A stretch of 64,000 bases of DNA from Chiloscyllium plagiosum. Taxonomy: Eukaryota. This document shows positions 1-64,000 of this stretch, one piece after another. Each line of letters starts with the position of its first letter. Position 1 is the stretch's first letter. The stretch spans positions 88,464,010 to 88,528,009 of the forward strand of contig NC_057718.1 of the NCBI RefSeq assembly GCF_004010195.1, written 5' to 3'. The position numbers were made by a program, and so were the translations under genes. The notes beneath the pieces were generated by a model. The model was not told the origin of the DNA. It did not search any database and was given only the letters and a program-made list of their open reading frames with translations.

Positions 1-232
1 GCCTATCACCCTCTCCTTAACCTCCTTCCACCTATCGTATTCCCGCTTATGCCCGAAACGTCGCTCCTCCCTACCTTTTATCTTTGCCTGCTTGGCACAC
101 CCTCCTCATTCCTGAAGAAGGGCTTATGCCCGAAACGTTGATTCTCCTGCTCCTTTGATGCTGCCTGATCTGCGCTTTTCCAGCAACACATTTTTAAGCT
201 CTTCTCCAGCATCTGAAGTCCTCACTTTCACC
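1..232 (+). mobile_element. Penelope-like element 3' end (pLTR), truncated by the window edge
   Basis: Same sequence family as the tail of the GIY-YIG-encoding copy at 16885-17600. Contains CTGAAGA-AGGGCTTATGCCC-GAAAC. Confidence 0.85.
108..143 (+). ncRNA. Minimal hammerhead-ribozyme-like motif in a PLE pLTR
   Basis: CUGAAGA (112-118), A, stem II GGGC/UUAU/GCCC, GAAA (132-135), C-G-U-U. Stem I is weak. Confidence 0.55.
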
Positions 233-764
233 TCAAAATAAACAATGTCAAGAGAAAGGGTGGGGTGGTGAAAGGATGACTTTTTAACCAATATACACAA
301 TACTCAATAAAGACGAATCACTGGATAGAGATTTCTCAAAGTTGCAAACTGGTTAACAAATGTTTAAAATCCTAAACCACTGTTGATTTGTAGAGGGATT
401 GAGTTGTAAAGTCAGGATTTCTTAAACCAGCCTGGAACTTTGTTTAGGCCACACGTGGAGTACTCTGCACAGTTCTTGTCTCTGTATTTTTGGTGTTGGG
501 GAAAGTACAAATTTATTACTAGGAGGATATTTTAATGAACTTAGAGTCTGTCCCAGCCTGTTCAACTCTTTCTCCTGGGCTAAGATGTGGTGTAACTGAA
601 TAAAGGCCTTTACAAAGGATTTTATTAGATCATAGAAATGCTTCCACTTATGGAGGAGAGAAAATTTAGAGGCCGTGTGGTTGCTAATAACTTCAGTAGG
701 GAATTCATGAGAAACCTGTTTACTCTTGCAAGCCTCCTGTCCTTTTGAGGCCCTTTTGTCTTTG

Positions 765-945
765 CTAAGGTAGACCAGCAGGAGGCTGGAAGAACACAGC
801 ACCTTAGGCAGCATCAGGAGATGGAGAAGTCAATGTTTTGGGTGTAACCCTTTTCCAGGTCTGGGGGTGGGTGAAAGGGGAGCTAGACAAGTAGAGGGTA
901 CAGCCTGATTGGTCGATGGCAGGAATGAATCTGGTTGGTAGCTGT
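765..945 (-). mobile_element. Old Penelope-like element 3' fragment
   Basis: gctggaagaacacagc..ggcagcatc..ggagaagtcaatgttttgggtgtaacccttttccagg resembles the reverse complement of the pLTR, with a decayed hammerhead core. Confidence 0.55.
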
Positions 946-2149
946 TCCCAAAATACTCCTGGTATTCATTTCTAGTGCCACTACTTTGCTTTTGTTTTGT
1001 TTGTAAACACTGTTAAGTATTTCTTAACAACCTTACCAACTTGCCCTGCCACTTGAGGATTTGTATATGTGGACATCAGCGAGGGAGGGTATGTGGTTAT
1101 CGTATGGTCCTTCTAGGACAAATGGTCTATTTTTCTTCTGGACATTATATAAGTGGGGAAGGGTAAATTGAAGCTAGCCTTGGTACAATGTTGTGAGGAC
1201 ATACATTGAGTATCCAAACAACATGAGCCTATTTAGCTAATCGATTGGAGGTTGATTTCTATCTGAATCCCATAAAAGCCTGGATTTTATAACCGCTCTC
1301 AGCTTTGAAATTTTCGACTCACCCCTCATTTACTGTTTTTGGGTGGGGCCGCTCCAGATTTCCAATATCTTTTCTCCATGAAGGAAAGTTTTCTGATGCT
1401 ACTGGGAAGAGGCCTGAACAATTTAAGGTTGTTTCCCCCCTTCATGAATCACTGAATTCCTACGATGTGAAAGCAGACCATTTGGCCTGTCGAGTCCACA
1501 CTGACCTTCAGATCATCCCATCCAGACCCACTCCCATCTTGTCCCTGTAGCCTTGCATTTCCCATAACTGTGGGAGGAAACTGGTCTGTTGTGCGTTCTA
1601 CTAGAAGTATCTCTCTCTCATCCCTCATCCACTCCATTTAATCATGTCAAACCCTTATCTGATGGCCCATTAATCTTTCTAAAGTAAAAGGAAGTTAAAA
1701 AGCTGAGCATGTCACTGACTTGATGCCTTTTTAGAGACACTCAGATTTTACAGCACAGAACAAAGTCCTAGGCCCTTGTATCTGCACCCATCATTTTCTC
1801 TGATATAACTCTGGTGAATCTGCAAGGCTCACCTTCAAAGGTGTGATGTTGAGAAACTGCTCAGTTACCAAGCCAGCCGTGGGCCTCATGAGACCTGGGG
1901 AACACTTTTCCAGTGAAGCATGGACCAGTGAGGGTGATCCCTCTCTGCCAGGGGCTGACCAAGGATCCAATGGGAAACATTTAAGTTATTCCATTTGGAG
2001 TGGATTAGGCAAAATAAATCACTACAATAAGGAACTAGAATGTAGGGATTAGTGGGGGAATGCAATAATGTATGTGTTTGGGGGGGGGGGGGGGGGGGGA
2101 CTAAAACTTAAAAGAAAGATCATTGTACAATTGTGCTGAAAGCAAAATT

Positions 2150-2594
2150 AAAGGGGGAGGGTCTAGTGGGTGAGGCTGTGATATATTCCACGTCGAGTTT
2201 GAACCTAGCCTATTGTGATCGGGTTGGTCTTCTGCATAGGACATCTCATGACTAGCTGTCACTTATTCTCTCCCGCATTTTCTGCCTGCCAAAGATACCA
2301 GAGTGTAGCCCGATTCGATTCCCCCGCTTTCCGTGATTTTTCTCTCTGTCTCATTAAAGCTAGCACTGGGAGTGAGCAGCACATCCACCGCAGTGCAGGG
2401 GGATGTGTGGCAATGTGTATTCCGTTTGCCTCGCTTCTAGATCCTGCTAGGAGTGGGGGAAGAGAGTGAAGGGAGCACGGGTCGATTTCGGTTCTGAATG
2501 CACTGCACTGGATCAGGTTAAACCTGGAGCGCCCAGCAGCGGTTTCACACAGCAAGATTTCGCTCGCACTTTTGCAACAGTAAGCCGCTGGAGA
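2150..2594 (+). promoter_or_regulatory. Putative internal (beta) promoter and 5'UTR of AKAP12
   Basis: Repeat-free stretch with more CpGs than its flanks, immediately upstream of the MPGAVTAT exon. Boundaries are approximate. Confidence 0.45.
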
Positions 2595-2619
2595 ATGCCA
2601 GGTGCAGTAACAGCCACAG
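2595..2619 (+). CDS. AKAP12: AKAP12 beta-isoform-type first coding exon (MPGAVTAT + phase-1 G)
   Basis: ATG CCA GGT GCA GTA ACA GCC ACA G|GTATGG. Splicing to 24822 (TT) gives Val and an in-frame join. Length and phase match the mammalian AKAP12-beta N-terminus MLGTITIT-V. It lies in a locally CpG-richer, repeat-free region. Confidence 0.75.
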
Positions 2620-5600
2620 GTATGGTTGTCGAAAAAGGTGACTGTTTTTAATCTTGAAAATTGGTGCCTTTTTTTAACATTTATCTGACTTTTGTGGGGC
2701 GATTTTCTCTCTGGCATTGTTCTGGGAAGGGTGTGGCTAGGTCAGTGTGCTGTGGATGTTTGAGAGTTCCTGGCTGCTCCTTGGGATACAATTACTTACA
2801 GTAATTTGACTATTCCAAGATTTTAATGAAATTGGAACCCAAGAGGTGAAATGCAGCCACCTCTCCCCAGGATTATTGAATTTGGAGAAATCAGTGCTGG
2901 GATATTGGGAATGCCATGTGTGAAACGCACTGGTGAAGTCTGGAAAAGCAAGTATTTTTGATCACATTCCTGTTTTAAAGGTTCAGTTTAATGTTTTAAA
3001 TTCTACATATGCACCTGTCAGATCATTATGCCTCCTGGATTGTGCTCCAGTCCCTACGAATGCATTAATCACCTGACGCTTGTGTGTAACACTACGTGTA
3101 GATGAAAAAAAATCATAGGGGCATTGATTTTTTTTCATTACTTAACTATTGGAGATGGGAAGAGAATGGAGTCAAAAAATCTTTAGTCTGGCAGGGTAGC
3201 TGCAGAGGTGGGCATGTTGGTTGAGTGATGGTGGGAAGTTTCCTTGAGCTCTTTGCCTTCCTCAATTTTTTTTCTTTCTCTCTCTCTCGCCCCGCCGTCT
3301 TCCCTTGAATTTGAAACTAAAAGTTGTACCATTTGACTTGAGTGGTGTATCATGACGTGCCACACTACCTCAGCTCAAAGCCCAGTAATGCTGGTGAGCT
3401 ATCTCTCAAAGTGCAGAGCAAAATAACCAGCAGTCAAGAGGGATACTGAACACAATTGAAGTCTGAGAGCACATCAGGTGTGACCCACTTCTTAAATGAT
3501 TAAAGAAGCAGGGGTTTGTGGAGCTGTCATCTTGAAGCTCTGAGCCACTGATGCAATGAGCTTGGAGCAGAGAGAGTGCCTGAAACGTGTAAGTGTCTGT
3601 CATTGCAAGAGAATGCAGCCTTGGGTAGTGTGTGGAATCTGCAGCTGTCACACTGGGTTGGAGACTGTTGAATGAGCAGTAAAGCTTCTTCAAATAGTGA
3701 ATAATTGCAGCTGCCTAGACTTTATTTGATGTCCAATCAATACCTCATGCAAAATATATCAATTACATCATTTAAAAAAAAAACAATTTCAATTAACAAT
3801 CTGCAGAGAGTTGATGGATTCTGACTTTTCTTTTTGCCTTAACACTGCTCACATCCTGAGGTTGAAGGTTACGGTTCGATCTGAATCACTTCAGATTCAG
3901 TGAATGCAGTCATTGGTTTGTTTAAACAAGATGTTGGGGTGTTATCTAGGAGGCAATATTGTGCATAATATGGAGGTGCATAATGGTAATGGCAGTGGAT
4001 TGGTCATCCAGAACACTGGACTAATTCTCTGAATTAGTTCAAATCCCACCATGGCAAATGGTGAAATTTTGAGTTCATTTAAAATCTGTTAATTTAAAAC
4101 AAGCTAGTCTCATGGTGATCACATGACTTTGTTAATGTGTTTGTGTTTGGAATGGGATTTTAACCCATAACCCTTTTTGACTTTTGAACATGACCCATTG
4201 ACTTGAGTTTGACACTAATTGGGTTCTTTCATCTGTTTTTTTGGTAATTTTACCTTTGTTTGTGGCAGACTACTGTATACATGTAGGTTTCTGAAAATCT
4301 TATCTGACAACAGTAACTTCAAAAGTTGATTATCTATGTAAGTCACTGAGTTAATGTCTTGAGGCAAGCTGTAATACAAATGTTTATTCTTGTATGCATG
4401 CTGGATAGACACGGTCCCTTGGAATCTGTCCATCACTTGTGCTGGGAAGGGCAACTTATTTTGTTTAAAAAGAAGTTTCTCAAATGAGACATATAGATGC
4501 AACTGCCTACAGGAAAGGTGCTTAGAAATGCTCAAATCCCACCACCTTGGTTTTACTGCCAAAACGCCACATCAAGGTCATTGGCAATTTAACCATTCAC
4601 ATCTGTTTTTTTGCCTTTTTCTGTATTTCTCTTGTGTTTTGTGCTCTGAGATAATCTGGATTGCCCATTTTGATTACCTCAGCCTTCACAGAACAGACAA
4701 TGTCTAATATCTCTGCCAACCTCCCTCTCTTGCTCCATTAGATTTGAGTGCTTCATCCAATGTGTCCCTAACCCCAGCCTTCATTGACCTTTTCTCATCA
4801 AAAGAACCTTTTTAAGATGGGATTTTCTCATTTGTGAAATGTTTGTCTTCTGTTCAAATACCTCCCATTTCTAAATAATGGTACTGTTTTGAAATTTCCC
4901 CACCATTAAATCAGCTCTATGTCCATTTGCTGAGTTTTTATGAGCTAGTACAAATCAGGGAGGCTGGCTGTGCAACAATTTAGGATTTATCTCATTAAGG
5001 CCGGTGATTTATGATTAAATTAGGTTCCATTTGTTATGAAGGGGCCTTTTGGGAATGAAATCTTCAATTTTTGTTCTACAATCCCTGATCTTGGTTCAAA
5101 GCTCTGTCTCTTCTTGACTTCTGTTTCCCTGTGTAGATCATTGCTGAACTATGATCCAATGAAAACGGCACTTTAAAGATGAACAGCGATCGAGACATCT
5201 TGTACTTGCCAATTGAAAAGCAATTGTGTGATGACCTGGTTCCCTGGCCAAACATTGAGGCAAAAGTTCCGTTAGTTTCCTCTTGTGAATGTTGTGACAA
5301 TTTATTCTCTCTCTACCATGATTCTTTCCTTTCCTTCTTGCTCCTTGTTCTAATTGTGTCTTCAATGACCCAGCCCTCAAGCTCTAGGATTCCCTTCTCA
5401 CCTCCACTTCTTTCTATCTCACCTTTTTTTCCTTTTCCTTCTTAATATATTCCTTTTTAAAACCAAGCTTTTGATCTGCTGATCATCTGACGATGATATC
5501 CCTTGCAAGGAAAATTTGTACATATGTAAGAAATTTTGTATATTTCTGTTGCAAGTTTGTGGGTTATTAAACCCATGTTAGCCATGCATGGCTGTTAAGT

Positions 5601-7755
5601 TGAGATGGCTAACATAATAAAGATGTCCTCTATCACCATCCACCTGATGTCCATTTCACATTCTGAATTCATTCCTTGCACGTTGTGCTAGTCTCCATTG
5701 TTAATTTTCTCTGAAGAGGTAGGGGACAAGAGTAGAGGAGAGATGAGCTTTTCTTGGTAGTGTTTTGTTACAACTGAATGATTTGAAGGATAGTTAAGAG
5801 TTGCATGTCTTGGTGTCAGACCTCTTACGACTGCAGGTCCCCTTGCTAAGAGGATGTCTGTGAGCCAATTGCATTTTTAAATAAATTGACAATGCAACAA
5901 TTTCATGGTGATATACTGATCCAAACTCTTTGTTTCCAGACTTGGCTGGTGATGTATGCTGATGCTTACTAATGCAGTACCACAGCATTTATTCTTGCAC
6001 CTAAGATACCAGCTGTGTTATCTTAGGCACAGATACCTAAGATATCTGTGCTGGTCCACTTAACTGAATTTGTTCGCACTGGGGCTGAGGGAACAGTGTG
6101 AATTGTCAGACGTGCAGATTGCTGCCCCTAGTGTTCAATGCTGAAGGGCAAACTGAGTCAAATATGTACAAGCACTAATCATTTTAATACTGATTTATCC
6201 TTTTGAAGAATAACCCTTTTAATTCTAATCCACGTTCCTGTCTATTCCCACTTTTATCTCTCTTTGTAAGTATTGTTTTTTCTCTAATTGATCACCTTGG
6301 ATACTTCCTTTCCAAGTTGATAACCTGTGGATTTCCAGTCTTCTCATTTTCAGTGCTCCAAACGTTAGCCATCAACCCCCTCTCTGCCTTTAATGGTTTA
6401 ATGTCACTTATTACTGAGTGGCTGGAAGTAGATGCAATTTGAATAGGGCAAGATAAAGTTTAATGAGTACCACATTTTGACGTCTTTGCTTGTACTTTTT
6501 TTTTCCCCCCCAACACCCAAGTTGCTTTGATTGATGTTATGCATTGGCTGGACATGTTCATTGAGTTCAATCCTAGATGCCTGGTATGCAGTTGATACTG
6601 TGCTGCCCTCGTGACTGGCTACACCACCTCTTCCCGCAATTAGTTTACTGCTATCAGTTAAAGGCATCGTTCACCACTGCTTAACTTGGCAGGGATTGGG
6701 TGGGGAGGGGGCTCTTATGGCGCAGTGGTGATGTCCTAACTGTGGGTTAGGTGGCTTGCGTTTCAAGTCACACCTGCACCAGAAGTGCCATAATGCATCT
6801 GAATGGGTTGATTTCAAAATATCTAAAAGCGCAGAACCTTCCAATGTCCAAGCTTTTGATGGGTCATTGTATTAACATGACAAATCCCCTGTTGTTTCAC
6901 AGATTTATGCTCTAGAGTCTATGCCAGTCTCTGAGAATGTGTCACATCTCCAAAAGCATAGGGTGAATTGGAAAAATGCTAGCTTGCTTTTGAGTCTTTT
7001 CATGCATCTAGGATTAGAGTTAGAATTGAATTCGGTTTTAATTGTCATGTACTCAAGTTCAGGAATACAGGAGTACAGTGGAAAATGTACAGATTCTCCA
7101 TTCCTGGTGCCACCATAGGTAGAGGTACTTAGGTACAAAGTAGAAAGAAAGAAAGAAAGTTAAAAGTTCATCATTACTCCAAAAATAGCCCCTTCAAATC
7201 TGCTAAAAGGCATGATCTTTTACAAGCCCCTTTTTCTGCAGTCTGTTTTGATTTGATTTTTTGATTTACATTATCTAGCTGCTTTTTTTTTATATTTCTC
7301 CAATGCATTTTTCTCCAACAATAAATAAACTGCAGCTCAATCAGTCTCTGCTACAAACCTGCCTTACGTTGGCCCTGTCAATTTATGCATTACTTTGGTG
7401 CAATTCATCTGAAATTGTTGAAACCAACATACAGCAGATTGAGCAATATCAAGAACATGCCTGATGTAGGGAAGAGAGATTATCATAACTGGAAACAGTC
7501 ATGGTTTTGAAGGTATGGAATAGGGTGGTTTCTGAGGGGTTACGTTTTTCTCCTGTCCGTGGAATCTAGAACAGAACTGGAGAAGAGGAGGAATTTGTTT
7601 GCTCACAGAATTGTGCACCTGTGGCTTTCCCTTGCCCAGAGTGTTGTGGATTTGCCTTATTGAATATTGTTAAGGCCAACAGAATTGTAGTGTCCCATGG
7701 AATCGAAGGATCTGGCCAGTGGGTTGGAAAGTGGGAATAAACCATAGTGAATGAT

Positions 7756-8307
7756 TTGGAGATGCTGGTGTTGGACTGGGGTGTACAAAGTTAAAAATCA
7801 CCAATACCAGGTTATAGTCCAATGGTTTAATTGGAAGCACTAGCTTCAAGGAGCAGTGCTGCTCCTTCATTAGGTGGTTGTGGAGTACACAATTGTAAGA
7901 CAATTTATAGCAAAAGTTTACAGTGTGATGTAACTGAAATTATACATTAAAAAATACCTTGATTGTTTATGAAGAGTCTCATCTGTTAGAATGACCATGT
8001 TAGTTTCACTTCTTTCATAGCACGTTATCTGGGCTGACACAAATTGTTAACGTTAACCTGAGTTTTCCAATTTACATATGAAAGAAGTGAAACTAACATG
8101 GTCATTCTAACAGATGAGACTCTTCATAAACAATCAAGGTATTTTTCAATGTTTAATTTCAGTTACATCACACTGTAAACTTTTGCTATAAATTCTGTGT
8201 CTTACAATTGTGTACTCCACAACCACCTGATGAAGGAGCGGCGCTCTGAAAGTTAGTGCTTCCAATTAAACCTGTTGGACTATAATCTGGTGTTGTGATT
8301 TTTTTAA
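7756..8307. mobile_element. Fold-back Penelope-like insertion (second family) with ~230-bp inverted arms
   Basis: Arms ~7790-8019 and ~8077-8308 are near-perfect reverse complements. Flanks are catagtgaatgat (7743-7755) and cataatgaatgat (8308-8320). A hammerhead-like core sits at 8224-8258. Confidence 0.8.
8224..8258 (+). ncRNA. Minimal hammerhead-ribozyme-like motif
   Basis: CAC-CUGAUGA-A-GGAGC-GGC-GCUCU-GAAA-GU-UA-GUG: stem I CAC/GUG, stem II GGAGC/GCUCU, NUH triplet present. Confidence 0.65.
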
Positions 8308-8341
8308 CATAATGAATGATGAGGGGGCTTCAGTTTCTATT

Positions 8342-8617
8342 GGGCGCACTGTGACTCAGTGGTTAGCACTGCTGCCTTACAGCACCAGGGTGTCTGGTTC
8401 GATTCCAGCCTTGGGTGACTGTCTGTCTGTGCAGGGTTTGCATGTTTTCTGTGTCTGTGTGGGTTTCTTCCGATAGTCCAAAGATGCCATTCTAAATTGC
8501 CCGTAGTGTTAGGCGCATTAGTCAAGAGTGAAATACGTCCGGGTGGGTTACTCTTCAGAGGGTAAGTGTGGACTTGGGCCAAATGGCCTGTTTCCACACT
8601 ATAGGGAATCTAATCTA
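8342..8617 (+). mobile_element. tRNA-derived SINE, HE1/V-SINE type
   Basis: A-box-like tgactcagtggtt and B-box ggttcgattcc; central gtttgca..gtgtctgtgtgggtttc; CR1-like tail ending tctaatcta. Confidence 0.8.
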
Positions 8618-9084
8618 TTTAAGATTGTTTACTTGCCCGTTTCCTAAAAACTAACAAAAGTAAATGTCTTTTCAAAAACAGTTGTGCTGTTTTCAATTAT
8701 TGCAAGTTCATAATGGGGGACAGCCTATAGGTTTTATTAATTTGGCTCATTTCATTCTTGCTGTGTACAGTATTGAGTCCAATATAATTTGCATTTGCTT
8801 CTGTCAAGTCCCATTTAATCCACAGCTGCTTTAATCGTTCAATGCTGCCATCTGCTGTTGCAAAGTGCTGACAGCATGAGGGCAAGCGGTCTCCCCAAAT
8901 GATGAAACCTTTGTGCAGCTCCTCCTGGAGAAAAGGAGTGGGTACTCCATTCCAGAGTTTGTTGTACTTCACAAAACCTGTAGATAAGGGCGGTTCAGGA
9001 TTGCTTTTTAAAAAATTTATTTCAACATTAACCAGCCAAAGTAGATATCTCTTTTTTTTTTTAAAAAAGGTTTGTCCTTGTTTT

Positions 9085-9860
9085 CTCTGTCTTGTGTATA
9101 TCATGCTGAGAGGTGTACCCTTTGGTCTGTTCTCCCCATCCCTGCCTGCCCAATATCGTAAATAAATCTAATCCCTTTTGGCCCATATCCCTCCCCAAAC
9201 CCTTCCTATTCATATACCCATTCAGATGCCTTTTTAAATGTTGCAATTGTACCAGCTCCTCCACTTCCTCCGGCAGCTCTTTCCATACATGTACCACCCT
9301 CTGAGAGCAATGTTGCCCTTAGGTCTCTTTTATATCTTTCCCCTCTCCCCTAAACCTTCTAGTTTTCAACTCCCACACCCTGGGGAAAAAGTCTATTTAC
9401 CCTATCCATGCCCCTCATGATTTTATAAACCTCTATAAGGTCAGCCTCCGACACTCCAGGGAAAATAGCTCCAGCCTATTCAGCCTCTCCCTATATATTA
9501 AATCCTCCAACCCTGGCAACATTCTTGTAAAAGTTTAAGTTTCACAACACGAGACCAGAACTGCACACGATATTCCAGTAGTGGTCTAACCAATGTCCTG
9601 TACAACAAGACCTCCCAACTCCTATACTCAATGCACTGACCAATAAAGGCAAGCATACCAAACACCACCTTCACAATCCTATCTACCTGCGACTCCACTT
9701 TCAAGGAACTATGAACCTGTTCTCCAAGGTCCCTTTGTTTGCAACACTCCCAGGACTTTATCATTGTCTCTGAGGCCTGCACTGATTTGGCCTTTCCAAA
9801 ATGCAATACTGCACATTTATCTAAATTAACTCCACCTGCCACTCCTCGGCCCATTGGCTG
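9085..9860 (-). mobile_element. CR1/HER1-type LINE 3' fragment
   Basis: Minus-strand remnants NLDKCAVLHFGK, LYRTLVRPLLEYRVQFWS and VWKELPEEV. Confidence 0.85.
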
Positions 9861-10139
9861 TAATTAAATCATAAAGCTTTACATAAATGGTTGGGAGTAC
9901 AGAACTGCAACATTGCTAAACGTTGACTAGAAGTTGAAACTGTTCATATTGCCCTCATCAGAACTAAGAAACAGACTTGAAAGACAATTTTATGCAGCAG
10001 AAGAGGATGTTAATTGGTCGGGCCATCATTGGCAGGGATATAGAGCTAGTGTGGTTATCAATCTTCATTCTCTGATCAAGCTGGTTGATTCTGATTGAGA
10101 CAGTATATTCCTGTTAGTGAAAGTCTGGTTGGTATAGGG

Positions 10140-11737
10140 AATGCTGGATGACTAAAGAAATTGAGGGTTGGTTAAGGAAAAGAAGAAAGCATATGTCAGG
10201 TATATATAGACAGATAGATAGAGTGAATCCTTTGAGTGTAAAGGCAGTAGAAGTATATTTGAGAGAAATCATGAGGGCAAAAAGGGGACATGAGAGAGCT
10301 CTGACAAATAGAGTTAAGAAGAATCCAAAGGCTTTTTACAAATCCATTAAGGACAAAAGGGTGACTATGGAGAGAACAGGTCCCTTAAGGATCAGCAAGG
10401 CAGCCTGTGGAGCAGCAGGAGATGGGTGAGATACTAAACGAACATTTTGCATTGGTGTTTACTGTGGAAAAGGTCATGGAAGATATTGAATGTAGAGAAA
10501 TAGACGGTGACATCTTGAAAACTGTCCATATTACAGAGGAAGTAGTGCTGGATGTCTTGAAACGCATAAAAGTGGATACATCAGTGAGCCTGACTATGGT
10601 GGAAGGAATAATGAGGGACAGGATGTACATTTATTTGGAAAGGCAGAGACTGATTAGGGATAATCAACGTGGCTTTGCGTGGGGACATCATGTCTCATGA
10701 ACTTGAATTCTTTGAGGAAGTAACAGAGGATTGAGTGCAGAACGGTAGACATGAACCAAATGGACTTCAGTAAGACGTTTGAGAAGGTTCCCTGTGGGAG
10801 ACTGGTTAGCAAGATTAGATCTCATGGAATACAGAAAGAACTTGCTGTATTGGAAAAAGAACTGGCTCAAAGGTGGACGGGGGAGAGGGTGATGGTGGAG
10901 GGTTGTTTTTCAGACTGGAGGCATGTGACCAGTGGAGTGCCACAAGGATTGGAGCTGGATCCACCACTTTTCATCATTTATATAAATGATTAGGATGTGA
11001 GCATAAGAGGTATGGTTAGTAAGTTTGCAGATGACACCAAAATTGGAGGTGTAGTGGACAGCGAAGAAGGTTACCTTGGATTACAACAGGATCTTGATCA
11101 AGTGGGCCAGTGAGCTGAGAAGTGACAAATGGAGTTTAATTTAGATAAATGTGAGGTGCTCCATTTTGGAAAAGCAAATCTTAGCAGGACTTGTACGCTT
11201 AATGGTAAGGTCCTAGGGAGTGTTGTATCAGAAGGATATTGTGAAACTTGAAAGGGTTCAGAAAAGATTTACAAGGATGTTGCCAGGGTCGAGGATTTGA
11301 GCTATAGGGAGAGGTTGAATAGGCTGGGGCTGTTTTCCCTGGAGCGTCTGAGGCTGAGGAGTGACCTTGTAGAGTTTTATAAAATCATGAGGGGCATGGA
11401 ATAGGGTAAATAGACAAGGTTTTTACCCTGGGGTGGGGATTCCAGAACTAGAGGGCAAAGGTTTAGGGTGAGAAGGGAAATATATAAAAGGGACCTAAGG
11501 TGCAACATTTTCACGCAGGTGATATGTATATGGAATGAGCTGCCAGAGGACGTGGTGGAGGCTAGTACAATTGCAACGTTTAAAAGGCATCTGGGTGGGT
11601 ATATGATTATGAAAGATTTGGAGGGAAATGGGCCGGGTGCTGGTCGGTGGGACTGGATTGGGTTGGGATATCTGGTCAGCATCGACGAGTTGGACCGAAA
11701 AGGTCTGTTTCCGTGCTGTGCATCTCTATGACTCTGC
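10140..11737 (+). mobile_element. CR1/HER1-type LINE ORF2 fragment with internal deletions and 3' end
   Basis: NPKAFYK, MDFSKTFEKVP, VTSGVPQG, FADDTK, WNELPEDVVEA, and the 3' tail ctctatgactct. Confidence 0.9.
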
Positions 11738-13984
11738 GTGGTCAGGGAGTTGCCATGGGGATGCAGCATAGTTTGGTTATTTCTGACCCTTTTGGAACAA
11801 GATGCGATATGTACAAAAGTCTCTAGTTCTGATGACTGCAAGTTGAAAAATGTTGAGTTCTCGTCTCCTTTTCAGCAATGTTGGAGATTTGTAGCAGAGG
11901 ACAGGAGATGTCCCTTGGAATAGGGAGAATGTGGGATTGCTTCCAAGTTTTGAGCTTGTGGAAGATATTATAACATTCCAAGTTAGTGGTGGGTGGATAA
12001 AGGGATGTGGGAATTGGATATTTAATGTTTAAACTATTCTTCTGCATGAAGGGTAAGCCAACACTGATCAACTTGGAGGATTCTTGATTTGTGTAATGTA
12101 TTTGTGTTGGATTTTCTGCACGACTGTGTCCCTCTTCAGTAACCATATTGTCTGTGTGGCACTCCCAGGCTGCTATTTGCCCCCTATCAACCTCTGTGCT
12201 AGAGCTGCAAGTCTTTAGTTTTTCACCTCAGCCTGTGAATTGGGTTAAGTGGCCATTCTGATACTGAATTGGTCCCATTTACTATCAAATACCATTTGAG
12301 GTGTGCTTGTTGGTTAAACCTAGTTCCTTCACTGGGTGCCCTGAAGTGAAATGAAGCCGGTTCCTATGGATACATGTTAGTCCCCTGTGCAATATGGCTG
12401 ACGTTCTTGAATTGCAAGCGGCTTTAAGTGTTTGGCTTTAGAATGTGGGTACCCAGCCAATGGGTTATGGGGGACAAACGCATATTACAAATAAGAGGAA
12501 TGGGGTGTGAGTGTCTGAGCTTCCTAAATTAGCAACAGGATTTCATTGGCATATTATCATAACGTGTCTTAACTACAAATGCATAACATTAGATTGAGAT
12601 GAAGCTGGCAATGTAATGGAGATGGGAATAGTGTTTGTAGTGTTGTTAATGTGAGTTCTAAGCTTCATCTCTGGCAGTGTTGGTGTTTATCTTCACATCA
12701 CATGGTTGTCATGTAAAGGCATGGAGTTGGAGTTAATTTTGGTGTTCCCATCATTGAGTTGAAAATTTCAATTTTGGTTCACCCAGTAATGAATATCAGG
12801 AAAACGGTGACTTTTGTGGACACATTGTGACGGTAGTGGTGAGGGTTAGTGCAAATCACCAAACTCCCTCTCCATTTTGGATGTGAAATGAAAGACCAAG
12901 GATTAGTCCTGGGGGAGCTCAAGGTAAGTGGGTGGGAAGAGGAAGGTATTGTAGTATTGTAACCTGAAAGCCACTTGCAACTAGAGAAGTAAGAATGGAA
13001 CCAGAGTTCAGCAATCCCACCCACTGGAATGATGGTGAAACAGCAATGGAGGCTGCAGACAGGTCCATGAGGGTGAGATTGGTGTAGTCATGTGGGATGC
13101 CATTTGAGACTTTTGGCAGGGTTGGAAAGCTGTGTAGAAGCATTGAGGAAGCATGGATTTCTAGGAGAGATTGGCAGGAGTTTGAGTTACAGCATGTCCC
13201 ATGACTTTGGCCGAGAAGAACAGGTTGGAGTTGGGATGGTGTTTTCAAGGATAGAAGAGCCATGGGTGTCTGGAGTCGGCTGATGAATTATGATGTCAGG
13301 ACTTGAAGAGAGTGAACTGTCGCCACATCCATTTATGTGACGACCAGGGGAGGAAGATGGGAGGTCAATAGTCTTAATGACAATAGGATTTCAAACATCA
13401 GGAGCTGGGTCACTTGGGCTAGAGGAGATCAGAAAGAGAAACTGAAGAAGGATGTAAACTGTATGAGTCAGACAACCTTTTGAGGCAGTGTGGCCTGATG
13501 CATAAGGGTAAGAGAGAGAAGTAACAAGAGACAGGAGATCGGTTAGTCTAAATTTGTTGACACAGTCCGTGAGCTACTCAGGCTTGCTGCTTTAAATTTC
13601 CCTTTTAAGCCTTGCTGAGTGAAATCTGTGCTCTATGCATCCAATAGAGAGAATGACTATAACTTCCACTGGCAGTTCTTTTTTGTGTTGTGTGCTGCCT
13701 TTGTCAAGGGGCTCTGTGATGCTTTAATGCAAAACTTTCCTTAGTGTGTAGGGCCTTCTCAGATGGCAGCCTCCAGGTGTGGTCTGAGCCAACCATCTGC
13801 CCCCTCTTTTGAAGGGGCTTTAGTTAACTTAACCTTGAAGGGGCTGAGGGTGGGGGTGTTGTCACATGATGACTTTGTTTCTGAAGTGTTTTGTTTGAAT
13901 TTCTCTGCAGTTATGTAAATGAGCATGCGGAACATTTACACAGTCAGCATTGTCTGCTTTATTGTCCAGTTTAAATTCTTAGTA

Positions 13985-15135
13985 ATACTTAGTCATCCAG
14001 CAAGGAAACAGACCCTTCAACCCGACTAGTCCACACCGACCAGATATTCTAAATTTAATCTGGTCTGTTTTGCCAGCATTTCTCTCTAACCCTTGGAGAC
14101 AGTAAGGACTGTAGATGCTGGAAGCCAGAGTTAATAGATGTGACGCACAGCAGGGCGAGCAGGAAAGTCGATGTTTTGGGCTGAGACCCTTCGTCAGGAC
14201 TGGGGAGGGGGTGGGGAACCCAGAAATAAATGGGGAGGGAGAGGGCCTGCTGGGGAAGGGTTGGTGATTGGTGGATGCAGTTAGGGGGTTATTGTGATTG
14301 TTTGGTGGAAAGGGGTGGAGTGGATAAATGAGTAGGAAGATGGACAGATTAGGTCAGGTCAGAGAGGCGGGGAGGAGGACTGGACATGGGATAAGGCTCC
14401 AGATGCCTTTTTAAATGTTGTAACTGTACCAGTCTCCACTTCCTCTGGCAACTCATTCCATACACTCACCACCCTCCGCATGAAAATATTGTCCCACCGG
14501 TCCCTTTGGATTCTCTCCTCTCTCACCTTAAAGCTATGCCGACATGGTTTTGGACTCTCCTACCTTGGAGAAAAGACCTTGGCTATTTACCTCATCTACA
14601 TCCCTCATGATTTAATAAATATCTAGAAGATCATCACAAACCACTTACAGTCTAGGGGGGAAAAAAATTTCTAGCCTGTCCGATCTTTATCAACTCAAAT
14701 CCTCCAGTCTCTGTAACATGTAAGTCCTTTTTGCTCTGTTTCCAGTTTATAACATCCTTTCTATAGCAGGGTGACCAGAATGGTACATGGTACTCCAAAT
14801 ATGGCCGTACGAATGTCTTGCACAGCCATAATATGATGGCTCAATGTCTGTACTCCGTGCTCTAACCAGTGAAGGCAAGCGTGCCAAATGCCACCTTCAT
14901 TATCCTGTCTGTGTGAGACTGCTTTCAAGGAAGCATGTACCTGTGCACCTTGTTCTCGCTGATGGACATCACTCCATAGGGCCCTACCATTAACTGTAAT
15001 GCCTGTTCTGGTTTGTCGAACAAAAATGCTCCACCTCCCATTTATCTGAATTAAACTCTATTTGCCATTCCTCAGCCCAGTTGATCAAGATTCTGTCGTA
15101 CTGTGGGATATCTTTCTTCACTGTCCACCGTACCA
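13985..15135 (-). mobile_element. CR1-type LINE fragment interrupted by a PLE
   Basis: CR1 3' tail at ~13990-14090, resuming at ~14398; WAEEWQIEFNSDKWEV. Confidence 0.75.
14094..14397 (-). mobile_element. Penelope-like element 3' fragment
   Basis: gtaaggactgtagatgctgg... The minus strand reads GUC-CUGACGA-A-GGGUCUCAGCCC-AAAACAUC-GAC, a CpG-decayed hammerhead core. Confidence 0.7.
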
Positions 15136-15284
15136 CTGATTTTACTTTCCTCCCCCCAAATGCAATATATAGGTCATATTGTATCTGTAGTGCCTTAGTC
15201 ATATCTCTTAACCTTTTGAATCAGACGGTTATCTGTCTTAAGTCCTGTTCTAGAGACTTTATCATATCATCCAGGATAACACTT

Positions 15285-15465
15285 TATATTAGTGTTGAGG
15301 GACTCCTGGACTGTCAGGTACACCTTTTGAGATCTTAATTAAAGACCCAGTCTGCTGCCTTTTGAGTGTAAAAGATCTTACGGCATTATTTAGAAAAAGG
15401 GCAAAGACCAACATTTATTCTTTAACTAGCATCTCGATTGACAGCTGCATTTTCTTGTGTTGCAG
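15285..15465 (+). mobile_element. Deu-domain SINE-like fragment
   Basis: agtgttgaggga..ctgtcagg..cttttgag..gtaaaagatc..ggcattattt resembles the AmnSINE1/SacSINE1 Deu domain, from recall. Confidence 0.5.
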
Positions 15466-16790
15466 CCATAGAGTCTCTCAGCACGGACTCTTCACTCCAA
15501 CCAGTCCATGCTGACCATAACCCCAAACTAAACTAGTCCCACCTACCTGCGCTTGGCCCATATCTCTCCGAATATTCCATATTCATGAACATATCAACAT
15601 GTCTTTCAAAATGTCATAACTGTATCCATATCCATCACTTCCTCTGGGAGTTCATTCCACACACTGTCCACTTTTTAAAAAACTGTTGCCTTTCATATCT
15701 TTTTAAAATCTTTCTCCTTTCACTTGAAAAATATGCCCCTAGTCTTCAAATTCCCCACCCCAGGGAAAAGACACCTGCCATTCACCTTGCCTATACCTGT
15801 CAAGATTTTATAAACCTCTCGGTTTCCTATGCTCCAATGAGAAAATTCTAGCCTAGCCTTTATAATTCAAACCTTCCATTCCTGGTAAATCTTTTCTGAA
15901 CCTCTCCAGCTTAATACCATCTTTCCTATAAGAGGTTGCAGTGGCTCAGTGGTTAGCACTGCTGCCTCACCTCACCAGGCACCTGGGTTCGATTCCAGCC
16001 TTGGGTGACTGACTCTGTGTGGAGTTTGCACATTCTCCCTGTGTCTGCTTGGGTTTCCTCCCACAATCCAAAGATGTGCAGGTTAGATGGATTGCTAAAT
16101 GGCCCATAGTGGCCAGGAGGGGTATGTAGGTTAGGTAAATTAACAGTGGGGAATGCAGAGTAGGTCTGGATGGGATGCTTTTCAGAGGGTCAGTGTGGAC
16201 CAGATGGACCGAATGATCTGTGTCCACACTGCAGGGATTCTGTGGTTCTAGGGCAACCAGAACCGTGCACAATACTCCAGAAGAGGTCACCCCAATATCC
16301 TATGCAATCTTGACATGACGTTCCAACTCCTAAACTCAAATGAAGGTAAGCATGCTAAACTCTGCCTTAACCAGCCTGTCTACGTGTGATGCAAATTCCA
16401 AAGGATTATGTGCCTGACCCTCCCAAGTCTCTCTGTTCTACAACACTACCCAGGGCCCTACCATTAATTGTAGAAGCCCACGTTTGGTTTTACCAAATGC
16501 AATACCTTGCGTTTTCCAAATTAAACTCCATTTGCCACTCAGCCCATTGACAAAATTGATCAAGGTCTTTGTCATCTCAGAGAACCACCTTCACTGTCTA
16601 TTGTTCAACCAATTTTGGTGTTATCTACAAATGTGCTAACCATGCCTTCTATATTTTCATCTAAATCATTTACATAAACAACAAACAAAAGTGGACCCAC
16701 CACTGATCCCTGTGGAACTCCTCTGCTAACAGGCCTCTGATCCAAAAATCCATCACTGTGCCTCCAACTGTTAAACCAATTTTGTATCTG
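15466..16790 (-). mobile_element. CR1-type LINE fragment with a nested SINE
   Basis: PVSRGVPQGSVVGPLLFVVYVNDLDENIEGMVSTFVDNTKIG; CR1 3' tail near 15470-15560. Confidence 0.85.
15933..16248 (+). mobile_element. HE1/V-SINE type SINE nested in CR1
   Basis: gtggctcagtggttagcactgctgcctcac..ggttcgattccagcc; same family as 8342. Confidence 0.8.
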
Positions 16791-16884
16791 TAACCCCACG
16801 TCTGAAATAAATCAATTTGCATTGATGGTTATAAGACAGTATCCAAATGCAACTCTGTTTGTATTTTCTGGATGAGCAAAGAAT

Positions 16885-17600
16885 TAAGTTAGAGCTGAAA
16901 CTGTGTTGCTGGAAAAGCGCAGCAGGTCAGGCAGCATCCAGGGAACAGGAGAATCAGGCAGCATCCAGGGAACAGGAGAATCGACGTTTCGGGCATAAGC
17001 CCTTTTCAGGAATGAGGAACGTTTGTCCAGCAGGCTAAGATAAAAGGTAGGGAGGAGGGACTCGGGGGAGGGGCGTCGGAAATGTGATAGGTGGAAAAAG
17101 GTCAAGGTGAGGGTGATAGGTCAGACTGGGGTGGGGGCGGAGAGGTTAGGAAGAAGATTGCAGGTTAGGAAGGCGATGCTGAATTCGATGGATTTGACTG
17201 AGACAAGGTGGGGGGAGGGGAAATGAGGAAACTGGTGAAATCCGAGTTCATCCCTTGTGGTTGGAGGGTTCCTAGGCGGAAGATGAGGCGCTCTTCCTCC
17301 AACCGTCGTGTTTTTGTGGTCTGGCAATGGAGGAGTCCAAAGACCTGCATATCCTTGGTGGAGTGGGAGGGGGAGTTGAAGTGTTGAGCCACAGGGTGGT
17401 TGAGTTGGTTGGTCCGGGTGTCCCAGAGGTGTTCTCTGAAACGCTCCGCAAGTAGGTGGCCTGTCTCCCCAATATAGAGGAGGCCACATCGGGTGCAGAG
17501 GATGCAATAGATGGTGTGTGGAGGTGCAGGTGAATCTGTGGCGGATATGGAAGTTTCCTTTGGGGCCTTGGAGGGAGGTGAGGGGGGAGGTGTGGGCTTA
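16885..17600 (-). mobile_element. Penelope-like element, 5'-truncated: GIY-YIG endonuclease C-terminus plus pLTR
   Basis: IYCILCTRCGLLYIGETGHLLAERFREH..PVAQHFNS..EERLIFRLGTLQPQGMN. The hammerhead core has lost G8 (CUGAAAAGGG). A 27-bp tandem duplication lies at ~16928-16981. Confidence 0.92.
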
Positions 17601-20060
17601 GTCTCTTCTGTGGGATTTGGATGGATTTTTCTTAGTATGTAGTTGTTTAAAGCTTCAGAACCCTTGACTGGATGGCCCCCAGTGCCAGACTGGAGGATAG
17701 TGTCTCTTGAATGAAAATTCCAAAAGACTTTTAAGAAATTGGATAAGGAAAATTTAAGTATTTTCAGAAGCCTTCCCTTCCAACTGAGCCTGACCACCTC
17801 CTTTAAAATAGTCCAAATTGATGAGGGTTAAGGTAAAGTTGTTTTAAGTTATTCCCTTCCCCCACCCAAAACAAAGGCCGTGTCAAAGCTCACCTTTTCA
17901 GAATATGAGCTTAGTTGTAAGTGAATCTCAAGGTCCATGCCTGGTCCTTTCTGTAACCTAACCCATGACCTTGATTGTGACGACATCAAAAGGATGGTTT
18001 CAGCACTGCTTAGTAGTCAGTGAAATGGGAAGGACTGCAATGCAGAGCCTGGGTACTGAACTGGGAGTGGAGACTGGTGCGCAGAGTTTAGTATGCCCCT
18101 GAAGAGCATCTTTTATGATGACTTGAACTGCTGCAGAATGTTGCTGTTTGTTGCGGTGCTTGTCAGATGAACTTGCAATCACAGTTGTGATGATTCCTGA
18201 AGGTGAGTAGGGTTTCAGCTGGAAGGGTACAGAGCCTGCTGCTATTGCTCAACCGGTACGGTTATTTTAAAATTTTAAATATAGTGTCTGTAGAGAGCTT
18301 TGCAGGATTTCAAAATTTGCATCTCCCAACTGGAAAGATGTAAAGAAACTGTGTGGTAGGTAGGAAAAAACAGGCTTGTCCTATTTCTGAAGTTGTTGGC
18401 TAATACAAGACAGTGACAGGTGACCTTTTTGTTTGTTTGGTATAAAAAGCATTTGTGCTCTTTGCAGAAGCTACAGTTGTGGAACTGCACAGTACAAGTG
18501 CTGACTGTGTACAGTATGGATTGTCTCAATTACAGTTGCCAGAGTGAGGGGGTGTAGCCTTCAAAAGGGTATCTCTGGCCTACACCTTTTAGATCTGTTA
18601 GGTAATTTGATTAAATTTAGAATGCCACCATCAATCATGTGCATCCATGCATATTGTGTATTCAAAGTTTCTTCTCTCCTGCTCTTTGACTCTGTTCTGG
18701 GGAAGTGTCCTGTGTGTTTATCTTCTACTGTTGTGTATTTTCATCTATTTTATTTCCTTTGGCTTTGCCAGTTGCCCCTCCATTTCTTCCCAAGACTGTT
18801 TGTTTGTTTTTTCTTTCTGTCTGTCTCTCTAACCTGTTTGGTTTCTTGGACACATGAGGGCTAAAACTTCCTCACCCCCAACTTCTAGCACCTGATAGAT
18901 TCCACTGCTTCCAGGTTGCAAGACCCTTTTTTAATATTATGGTTCCCTCCCGCTCCCCCTCTTTTCCTCATGTCTCTCCTCTCTCACTTCCTCTGTTTCC
19001 TGTTCTATGGTATAGCACTCTCTTCACCAAGATTAATGGACAGTAATTATAATCTGCTTTTTACCATGTTCTGGGACACTTTCTCATAAATGCTAATGAG
19101 AGAGTGGTCTTTGAGAGTAAAATTAAAGCATTACATTTGCAGTAATCCTTGCAATGTTCTTTATGACCACAGCAACAGGAGGCAGTGATTTAACCCACTC
19201 TGCCTGTTAACCATTTGGTGAGATCACAACTGATCTGCAACTTCATTTCATATACCTAAAGCAACTAAACCTTTTTGGTTAATGAAAAGGTATCAGTGTC
19301 TGATTTTAAAATTTCAGTCACCTAGCAGTAACTGTTGTTTTGGGAGGAGTTCCAAACTTCTTCTATCTTTTTTTTTGTCAAAATGGTTCCTAATTCTGTC
19401 CCTGGAAGATCAGGCCCCAGTTTATATCCTTTACCTTCTGTCCTTAAATAATAAAGTGAAATGTGCAGTTTCCAATCTAGAGGAATTATTCCCAAGTTGA
19501 GTTTGGGAAGATTAGCATTAGGGTGACTGCAATGCTCTCTACTTTTTAAACTTATCTGGTCCTTTGGATTGTCATTTCTATGCATTTTGTTTGGTGAGCT
19601 TCTGTCCCTGATTGTGTTAGTTTTCTTGGGGTGCCTGGTGTGCTGATGTTGCCCTGTGTTTTAAGTAATGATGCAGAGTAAATATTCAACATGTTCACCT
19701 CTTCCTCGCTCTCAATGACAATGCCACTCGATTTTGAAGGGCGCTGCATTGCTCCTGACCAGCCTTATTTGGCAAGGCAATGGTACATTCCTTTTATAGT
19801 TTTTGTTGTTCCTTAAATTACTCCTCCCTATTCTGTCTTTCTGGAGTGTTTTTTTTTGACGAGCAGGGCACCCTTGACCTTTAGTGTACACTGGTTCTCA
19901 TTTATTCACATTTTTTAAATGTTTCCCACTGACCTGTCATTTGGCCCATTTGATTTGCCCAATTTATTGTTGACACAAAATTCACTTTTTAAAGTGAGCA
20001 TCGGGCAATAGGAGACTTCCTCCATCCAGCCTGATCCCCTGATTGAAAATGGATTGACAA

Positions 20061-20578
20061 TGTTATGGGCCAGACCAAGCCCCCTCAAACTGTACAGAAA
20101 ATCATCTAGACCCTAGCTGCTGCTTATTCTATAGGTAAATAGAAGCTATTGCATTCCAGATGCTATTCAATTGGTCAAACTACTGGATTTAAAGCAAAAT
20201 GCACTTTATTCATTCACTCTAGTTAAAATACAGCAAAAGCAAGCAATTGGAATAACTCCATTAGAAAACATAACAGAATAAGAGCTACATTAATTATTAC
20301 TAATTAACTGTTCCAATATAGTAACATCCCATAAACACTCCCTTGGCAAAAACGCAAATTCAGAACAGATTGGCAAATTCAGAACAGATTGTTGCAGGCA
20401 GTTAGAGATTTTGGCTGTAATTGAGGGGGCAAGAATAGCTTTCACCTCTTCAAGACCCTCTACAGCAACTGCTTCACAAGTTGTTCATGTTTTCATAAGA
20501 CTGTTTGGCACCTGTCCCTTAAAACCTCTTTTAAAGAAACAAGACAAAATAACCTCTTAAAGCCACAGCATTGTCACA
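20061..20578 (-). mobile_element. Solo LTR (TG...CA) with 4-bp TSD
   Basis: Begins TGTTAT and ends GTCACA, with ACAA on both sides (20057-20060 and 20579-20582). A minus-strand AATAAA is at ~20205-20210. Confidence 0.6.
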
Positions 20579-21149
20579 ACAACATACTGTGCACATACCA
20601 ACAACTTTAATTGATGTGGGTGCTAGAAATCTGAAACTGAATGCCAGAGAGAAACTCTTTTGGCAGTGTCTGTGGAGAGAGAAACGGTAAACATTTGTTG
20701 AGTCTGGTTTGACTTTTCAGAACTAATAGTCTTATAAATAGTGCTGGGAATTACCTCAGCTGCTGAGGTTGTGTACAGGTTAAAGTACATCCATAATGGT
20801 TTCTCCCCTTCCATTATCACTCTCCGTTCCTCCAGCCGCACAACTATCTAAAACTGCACACTCCTCACTCCCTTTACTCAACTTCTGAAATGTCTTCCAG
20901 AAAACTTTTTTTTTGAAAAAGAAACATCTCTCCTAGTGTCTCTTTCAGCTTAACTTGTCTGTTTACCTCTTGTTATAAATTGCCTTCAGAGTTTTTTTTG
21001 TTAAAGGCGCTATCTAAATGCAAGGTTGGATGTGGGTGGTGTGCTACTGTAAATATTAGCTTGACCTTATATATAAGTCAATTTGTACCAATACTATTGG
21101 GATTGTTAGCAATGACCATAACATTTATGTATATAGCTTTTTTTTGATA

Positions 21150-22090
21150 TGACTGAAATGGTTGAAGTTGTGCAAACAGATTTTCTAAAGGTGTTTGAAG
21201 TATCACAATAAACCTCTTTGCAAAATTAAAACCTAAATGATTAAGTTGACCTTGCACAACTGGGCAAAGAATAGAAAGCAGAGCGAAAGCAGTGAATGAT
21301 TTTCAGACTGGAGAGGGTGCACCATGTTCCAAGGGTGGAGATTGAGCTCCGTTATCCTTGATATGAGTAATGACCCAGACTTGCGTGTGCATGGCATAAT
21401 TTCAAGACGTGCAGTTAAGTGAGGGATTCAGAACAGATTTCAATGCATTGACTGTTCAGATGGGCAGACCCGTGACAGATGGGATTTGTTAGGAAGATTT
21501 GAAGAGAGGGAGTACGAATTCAGTTGTATCCTTTTAAGAATTACATGAACTGCAAGATATACAGATAACTGTACACAAGTTTTGAAACTGACTGTTAGAG
21601 CAGATAGAATCCCTGGTTTTAGAAGGTTTAGGTTGAAGACTAAAGCAAGGAAGTTATGATATTCACTTAACAGATTTAGGCCTCAGACAGAGCACTGTGT
21701 ATTTAGTTCTGGACATTGTTTCAGGAAGGTGTTTGAGGTTTTGGAAAGATATACAGAAGAATGATCAAAGAATGGAACCTAGGCTAAGAGATCTCAGCAA
21801 TTTAGAGGTTGGGGATTTCCTTTGGTGTAGGCGAAGGTAGGAAGAGATTTTGGCAGTAGCTCAAACATCTTGAATAATACAGGTAGAGTATATTGTGTGT
21901 GGCAGAAGGGTCAGTGACCAGAGGACAGATTTAGGGATGGTGGAAGCAAATTCAGTAGCAACTTTGAAAAGAGAATTGGATAAATAGTTGATGGAAAAAG
22001 AATCGCTGACCTGTGGGGATAGTGAAGGGGAGGGAGACTCCTCTGAAAGTTGCTATAGATCCAGTGGACCCAGTTGGCATCACTTGTATC
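21150..22090 (+). mobile_element. Ancient CR1-like LINE fragment
   Basis: Degenerate RT and 3' motifs (gattttctaaaggtgtttga, ttttcagactggag, ctttgaaaagagaattggataaa). Confidence 0.55.
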
Positions 22091-22439
22091 CTTCCATAAT
22101 TTGTGTTAACAGCCTTAAAGTCACACAACTGAAGGAGACTTTGAGGCAAGATTCTGTGCAGCAAAGCTAGGATGCTCTTAATAACTAAAGGATTACTTTC
22201 CTGTGGCTGTTGACTGGATAGGAGACAAGCATTAGCTGAGCAGAGGGTTGTGGGAGCTCACTGGGTGGGGATCGAAGAAAGGTCTTGATGATAAGGGTAA
22301 ACGATTTGAAATACTGCCCCTGGATCACAAGGTATTGATAGAGGGGTCCAGTGTTTGGAGTAATAGGAGCAGCAGGACAATGTAAACAAGTGATGGAACT
22401 CCATTGGGAATATGAAGGTGCTGGGGTGATCAGCAATTA

Positions 22440-23440
22440 GATGGAACTTTTACAATGCAAGTTCACTTTTAGATATGCCTGTTCCTGGCATGCCTTCCTA
22501 CGATCTCCATTGAAACAGTGTTGATCTCCTTGCTTGGCAGTAGTAGTGATTGTTTTTGGGAGGTGTATGCCAGACCATGAGATTACAGATTGTGTTGGGG
22601 TATGATTCTGTTGATGGCCCACATTGCCTCATGGATGCCCAGTCTTGAGTTCCTAGATCTGTTTTAAGTTTAGCATGGCGATGGTGATATGATAGAATGT
22701 GAAGGCAGGGCTTTGGAGAAGGACTGTGCAGTGGTCACTCTTACCAATACTATCATGGAGAGATGCATCTACGGCTGGCGTATTGATGAGGGTAAGGTCA
22801 AGTATGCTTTTCCCTCTTGGTGTCCTCACCACCTATCTCAGATCCGGTCTAGGAGCTATATCCTTTATGACCTGACCAACTTGATCAGTTGTGCTGCTGC
22901 TGAGCCACTCTTGGTAGTGGACATTGGTTGGGGTATTTGAGTGCATTTTGCACCCTAGCCACCCTTGGTGCTTTCTCCAAATGTTGTTCAACATGGAGAA
23001 GTATTGATTCATTAACTGATGGGGAAGTGGGGGAGGTGTGCAGGGGGGAGGGATTGGTAGCAGTACTAATCAGCAAGAAGTTTCCTTGCCCATGTATGAC
23101 CTGATACCATGAAGGCATCTGGAATCAATATTGAGGATCTCCAGGGCAGTACTCTCTATTGTATTGTCATCACTGCTGGACCTGTCCTGCCCAGGAGTGG
23201 TGATAGTGTCTGGGACATTTTGTCAGGTATGATTCCTGTGAGGATGACTGGGTTAGGCTCCTGCTTGACTCGTCTGCAAGGTAGCTGTCCCATTTTTGGC
23301 AATAGCCTTCGGGTTTTGGGAGACGATTGTTGTCTTGACAGGGCTGTATTTGCCATTTTTGTGCCTACGTTGATGCCAGCTAGTCTGGCTGTTAACAACT
23401 GCTGGCTTGTTAAGCTGTTGCAGAGTGCTGTTTAGTCCAC
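22440..23440 (-). mobile_element. Old LINE (CR1/L2-group) fragment
   Basis: Degenerate endonuclease-region sequence related to the family at 36690-38340. Confidence 0.45.
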
Positions 23441-23969
23441 CATGTTGCTGCAGTCCCAAGGTGAAACGTTTTGACGGTCATGAGTCTTCAGAACTCTCTA
23501 CTTCCACCACCACCACCTGAGGAAGAGTTTTGGCATTTTTAAAGTGGGTGGATCGATTATGGTGAGCACGAAGTGAAACGTCATCGATATAGCTGGGAAT
23601 GTGAATTTGAGGTTGCAGTCAGATCAGGCTCAAGGGTTGAAGTGGCCTGCTCATACTGTTTGAATGAGCGTCTTGCTGGATACTGTTGCAATTAGGCCTG
23701 GCAGAACTAACTGTACAAACATCTTAGAGCCCTACTTGCTTGGGGGAATGAAATCTGGAAAGGCTGGCTCTCTGCTGGAAAATTGGCTAGATTGAATCTC
23801 CAAAATTTGGAAACAGCAAAATATTTAAACAATTTTTTAAAATCAAAGTGAAACCTTTTGTTCCACCTTAAACAAGGGTTTGGAGGTAGTTCGGCAACAA
23901 GGGGTGATGATTGCGGCTTAAATCTTTAATTGGATGGTTTGGTTTGGGGGGAAAAATGTTGACTACATA

Positions 23970-24755
23970 GCATCGTGGAGATGTACAGCATGGAAACAAC
24001 AGACCCTTTGGTCCACTTCGTCCATGCTGACCAGAGATCCCAACCCAATCTAGTCGGACCTGGCCCCATATCCCTTCCTATTCTTATACCCATCCAGATG
24101 CCTTTTAAATTGCCTGTAATTGTACCAGCCTCCACACTTCCTCTGGCAGCTCATTCTGTACACGTGCCACCCTCTGAGTGAAAAAGTTGCCCCTTAGGTC
24201 CCTTTTATATCTTTCCCGTCTCACCCTAAACCTATGCCCTCTAGTTCTGAATTTCCCCATGCCAGGGAAAAGACTTTGTCTATTTATCCATGCCCCTCGT
24301 AATTTTAAAAACCTCTATAAGGTCACCCTCAGCCTCCGACGTACCAGGGAAAACTGCCCCAGCCTGTTCAGCCTCTCCCTATAGCTCAAATCCTCCAACC
24401 CTGACAACATCCTTGTAAATCTTTTCTGAACCCTTTCACGTTTCATAACATATTTCTGATAGGAAGGAGACCAGAATTGCATGCAGTATTCCAACAGTGG
24501 CCTAACTAATGTCCTGTACAACATGACCTCCCAACTCCTACACTCAATACTCTGACCAATAAAAGAAAGCATATCAAATGCTGCCTTCACTATCCTAATC
24601 TCCTTGAAAATGGAGTCACAGGTAGCTATGAACCTGCACTCCAAAGTCTTTGTTCAGCAACCCTCCCTAGGATCTTACCATTAAGCATACAAGTCCTGCT
24701 AAGATTTGCTTTCCCAAAATGCAGCACCTCACATTTTATCCAAATTAAACTACTA
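23970..24755 (-). mobile_element. CR1/HER1-type LINE 3' fragment just upstream of the AKAP12 acceptor
   Basis: LYRTLVRPLLEYCMQFWSP..ERVQKRFTRML..RERLNRLG. Confidence 0.9.
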
Positions 24756-24821
24756 CTTTCTCTTGACACTGAATCAGATTCTATTTTGATACTTACCTTT
24801 TTGAATCTTTTCTATTTGCAG

Positions 24822-27800
24822 TTGAACCGCCTATCAAAACCCAAGAGGAGAAACTAATCGAAATGGACTTTGAGAAAAAGGAGACTCCCACTCAAACCAA
24901 AGATGAGGAGCCAAGAGATTCCCAGGAAGATGCAGATCCTCCTGTTGAAATTGGAGAGGAGGCGCAAGCTGGTGAGGTTGGCTTCAAGAAGGTCTTCAAA
25001 TTTGTGGGCTGCACGTTCACAGTGAAGAAAGAGAACCCTGACAAGCTGGAACCAGTGCAGTTGCTGACTGTGAAAAAGGATGAAGCAAGTGAGACAGATG
25101 GCGAATCTAAGCAAGAAATGGGAGGAATGACAAATGGTGATTTGAGTCTTGCTGCTCATGAGGCAGAGGAGAGTCCACCTGAGGTTCTCACCCCTAGAGA
25201 AATGGAAGAGTCCACCAGTCAGGCAGAACCAAAACCCACTGTTGCCGCGGAGCCAGTGGAGTCTGCCGTTAATCCGGTCGAGAACCCTGCTGTGGATTCC
25301 CCCTTGAAGAGATCTTTTTGGCAAGGCTTTTTCTCAGTGTTGCAAAGGAAGCCAAGCTTCAAGAAGGCTGAAGATGAACCCCTGGTCATTGGGGAGAAAC
25401 CTGAGGTAAATGGAGAGCAGAAGGAAAATGAGGAGCAAGTCGTTGCTGCTGGAGATGTTAATGGTGAGGAAGGTGACCATGGACCTTCGAAGGGGCCTTC
25501 CGCGTCACAAGATGATGCTGAAATCTTGGAGGTTGGCCCAGTGAAAGAAAAAGAGCGAGATGACGATTTTGAGGACCTCTCAGCGGAACTGGCCAAAGTC
25601 AGAGAGGCTGAAGAAGGATTGATTTTGGACTCTAGGGAGAAGATTGGGGAGGACAGCGTGTCCACAGAAGACGATGGGCAATGTGGCCCCAAAATAAAGA
25701 TGACCGTCCCAGCCTTGGAGATGGATCAGGCGACCCAGTTGGCTCAGAGTCAGGTGAAGCCAGAATCTGCTGCCATCGAAGCTTTGGCAGGGCTTCAAAC
25801 AGAACAGACCGATGTAGACATGGATCAAACACCAGGCAAGGTCCAGGAGCCTGTACTGGGAGAAGTGGAGCTCTTGTCATCCCAGGAAAAGGCCAAGTTG
25901 CAGGGCAGCCCTCTGAAGAAACTCTTCACCAGTAGTAGCACCAAAAAGCACTCTGGGAAGAAACGAAAACGTGGCAAAAGAAAGGCCAAACTGAGAAATG
26001 ACGACGAGACACGACTTCAGTCATCCACCGAATCGGAGGGCAGTCCAGATGGCCAGAAGATGGACATCCCTCCTTTAACATCCCCTGAGGAAGCGGGTGA
26101 GGCAGTCTCTGCAGAGATGCCAGATGCTTCCAATCCTGAGGTAGAGACAATAAACGAAGCCAGTGATGGCGAGAGGAAGAAAGAGAACATTACCGCATGG
26201 GCGTCATTTAAGAAGTTAGTGACATCAAAAAAGCGCCCCAAAGTACAATCTGAGAGTGACCGAGAAGATGAGCAGACTGATAAAGCGAAGGGAGCAGCTG
26301 TCTCCTCTAGTGAGAATGTGAGCGCTGCCCCGGCCGATAAGCCAGAAAAACCAAACACCGAGGACCTGAGTTTGGAGCGGAGTACTGAGGATCCCAAAAA
26401 GAAAGCGGATGCCCCTGTAACCTGGGAGGCGCTGATCTGCGTCGGGTCCTCCAAGAAGAGAACAAGAAAGTCCAACTCGAAAGCCCCGCAACCAGATGTG
26501 GAGGCACAAAGATCACCCGAGGGGGCCATCCAAGTGCCGGACAATGCTGAGGAACTGAAAGCTAGTGTTCCACAGGATACAGATCAGGAGCCAGGCACAG
26601 CATCTCCAGAAGGTACCGTCAGCAGTCCGGTGGAGGCGGATGTATCTGACGGCGCTGTCTCCGTGTGGGAATCCTTTAAGAGGTTGGTGACCTCAAGCCG
26701 CAAGTCCAAATTCAAGATTGAAGACCGTGCAGACGACTCTGTTGTTGCAGCAGAAGCTGCTGTTCCCGAGACCGAACAGGCCAAGGAGGAGTCCTGGATG
26801 TCTCTGAGAAAACTGATCCCAGGCCGAAGAAAGAAGAGGTCTGATACCAGAGATGACCAGTCTGTGGTGGAGGATGTTGGAAAAGAGACCACAGAGGCAG
26901 AGTTGGGAGTGAGCAAGGGTGAAGAGCCAGACACACCAGCAGTGGTTCCCCTTTCTGAATATGATGCTGTCGAAGAAGAGAGAGCGGCTAAGGAGCAGCA
27001 GGAAACACGCGGAACAAATGCTTTTCCTGAGGGGGAGGTTATAACCAAGTCGGGAGCACTAGCTGAAGGTGGGGAGCCAAGGGTCGAGCAAGCCATTACC
27101 GTGAACCAGGGAGCTGTAGAAACAATCAAAAGCAGCGTTGATGAGAGATCACCATCATGGATATCAACCGCAGTCCCGGACATCATTGAGAAGAGGGTTG
27201 AAGGTGAAGGAAAAGTAGTCGAAATTGTGACAGAGGGGGAGCAGTTGGAGCGTGGCGACGCAGCCTCGCCAGCAGAAGTAACCAAAACAATCTGTCACGA
27301 TGAGACTGCCAGCGAGGCAGAGGAGATTACCTGTGAGGTTGTCATGGCACCAGAGTACCTGGCTGAGAAGACAGCCGAGATGGTTTCAGCAGTCTTGCAG
27401 ACCTCTGAGATCCTAGTGACAACAGCGGAGTGCACTCTTATGCCAGAAGATGAGGTTCTGGTAACCAGACAAACCCATGAGTCGCTACAGGAGGCGGTTG
27501 TGGAAGTGACAGAGGCGGTCTGCGAAGAGACCCTGGTGGCCGCCCACCCTGTTGTGGATGACACAGTGGTGGCGGCCCATGAAGAGACTCTGGTGGTCAC
27601 CCACCCTGTTGTGGATGACACAGTGGTGGCCCATGAAGAGACCCTGGTGGCTGCCCACCCTGTTGTGGATGAGACAGTGGTGGCCCACGAAGAGACCCTA
27701 GTGGCCGCTCACCCTGTTGTGGATGAGACAGTGGTGGCCTGCGAAGAGACTCTGGTGGCTGCCCACTGTATTGTGGATGAGACTGAGGCGGCCCGTGAAG

Positions 27801-30796
27801 AGACCCTGGTGGCCGCCCATCCTGTTGTAGATGAGATTGAGGCGGCCCGCAAAGAGACCCTGGTGGCCGCCCACCCAGTTGTGGATGAGACAGTGGTCGC
27901 CTGTGAAGAGACTCTGGTGTCCGCTCACCCTGTTGTGGATGAGACAGTGGTGGCCTGCGAAGAGACCCTAGTGGCCGCCCACCCTGTTGTGGATGAGACT
28001 GAGGCGGCCCACGAAGAGACCCTGGTGGCTGACCACCCTGTTGTGGATGAGACTGAGGCGGCTCACGAAGAGACTCTGGTGGCTGACCACCCTGTTGTGG
28101 ATGAGACAGTGGTAGCCCGCGAAGAGACCCTAGTGGCCGCCCACCCTGTTGTGGATGAGACAGTGGTGGCCCATGAAGAGATTCTGGTGGCCGACCACCC
28201 TGTTGTGGATGAGACAGTGGTGGCCCATGAAGAGATTCTGGTGGCCGACCACCCAGATGTGGATGAGACTGAAGCGGCCCACGAAGAGACTCTGGTGGCC
28301 GCCCACTCTGTGGATGAGACTGAGGCGGCCCGCGAAGAGGCTCTGGTGGCTGCCCACCCTGTTGTGGATGAGACAGTGGTAGCCCACGAAGAGACTTTTG
28401 TGTCTGCCCACCCTGTTATGGATGAGACAGTGGTAGCCCGCGAAGAGACCCTAGTGGCCGCTCACCCTGTTGTGGATGAGACAGTGGTCGCCTGTGAAGA
28501 GACTCTGGTGGCTGCCCACTGTATTGTGGATGAGACTGAGGCGGCCTGTGAAGAGACCCTGGTGGCCGCCCATCCTGTTGTAGATGAGACAGTGGTCGCC
28601 TGTGAAGAGACTCTGGTGTCCACTCACCCTGTTGTGGATGAGTCGGTGGCGGTCCGCGAAGAGACTCTGGTGTCCGCCCACCCTGTTGTGGATGAGACAG
28701 TGGTGGCCTGTGAAGAGACCCTAGTGGCCGCCCACCCTGTTGTGGATGAGACAGTGGCGGCCCGCGAAGAGACTCTGGTGTCCACTCACCCTGTTGTGGA
28801 TGAGTCGGTGGCGGTCCGCGAAGAGACTCTGGTGTCCGCCCACCCTGTTGTGGATGAGACAGTGGCGGCCCGCGAAGAGACCCTGGTGGCCGCCCACCCT
28901 GTTGTGGATGAGGCAGTAGTGGCCCACGAAGAGGCAGTGGTGGCCCACGAAGAGGCTCTGGTGGCTGCCCACTCTGTTGTGGACGAGAAAGAGGCAGCCC
29001 GCGAAGAGACTCTGTTGGCTGCTTGCCTGGGTGTGGATGAGATGGAGATGGCCGCCCACTCTGTTGTGGACGAGACAGAGGTGGCCCATGGAGAGACTCT
29101 GGTGGCTGCCCACTCTGTTGTGGACGAGAAAGAGGCAGCCCGCGAAGAGACTCTGTTGGCTGCTTGCCTGGGTGTGGATGAGATGGAGATGGCCGCCCAC
29201 TCTGTTGTGGACGAGACAGAGGTGGCCCATGGAGAGACTCTGGTGGCCGCCCACTCTGTTGTGGACGAGACAGAGGCGGCCCATGAAGAGGCTCTGGTGG
29301 CCGCCTACCCGGATGTGGACGAGACAGAGGCGGTTCATGAGACTCTGGCTGCCCGCCCGGGTGTGGACGAGACAGAGGCGTCCTGCGAAGAGACTCTGGC
29401 CGCCCACTCGGTTGTAGATGAGATGGGGGCGGCCCGTGAAGAGACGGCCGCTTGCTCAGTTGTGGACGAGACTGTGGTGGCCGCCCGCCCGGTTGTGGAA
29501 GAGACTGGGGCGACCCACAAAGAGACGGCAGCTTACCTGGTTGTGGACGAGATGGGGGCGGCCCGTGAAGAGACGGCCACTCACCCGGTTGTGGACGATA
29601 CTAGGGCGGTCCGCGAAGTGACTCTGGTGGCCGCCTGCCCAGTTCTGGACGAGACAAGGGTGGCCCATGAAGAGACTGTGGTGGCTATCCGCCCAGTTGT
29701 GGACGAGATGGGGGCGGCATGTGAAGAGACTGTGGTGGTCGCCGGCCCGGGTGCAGAGGAGACGGAGGTGGCCCACGAAGAGACAGTGGTGGCCGCCCGC
29801 CCAGTGGATGAGACGGGGCTGGTACATGAAGATTCTGTGGTGGCCGCCTGTCCTGTTGTGGATGAGACGGAGGTGGCCCACAAAGAGACTGTGGTGGTTG
29901 CCCGCCCGGTTGTGGATGAGACGGGGGCAGTCTGTGAAGAGACTCTGGCTTCCCACCCGGTTGTGGAAGTGACGGCGGCCTGCGAAGAGACTCTGGCGGC
30001 CGCTCGCCCAGATATGGACGAGACGGGGGTGGTCTGCGAAGAGACGGCCGCCCACCCGGTTGTGCCTGAGATGGGGACAGCCCGCGAAGAGACTGTGGTG
30101 GCCGCCTACCCGGTTGTGGATGAGACGGGGGCGGCCCACGAAGAGACTGTGGTGGCCGCCTACCCGGTTGTGGATGAGACGGGGGCGGCCCACGAAGAGA
30201 CTGTGGTGGCTGCCCGCCTGGTTTTGGATGAGACCGGGGCGGTCTGCGAAGACACTGTGGTGGCCGCCTGTCCGGTTGTGGACGAGACTGGAGTGGCCCG
30301 CGAAGGGACAGTAGTGGACGCCTGCCCGGTTATGGACGAGACAGGGGTGGCCCGTGAAGGTTCTGTGATGGCCACATGCCCGGTTGTGGACGAGACCGGT
30401 GTGGCCCGCCTGGTTCTGGATGAGACCGGGGCAGCCCGCGAAGACATTGTGGTGACCGCCTGCTTGGCTGTGGACGAGACGGGGGCGGCCCGCGAAGTGA
30501 CTGTGGTGGCCGCCCGCCCGATTGTGAACGAGACGGTGGCGGCCTGCGAAGAGACTCTGGTGGCCACCTGCCCGGTTGTGGACGAGATGGGGGTGGCCAG
30601 CAAAGAGACTCTGGTGGCCACCTGCCTGGTTCCGCAGGATACAGATCAGGAGCAAGGCACAGCATCTCGGGAAGGTACCATCAGCAGTCCAGTGGAGAGG
30701 GATGTATCTGACAGCGCTGTCTCCGTGTGGGAATCATTTAAGAGGTTGGTGATCTCCTTTCTGCTGACCCTTGCAACTTTTCTGTTGGGCCACTGA
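24822..30796 (+). CDS. AKAP12: A-kinase anchor protein 12 (gravin/SSeCKS), main large coding exon
   Basis: Acceptor ttttctatttgcag|TT at 24821/24822 is in frame with the 1977-aa ORF. Gravin motifs are present: GFKKVFKFVG..VQLLTVKKDE, SSQEK..QGSPLKKLF, WASFKKLVT, WEALICVGSSKKR, WESFKRLVT, ESWMSLRKLIPGRRKKR, PAVVPLSEYDAVE and ERSPSWIS. The gene sits next to ZBTB2 as in mammals. Confidence 0.95.
27521..30628 (+). repeat. Coding minisatellite, ~54-bp/18-aa unit ([R/H/C]EET[L/V]VAA[H/R/C/Y]PVVDET[V/E/G][V/A]A), about 60 units
   Basis: Visible directly in DNA and translation, counted by eye. It includes a 141-bp higher-order duplication (for example 28981 vs 29122). Confidence 0.97.
30629..30756 (+). 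repeat. 128-bp direct duplication of 26567-26694 (WSK2-containing segment)
   Basis: Manual alignment shows about 11 mismatches in 128 bp and no indels. VPQDTDQE..VSVWESFKRLV is repeated. Confidence 0.95.
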
Positions 30797-32800
30797 AATC
30801 TTGATTACTGATAAATGCCAAAGATGTAGATCTTTTTGTAGCTGAGTTCAGAACCCAGTAGCAACCTTTGCTTTGACTGCAGTAGGTCACTGCAGTGACA
30901 GTGGGCTCAGTGATGACACAGCTTTCAGAGTTCCAATTCTTTGGCTTGCTCTCTTTAAAAGGTAATCTAGGTGCTTCCTTCACTGTTAGTCTCTTGTTGC
31001 TCTGTTTAATCAGTTGCTTAGGCACTCTGACCCTACTGCAGAGGTAACAACATGTCCAAAACTCATTGTCTTTTGATATTATTTTGGAGTTCTTTTTAGT
31101 CTCATTCAGTACTTTTCCATAAGGGTTGTGTTTTTCTTTTACCTTGAGCCTTTTCACCAACACTTTTTAAAGCTGTTGACGTTTTTCCTCTTTTCTCAAT
31201 GTTCTAAACTTTACATCAATAGTTCATTGTTAACGAAACACAACACTAGTACACAAATTCTTGTTTCAAGCTGGTTTCTTGAGCTTCCCTTTGGACAATA
31301 GGATGTTACTTCCATTTACTGTGTGCATTATGGAATGTCCTTGCTCTTTATCAAGACTTTTAAAAAAATTACATTTCATGTTCCTCTATCATCTTCAAAG
31401 CCAAGAAGGGTGCCTAAAACCTGATGTAATTTTTTCTCTAATTCTAGGCCTAAGGTTCTCTGCATGATCTTTTTTACTGCATAGCTCACTAAGTTGATTA
31501 TTCAATGCACCTTGCGTTCTATTGCACCAGTTTTGTTGGCAGAGTGACAAAAACACTTAGATCTTCAGAGATAAAGCCAGCATTATAGATCTTGCTTGAT
31601 AATGGTTCTTCAGCTTTTTCTGTTGCTTGTTTTCATCCAGTCCTAAAGCCTATCCCCCCAGCATCCCCTTTTCTCTGTTTCTGGCCTGTCTTTATTTTTA
31701 GTCAAGGTCCTCTAATATTTGATGTGTGAGTCTTCTTGTTGACTCGATCGTTCTTTCTCTGACTTTTAACCTTTTGCATGAGAATCAAGACAATCTTTTG
31801 TTCTCAAACATCCACTTGAGCTACAAATTGTTGCCTTTCCTAAAATCTCATTTAAGCTGGTGAGTTTCTTTAGGCTTCCAAGTTTTCCATTGTCTCAGCT
31901 GAAATGCATTTGTAATTCTGCCAGCTTCCATTCTGTGTACTTTTTCTTTGCTTTGTCTGTTGGATTCTGAGTTCTCTCTTCTTTCTGTGTTTGCTTGAAC
32001 ACTTCATTTTGTTTGAGGAGTGCTTAACTTAATTGTTTCCACTCCCAGCAGCATTGAAAAATGATCTCCCTCCACTCAGAATGCCCCTTTTAATAATGTC
32101 TTCTGGTCGTCCGAGTTCCAGTCTCATTGGCTTTCATTTTATTTTACTCTGGCGTAAATTGTGGTAACCACTGATACGTGAATGCTGTTACAGTCTACAT
32201 CTGTATTACTTTGGTCAGTGGAGTTTCTGTCTTTATTGTGATAGTTGATCTGATTTACTTGGCTGTCCAGATATTCCAGTAACTGGCTTTGCCAGGGTTG
32301 ATGTTTAAACTGTAGTTTTTGTCATAATTTCACTGCATTCAAACAGCACCAATCAACCCCGATGTGACCTCTTGCTTTTGGAGGTTTTGCACCTCATATG
32401 TGAGAACTTGTATATTATCTTTCACCAAGAAATCTCATGACCATACTGATCTCTGGAGAACTACTCTGTCTGGCTTGATCTTGTTCATGATGACTTCGGG
32501 ATCCTCAGCAGCTGCACTTTGAATTACTGAATTAAGTATATTATTTGTGTAATCCTCAAGTTGAAAGATGCAGCTGCTATTTTGACGAGGAGCCACTGTG
32601 ACTTTTTCATGTTTCTCTCCAAGTGAGTAGATAAGGACTTGTTTGTGCTAATCTTTCTCTCTTCCAGTCCATCTTCATAAATAAGAATATAGATTGATAA
32701 TCTGTACATTTCTTGAATGCTGTTTTGTACTCCTTGATATTCTAATGATCCAAGTAGCAGCCCCTTTGGGTGTTAGTGTTTTGTTTGTTTTTGATGCCTT
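30760..32800 (-). mobile_element. Decayed RTE-clade LINE (APE endonuclease and RT remnants)
   Basis: Minus-strand remnants occur in RTE order: ATWIIR, IQEMYRLSIYIL, IYSLGEKHEK (32632-32603), FNLRITQI, NQINY (~32255), DCNSIHVSVV (~32195), SKIYNAGFISEDLSVFVTLPTK (~31600-31530), GFEDDRGT and EEKRQQL. There are many frameshifts, and the 3' boundary below ~31070 is weaker. Confidence 0.8.
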
Positions 32801-33369
32801 TTAATAATCATTGCAAGGTAACAGACTTTGCAGTTCATGGTGGCCCCTTGAGTGGTGTCAACCTCATTCATGCTGATAATTGTTTATATTGACCATATTT
32901 GATGAAGGGAAAGAGGTTTAATGAGGTATTTTTGTTGTCATCCTTGCCTGTTTGAAGGGATCACTCTCTCTTCTCAGAGGATCCCTTGCCTGGCTCCAGC
33001 CAACTGTTGGTCTAGTAGTGCCATGGAGACTTCTGGCTCTGCCATTGGTCATGACCTCTAATAGTACTCAAGATCAGTATCAGCAGCATGTGGGACTGTC
33101 AGCTACATGCTGGGAGGTGGTGGAGGGGTCATTGAGCTATCCCTGCTAAATTGCCTCAGTAACCAAGAGATTTTCTCCTCTTGAACAATTCATGCTGATA
33201 CTATGGTGTCAACTTCTAATTTTGAAATCATTCTATTTCTAAATCTCAAGGTGCCTTTGTTCAGTTTTCTAAATTTATTTAGAAGCCTTTTCAGACATTT
33301 GTGACCCAGAATTTAACCTGTTAAAAGATGAGCAGCAACTATACTTGACTAATTAATTAGTCATTGTTC

Positions 33370-33560
33370 ACCGGCACAGGACCGTAGGTATCTCTCTTGA
33401 GAGGGACAATTGGCTTTGCAGTGTGAGCATCACTCCGTTAAATACGGCACAAGGTGAGGAACCAGGTTTTAATAAAGTACCACAGTGTGATTGAGATTTA
33501 ACCTACATTGTTGGTACAATTCTTGTAGTACACGCTAGCCATTGAGCTAACCAATGCCCC
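33370..33560 (-). mobile_element. tRNA-derived SINE fragment
   Basis: The minus strand begins ggggcattggttagctcaatgg with an A-box and a degenerate B-box. Confidence 0.45.
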
Positions 33561-33607
33561 CATTCATTGTAAAACATTGATAATTTTATTTTTGTGTGCA
33601 TTTGCAG

Positions 33608-35200
33608 AGCTCCAAACAGACACTCGTGAAATAGAATGTGAAGACGCAACGCTACTGTGACAAGACCAAGTACCACTGTTGATTGACAATCCCGAATCAA
33701 TTCGCGAGCTATATCTACATTGGCATTTAATAATTTCTTGCTTTTAGCCATGATAAACACAATGGTGTCTGAAAATTGAAGGGGTATTTGCTCAAAAATC
33801 TGGCGATGCATCTTTGTATCATCAGTTTGTTACATTTAGGATATTCTTAGAATTAAACTTGTTGATTAAAAAGCTGTGTCTTTTACATTTTAATTTGGAT
33901 TTTGATAACTGAGTTAACTTTGGTGTTCTTAATGTTTGATAAAGGACTACAGTGTTGACAGCTTAAACCTAGGACAACCTGAGAGTGAAACAGGTCCATA
34001 GAAATGGTAGGTACAGCAAGCTAAACTTAATGATATTTCATGATTTGATTTGCTTGAACAAAGCTCACCAAGATCATTTAGAATTTTGAAGCACACTCAA
34101 GGTTCTGGCAAAGCTGATCTCAATTCTAAGGAATAACTTCAGATTTGAAGTCCTCCTAATGGAGTATAAAGCTAACTTTTAGTGCATTGTGCAAAGTTGA
34201 ACCATGCAAAATTGGCCATGCTGACATCCTGGACTATTGCATATGTTCCAGAGGATGAAATGTGACCATCGTTCATAGAAAAGTACAGCAAAGAACAGGC
34301 CATTTGGCCTATGCTGTTGTGCTGAGATTCATTTAATTCCTTTAGACTGTTGGGTGACTGGATCCAGATTGCTAAAATTGAAGCCTTTAATGAAAGTGCA
34401 TTGTTGGGTTACTAGTTAAGGTTTGTTTGGACTTCCATAATGACCTCCAAGATGTGCCTTGCTATTGCATACAATTAATGCTCACGTGCCATTAATGTTC
34501 CTGTCTTAATGTTTTTTTGGCAAATTTGTGACTGATCTCATCATTCCATCCCAATATTTTTCTCACTAAACTCCAGCATTAAAACAATGTTTTAAACTGA
34601 TTATTCAGGTTACCCTGTTCAGTATATTTCCTCCCTTACTCAATTAATAAACCAACACCCTATCCTTGTAACACTCACTGTACAGTAAATGATCAGGTTA
34701 AAAATGGTAACTACTGTCTACTTGTGTACTGCATGAATTTAAGATTAGATTCCCTACAGTATGGAAACAGGCCCTTCAACCCAACAAGTCCACACCGACC
34801 CTCCGAAGAGCAACCCACCAAGACCCATTTTCCCTCCGACTGATGCACCTAAATTATGGGCAATTTAGCATAGCCAATTCACCAGACCAGCACAGCTTTG
34901 GACTGTGGAAGGAAACTATAGCACCTGGAGGAAATCCATGCAGACACTGGGATAATGTGCAAACTCCCATAGATAGTTGCCTGAGGGTGGAATTGAGCTC
35001 AGGTCCCTGGCACTGTGAGGCAACAGGGCTAACCACTGAGCTGCCTTGAGCAGAATCTATGACAGAGACTGATGCTGCTCTTATTAACGCTGCTGTGCTT
35101 TTATAACTGATGTGAAATTGACATTTGTATAAATTGTATTTGCTGTGTATCTAAGCCATATTGGAATAACTAAAACAATATGAATAAAGTAATATTAGCA
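33608..35200 (+). other. AKAP12: Candidate terminal exon/3'UTR of AKAP12
   Basis: Strong acceptor ttttatttttgtgtgcatttgcag|AG at 33607/33608, followed by mostly repeat-poor, AT-rich sequence. AATAAA occurs at 34646 and 35183. Confidence 0.4.
34742..35047 (-). mobile_element. HE1/V-SINE type SINE
   Basis: Reverse complement of gctcagtggttagc..tgcctcacagtgccagggacc..; tail agattagattccctacag. Confidence 0.8.
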
Positions 35201-36689
35201 TCCTTGTATGGAGATGCTCCTGTTCTGTGGCACTGACTGTTAATGAAGTTCATGAGGTAGAAATTTAGTCCATTCATTCCCCATAACTCTCCTTTTCCAA
35301 AGTTACTATTGCATCTGATTTCACCATAGTTTCAGATAAGCATTCTCTAGATCCTAGCTCATCAATGTAAGTGAGGAGTATTCCATCAAGCTCCAAAATT
35401 GTGCCTTTGTAGATAGTGGACAGGTTTCTAGGATTTAGGTTTTAGGATTGCTGACTTGACTGGCTTTTGTAACCACCGTATTTATATGGGCAGTTCAGTT
35501 TCTGGTCAATGGTGACCTAAGATTGCTGAATCCCTTATCAAATCAAGGCTACTGAATGCTAAACAGTGATGTTGGACTTCATTTTATTGGAGATGGTCAT
35601 TATTGGTGGTAATTTTAGTGTATTGTGCCTTTATATTTAACACAATCATTTTACTAAATGTAAATGTCCTCAATAACAAATAATAATAATGCATTAAATC
35701 TCTGAATGATAAAGGAACCCTTAAAATACACACGTGCCTGAAAATCAATAAGTAGCTGTTTGCCCCTATGTTTATCTTTTTATTTCCCTCCTAGTTCTCT
35801 ATTTATTGTGGAGCTTTGCTATTTGAATTGGCAACTAGATTTTGAAGGGGAATGTTGAAAAAGGAACAATAGGGCCTAGCTCTCAATGTTGAAAGAGAGC
35901 ATGGCTCTTGGCAACCCTTCCCCTACCACCACCTGATGCTATATTCAACTGTTTGAGGCTGCCCTCTGCTAAGGGGATAAACTTCAAACAGATATTGTTT
36001 AATTATCATCAATTGCAGGAAAGCTAAAGCACACGCTGCCCAGAGAGGGGAGGGTGTAATGTCCCTTCACTTGCTTGGCAGTAGTTAATCTCAAAATGAA
36101 TCATGGAGAGGGCACTTTGAACCTGGTATGATACCAAGGTCAAATGTGTTCTTTGCCCTGTAGTGAAATTCACCTGTGGAGGTATTTAACTAAATGGTCT
36201 AACAAGCCCATTTGCCATAGGTCTGCACATGGATTTACTTTCAAGATCACAAATTTTTTTGATCAGTGAAAATATCCCTCATGAGTGCCCATGGGCTCAG
36301 GTAGTTTGAACTTCAGACGATGGCTTAAAACATTAGCAGCATTAATAAGGCAATGAGTACAGAAACTGCCCATTCCACTCTTAGCAGTCCTTCTACTGAC
36401 ACGCATGGGTTCAAGACTGACTTGGTCCCTCAGCCCAAAGACATTGTTAGCTGGATAAATTTCACTTCTAACATTCTCCAGTTCTAAAGGAAACAGTTTT
36501 ATATCAAGTGTACAGCCAGCAAAGATCGAAAAATAGGTTTGGTGGGGGGGGCGGAGAAATGATTAAATAACAATAGGGATTGTATTGTGAATATTATAAG
36601 TATACAAATACCATATTCTCTCAGCTGATGAATCAGTACTTCTCTATGTTGAGCAATGCTAGGAGGAAGCACTGAGGGTTGCAAGGATG

Positions 36690-38340
36690 AATGATTACCT
36701 AGTAAAGTTACTAAATAGGACTACTTGCGTGTCAAACAGCATAAGCAATCCCACAACCAACAGATCAGATCACAACTCTGGTCTTGCCACATCTAGTCAT
36801 GAATGGTGGTGGACATTAAACAAACTAGAGGGAGCAGCCCCACAAATATCCCCATTCTCAACAATGGGTGAGACCAACACTTCCAGTGTAAAAGAGAAGG
36901 CTGAATCTTCTTCAGCTAGAAGGGTCAAGTGAATGATCCATCTCTGCCTTCTCCATTAGTCCCCAGCATCACAAATGCCAGTTTTCAGTCAATTCAATTC
37001 ACTCCACAGGATAACAGAAATACGCAAGGATGCACTGGCTACTGCAAAGGCTATGGGTCCTGACAACAGGACTGAAGGCCTGTTCTCTAGAGCTTACCTC
37101 TCCACCAACTAAGCACTACTAGAAGAGTAAAACACAGGCAAATTTCCCACACTGTCAGGTAGATGCCAATCAGTCTACTCTTGATCAGTGAAGGATGAAT
37201 TTACATGGAGGGGGTCATCAACAGTGCTATCAAACAGCACTGACACAGCTTGTGCTCCACGAGGACCGTTTCCCTCCTGACCTCATTACAATCTTGATAC
37301 AAACATGGACAGAAGCACTTATTTCCAGTGTTGAGATGGGAGTGAAAGCCTTTGACATCAATGCCATATTTGACCATGTGTGGCATCAAGGAGCCCTGGC
37401 AAACTGGAATCATTGGGTCTCAAGGGCAAACATGCCACTGGCTGGAGTCATACCAAGTACATAAGATGATGGTTGTGGTTGTTGGCGATCTCAAGGACAT
37501 CTCTGCAGGAGTTTCTCCGGGTGGTGTGTCTTAGGCTCAACCATCTTCAGTTGCTTCATCAATGATTAGAAGTGGCTGCACACTGTTCAGCACAATTCAT
37601 GATTTTTCAGATACTGAAGCAGTCCATTTTGAACACAACAAGATTTGGACAATATCCGGATTGACCTGACAAGTAGCAAGTAACATGTTACAAATGCAAG
37701 GCAATGAGGGAGTATCTCCAATAAGAGAAAGAGAAATTAACCACCATCTGCTGCCATTCAATAGTATTACCATCACTGAATCCCCATTATCAATATAGGG
37801 GACTACTACTGACCAGAAAATACAGTTGCTACAAGAGCAGATCAGGGGTTAAGAATACTATAGCAAGTAATTCACCTCCTGACTCCCCCCAAAGCCCGTC
37901 CACCATCTACCAGGCAAAAGTCAGAAGTGTGATGGAATACTCCCCACCAATCTGGATGGGTGCAGCTCCAACAAAACTCAAGAAGCTTGGCATCAGCCAG
38001 GACAAAGCAGCCTGGTTGATTGACATGGCATCCACTCCCTTCACAAGCAATGTTCAGTGCAGCAATGTTTACAATCACAGAAATTTGCTAAAGATCGTGA
38101 GACAGCACCTTCCAAATCCATGACCACTTCCATCTAGAAGGACAAAAGCAGCAGATGCATTGGAACACTGCCACCTTCAGATTTCCCTCCAGGCCACTCA
38201 CCACCCTGACTTAGAAATATGTCACATGGATTGCAGCTGTGCAAGAAGCAGCTCACCACCATCTTTTCAGCAGCAACTAGGGACAGGAAAATAAATACTG
38301 GTCAGCCAGTGACATCCATACCCCAAGAGGGAATAAAGGA
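36690..38340 (+). mobile_element. Old CR1-group LINE ORF2/3' fragment
   Basis: AFDINAIFDHVWHQG, YQAKVRSVMEYSPPIWMGAAPTKLKKL..QDKAAWLI. Confidence 0.75.
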
Positions 38341-40799
38341 AAAACAGGTCTGAAGATGTGGTTACAATAGAATTATTTTGAGGGTAGGAAACATGAACTA
38401 TTCTCTCAAATGAGGATGATCATAACAGGCTGGTACTTTGGATGAAAGTTTCTCCAGGGGTCCACATACCTGTGTTCTGCCACAAAGGATCCTTCTAGTT
38501 TTTAAATCAGTGTTAGGAAAAAACTCAAAATTAATGAACCAGTTGAGGGTTAAGAAATGAATAGTTGTTAGAAACACAGGATTAGAAACTGATGCGATTT
38601 CAGTTCTTCCAATTTTCTTTCTAACTTCTATTTGCATTTGGTATTAAATTAGGAGAGATATAGTGAGAGCAGAACTGGTAGCTCAAAGTTACAGGATAGC
38701 TTAGCCAAGTTGTTCATTTAAATGGCAGGTGAAAAAAAAAACCATCATACTACGATAATTGAGTGAAAGCCACAGAGTCACACAGCATAGAAACTGTGTT
38801 CTATGCTCTGTTCGTTGGTCAGCTAAAGATGAAAGTCTTAGTGGACAAAATGCTTAATGTGTGTTTAGCCATTGCACAGCAGCACCCAAAGCACCATGAG
38901 CAGAAGGCAGACAGAATATTAATAAAACTTAATTTGCTCTCAAAGTGTACCTTGAATGTGATGTCCACTGCAATGAGGCAAGGATATCATGTCTCCAGAT
39001 GGATGAATCAATCATGATGAATTTCAAACACTTATCTTAGAATCCTGAAATACCATTCCAGTCATTATTCACTTGTGGGAAAGGCAGAATTAGATAATAA
39101 ACTGTACTTATCATGGACAAACTATGTACTGCAGAAAGATTTGAGCAAGACAGTACAACAATATTTCCAGTTCCTACCAAGCTCGTTTTATTCAAGTCTT
39201 TGGTATTGGCAGCGTTGTATTATACATTATACATATTGACTAACAAAAGTTTTGACGTAACAGTAAAGTTGCGGCATGGAATCAAGACAAATACAGGTGC
39301 AATGTGTATTCAGTTTGTGTATTTAGGTCTAAACAAGTCATTGAAAATGTAAGGCTGAAGTTTAGAGCTGTGGCTTAGTCAACAAGACATACACAACTAA
39401 GCTGTAGTCTATTACTGTATACAGCAAGGATAAGGATTTTTCATGTATGCTTTGTCAAATAAGGCTTCCAACTAAACAGTGAACTGGTTAGCTTTCAAGC
39501 AGCAAATTAAAAATTACACAAAAAAGGCAGCACTGTACAATGCATTTCAAATTCTTACAATGTTGGTAAGGAGCACGACTGCAGATGACATCACAAGAAA
39601 ACAATGCTCCAAAACACCTGCAATTTGAAATTCAAGTAAAGTTTGACTGCCATTATCAACATATTAAAAAATATGATTAGAAAATCTTAAAAGATGTATA
39701 GGGGGCCAAAGAAAAACGTTTATTTCCCCAATTAAACTGGTCAACTTCAATTTGATTTGGTCAAGAATGTTACAGTGTATTACTTATTCTTCATTATAAC
39801 AAAGGAATGTACTTTCCTCATGTGGGATTCGTTTTACAAGACTAAATTACAGTATATTCTCTTTTGAAACAAACCTTACAAAATACTGATTAAAAAAAAC
39901 TACATTTTATTTGAATTTTAATGCAAATAATAGCTTTGACACTGAGCATCATGGTTACGCTTTAAGTATTTTAAGGCAGTTGAACTTTATTTCAAATATT
40001 GATTTTAAGTCTATATGAAACTTGTAACAACAAAGCAATTTACATACATTATTTCTCAATCTCATGAACATATTTTAGCATTTTAAATCTGAAAGTAATA
40101 CCTTTGTATATCTGTGGGGGATTTACTGAGCAATAAGTGGTTAAATAACTATATAGACAAAACTACAAATAATTAAACAGTAAAACAAAACATGTTGGGG
40201 TTCAATGTTTCTTGTAACACTAGCATTTGTAAGTAACAACTCCAAAATGTACCAACCTGGTGTACCCTTTCATAACCTATTGGTAAAATTAGTAATTTTG
40301 TTTGAGTATCATGCTTATTTATGTGTACTTCAGACAGTAGTTTTAGTGAATGTTTACAATAACAGCACTCAACGCTATTGATACTAACTAATCCAACTAG
40401 TACAGTACTGAATTGTGTTAGTATCACTCTAATCTGCAAATAAAAACTGTCTAATTGCAAAATAAAAAGTATTTTCTTAAAATTCATTTTATCAATGTAA
40501 CAGGGCATTAAAAGAAATTCTGTCACTTTTGCTCCAATCTAGTTCAATGTGGTGCAATGCAACTTTGTGCGGAGAAATTTCCACATGAATAATGCAGGGC
40601 AAGTGCTGACATTGTTGGTACATGTGAATCTTTAGTAAATATTCTGAAGCCAAATAGCCAAATGTGACAGTTTATTTTTGCAGCAGAGATCTCCCTCCCG
40701 CCCCCATCCCCATCAGACAGCAGTGTTACTGCAATTTTGGTTTAAAACAGATTACAAATTTTCGATGATAAAGGATAGATGTTTTTAAGGGATCCTATC

Positions 40800-42131
40800 T
40801 TCAGCTTTTAATTTTTTCCAGTATTTATTAAAAAATCTAAAATGTATAAAAGACATACAACACAATAAATAATGCAATTACTATTTCTGTAAAACAAGTT
40901 ACAAATACTACTACTGTATTTTGAAGTCAGCATGCATAGGTATTCTCTGATATCCCCCCCATTCCCACCTCTCGAAAGCAAATTATACACACATGTCAAG
41001 GAGCAAATTGTAAATAAGTGAGGTAAAAGTGATATTCAGATTTACACTGAACATTTAAAAACAAGATTATGCAAGTGAGTAGGGAAGAACATGGAGCACC
41101 AGAGCACTACTTTGTTCTATCACACTGGAAAACGGGTCTCAAATATCTAATAAAATTTCCAAAATGTGAGCAATTTGTATTTAATACTATATCAAACAAG
41201 TTCTATCTATAAAATACCTTTTATATATATGATTCACTCATTAGAAGGGCATTCTAGTTGACATAGGAGTTACTGCAATACCTTCACCATTCCAGGTTCT
41301 TCTTTTGCTAATAACAATAACATAATTGTTATTCAACAAATTAGTCATATGCCGACTTCACCCAGGGTATACCCATACTCTGGATTCATTGTTGGCTCAG
41401 CAATGCCAATGCTCTGTCTATGATTCATTATTTGCGAAATATACTACCAACAGTTGGGATATGCTCAGTGATTAGTTGACAATTAGTGAAGCATAACAAC
41501 ATTTATCAACAGCTCTTACATCTCGAGAGAACAGGAGTTTTACTTAATCACAAAATGTGAACTGCTGCACTGTGACCCCTTGAAACTGTCAGTCACCAAT
41601 GCTTAATTCAAACAAGGAAACTTTTAGTTTGAGTACACATCCATAGAGCTCAACAGGTGTTTATTCGTTTCTTTGAGACCGTAGTTGGTTCAGGGAGGCT
41701 GAGCAGAAAGTGGCCTGGTGAGGCATATAAATATCATGATGTGATAACTTCTTTGCATTTGGTACAGCGTGATTTAATTTCCTACTCAATCCACTTTGCA
41801 AAGTATGCACTTATCAGGCAACACCAGTACAAGTAAAGAACAATGCATATCGGTTTCTTTTATATTAACCTAGTCCTGAAGCAGCTCATGATTGACAGGG
41901 GCTAGTCTGAATTCTAGTGCAAACACTGACTGATACAATGATGCCACCTGAATTTTCATTTTAAAAGTAACAAGATCCTTGGATAAATGAACGACATGCT
42001 TTTACCAGAGAAGAAAGCTTAGATCTAATTTAGAAAATAAACTTTTAACATCCTTATATCTAAGAACTATCAGTTTTAAATTGTACATTATAAGAAACAC
42101 ATGGAAAAAAGTGTGTAAATGAACAAAGTTT
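40800..42131 (-). other. ZBTB2: ZBTB2 3'UTR with candidate poly(A) signal
   Basis: Repeat-free, AT-rich sequence after the stop codon. A minus-strand AATAAA appears as plus-strand TTTATT at ~40824, with further candidates near 39905, 39718 and 39186. Confidence 0.55.
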
Positions 42132-43530
42132 TCATTCCACTAAAACGGCTTGACCATCTTCCACGTTATGCACGGTTTCTGACAATGACTGGCTCACTTC
42201 TGTCACTTCGCAAGCTTCTGAAGAGCCTTCCCCTTGAATTGTTGGTTGGCCTTCCATCAAAACAAAGGTATCAGAGTTCTGGTTTTGACATGAATGCCGA
42301 ACAGCTTCACTAGCAGTTGAGAAGCTTTTATCACACAGATTGCACTTGTACGACTGGTTTGATTGGTTTGTTGCTAGGTACACTGGATCCATTAGTGACT
42401 GGCTCGTTTCTTCAGAAGAACCTTCAGTAAGCATTGCTTGCTTATTATCCACCATCATATAGGTATCAGAATTCTGGTTAAGGCACACATGCCTGGCAGC
42501 CTGGTTGGCTCTACAGAATGTTTTATCACAGGTACTACACTTGTATGGCTTGCCAGTGTGAATATACATATGCTCTCGCCAGTGACTTTTCTGGATGAAT
42601 TTACGTCCACAGATGGAGCATTCATATTTTCGCCTTTTCACTTCCCTATCTTGATCCCCTAGCTCTATGTTGTCAATGTCTGCAATGTCTGATGGGGGTG
42701 GTGTTTCGGCTTGTAGTTGGCCATCTGCCATTGGTGAATCATTTTTCTGCTGTAGTTCGCCATCACTAATTACTTCTGCTTCAGGTATTTCCTCAGGATC
42801 TTTTGTAGGTTTCCCAGGCTCTACCAATTGGCCTAGCATATTCATTCCTGCTGGGTTGGTAACTGGAAGTGACATTCCTGTATGGAGCTGCAGGTGCTCA
42901 CGTAGGCTGCTTCGTAGAGTGAACCTTCTGCCACAAAGATGACAGACATAAAACTTGGGAAAACCACTGTTCCTTTTCATAATACTGGGTTTAACATGAG
43001 CTATTGCATGTATACCAGGCTGCCCATCTAATAGAGGGATATTTTCACATCGTTCTTCAGCCGTTGGAGGACCAGCTGCAGAAATCAAGCCTTGTTGTGT
43101 GCCTAAAGTCGTTGCAGATGACTGCCCAATCTGTTGAGACGGCTGAAGCATCTGTGCACCCTGGGGATGCTGCTGGTTAGCTTCTGCACCTCGTTCTTGC
43201 TCCATCCGAGAAGGATGAGCATGTGACCTGGGCTCTCGACAAGACTTTTCTGCTGCTGATAACCTACTCTGAGGTGTGGTTTGATTATCTGCAATCTGGA
43301 TGCCATATAATGATGATGTCCAAGCAAAAACCTGATCAGGACGAGGAACCGCTCCGTGGCTGGCTAAGCTGGCTTCCTGTACCAGTGGGTATGCATGCAG
43401 GAACTTAATTCCCTGCTCGAGACGGACAGGATCAATAATCTGGGGAGCCATTTTCCCGGTGTACATTAAATGCAGGAGGTAGCTAAAGATATCTGGCTGA
43501 ATATCAGTTGGTTTCAGTCGGACACAGTCA
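42132..43530 (-). CDS. ZBTB2: ZBTB2 last coding exon (BTB C-terminal part plus four zinc fingers)
   Basis: Acceptor ttttcacag|T gives a phase-2 join to SDCVRLKPTDIQPDIFSYLLHLMYTGK. It has C2H2 fingers CHLCGRRFTLRSSLREHLQLH and CSICGRKFIQKSHWREHMYIH, plus two atypical C2HC fingers. Total CDS is 1572 nt (523 aa). Confidence 0.97.
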
Positions 43531-43888
43531 CTGTGAAAATATATTTTAAAATACTTACAGGCTAGCAGAGGCATAAAACAAACAGAATCAAATGAACAAA
43601 ATTTACAAGTTTCAGAAAAGCACAGTTGAACAGGAACAGTTCAGCTACTTGGGAAAAGTGGTCTGTGGGCACAAATTAGCTTTCATGCTGTAGATGAGGG
43701 GCTAGCAGTCACATGGCTGATAAGTGCAATCAACATCAAAATGGATCTATAGCTTTTCACATTTTAAAACATTTTCATTTTGGGACCATCTATGGGATAA
43801 GATCATTTTAAAAAAGGGAAAAATAAAATTGCGCTAATCAGAAAAGGCACAATATACTTTTAAATTTTACATCAGAGTCAAGCATTAC

Positions 43889-44061
43889 CTGGTTTGATGG
43901 ATGAATAACATTTTGAAGTAATTGGAAAAAGAGGCAAGCACAGCTTTGTGTGCCTTGAAATAGACATCACCAATAGCCACTGTGCAGTCGCACAAGAAGC
44001 CAAATTCTCGCTGTGCATTGAGTTGTTGTAGCAGGATTAGACCATGATTAGCCAGTTCCAT
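43889..44061 (-). CDS. ZBTB2: ZBTB2 first coding exon (BTB/POZ N-terminal part)
   Basis: Encodes [57 protein letters not shown]. Acceptor tactttctag|GGTCTAAATATG (exon starts at 44070); donor AG|GTAATG at 43889/43888. Confidence 0.96.
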
Positions 44062-44639
44062 ATTTAGACCCTAGAAAGTACAAGAAAGGAACTAAATTGA
44101 ATACAAAATGTGTAATAACTTTTCTGATAACCCAAAGCTGCAATGCATTTGCACTCATTTCAGGAGTGCTTTATGCTACAATATAAAGATTATTTGTATA
44201 TTTTAATACTTTGTTTACATTTGCTTATATAATCTCCCGATATTCAACAAGTTCTTTTTTTTGACATGCATATGATGCAATTAACCACTTCCATTTATAT
44301 TGCTTTCAGCAGAGAAAAATTGTCCAAGGCAACATACAAAAAGAGTTTGAAAAATAAAGTATTCTTTGTTGGAATACAACATTACCTATTCTTCAAATAA
44401 CATAACCACACATTCCATTTAACAATCCAAGTACTTTACACAAAAGTTCATGCCATAATTTTTCTAAGAAGGGTCGCAAGGAAAAATTCAGTATGATTGC
44501 AAACCAGAAAAGTTGCTTCCTTGACAAGTCATAGGCTGGGCTAACATGTTATTCTCCTACAAAATTTCACCTAACAAATGGATACTTTAAAATGTAATCA
44601 CAGTTGTAATATAGAACGTGTTGTTGTCAAGTCAGAATA

Positions 44640-44830
44640 TGTGCAAGCCCCATAAACAGCAAAAAGATAATGCAAAATCGCCTGTTCTAGTAGTGTTGGT
44701 TGAACCAGAAATATTAAATAAGATAACGCGAACCCTTATACTGTTGTTCTTTTACACCCACCTGAAAATGCATAAAGGGTCTTGGTTTAGTATCTCAACT
44801 GAAAATCAGAAAGAAAAAGTGATTTTATCA
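44640..44830 (-). mobile_element. Deu-domain SINE-like fragment
   Basis: Similar to 57575-57840 (cttttacacccacctga..gggtcttggttta..tctca..gaaa). Confidence 0.45.
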
Positions 44831-44924
44831 TTAATAACTATCAGTGGCAATAAACCCAGATTTGTATACAATAAGTTATAAACTGTAAGGTGAATGCCTG
44901 GGAGTGGATGAATATCCAGAATAA

Positions 44925-45965
44925 TTCATTGCTTTTCAGACTGGAGGCCTGTGACCAGTGTGCTACAAGGATTGGTGTTGGGTCCACTGCTTTTCATCAT
45001 TTATATAAAATAATTTGGATGTAAACATAGGAGGCATAGTTAGTACGTTTGCAGATGACACCATAGGTGGAGGTCTAGTGCACAGCGAAGAAGATTACTT
45101 CAGAGTACAGTGCGATCTTGACCAGATGGGCCAATGGGCCGAACAATGGCAGATGGAATTTAATTTAGATAAATGCGAAGTGTTGCATTTTGGAAAGACA
45201 AATCAGAGCAGGACTCATACAGTTTAATGGTAAGGATCTGCAGTGTTGCTGAACAGAGACACCTTGGAGTGCAGGTTCATAGTCCCATGAAAGTGGAGTC
45301 TCAGGTAGATAGTATAGTGAAGGCAGCATTTGGTATGCTTTCCCTTATTGGTCAGAGCATTGAGTATAAGAGTTGGGAGGTTATGTTGTAGCTGCACCGG
45401 ACATTGGTTCGGCTACTTTTGGAATATTGCGTGCAATTCTGGTGTCCTTCCTATCAGAAAGATGTTGTGAAACTTGAAAGGGTTCAGAAAAAATTTTGAA
45501 AGATGTTACCAGGGTTGGAGGGTTTGAGCTACAGGGAGACGTTGAATAGGCTGGGGCTGTTTCCCTTGGAGCAGAGGCGGACGGGTTATAGAGTTTACAA
45601 AATCATGAAAGGCAAGGATAGGGTAAATAGACAAGGTCTTTTCCCTGGGGTGGGAGAGTCCAAAACTAGACAGCATAGGTTTAAGGTGAGAGGGGAAAAA
45701 AAGATTTAAAAAGGACCTAAGGGGCAACTTTTTCATGCAGAGGATTGTGCGTGTATGAAATGAGCTGCCAGAGAAAGTGGTGGAGGTTGGTACAATTACC
45801 ACATTTAAAAGGCATCTGGATGGGTACATGAATAGGAAGGGTTAAGAGGGATGTGGGTCAAATGCCAGAAAAAAATGGGACTAGATTAATTTAGGATATC
45901 TGGTTGGCATGGATGAGTTGGATCAAAGGTTTGGTTTCCGTGCTGTACATCTCTATGACTCTAAT
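44925..45965 (+). mobile_element. CR1/HER1-type LINE 3' fragment
   Basis: TFADDT, WAEQWQMEFNLDKCEVLHFGK, and the 3' tail ctctatgactcta. Confidence 0.9.
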
Positions 45966-46399
45966 TCAATAAATCAGCCTATAAGCTTCTTTGTAATTGT
46001 GTACTTTCATCAGTTCAGCAATTCCAGTGACCATTATTTCACACAGGAATTGGCAGTACAGTTACACCAATGCAAATGAGCTAATTGAAAAACTGAACAC
46101 CTTTAGAGCAGTGAATGGTCTACGGCTAGTATCCGCTAAAATCATCAGGAATGAACCCCCAACTCTCTACACAATTCATAAACCAATCAGAAAATGTGGA
46201 ATTATCATGTTTAATACTGTAACAAGGACAGTAATCACATGTAGTTCTTTTGTATTTAGCTGCTGCCTTGTACTGTGCATCTTGTACTTCGGATAAAAGG
46301 CACAAATAACTGTTGGGATTTTGTCTATTATACATTCAGATACTGTTTTCCTGGGTATTTTTGAGATTTTCTGGCAAATTTTGCCTACCGCCTGTGTAT

Positions 46400-47900
46400 T
46401 TAGAGCATTAGCAGAGGTCACAAATTTGGAAGACACTGTCACAGACATCTTGATGACTAGCTGCAACGCACATTGTAGATGGTATACACTGTAGCCATAA
46501 TGTGCCAGAGGTAAAAGTACTGATTGTATAAGGCAGTAGGTAGGATGCTAATCGTATGGGCTGGTGCATCCTGGATGGTGTCAGGTTTTGACTGTTGTTG
46601 AAACTACTTAGTTAAGTGAAGATTATTTGATCACACTCCCCAACTTATGCATTATAAGTGCTGGAAAGGCTTTGCATCATCAGGAGATGGTTACTTGTTG
46701 CAGAATACCCAGATTTTGATCTGCTCTTGTAACGACACCAAGTGGTTCAGTTAAGCTTCTGGTAGATCTTGCTACATTAAGGTATGAACTGCTTAATTAT
46801 CTGAGCAATTGCGAATAGAACTGGACATTCACCAAACACACATCTTATTCCTGATCCTATGATGAATGGAAAGTCACTGATATAACAGATGAAGTTGGTC
46901 AGGCCTAGGACACAACCTTGAGGAACACCTGCAGTAATGCCCTGAGGCTGAGATGATCAGCCTCAACATCCTGTCAGGTTACAAATCCATTCAGTGAAGT
47001 GTCTCCTTTCTTGCCACCTCTACCACTCCCAGCAATTTACTGCTAATTAATTCTACTGCAGCTTTGATGTCACAATTGGTCAAATGTTGTTATGACGTAA
47101 AGGAAAGTCACTATCACCTTGCCTCGAATTCAGCCCTTTTCGTGTTTCAAACAAAGCTATAACGAGGCCTGCAGCTGAGAGATCTTGGCAGAAGACAAAC
47201 TTAGCATCGATGAGCAAATTGTCAAGCCTAACTTCAAAGCATTTTTGATTACCCTGTCCATCATTTTGAGATCCGTTGTTAGACAATTAATCAAGAATTG
47301 GTTGGATTGGATTTGTCCTGCTATTTAACCTGGACAGTGTTCCAGTTTATTAGGTGGTGCCAGTGCTGAAGCGGATGTATTCTCTGGGCTTGTAGCTGTT
47401 GCTGTATTCATTTCACTGGTATTATGTGGAATGAACTGATTTAGCTTAAGGCTACCTTCAGTGATGGTAGGATCCTGAGAATAAGATCTGCACGGCTAAA
47501 GGTGTTTGCAAATTTTTCAGCTTTTGCGGCTGGATTCTGCCATCCTTGATGATGGGGATTTTTAAAAATTACATGTTCACGGAATGTGGACGTCACCAGT
47601 GAGGCCAAAATTTATTGCCCATTCCCAACTGTCCTTGAAAAAGGTGGTGGTGAGCTGTCTTCTTGGGGTAGAAGGACATTCACAGTGCTGTTAGGGAGGG
47701 AGTTCGAGGATTTTGATCCAGTGACTGTGAAGGAACAGCAATATAGCTCCAAGTCAGGATATGGGTGAGGAGGGGGGGGGGGGGGGGGGGAGAGAGAACT
47801 TGGAGGTGGTGACGTTCTTTTACATCTGCTACCCTTATCGTTTGGAGGTGGTGAACGTTGCAGTTTTGGAAACTACTGTTAAAGGAATCTTGACGAGTTT
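46400..47900 (-). mobile_element. Old CR1-group LINE fragments
   Basis: Reverse-complement similarity to 36690-38340 and 51900-53230. Confidence 0.5.
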
Positions 47901-49299
47901 CTGCTCATGGAACAGTCAGTACTCTAGTCAGTACTTTAAATTGTCTAAAATCATTCATGATGAGCCAGTACTCCAGAGGTTTGATCTGATGCTGGTTTTG
48001 GGATTACTTAACTGTCTACATAAAAGTGCTTTTGTTGTTCAGCATGCATTTTGTAGCTTCAGCAAGTTGGCACTTCCCTAGCATGTTGCTTTACACCACT
48101 CAATGTACCAGAATTCATCCCCAGGTTTTTTGCATTCAAACAGCGACAACCAGGAGAACATAACCGAAATGTTTCATACTATGATAGTACAGATTGGGTT
48201 TGATTTGAAAAGGGTTAACACTTCTGTTTATAGGAATATTGTTCAAATGCATTAAAGCAATCATCTAAGATCACAAAGTATTTTTTAGACAGTGAATCAG
48301 AAAACATACTATGGATGGTAAGAGTCAAAATTATTGCCTGTCCTTTAGAACTATAGTGAAAAATATATTTTTGGAATCACTAGTGAATCTCACTGGATTC
48401 CTATTGACTTTAGGCACTCTGATGAATATTTTTGGTGCAACAACTGTAGGTCTTTAAATAATACTATTTAAAATATAGCCATACACAGCCTTCAAGTTAA
48501 AAACTTAAATAATTGAAAGCAAAGAAACAGACATTACTGAAAATGTTAAATATGTTAGTCAATAACTATGGGCAGGACAGATTAGATAACGTCTAAGTAA
48601 TAAACTCTTCCAAAGATTTCAAACATTTTCAGTTTTTGCTCAAAATAGTTCAGTTCAAATTTGTGTTTACAATAATAACTATACAAGATTGTGTGTGTTG
48701 ACTGGGCAACGATAGCTTTGGTTTTGCATAATTTGGTTACAGAACACAGATTTAAAATAAAATGGTCATTAAAATTTAGAAGTAAATAGAAGTCAGTATC
48801 CTGGGACCTCAATGGCAGCTTGAGGTTTGGGTTTGAGGGTAGGGAGCGGGGCAGTCCAGAAATTCTTGGGCAGAAATAAAGCACACTAAAGAGTAGATTG
48901 CCACATTTGGAGTGGTTTGCAGAAGGTAAGTCATCTGTTTTAAGAGCACTAAACAGGATGGAATTGTTTCTGAGCCTGTCAAATTTCAGGTTGAAGATCA
49001 ATTCCATCCATCAGGCAGGACAAGAGGAGCAGAAGCCAAACCTGGAATAACTGAAAGGAAGTGCTGGGGTCTGTATGCTTTTGTTAGAAAGGATTCAGGG
49101 GACGTCTCAAGAAAATTGTGGTCTTAGATTTGAGGAGGCACTCGCAGAAGGAGGACAGATTACAGTCACACTAAAGACAACAATAGAAATGGAAGGTTAG
49201 CAGGTTGCCTTGCCTTATCATGTTATCCTGCTAAACCCGAATCAAAATGCATATAATTAGAAAATGTAGTTACACACTGAATGACATTCATCTTAAAGT

Positions 49300-51900
49300 C
49301 AATGCAGATTTCTTAAGGAAGGCGATGGAACAGGCAAATTACAGAAAGACTAATGATAGATAATAGGATAGTTCAACTGTCCTAAAATATGCCAGGGAAG
49401 TAACAGTATAAAAAGAAATTAGATCATAAGTTCTGAAGCTTGTACCAGTGAACTAGGTTACCAGCCCAGTGAAGAGGAAAGCAGTGCAGGATCAAGCTCT
49501 AAGGCATGAGTAGGACAAGTGCAGATGTTATAGTGGGGGAGCGTTAGAAACGATTGATTCCAACGAAACTAGCCCAAATCTAATGAGACTAATTAAAAGG
49601 ACATGGATAAGTTATATTTGAAGATACACAACTTCAGGTGGGCTAATTTCAGTGAATTGTGAAGAGGCCTGACCGGTTAGATTTGGACCAAATGTTGGAA
49701 GGTAAAACAGTAACTGAAATTGAGCCCTCAAAAGAAATTGTTCAGGTATTTACCAAACACACACCCATGGCAGTATGGGAAGTGCATTCAAACTAGGTAC
49801 AAGTGAATGGGTTTTAGGCAAGTTAGTATCAGTCCCTATTGAGAACAGAAGAAAACAAAAATCACCAAGAAAGCCTATGATAAATGCCAGATCAGTAATA
49901 GAGTATTAAACCCAAGCCAAATACAATGGAGAACTTATAAAGGAAATAACAGTAAAGCAAACAAGAGTATATGAATAGACAAATAATAGGGAAACCAAAA
50001 GTCTTATTCATACAAAGTAAAAAGAGAAATTGTCAAATGATGGATGGAATTATGGACTAAAAGGAAGATCCTCTTGTCAATGCGGAAGGCATAACTGAGG
50101 TACTATGTAAGTACTTTGCATCAGCTTTACTAAAGGATACTGCCAATATCACAATTAAGGAACAGCTAGTTGAGAATTTGCATATAATAAAGAGGAGATA
50201 CTTAAAAGATTGTTGGCCCTCAAAGTAGAAAAGAGACCCGTTTCATATGGGAGGCATCTTACATTGTTGAGGAAAGCACTGGTAAAAATTGTAGAATCAC
50301 TAGTCAGAACCATCCTTTGGCAGAAAAAAAAATAGGTAAACACATGAAATTTAGAACAGCAATGATACAGCAATCTTTAGTGACAATAATTAAAACTATT
50401 AATGTGATAACTAATTGTTACAAGTTAAACTTAATTGACACTTATAAAAGGGTTAATAACTAAACAACAACATGGATTTGTCAAAGACAAATTGTGTAAG
50501 AGTACAGATTTAGATTGGTAAATCTTTCACACCAATCTTTAAGAAGGCAAGAGGAAAATCAAAAAGAATTATAAACAAGTTAACCTAATATCTGTTGTTG
50601 AGGAATGGGTTATTGAATGAGGAAATTTCAAAGTGATTAGAGTGAGCCAGCGTGGATTTGTAAATTGCTCATAAATGTCAATCAACTCTTCAAAATTAAG
50701 TCACTAAAGTATTGCACAGGGTATTTATGATAGGTTTTATTAATATGGACTTCCAGAAGGCATTTGGTCAAGTGCATTATAAAAGACTGATAAATAAAGA
50801 TGAAGCTCACACATCTGAAGGCAAGTTACTGACCTGGTTCAGAAATTGGTTGAGCAGTAGGAGACAGAGTGGGAATAGTGAGAGGGTATGCAATTTAACA
50901 GGATAAGACTAGTGATGCCTCACAAGGTCACAATTAGGGCTCATATATTAATGACCTGGGCAATGGAATTGGAAGTTAAACATCCAAATTTGCTGATGAC
51001 AGAAGATAGATTGTAAGCAGTATAGATGTAAGTTCAGAATTATAAAAGAAATGCAAATAGTTTCAGTAATGGGCAAAACTCTAATAAATGAACCTCAAAA
51101 TAGGTAAATATAAAGTCATCTACTTTGGATCTTAAAAAAGGACAGGAGTAGGTGCTTAAATCTGGAAAGAAAATGCAGAGGTCTGAGGTCTCCTGGGAAT
51201 GCAGGTACTTGGATCATTAAAATATCATAAACAGATAAAAATCAGAAAAGCTAATGTAACACTGGTGCTCATTTCAAGAGGACTAAATTTCCAAGGGGAG
51301 AAATCATATTTCAACGTTACAAAAGCCTGGCTAAAACATACTAGAAATGAGCAGTTCTAGGTACCACACCTTAGCCTTGGTGGAAAAAGCATTGTAGATA
51401 TTTCCTAATCAACTTGTTCAGGGATGTTATTACAAACCTCTGGAATAGGTGGGACTTGAACCCAGGCCTCCTGACTCCAAAGTATGCACCAAAAAAGCCC
51501 GCAGGAAAAACAATGTAAATTGTTAATCAAAATAATACGGATAGAAATTACACAAATTAGGATTATATGATGATTGGATTGAAGTTTTAAAGATATCAAG
51601 GGCAACAGGTGGAAACGATTTTGCTGATTGGGGAGTTTATGACTAGAGGGCACAGCAAACATTACAGTCAGCCTTTCAGGAGTGAAACTAGAAAATGCCA
51701 CTGACATATAAAGGGTGGTAGAAGATTGGCATTCTCTCTGCAAACAGCAATTGGAAACTTAATTGTACTGATAAAGTCTATCAATTAAACTCTATTAAAG
51801 GTATTAAAAAATTATGATTCTCTAGGTATACATCATAGATCTGCCATAAACTCTCTGAATGGCAGACCAGGATTAAACAGCTAAGCGGCCTACCCTTAGC
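49300..51900 (+). mobile_element. Ancient CR1 LINE ORF2 remnants with a SINE at ~51390-51490
   Basis: MDFQKAFGQVHYKRLINK, tttgctgatgac (FADD), and a degenerate 3' region. Confidence 0.65.
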
Positions 51901-53230
51901 TTGTAAGCAGGACAAATCAAACATTGCCAATTACCACCCCATCAGTCTACGCTCAAACAGTAAGTGATGGAAGGTGTTATTTATTGTGCTTCCAAGTCAC
52001 ACTTGCTGAGCAGTAACCTGCTCTTTGACAATCAGTTTGGGTTCCACCTGGGTCATCTCAGTTCCTGACCGCATTACAACCTTAGCTCATAGACAAACAG
52101 AACAGACGAAAGAAGAGACAAGAAAATTCAATAAGTGAGGGGAGACTGACAGCTCTTGACATCAAGATTGTATTTGACTGAATATGGAATTAAGAAATTC
52201 TATCAAAACCTGAAATCGATAGGAAACTGTGAAAACGGTCTATTGGTTAGAGTCATAGCTGGCAAAAAAGGATGATGATTGTGGTTTGAGGTCCGCATCT
52301 CACTTTCTACAGGAGTGCCTTGCAGTAATGTCCCAGGCCCAACTATCTTCAGCTGTTTCATCAAGTGGTGATATCACCAATTATTTCATCATCTTCATCA
52401 CCACTTGCAGTTCAGATACTGAAGTAGTCCATGGTTTAATGCAAGGCCAGGACATAATCCATAAGTGGATTCACAAGTGGCAAGTGACATTTCTGCCACA
52501 CAAGTGCCAGGCATAAATCATCAGTAACGAGACAGAATCTACCCAAATCCCGCTCCCCATCCCAACAGTAACATCACTGTATCCTCTACTATCAACATTG
52601 AAGGTTACCATTGAAAAGAAACTAAACTAGCCATAGACATACGTGGCTACAAGAGCAGGTCTGAAGTTAAGAATCCTGCAACAAGCAGCTTAACCATTAA
52701 TTCCCACCATCTATAAGACACAAGCCTGAAGTATAATGAAAACTCTCCACTTGCCTGGATGAGTGAAGCTCCAACAACTCAAGAAGCTTGACATCATTCA
52801 GACAAAGCAGCCATTTAATTAGCACCATATCCACAAACAAACATTCACTCCTCCCACCACCAAAGCACAGCATTAGCAATATGCCCCATCCACAATATGT
52901 CCTGTATAAATTCACCAAGGCTCCTCAAGTATCCTCCAAACCTACAACGCTAGCACCTAGAATGACAAGCACAGCCAACAGACAGGAACACTACCACATG
53001 CAAGTTCCCTCCAGCACTCTCACCATCCTGATTTAAAAATATATTATTCCATCAAAAATACTAGGTCAAAACCCTGGAACTCTCTCCCTAACAGCATAAT
53101 TGGTCTACCCACAAATGAACTTCAGCAAGTCAAGAAGGCATCTCATTATCACCTTCACAAAAGGTAACAAGGGACAGGCAGTAAATGCAATCCCAGACAG
53201 AGACACATACATTCCATGAATGAATAAACA
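51900..53230 (+). mobile_element. Old CR1-group LINE fragment
   Basis: Parallels 37130-38340 (WIHKWQVTFLPHKCQA, and the same 3' end ..attccatgaatgaataaa). Confidence 0.7.
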
Positions 53231-56200
53231 AGAAGTTTTAGAAAAAGGTCAAAGATTTGAAGGAATCTAGATGCTTCAAGGATGTGGGTCTAATTTAATG
53301 TAGAAATTAGAGAAATAAGGGTTCTTCTTTCAATCTCCCCTTGATCTTAAGAAGTGTTAAAATTCAAAGGTTTTATAGTGAAGCAAGGAAAAAATATTTA
53401 GAAATAACCATGCACATAAATTTAAGATAATTGACAAAAAAAGAGTTAAGAGTCAACATGAAGGAAAAATATCTTAAGCTTTAAATTGTAATTGTCTGGA
53501 ATTCTCTGGCTGAAAAAAGTAGTGGAAACAGATTCTTTCAAAACGAAACTGACTAAATAATCGAAGGGGATAATTACTTAGGATTAGGGAAACAGCAAGG
53601 GATTGAGACTAAATTGGATAATTGGACAGGATCAGTACTTTGTCCAGGTTTATAACGTTCACTTCCAGGTCCTTTGCATTATGTCTGGGTGTACACTCAA
53701 GAGCTGTAGGATTGTGGAGCAGTGTTACTGTCCTCACTGCTTGGCCAGAAGGTCTGGCTTCAAGTGCCATCTAGCCTGGATAGACATCACAGCATATCTA
53801 ACACTATGCTTAAAACAACTACACCCAAGGTCTTTACTGTGCCCACTGTGCTGATGGTTCTCCAGATACTTGAATTGAGAAATTCTGATTGATGTTGAGG
53901 TTAACACTTATAGTTTTTACATAGTAAAACAATTTGTGTTGACCTGACTTTAATGCACAAGTCTTTCACATTGGGACCTGGGTTCAAATCCAACTCCAGA
54001 ATGGGTGAATAAAAGTGTGCAGGCTGATGGTTCAATATGAAATGAAACTGTCAAATCTCAATGCAGCTCCTGGCAGGCAAGTGCCTTCACTGAAACAGAA
54101 CATAGACACTGAAATTATCATCCATTGTCTGCACGTGATACAAGGGCTGAAGCTGCAGGATGTTGATAGGTCACAGTAGAGGAACTGTTCCTAATCTGTG
54201 ATTGCTTGCTGCTGACACTAAATTATTGCTATCTAAAGAATTACCTTTTGCCAAAGTAATCTACCACATTTCACTGAGCACAAGTAATATCTTCAATTGT
54301 TTTACACTGAGAAGTGGACATCAAACAAGAGGGAATTGAAAAATAGCATAAAGTTAAAAGAATGGTTGAATAAAGGTTTTTAGCAAAGTCTTGGAAGGCA
54401 GGAAACAAAGTAAAATTCAGTATTTTTGAGAGACATATTCACATTACTGCAGAGGCTACAGATTGGGTATTCCCATCAAGAACAGCTAACCCAGAGTCAG
54501 ATTGAGGTTGTGCAGAGATTTGTGGAGATAAAGGAAACTTTTGTTTATTCGCTCATGGGACATATACATCACAGGATGTTGCAAACATGCCAGTAACATC
54601 TGAGTGCCTGATAAAATTCTGGAGGAATCTAAATTTTTCTGGGCTCAACCCAAACCAGGTGTATGCCATACTTTACTAGCTTCCGTCCATATCCTGTAAC
54701 AGCTGGTAACAGCCTCCTTGGTTACCTATCTAGTTATTAGTATTTGATTTTAGTGTACCATTTGGCTCTATGCTTCAATTTTGATCCTGTGTCCAGTCAC
54801 CTAGAATGCCTCCACTTCAGGATCTTTGCTTGCTTAATCATCCCATCTCTTCTCATTTGTTGAAACTACAATCCACATCTCCTTTTTGAGAGTTTTAAAA
54901 TCTTTTTCATGCCCTCCTTATATTCCCTCTTCACAGCCTTCATGCCATCCAGAACTTTAGAGTTTTTCCCACCTCCAAAAACTTGAATTGTTTCAGGGCA
55001 GACAGAAAAACAAAAATCAGAAAATTAACAGCATCTTCCTTTAAAATCTGTTTTGCAAATAGAACCAAAGCATCTCAGCAAGTACTGGCTTTGCTTCCTT
55101 CCACAAAGCATCTATCCTCAACACTACCCACCCCCAACATCCTTGACAATATTATCAGCATCATGAGCTACCATATGTATACTGAAGTTACAGAGCTCTG
55201 TCCTCCCTTTCCACTCTCCTAACTCAGGGTTCTCAAATTATCAATTCTTGGATGAGCTCTAATTTTCTCCAAATGTTACTATCACTACTCACTTGCCACT
55301 GTCTACTTCTCTCAACAATCTTCCAAGCTGAACCAGATTATTTTCAATTTTAATGCTACTTTTGACCGAAGCAGTGGTTTGAATCTTTACATCTGATCAT
55401 GAACAGCTCACCTTCCACCATCGCAACAATATTTGCCCAGCCTTATGCTTCATCACTTGCTCCACCATTAAGATGCTTACACATGCTTTTGTTACATCCA
55501 GTCTCATATAGACCAATTCAATTGAATATTTCAAAACTGAAGACAAGAGTTATGTCAGGCAAGGAGGATACAAAACCAAGCAAGTTAGTTGGAGTGAAGA
55601 TACAGGCAACACATGATCGAACAAAAAAGCAAGTGCAGGCCCGAGGGCTGGATGTTCTACTCTGATGCTATGTTCTTAATTATTGACTCAACCACCAATG
55701 GATCCTCCTACCCCAAATCCAGACTTATTCAAAACTTGAGGAATTCCTTTAATCATATTTAAAACAAATATTCCGAATTTATCTTGAAATAAGATCAGAA
55801 AATGCCAGAATCATTACATAATTTCATCTACATACAAACAGCTATCAAGTATTGATCCTGATTATAACCACAAAATTATTACATTGCTAAGTATTAGTTA
55901 GCATGGAGACTGGGCAGAATTTTGCAGAATGAGGTTCACACATTTTAAGATGTATCACAATAATTGGTATCATGTTTTGTCTTGTCTTTCTTCCCAATCC
56001 ATAAATTACAACACAACAGCCATTCAGCTCTTGCCATCAATGCTCGCCCTTCAATTTCTACCATCTAAGCCAATTCAAATGTTTGGATCTTTACCATGAC
56101 AGCAACTGTCACAACGGTGGCTTGCAATAAAGCATTCCATGCTTCAGCAGTGATCTGTGTGGCAAAGGATTTTCCTCTGTACTTTAGTAGCAATTATCAG

Positions 56201-57574
56201 TGTATGGCAAAACAAGAGCTCAATCAGTGCAAACGAGCATCTCAGCCTTATTGTACATCCATTTTCCATTCACCCAATCCAACCCCACCCATATTACTCT
56301 TTTCTCTTTCAAAAGAACCTAATTTTTCAAGCCTTACACCAGTACAGTAATCCCTCATTCCCAGTGTCATTGTAGTGAAACTTCGTTGTATTCTCTTATG
56401 GTTAAATTATGTTTCTCTTTTTAGGTGTCCAGAACTGCACATGAAACTTTAACCAACCCAGTATAAATGCAACATCATTTCCTTTCTTCTATATATTAAA
56501 AATAAATATTTCAGCATTCACTCTCTACATTTGAAAACATTTGTATTTACACCTTAACTTCTCCATTTGTTATTTCGATTAATAATTTGACTTTATTATA
56601 CCCCCATCCCATCAAAATACTTAACCTCCCACTTCTCACTGCCGAATACTGCCCAGGCTGATAATTTATGTTCACCCACCATTCCTCCAAAGTTTGCTAG
56701 GTTTTCACTTTTTTGACCAAGTCACTTATATAAACAGAATTTAATAGGGACCAGTACAGATCTTTATGTTGCAGCACCACCTACATTTCACCAATCCAAA
56801 AAGCATATTCAGGTCACCTTCCTGCTTTCTGTCCTTAGTGATCCTCTATCCAGATAGATGATTTCCTTTAATGTCTTACACGTTAATTCTCTCATGTGGT
56901 TCTTGAAATAATAGCTGAAAATCCATTCATACACTTATAGCAGGTTTCTGTTATTTATTAAAAGCATTCTCAAAAAAATCAAATGTAACTAGTCAAGCCC
57001 TTATAAATGTACAGTGAAGGGTCTGGTTAGCGCATGCATTTCTACATGTTCAGTAATCTTGAATTATGGAGGCTCACGAATTGTAAGATCCAAGTAGAAA
57101 GCTAACAAAAATAAATCTATTAAATTCAACACCTGTAGAGATTTTAATGATGCTTCCAGGTTTTAAGTTTTCAAATTGCGTTCCCATTTTTATTTTTAGA
57201 AATTCAAAATCAAATCATTTTTTTCCCAACTCCCTATGAATGTGGTGTCAGGCCATGCCCTTTCTTAGCATCTGTCAAAATCCAGCACACTGCAAGTTTA
57301 GGATATAATTAAGTGATAATTTGTGATAAATAACAAATCAGCCACTTGGGGGCAATGAAGCTCAGATTACAGTTGTGATTTGGCATGACAACATTTTTTT
57401 TGGTGGCTTAATATCAGGATATATATCACAAAAGTCTTTAAGACTTAAGAGACCCATACGGGCAATAGTTTACAGACCTGGAGTCATAAATTACAGTGCA
57501 CAGTCACTTCTAGCAAAAGAAAGACTGACAGGCCAGAGCTCTCAAAGAACTTCATGGATATGAAGTTCTGAAGG

Positions 57575-57840
57575 TTAGTCACTGTTGTAATGTAGAAACA
57601 CAGCAGCTAATGTAGACACACAGATAATGTCATAACAAGCAGATAATCTGTCCTTTGTGACGTTGATTGTGGGATAAATATTGGTCAAGGCATTGAGGAT
57701 AATTCTCCTGCTTTCTCCAAAATGGTGCCAATGTAACCTTTTACTTCCTTAAAGGTTCAGGATGGGGGCTCATTCTTGTGCCCAATCCAAGACTGCACTC
57801 CAATCGTGTTAAACGCTGCTCCTTCAGTATTACAATAAAG
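57575..57840 (-). mobile_element. Deu-domain SINE-like element (SacSINE1/AmnSINE1-related)
   Basis: Matches the reverse complement of the recalled Deu domain (cactgttgtaatgtag..cagataatctg..gggataaatattgg..aaaatggtgcca). Confidence 0.65.
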
Positions 57841-58908
57841 CCTGGCACAGTATCAAAAACACTACTCATACAATACTCACAACAGAATCCTTTTATTTGA
57901 CACCTTCGTAGATTTAAGTTACTTATGACTTACTTCTATACTGAAACTGCAGATAGCTTCAGAAAAAAACCTATAACACACCAGGTTAAATAAATTCAGT
58001 TTTAAATAATCCAGTGTTTAATCCTAACACTAAACAAAAAAAAACAGCTAATGGGTTCAAAAATCAAAGTCCAAATTCAGCTATTTACCCCCAAAAAGAC
58101 AAAAGCATCATTTTTAACATCCACATCTATTTTGGCTGTGCAAACTGCAGTCATGTCAGATAAGATTTTCTCTACATTTCCTTTGTTATGCACGATATAA
58201 CAAACTCATAAGTTTGTCGATCAAAACATTTTTAGGGATCTCAGTGCAAAAACCGTATTTTTTGTTTGTTATTTTGATTATGGACCAAAATGGCAAAAGG
58301 ACAGTTTTAAAAAACCGAGAATTGCAGAAAGGATTACTACACATGAGCTGGAGTCAGAGACTGTACAAAATGAGATTCAGCCTGCAACATGTAGCTGATT
58401 GATAACTAGTCGCCACCTCACAGAACAATGATAAAGGCCTTTGGCCTGCTATCACCCAGCTCCCAGGTAGCTTGTGAGGGTGAACATTTAGTTAGAAGTT
58501 ATCTGATCTCTGAAAAAGGAAGAAGCGGTCTCTTTTCTCTGTGATAAAAATCACCTCAAGCCTGAAGAAAGGCAGCATATTTTTACTCATTCGTTGCTGT
58601 AAACTGTGACTTTTAACCAAGAAGTTGGACTTTACAAATGTGAACCAGTCACCTCATGCCTCTTGCAAGCAAAAGTACTTGAAGATGATCGATTAAGGGA
58701 CAGAAAGTTCTAACAAGTCAAAAGGACCTCAGCAAACCCTCTGGGTATGGACCATTGAACCACCTTCCCAGTCTTTCCCTCTGCTCACAGAATCCGTTTT
58801 ATTTTTGTGCCTGCTTGTATAGTTGTGTGCAGGTTTTAGAAGGGTGCAAGCATTTTAATTGGAGAAGTCATATGTCAATAGTTCATAATTGTTTATTTGT
58901 TTGTAATG

Positions 58909-59120
58909 CAGTCGGTTCTGCTATAATACATGCTTCTTCAATTTGAATTGGCTATAAACGCGATTGAAGAATTTAGATCATTATTTATAGAATGCAAACT
59001 TTCCTTCCTTGGTTATAACACAATTCTGGTCCCATTAGTTTAAATGGTGCTGCTATTACACGATTTTCTTATAACGCAGGATAGCATTGGAACGGAACTA
59101 TGTTATATCAAAACAGACTG
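58909..59120. mobile_element. pogo/Tigger-like MITE
   Basis: TIRs CAGTCGGTTCTGCTATAATA and (reverse complement) CAGTCTGTTTTGATATAACA match at 16/20. The right flank is TA and the left flank TG. Confidence 0.65.
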
Positions 59121-60149
59121 TAGATAGCAATTCTTGCTAAGTACAGAAACTAGGTCTGTGCTTTGTCAACCTTGGTCAAAAACATGTGAAAACTAGAGCT
59201 TTAGCACAGTTCTACAAAATGTTCAACTTTTACAGAAGTTAAAAGGGTTTGATTTCCAGCATGCTATCCCAGTGAGGTGAAATATTTGGTTAAAATCTCT
59301 CCCACTACCCCAAATCTTGTGTATTTGACAGTCTCAAAATTCATTTAATTGGTCACACAAACTTCTATCCATGTCACTCACTTTGAAAATCTCAGCTTCT
59401 TGCTACTGTTCCAGATGCTGGCAACAAATTAGCAAATTGGTGTTAATTACAATTGTAACTTGAAACTGTCAGAAATAAGTCATTCAACTCTATGAGCACG
59501 ATCCACAACTATTAGATAGTGTTGGATTTATACCTCAGGTCTACTTACCCTCCTTTGATCCATTTTTCTCAAAACCTTTACATAGTAAAATCTATCAAGC
59601 TTGCAATTGAAAATATAAACAGATATAGTATTCATAACCTTTTCAAGGTGAGTGATTTAGACCCCTACCATCCCTAGTCTCAAAATATGCTTTCTTGTTT
59701 CACACTTTGAACAACCTATTTCAAAACCCAAGATTGCATCCCATGCATGCAGTCTTCCCCACAGAAAATATCCCTAACCTATGTTCTCATTGTATCAGGT
59801 TGACTACTCCAATATTCCTCATGACACCGCCAAGCCTCTTTCGTTTCTTTCCGTCCTGCTTGAAGCAAATGATCCATGGAATAGAATGGACACAAAGCCT
59901 ACCAGAGATTTACTCAAATGGCCATTCTTCACACATGATCCTAGACAACCGCACACTGCCGACTCCAAATAGCATTTCTATATTGAATTGAGAATATAGC
60001 TCCAGCTGGAGTAGTCACAGCCAGTGTGCTTATCCAATTCTCTGATAGGTATGAATTTAGTGTGTCTGAGGTGAACAAGGATATAGGCTGCAGAGACTAT
60101 TAGAAAATTGAACAAAGCACCATTCAATGCTTTGTGCATGCGCATGGGG

Positions 60150-61400
60150 GAAGGAAGAGGAGAAGGGAAATGAATAGATAGGGTCCTCTGCAGCATAGAG
60201 TGTGTGCAAAAGCTGTGTTTCCTACCTGATGCCAAGGTTCACAATGTCTCCGGGCTGGAGAGGAACATGGGGCGGGAAGGGGAAGGATCCAGTTGCCATA
60301 ATCCATGCAGATACCAACAACAACATAGGTAAGAATAGGAAAGAGATTCTGCTGAGGGTTTACCAGCAGCGTAATCTAATTTAGAAAGCAGGACTACAAG
60401 TAATAAACTCAGGATTCATATTTGAGTCACATGCAAATGGTGTCAGGTAAGAAAGATTTCAAGAAAAAAATATGAAATAGTTCAATATGACTAGACAGCT
60501 ATTAGAGACATGGCTACAGGGTCACCAGGGCAAGGATCTCATTATTAAAGGGTTTTCAAGGTTGCAATGGGTAGGCAAAATAAAGTGGGGTAGCAATGTT
60601 ATTAAACAAAGATATCAGTGCGGTGGTTAGTTGTGGTATAGGTGCAACAGTTTGTGGTGCAAAATAAGTTTGAGTCCAAGTAAGGTTTAGCAAAAGTAGT
60701 CAGTCACAGGTGGGATGCGTCTTCAAGTTCCTAAGGAGTTGCCCCACTGTAGGATAAAATACAAATCACAAAATAATGGAAACATGTAGGAAAGTCACTA
60801 ATTTTTATTGAAAATTTTTATCCACGCAAATTATATGGGAAAGAGCGACACGGAAGGAGAGTTGACATAATGCATCAGGGATTGTTTGTTATAGCAGTAA
60901 AATGCACAACTTACATAGAAACTGAATACTCAGATGTGTAATGAGGTAGGATTAATAAACTGGTGGGAGCAATCACAACTTCATAAAATTTCAATCTTAG
61001 TTTGATGGAGAGCAACTCTGGTCTCAAACCAGAGTTTCAACTGAAACAAGGGCAATTATGAAGATATGCGAAAAAGGACAATCTAAAGCAAACTAGAAAA
61101 CTAAACGAGAAGATCATTAGATGAACAGATATTTATTCAGATATTTTATAATAGCAAAAATTTATTCTGGTCAAGAAGAAGAATTCAATGAAAAGAATTA
61201 ACCACCTACAATTAACAAAGCAGTCCAATCAAAATCCAAGACATACAAAATAGTAAAAACTAGCAGTAGGACAGAGAATTGAATATTTCATTAAGAAACC
61301 AGCAGCAATGAATAAAAAAACGAATAGAAAATTGGTTAGGAAAGTAAATTGGCAAGATATATAAAAAACTTTGAATGCAAGTTTTAAGATGAACTTCTGT
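60150..61400 (+). mobile_element. Ancient CR1 LINE, ORF1 (esterase-like) to ORF2 endonuclease remnants
   Basis: DPVAIIHADTNNNIGKNRKEILLR resembles the CR1 ORF1 SGNH segment; gctattagagagacatggcta (AI.ETWL) is an endonuclease remnant. Confidence 0.55.
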
Positions 61401-61529
61401 ACCTAACTACTTAATGTCAATAGCGAAGAAATAAAACACCTTTGGGTATTTAACGCCAAATTCAAATACCAATACATCAGTAGAATTCTTTTCAGAAGAC
61501 TTCTTTTAAAAAAAAAGTTCAATCATAGG

Positions 61530-62310
61530 ATTAATGGTGCCACTGGCCAGGCCGTCTGTAATAGCCACAGAGAAGTTGGTGGTGATTTACCACTAGAGTC
61601 CTTCATTTGCGGGTACACCCACCGTGCTGTTAGGTAGGGAGTTCCAGGAATTTTACCAAGCTGACAGTGAAGGAACAGTGTTACTATTCCATGTCAGGAT
61701 AATGTACGACCTGGATGGAAATATGCAGGTGATGTTCACATGCATCTGTTCTTCTAGATGATACAGGTTTCAAGTTTGGAAGGGAGTGCAGTGCATCAGT
61801 AGTGAAGGAAGCAAATGTTAAAAGGTGGTGGATGGGGTGCCAATCAGGCAGGCTGCTCTGTCCAATGAATACTCCATCATGCTCCTAACCAATGTTTGCT
61901 CTAAGCTGCACAGAGCCATTTTGATGTTTCATGGACAATGATCAGTGTCAGCATCCAAATGCAACATCGACTTCTAGTTCCAGAGGTCACTGCTATGCAC
62001 AGGTCTTGGAGGCCCATGCAGCCAGTAAGACAATTAGAAGAATGCTGCTCCTGACTTGTGCCTCGCAGGTGGACAGGCATTGAAGAGACATGAAGTGAGT
62101 TACACATTGTAGATGTTCAAGGCTCTGACCAGCTCTTGCAGCAATAGTATTTCTAAGACTCCAGTTCAGTTTTTAGTCAATAGTAAGCACCAGAATGCTA
62201 ATAGTGTGCAATTTAGCAATGGTAATACCACTAAATGTCAAGGGCAATAGTCACATTCTCTTGTTGGGTGATGGTTATTCGTACTATACAAGTGCCAGAC
62301 AATGTTACTC
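61530..62310 (-). mobile_element. Old CR1-group LINE 3' fragment
   Basis: Reverse-complement similarity to the 3' end of 36690-38340. Confidence 0.5.
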
Positions 62311-62945
62311 ACCATTTAGAATCAGAGGCGTACAGCACAGAAACAGACCCATCAGTCCAACTCATCCATGCCGACCAGATATCCTAACCTAATCTAGTCC
62401 CATTTGCCAACACTTGGCCCATATCCCTCACAACCCTTCTTAAATCATGTACCCATCCAGATGCCTTTTAAATACTGCAATTGTACCAGCCTCCACCATT
62501 TCCTTTGGCAGCTCATTCCATACACAGACCACTCTCTGCATTAAAAAGTTGCCCCTTAAGTTGCCTCTTAAATTTTCCCCATGTGCCCTCTAGTTATGGA
62601 CTCCCCCAACCCTGGGAGACGACCTTGTCTATTTACCCTAGGGCCCTCATGATTTTATAAACCTCTAAGGTCACCCCTCAGCCTCCGATGCTCCAAGGAA
62701 AACAACTCGAGCATATTCAGCCTCTCCCTGTAGTACAAATTCTCCAAGCCTGGCAACATCCTTGTAAATTTTTTCTGAACACTTTCAAGTTTTACAACAT
62801 CCTTCCGAAAGGAAGGAAACCAGAATAGGGAAAAGCAACCCTCTACCATCACCGTCTTCTACCTTCAAGCCTATTCTGTATCTAAATGGCTAGTTCTCCC
62901 TGAATTCCATGAGATCTAACCTTGCTATGTAGTCTACCATGAGGA

Positions 62946-63162
62946 GGAGAAAGTGAGGTCTGCAGATGCTGGAGATCAAAGTTGAAACTTTATTGCTGGA
63001 ACAGCACAGCAGGTCAGGCAGCATCCAGGGAACAGGAGATTCGACGTTTCGGGCACAGGCCCTTCTTCAGGAATGAAGAAGGGCCTGTGCCCGAAACGTC
63101 GAATCTCCTGTTCCCTGGATGCTGCCTGACCTGCTGTGCTGTTCCAGCAATAAAGTTTCAAC
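62946..63162. mobile_element. Young fold-back Penelope pLTR insertion: perfect 89-bp inverted repeat with 15-bp TSD
   Basis: Arms 62981-63069 and 63074-63162 are exact reverse complements around GGAA. AGTCTACCATGAGGA occurs at 62931-62945 and 63163-63177. Confidence 0.92.
63039..63074 (-). ncRNA. Minimal hammerhead-ribozyme motif with intact core
   Basis: Minus strand reads AUUC-CUGAAGA-A-GGGC-CUGU-GCCC-GAAA-CG-UC/GAAU: stem I AUUC/GAAU, GUC triplet, palindromic ACGU stem III. Confidence 0.75.
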
Positions 63163-64000
63163 AGTCTACCATGAGGAACCATGGCAAACACCTTACTTAA
63201 GTGCATACAGATCACTTCCACCACTCTGTCCTCATCAATCCTTTTTATTATTTACAGTCATAGAGATGTACAGCATGGAACCCTTTAGTCCAACCCGTCC
63301 ATGCCGACCAGATATTCAAAACATTCAATCAAGTTTGTGAGACATGATTTCCTATGCACAAAGCCATGGTGACTAATCAGCCCTTACCTTTCCAAATACC
63401 TGTAGTCCATCAGGATTCCCTCCAACAACTTTCCCACCACCAATGTCAGGCTCACTGGTCTATAGTTCCCTGGCTTTTCCTCATCCCTTTTCTAAAAAAG
63501 TGGCACCAGGTTAGCCAATGTTAGAACTTTAATTTTTAGATCCAGTCTAACGTTTTCAATCACTACTTCCAAATCATCAAAATTAATAAGAATTATGGTC
63601 GCTGGCCCCAAAGTGTTTCCCCACTGACACCTGAGTTACATGCCCTATCTCATTTCCTAAGAGTAGGTCAGATTTTACACTTTTTCTAGTAGGTATATCC
63701 ACATACTGAATCAGAAAAATGTTCACAGTTAAAATCTTGTACACACTTAAATTTCTCTCCACCTAAACCCTTAACACTATGGCAGTCCCAGTCTATGTTT
63801 GCAAAGTTAAAATCCCCTTCCATAAGTATACTATTATTCTTACAGATGACTGAGATCTCCCTACAAATTTCTCAATTTCCTGCTGACTATTGGGGAGTGT
63901 TTAATACAATCCCAATAAGATGATTATCCCTTTCCTATTTCTCAATTTCACCCAAATAACTTGCCTGAATATCTTCCCAGGAATATCCTCCGCAAGTACA

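Follow-up and report, generated by a model that had tools for sequence, protein, structure and literature searches.

AKAPs are defined by a PKA-binding helix. In AKAP5, the sister gene of AKAP12 (gravin, SSeCKS), this helix has been described as invariant (PMC12083921). For AKAP12 itself, a review describes polybasic domains that suffice for membrane targeting, and mice without the PKA/PKC/beta2-AR-binding region of the protein that were studied as adults (PMC7670535). Chiloscyllium embryos are available for experiments (PMC5947634). A literature search outside which most subscription papers lie found no paper on elasmobranch AKAP12, and among the papers listed for sharks and Chiloscyllium none mentions AKAP12. 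Neither AKAP12, gravin nor sharks occur in the main text of two papers from 2025 that treat AKAP evolution, and no usable paper was obtained for the gravins of Xenopus and zebrafish.

The stretch of DNA analysed in this paper, referred to as the window, comprises 64,000 nucleotides of the bamboo shark Chiloscyllium plagiosum. The reading considered best, with a probability of about 0.65, is that it carries a single spliced AKAP12 without approximately 1,100 rear residues, and that the product, whose tail is an acidic repeat, likely serves as a membrane/PKC/calmodulin scaffold without anchoring PKA, because the missing rear half includes a predicted RII-docking helix, here called helix A. The features of the locus are as follows.

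2595..2619, + strand: coding part of an alternative (beta-type) first exon, MPGAVTAT followed by a split codon; donor GT at 2620.
24822..27496, + strand: conserved front half of the large exon, carrying polybasic regions and WSK motifs, three of each.
26567..26694, + strand: source of the duplicated stretch, including the second WSK motif (self-BLAST, 91.4% over 128 bp).
27359..27439, + strand: eroded motif, nearly invariant in other chondrichthyans and superficially helix-like.
27497..30628, + strand: repeat array that keeps the reading frame, with some 58 units, each of 54 bp (18 aa, EETLVAAHPVVDETVVAH type); its net charge is -210.
30629..30756, + strand: 128-bp copy that supplies the donor in use (GAG/GTTGGT, GT at 30745-46).
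30745..33607, + strand: last intron, 2,863 bp, with a GT..AG joint; contains the apparent stop of the ORF (30794-30796).
33608..34770, + strand: last exon, adding APNRHS (6 residues), TGA at 33627-33629 and a 3' UTR to at least 34770.
42132..43640, - strand: exon of a neighbouring BTB/zinc-finger gene (Pfam BTB and C2H2 matches), which bounds the locus.

The stop-to-stop ORF at 24773-30796 (2007 aa) is the large AKAP12 exon of the bamboo shark. A splice acceptor AG sits at 24820-21, and the exon therefore begins at 24822; it extends to 30744 and consists of the conserved front half, the 3,132-bp array of 54-bp repeats and the 128-bp copy. Contigs of runs X1, X5 and X15, that is, three of the four runs and three studies, connect 30744 with 33608 across an intron bounded by GT..AG, while the fourth run, X19 (raw single-cell reads), had no depth at this joint; X1, X5 and X6 are taken for RNA by guess, and the kind of X15 is unrecorded. 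The same join of copy to last exon was found in run X6, from a related organism with indels unlike those of the window and of P0001 (Chiloscyllium punctatum). A preliminary description had ended the protein at the stop at 30796. Since the contigs splice 30744 to 33608, that stop is intronic, and the spliced protein ends in ESFKR/APNRHS with TGA at 33627-29. The duplicated WSK segment in the same description was confirmed as a 128-bp copy of 91.4% identity, but the donor follows 30744 and the duplicated motif is thus cut in half. A separately spliced PKA site, also proposed there, can be dismissed for the observed splice form, whose last exon adds 6 residues only.

Contig pieces cover 33606-34770. 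The last exon is likely the ancestral one, because APNRHS resembles the C-termini EQTTS/EKTPS of relatives in a comparison of proteins only. At 33608-33629, the acceptor in use seems to have moved upstream by a few bases relative to the one that is likely ancestral, with a small deletion, and the new frame nevertheless stops at the apparent old stop codon. In the 3' UTR, a SINE-like repeat (34742-35041) lies between AATAAA signals at 34646 and 35183.

AKAP12 is one locus in the genome, with 2 matches that both fall inside the window, and the exons that precede these, whose MGSG start is intact, lie at most 55 kb upstream of the window. Loose contig ends of X1 and X15 at 24820 continue into an exon about 13 kb upstream of the window. 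Together with the single locus, this indicates that the contigs are spliced transcripts and not a processed copy. Isoforms of the whale and zebra sharks match the beta-type first exon at their N-termini (tblastn), and the splicing of this exon is predicted from sequence. The last intron holds decayed repeat DNA on the minus strand, with matches of 71-72% to a locus on another contig; judged by one motif, it is presumably a LINE. An inverted rear half after 30756, which the purine-rich, coding-looking minus strand might have represented, was rejected: this is decayed repeat DNA, and 0 of 15 relatives match it. The neighbouring gene is presumably ZBTB2, and a human tail-to-tail AKAP12-ZBTB2 synteny is likewise assumed. 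Interspersed repeat fragments of several families, 65-80% alike, occur at 9137-16550, 23978-24749, 36700-38300, 45130-45970 and 62316-63340, one of them stopping about 70 bases ahead of the acceptor of the large exon. An Rfam search gave no match.

The first 870 residues share 94% identity with P0001 and 72% with the whale shark, and four stretches of the ORF match Pfam PF03832 (WSK). Front-half likeness, WSK motifs, three polybasic regions and alternative first exons identify the gene as an orthologue of AKAP12. The N-terminal gravin landmarks had been reported up to AEMVSAVLQ (~27380); they are present, and likeness to relatives extends further, to about 27496. Changes have accumulated in this region. 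Among 228 columns invariant in nine outgroups, 34 are changed here vs 12 in the whale shark (Fisher p = 0.0009), a comparison without a control gene for the general rate of the lineage. In the motif alignment, polybasic region 2 has lost some basic residues. Approximately one third of the invariant-column changes fall within the last 45 residues ahead of the array, and 9 of the 34 lie in or border the motif at 27359..27439, where run X6 is missing 9 bases at 27374. These changes fit a front half under relaxed constraint and are compatible also with decay. A gene that is transcribed with little protein function, its array a neutral expansion, would explain the 2.8-fold excess of changes over the whale shark, the longer branch, the weakened polybasic region and an array length that varies between species (about 690 aa in P0001, 1044 aa here). 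Such a gene would hardly be expected to keep a frame open over 5.9 kb through 58 repeat units, or to show only frame-preserving indels in the front half against run X6 (18, 6, 3+1+2, 3 and 9 bases). Moreover, the WSK cores, both start exons and the splice sites are intact, and 194 of the 228 invariant columns are kept. Decay is therefore regarded as improbable, and a transcribed, frame-preserved gravin that no longer anchors PKA is the likely reading.

Repeats of about 1040 aa had been noted in the ORF, and the array indeed measures 1044 aa: its bounds at 27497-30628 enclose 3,132 bp, or 58 x 54 bp, a copy number taken from the assembly bounds. The first unit of the array aligns best to residues 1274-1295 of the whale shark protein. 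It is likely that the array expanded from an older 17-18 aa shark repeat; a profile of the repeat gave weak matches to only 2 of 16 other proteins, and the proposed descent thus rests on pairwise likeness. AlphaFold2 returned an all-beta model for the repeat (pLDDT 70.9, pTM 0.59), for which no PDB match was obtained at E <= 0.001. AlphaFold2 is reported to over-predict beta-solenoid-type repeat folds (PMC11795689). Given that bias, the missing PDB match and the charge, a beta-solenoid fold is regarded as doubtful. The net charge of -210 favours disorder instead, and the acidic tail is probably disordered. A consensus-pattern match inside the repeat (residue 1793) was also rejected as a PKA helix, its hydrophobic moment of 0.22 being low.

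Beyond the front half, likeness to the whale shark ends at residue 908 and restarts in the older 17-18 aa repeat zone. Everything beyond that zone is absent, and approximately 1,100 non-repeat residues are gone vs whale and zebra sharks, with breakpoints inferred from the protein models of relatives. The rear halves of 15 relatives have no match in the window outside the ORF. Within 200 kb upstream of the window, the proteins of five relatives match the upstream exon only, and the middle lost segment (whale shark ~909-1270) was sought in the window and in these 200 kb. The C-terminal 298 aa of the whale shark found no match among 132 candidates in a genome search run without a positive control. 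No Hemiscyllium protein was found among the shorter and longer homologues.

An assembly artefact or a hidden exon would place the rear half in a collapsed repeat or elsewhere in the genome. Tandem arrays of 3 kb are difficult to assemble, and the interior of this one is crossed by no contig. Gene models can also lose helix A, as is seen in chimaeras, where 2 of 5 models are without it and 3 have it (the sawfish model is truncated). On the other hand, the window contains no N, and both ends of the array are bridged by contigs with 0-1 mismatches. Single contigs of X1 and X15 run from 24820 through the front half into the array with one mismatch, and contigs from 30450 continue from array through copy to last exon with zero mismatches ahead of the joint. 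Additionally, P0001 of the independent species C. punctatum is composed of the same three parts, namely front half, array and copy, and the lost C-terminal part lacks a genomic match (0/132 candidates). The shared layout, and a related organism's run that splices in the same way, make mis-assembly unlikely; at the C-terminal junctions, the mis-assembly considered in the preliminary description is ruled out by the contigs. Overall, an artefact or hidden exon is the least credible of the explanations weighed here, with a very small probability. The layout and the splice of the bamboo shark gene are direct observations.

Two conserved helices, A and B, occur near the C-terminus among 128 homologues. 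Helix B, of the mammal type, reads LESKSNKIVQSVIQTAV in mammal P0115 and is found in amniotes, many amphibians and basal ray-finned fish. Helix A, VVETAAAIVEVAIDAAA in the whale shark, is situated upstream of the helix B site at a distance of 50-90 residues. Of 16 chondrichthyan representatives, 11 carry it, with scores of 34-53 bits; it is also present in sturgeons and amphibians, with at most a trace in amniotes. The helix B HMM places 0 of the 16 chondrichthyan representatives above 0 bits. An ungapped profile reveals a B-like helix in chimaera (15.5 bits), and by both methods none of the 15 elasmobranch representatives has a recognisable helix B. Both helices are present in chimaera P0014 and in sturgeons and paddlefish (P0015-P0019), only helix A is recognisable in Xenopus laevis (P0088, P0089), and only helix B in amniotes. 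Helix A may already have been described in Xenopus or zebrafish gravin papers.

Neither helix is present in the bamboo shark. In the spliced product and in six frames of the window, no match to either profile was found, the best scores being -2.8 (A) and -0.3 (B) bits, where true helices mostly score 30-54 bits; the profiles were built from the same proteins, so that members score by construction and absence is the informative part. This agrees with the earlier statement that no recognisable PKA helix exists in the ORF or downstream. The significance attached to it has to be revised, since a missing mammal-type helix is the rule among chondrichthyans, most sharks carry the different, upstream helix A, and the mammalian helix was not the proper reference. 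The notion of a gravin retaining polybasic and WSK modules without a PKA anchor consequently holds at the level of sequence, although it had been reached through the wrong helix. The Pfam RII_binding_1 scan proposed as a check would mislead, as it matches only 1 of 9 full-length AKAP12s. The Pfam helix B model (PF10522) found no match in the product, and none across the genome, where the control was also silent. By descent the gene is an AKAP12, yet it carries neither of the helices by which an AKAP would be recognised; on these comparisons it is a lineage-shared structural variant, real and spliced.

Whether helix A anchors PKA bears on this reading. Its hydrophobic spacing is of the AKAP type, judged by a consensus pattern. 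It has no Pfam RII_binding_1 match and no PDB sequence match. The predicted complex of helix A with the RII-alpha-type docking domain of this genome (L005) reached 0.40 vs 0.16 for the best of 3 controls, with at least 87% of contacts common to the runs and a partner pLDDT of at least 60. In the calibration of this test, which covers solved complexes and has peptides and disordered chains outside its range, 51 of 78 solved complexes attained the mark, as did 2 of 108 mismatches; at <=0.60 it was reached by only 5 of the 78, and by all 4 passing mismatches (of 180). Because AKAP-RII complexes are solved, the pass may reflect memory. The prediction gives weak support to docking of PKA-RII by helix A. 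Two RIIa docking-domain genes, L010 and L011 (G000:C4:3263282-3263392 and 3313546-3313656), lie 50 kb apart and are a possible tandem R2D2-type pair.

It could be argued that PKA anchoring was lost earlier. Helix B would then have decayed in the ancestor of elasmobranchs and helix A would have another partner, so that the gravin of every shark and ray would be free of PKA and the bamboo shark would have deleted an idle region. The unrecognisable helix B of all elasmobranch representatives would agree with this, as would the lack of Pfam and PDB matches for helix A and its absence from models of several lineages. Against it, helix A has been kept from chimaera to frogs in a part of the protein that changes fast, it combines AKAP-type spacing with a weak pass in the complex test, and it is the only recognisable helix of the Xenopus laevis proteins. 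An earlier loss is therefore considered unlikely, while ranking above the other alternatives.

A replacement PKA site at 27359-27409 would also alter the conclusion. Lineage-specific changes common to C. punctatum have created paired hydrophobics in the register of helix B, and a joint A+B profile ranks this 17-mer first in the protein, roughly 10 bits higher than the ancestral motif. Its score, however, is 1.8 bits, a value reached by 112 of 200 shuffles, compared to 18-44 for true helices; its hydrophobic moment is the same as that of the ancestral motif, there is no Pfam match, and run X6 is without three of its residues, including an anchor methionine. With a chance-level score and partial deletion in X6, the site was rejected as a new PKA helix, and a replacement there is very improbable.

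Losses of helix A are also seen in other lineages. Neither helix exists in 3 of 3 Carcharodon models (P0004, P0129, P0130) or 8 of 8 Cetorhinus models (P0005, P0131-P0137). The lamniform models share an internal gap of approximately 437 aa that removes both helix sites and leaves a normal C-terminus. In these protein models the gap is flanked by two Ile-Gln dipeptides and looks like a microhomology deletion. All 4 Mobula models (P0024, P0138-P0140) are without helix A and a recognisable helix B, with a 7-residue gap in helix A of Mobula birostris P0024. The repeat region of Mobula is much expanded, and its C-terminus is unlike that of other elasmobranchs. In a front-half tree, Lamniformes and Mobula are separate from Chiloscyllium, whose sisters, the whale and zebra sharks, keep helix A. 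The three losses are apparently independent, those of Lamniformes and Mobula being known from gene models (protein) only. A broader scenario can be proposed tentatively, at somewhat less than even odds: the ancestral jawed-vertebrate gravin would have carried tandem PKA helices A and B, of which amniotes kept B and elasmobranchs A, and bamboo sharks, mackerel sharks and devil rays would have independently deleted the last one, giving PKA-free 'AKAPs'.

The arrangement in bamboo sharks could have arisen as follows. In a Chiloscyllium ancestor, the following steps would have occurred, in this or another order. One deletion would have brought the front half up against the old zone of 18-aa repeats, and the repeat would have expanded. 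A second deletion may have taken the rest of the exon together with its donor, a 128-bp copy templated by sequence 4 kb upstream would have been inserted at the break, and a cryptic donor inside this copy would have taken over splicing to the last exon. Source and copy differ in 8 of 39 codons, 5 of them non-synonymous. An identical donor 9-mer is present in the source copy (window 26680-26688). Use of this source-copy donor (26682/26683) was seen in no contig among the matches listed, and a short isoform without the array via this donor is possible. Myristoylation and the polybasic regions would still target the protein to membranes, from which PKC or Ca/calmodulin would release it, as in mammalian gravin, without PKA cargo.

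Such a natural, species-shared loss would separate the membrane/PKC/calmodulin role of gravin from its PKA role. Helix A would represent a second conserved candidate PKA site in non-amniote gravins that is missed by Pfam, and the copy would exemplify how, once a large piece of coding sequence has been deleted, a short templated duplication can provide another splice donor.

Compared to the AKAP12/gravin/SSeCKS of other vertebrates, the bamboo shark gene has orthologous sequence with the three polybasic regions and WSK motifs, a myristoylation-type alpha start, a separate beta-type first exon, and a large exon followed by a tiny last one. It differs in the loss of the approximately 1,100 rear residues with helices A/B, the 1044-aa repeat and a last donor inside a duplicated piece. 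The lamniform (Carcharodon, Cetorhinus) and Mobula models agree in having no helix A and no recognisable helix B; they differ in the form of the loss, an internal gap of ~437 aa with a normal C-terminus in the former and a 7-residue helix A gap in Mobula birostris. The AKAP150 repeat forms of AKAP5 in rodents and passerine birds belong to a sister AKAP that likewise has WSK and polybasic elements, and Val/Ala/Glu-rich repeats have expanded in it to variable numbers in particular lineages. The PKA helix of these forms is described as invariant, and their repeat serves as a spacer some 250-340 aa long (PMC12083921), whereas in the bamboo shark the repeat is 1044 aa long and terminal, and the helix is gone. 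In AKAP12-t/t mice, a gravin without the PKA-binding region exists in a living vertebrate, but this allele is engineered, and PKC and beta2-AR binding are reported to be lost as well (PMC7670535). The bamboo shark allele, in contrast, is natural and common to more than one species.

Follow-up and report, generated by a model that had tools for sequence, protein, structure and literature searches.

AKAP12 of bamboo sharks: a probable rebuild in which a coding repeat array takes the place of the C-terminal half

AKAP12 is named for its anchoring of PKA, and the gene described here raises the question of what kind of protein remains when the reading frame of an AKAP12 runs into a long tandem repeat. 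The gene lies in a 64,000-nucleotide stretch of the genome of the bamboo shark Chiloscyllium plagiosum (contig NC_057718.1), hereafter the window, where an open reading frame of 2,007 codons (24773-30796; + strand, as are all features below unless stated otherwise) contains three WSK motifs. A protein search with residues 360-916 returned 837 homologues, and the nearest AKAP12 proteins among them over these residues are those of Chiloscyllium punctatum (94%), whale shark (72%) and zebra shark (70%). Pfam PF03832 (WSK) matches three stretches, with 51.4 bits against a cut-off of 25. A tree of 12 elasmobranch AKAP12 proteins, without AKAP5, places the protein with that of C. punctatum and next with those of whale and zebra shark (support 100/100). 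By homology, then, the gene is AKAP12 (gravin). On our own profiles, the first WSK motif (26189-26257, 36.0 bits) scores like that of other sharks, while the second (26657-26722) and third (26783-26845) are weakened, at 21.9 bits against 35.5-38.8 and 27.9 bits against 36.0-40.3 in four other sharks.

Gene structure and the repeat array

The short AKAP12 isoform is predicted to start with a small coding exon at 2595-2619 (ATG, eight codons and one base, GT donor at 2620), whose eight residues are identical to the whale shark N-terminus and whose phase fits an acceptor at 24822; no upstream exons of the long isoform were found within the window. There follows a giant coding exon of 5,923 bp (24822-30744), which holds the kept N-terminal half, the array and a duplicated segment. 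Its acceptor is placed from the sequence and the homologue alignment, and its donor from a spliced joint in two of four sequencing runs. A giant coding exon followed by a last exon is also described for mouse AKAP12, in which exon 3 encodes about 95% of the gene (PMC3776749). The modelled short isoform of the bamboo shark has 1,989 residues. Tail to tail with AKAP12, on the - strand at 42132-43640, lies a BTB/C2H2 zinc-finger gene (Pfam BTB, below its cut-off, and zf-C2H2; a search of PDB sequences returned generic zinc fingers only), which we take to be ZBTB2. In human, AKAP12 adjoins ZBTB2.

The array occupies 27497-30631 and comprises 1,045 codons, or about 58 units of 54 bp (18 aa). TRF reports period 54 at 27497-28945 (26.8 copies, 84% matches) and at 29468-30409 (17.9 copies, 74% matches). 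An initial annotation, made from the sequence alone, had recognised the array and placed it at 27521-30628 with about 60 units; the array stands, with slightly wider limits and slightly fewer units. Its 5' part (27497-28903) is made of homogeneous 54-bp units that appear to have turned over recently, and its 3' part (28904-30631) of older units that have diverged and carry indels of 3-6 bp or of a half-unit. At the nucleotide level, 23 full-length 5' units share 0.85 identity on average, and 17 3' units share 0.77. The spacings of EET-type anchors reveal half-units of 21 and 33 bp. All 56 VDE-type and all 96 EET-type anchors fall in a single frame, and all 55 VDE spacings are multiples of 3, with 15 of them unequal to 54. 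Composition is acidic and rich in Val, Ala, His and Cys (Val+Ala+Thr 49%), with a charge of -0.20 per residue over 1,045 aa. The polarity of the array, the two related half-units per unit, the indels in multiples of 3 and the composition had all been noted before, and these descriptions agree with ours.

The initial annotation also took the lack of stops as a sign of selection for translation. The coding frame indeed contains no stop, against 5-66 in the other five frames, but this is weak evidence alone: only 3 of the 162 possible single changes to the consensus unit give a stop, and the probability of seeing none is about 0.2. Similarly, gain or loss of a whole half-unit preserves the frame automatically, and only the small 3-6 bp changes are informative. 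Stronger evidence comes from comparing the units with each other. For 38 distinct full units, the coding frame gives a pN/pS of 0.55, while the other forward frames give 0.99 and 0.98 and the three reverse frames 1.04, 0.69 and 0.92; no formal P value is attached, because unit pairs are not independent. Separately, pN/pS is 0.40 for 5' units and 0.73 for 3' units. These ratios support an array that is coding and under purifying selection.

Immediately after the array, a 128-bp segment (30629-30756) duplicates the lead-in and core of WSK2 (source 26567-26694; self-BLAST 91.4% over 128 bp, E 9e-46). The two copies differ by five amino acids and three silent codons of 37. The duplicate supplies the donor after 30744, in a context identical to that of a donor-like sequence after 26682 in the source. 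From there a GT..AG intron of 2,863 bp (30745-33607) leads to the terminal exon (33608-35202), which finishes the last codon and adds six residues, a TGA at 33627-33629 and a 3' UTR with AATAAA at 35183; its 3' end is placed from the end of a contig and a drop in depth, both in run X1. The in-frame stop of the genomic reading frame (30794-30796) is thus intronic and is bypassed in spliced RNA. The array had been described as lying inside AKAP12, which is misleading, since only 44 residues come after it. We considered the duplicate as a working fourth WSK motif and rejected it (4.0 bits in the spliced product), and likewise rejected the hydrophobic tail of the reading frame (30745-30796) as a membrane anchor, as it is intronic in the spliced contigs.

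Four runs were compared with 30470-36500. Contigs of X1 and X2, which come from different studies with different organism labels, run from the array end through the duplicate to a joint at 30744|33608 (GT..AG), skipping the intron. The RNA nature of these two runs is judged from the splice and the empty intron, not from the run record; intron cover is nil except for one 151-nt contig of depth 2 in X2. In the DNA-like run X12, which may be the window's own source, 30470-34766 is unbroken and without the joint, and one 4,585-nt contig crosses the intron. The raw single-cell RNA run X21 has 56 reads in the compared region, none of them at the array end or the joint. The spliced X1 contig includes 451 bp of array (30181-30631) that match the window, and three runs agree with the window over the array's 3' end. 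A joint that seemed to go back 162 was considered as an allele and set aside, as it corresponds to the window's own 30181-30331 (27 differences, with 17/17 listed letters matching). Between 63 and 84% of sampled array words occur in 17 of 24 listed runs, from six studies. RNA cover of the array, which the initial annotation proposed to check, is therefore partial: the spliced contigs hold its 3' end, RNA continuity runs from 30181 onwards, and no contig or read covers the whole. As far as these runs go, compared from 30470 on, they give no sign of splicing out of the exon before 27521 or of an array-less transcript, and sampled array words are present in most of the listed runs, in line with that annotation. 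The C. punctatum gene model (P0002) has the same array, the same duplicate and the same last exon, with the duplicate at its C-terminus read in another frame (22/24 identical), and this shared order is therefore not an artefact of one assembly.

The missing C-terminal half and the source of the repeats

The N-terminal approximately 900 aa are kept, colinear with other AKAP12 proteins and at 74% to whale shark. Homology with other sharks then stops at a QT.E.LQEA anchor, exactly where the array begins. Beyond this anchor, the seven sharks examined run on for 1,186-1,508 aa, with a charge of -0.13 to -0.17 per residue. We built profiles of three shark C-terminal blocks from 11 chondrichthyans (33-120 bits in the six training orthologues printed), and all three score below 0 bits in the window's protein, in C. 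punctatum P0002 and in all six frames of the window. These profiles show that the C-terminal half of about 1,200 aa found in other sharks is absent here. A possible decayed relic of the lost coding region lies at 30886-30936, where 10 of 17 codons equal whale shark residues 1775-1791. Its score of 48 is reached by none of 60 shuffles and none of 28 natural segments of the window, and reverse-complement controls score 43-55, near or above it; the match is suggestive only.

The PKA domain of human AKAP12 is C-terminal (PMC11979000), and the criterion for an AKAP is an amphipathic helix of 14-18 residues that binds PKA-R (PMC12083921). One of the C-terminal blocks holds an amphipathic helix that 11 of 13 other chondrichthyans have, as do 15 of 106 bony vertebrates, and that is absent here; it fits the AKAP helix pattern of PMC12083921, as a pattern match only. 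Another block, which aligns to the mammalian PKA-RII helix, is also missing here. A bony-vertebrate profile of the RII helix (at 15 bits) matches 98 of 106 non-chondrichthyans, none of 13 elasmobranchs including C. punctatum, and not the chimaera. The canonical RII site thus seems degenerate in sharks generally, and since the profile misses all chondrichthyans, PKA binding by any shark AKAP12 is a candidate function only. In white and basking sharks, none of the 11 isoforms examined has either helix, yet the tail is kept. A generic AKAP consensus pattern has two matches in the genomic reading frame, one in the intronic tail and one in a proline-flanked array unit. Pfam RII_binding_1 was discarded as a test, having matched just 1 of 20 orthologues. 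With neither the bony RII profile nor the shark helix matching, the bamboo-shark protein, an AKAP12 by descent, fails the test of the defining amphipathic helix for A-kinase anchors.

To ask where the 18-aa unit came from, we looked for periodicity in other AKAP12 proteins. All 12 other elasmobranchs have their strongest period at 18, 34, 35 or 36 aa, weakly so in two or three, and share the EET and PVV motifs with the array; in the chimaera the period is 24, and nothing similar occurs in six bony vertebrates. The repeats are strongly expanded in zebra, white and basking sharks and in sawshark. In the other elasmobranchs they start 340-430 aa past the anchor and are followed by 430-1,060 aa, whereas here they start at the anchor and are followed by 44 aa. 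A profile of the unit scores above all 60 local shuffles in 4 of the 12 elasmobranchs, but a Plasmodium protein and a bird orthologue pass that bar too; the case for homology of the unit is therefore built on where it lies, on its period and on the EET and PVV motifs, not on score. On this distribution, an 18-aa period is ancestral in elasmobranch AKAP12, and the earlier description of the array as a lineage-specific insert was inexact, given a 17-18-aa period in 12 of 12 other elasmobranchs. The array looks like an expansion of the ancestral repeat between two losses. Searches with the array itself gave 1 match in one case and 60 in another, of which only the C. punctatum protein is convincing. 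A Plasmodium TRAP-like protein, second among the 60 (31%), was taken as compositional and not as a homologue.

We also asked how old the units are by comparing the two bamboo sharks. From 28955 on, 9 of 10 three-unit segments are nearer to C. punctatum than to the rest of their own array, and the tenth ties. In the 5' part, segments match their own array and that of C. punctatum to about the same degree, and the variable residue of the 5' units is H, C or R here and mostly Q in C. punctatum. From this pattern and the diagnostic residue, we infer that the 3' end of the array is older than the species split and that the 5' end has turned over since. Unit number also differs, with about 58 in the window and about 38 in the C. 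punctatum gene model, which may be collapsed; variation between individuals, raised in the initial annotation, is a candidate feature.

A probable rebuild and its alternatives

We think it probable that bamboo-shark AKAP12 has undergone a lineage-specific rebuild. With similar confidence we would describe the product as a membrane-targeting WSK scaffold without a PKA anchor, in which the lost acidic half has been replaced by an acidic tail of similar length. In such a history, a deletion would have removed about 340 aa that separated the anchor from the ancestral 18-aa repeats, and the repeats would have expanded by unequal exchange, becoming fixed in the 3' part and still turning over in the 5' part. 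The region past the repeats would have been lost along with the old exon end, and the copied WSK2 segment would have provided the new donor. As the stop falls in the last exon, nonsense-mediated decay should spare the message.

Motifs in the N-terminal half of AKAP12 target membranes (PMC7670535), and the WSK/polybasic half of the bamboo-shark protein may still do so and bind calmodulin and PKC, with PKA no longer anchored. With nothing beyond it, the array cannot space two binding sites, and it would work by bulk rather than as a link between them. It may be a terminal polyanion in place of the acidic half that it replaced; a steric or electrostatic brush of this kind would preserve the size and solubility of the protein and keep its charge in balance with the basic membrane motifs. 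Compared with AKAP12 (gravin, SSeCKS) of other vertebrates, the three WSK motifs and the colinear N-terminal approximately 900 aa are alike. The differences are that the C-terminal approximately 1,200 aa are gone, with a 1,045-aa array and a partial fourth WSK copy instead, and that the exon has a new end made from duplicated coding DNA and no candidate PKA helix.

The closest parallels to this loss are mammalian PKA-domain deletions and gene-trap truncations of AKAP12, which also lack the C-terminal PKA-binding domain and have measurable effects in cells and mice (PMC11979000, PMC3776749). Such alleles were made in the laboratory and show lipid or cardiac phenotypes, while the bamboo-shark form is natural and occurs in at least two species. 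Among the papers listed in literature searches, none gives an account of shark AKAP12 structure or of such a rearrangement. The words AKAP12, gravin and shark are absent from the main text of PMC12083921, whose supplements may list AKAP12 helices. If the rebuild is real, a lineage with an expressed and selected AKAP12 that lacks its C-terminal half would separate the PKA-dependent from the PKA-independent roles of gravin. It would also let one trace how a new protein end arose, out of an old repeat that expanded and a copied piece of exon that brought a splice donor. The gene also offers a way to test whether any helix, and which one, anchors PKA in shark AKAP12, and whether length and charge alone account for the keeping of a long acidic tail.

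A bolder version of events is possible, and we put it forward only tentatively. Here, the only AKAP12 of bamboo sharks would have lost a functional PKA-anchoring helix, a second one that serves elasmobranchs instead of the mammalian helix, and would have gained a selected repeat tail of about 1,000 aa with a physical role of its own, for example as a brush or rod switched by cations or pH. White and basking sharks would have shed these helices in separate events. Sharks could then repeatedly do without PKA anchoring by gravin, with its membrane, calmodulin and PKC functions kept.

Perhaps the gene is instead relaxed or decaying, with only its N-terminal half, or little of it at all, important after the truncation, and the array a passenger that stays in frame merely to reach the stop in the last exon. 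We consider this unlikely, if less so than the readings that follow. Relative to whale and zebra sharks, the kept half evolves faster by a factor of approximately 1.5-1.9 (Tajima p 2e-4 to 1.2e-2), and it retains 88% of otherwise invariant columns, compared with 94-99% in nine other sharks and 85% in skate. Such acceleration also fits decay or a duplicate, and decay would be consistent with the weakened WSK2 and WSK3, the higher pN/pS of the 3' units and the amino-acid and silent differences between the WSK2 copies. However, pN/pS is low in the 5' units and across the array as a whole, when the other forward frames give about 1. The kept halves of the two bamboo sharks are 94% identical, and their terminal branches (0.036 and 0.028) resemble those of whale and zebra shark (0.023 and 0.052). 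The length and charge of the array also resemble those of the lost part.

Slightly less credible is a folded array, a β-solenoid or β-rich rod in which each unit forms a rung, perhaps with Ca2+, Zn2+ or low pH stabilising it via Glu/Asp, His and Cys. An AlphaFold2 model of eight units has strands of approximately 15 residues with short turns, at an 18-residue period, in its C-terminal half. The 49% of Val, Ala and Thr would suit this fold, as would a charge-hydropathy value on the ordered side (0.522 against a boundary of 0.485), and the repeats of AKAP150 are predicted solenoids (PMC12083921). Against this, mean pLDDT is only 57.7 (32-58 across five models), and a fold search with the model against the PDB gave no match at E<=0.001; in an atlas search the best value was 0.89, with none reaching 0.9. 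Where the acidic residues of a repeat stack, AlphaFold2 is also known to build unrealistic solenoids (PMC11795689), and a regular fold sits badly with the frequent 3-6 bp and half-unit indels and with a proline in most units. Disorder, as proposed in the initial annotation, is likewise a candidate state at most.

The window gene might also be a truncated duplicate, with an intact AKAP12 elsewhere, for example upstream of the window, which strikes us as slightly less plausible again. The bamboo-shark stem branch is long (0.22 vs 0.097), and our protein searches score just approximately 8,000 candidates, with no other hemiscylliid annotation among them. Nevertheless, the truncated form is the sole bamboo-shark match among the best 120 of the 837 homologues, with no second AKAP12 there, and the whale-shark C-terminus found no C-terminal fragment among the shorter proteins scored (30-1,176 aa). 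The gene also has its own first exon in the window, and its zinc-finger neighbour is as expected for AKAP12, by the adjacency in human.

A disordered spacer within an otherwise intact AKAP12, as the initial annotation proposed, is now very improbable. It drew on the acidic, low-complexity composition and on AKAP150, and its statement on the latter was correct: AKAP150 (AKAP5 of rodents and passerine birds) is also a WSK-type AKAP with a lineage-expanded acidic peptide repeat, variable in copy number (PMC12083921). There, however, units of 8 or 6 aa make up a median total of 256-342 aa upstream of an invariant PKA helix (PMC12083921), while the bamboo-shark units are 18 aa long, total 1,045 aa and stand at the end, with the helix gone. 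An AKAP150-type linker places its repeat between a targeting region and a kept PKA helix, and here the array is followed by the short remainder of the spliced product and by no C-terminal block in any of the six frames. Equally improbable is a mis-join at the repeat that created both the duplicate and the loss: repeat arrays do break assemblies, and two chimaera annotations (P0196 and P0197) lack C-terminal blocks that three others have, but contigs from three runs cross the junction here, two of them spliced, and the gene model of the second species has the same order.

The rebuilt gene may have a further product. Since the source copy of the duplicated segment carries an identical donor after 26682, splicing from there could give an isoform that lacks the array.

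Candidate PKA helix in chondrichthyan AKAP12

The mammalian PKA-RII helix had no recognisable profile match in the C-terminal region of chondrichthyan AKAP12 (protein annotations P0003-P0015). Approximately 70 aa upstream of the RII-helix position, a second amphipathic helix is conserved in 11 of 13 chondrichthyans (P0003-P0015), and is also present in sturgeons. Judged from the protein sequences, this helix is a candidate PKA site in sharks.

C-terminal blocks in other lineages

Profiles of the two C-terminal helix blocks (the RII-aligned and the shark amphipathic helix) showed both to be missing from all annotated isoforms of white and basking sharks (11/11; P0005, P0007 and P0187-P0195). 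All 11 annotated proteins nevertheless retain the extreme tail, and this combination suggests a separate internal AKAP12 deletion in lamniform sharks, as read from annotated isoforms. In the chimaera, the C-terminal blocks are missing in two annotations (P0196 and P0197) and present in three (P0015, P0198 and P0199). The chimaera repeat period is 12/24 aa, unlike that of elasmobranchs.

Splicing-related sequences and a putative relic

A donor-like sequence at 26682-26690, at WSK2, is identical to the donor used at 30744; its use could produce a short isoform without WSK3 and the array. Inside the new intron, 17 codons at 30886-30936 are a putative relic, possibly left over from the lost C-terminal coding sequence.

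Repeats and other elements in the window

RNA contigs break within the AKAP12 3' UTR exon because of a high-copy short interspersed repeat at 34742-35041. Self-comparison of the window revealed two long inverted repeats, one of ~510 bp (7793-8303; self-complementary at 86%) and one of 182 bp (62981-63162; 98%). A 220-codon frame on the minus strand (17165-17827) presumably resembles the end of a Penelope-like element that encodes its GIY-YIG endonuclease. One interspersed repeat family has at least six copies (9137-9858, 11226-11744, 14398-15079, 23978-24749, 45130-45964 and 62316-62826), which are 67-81% alike in the self-comparison; one copy stops ~70 bp upstream of the giant AKAP12 exon's acceptor.
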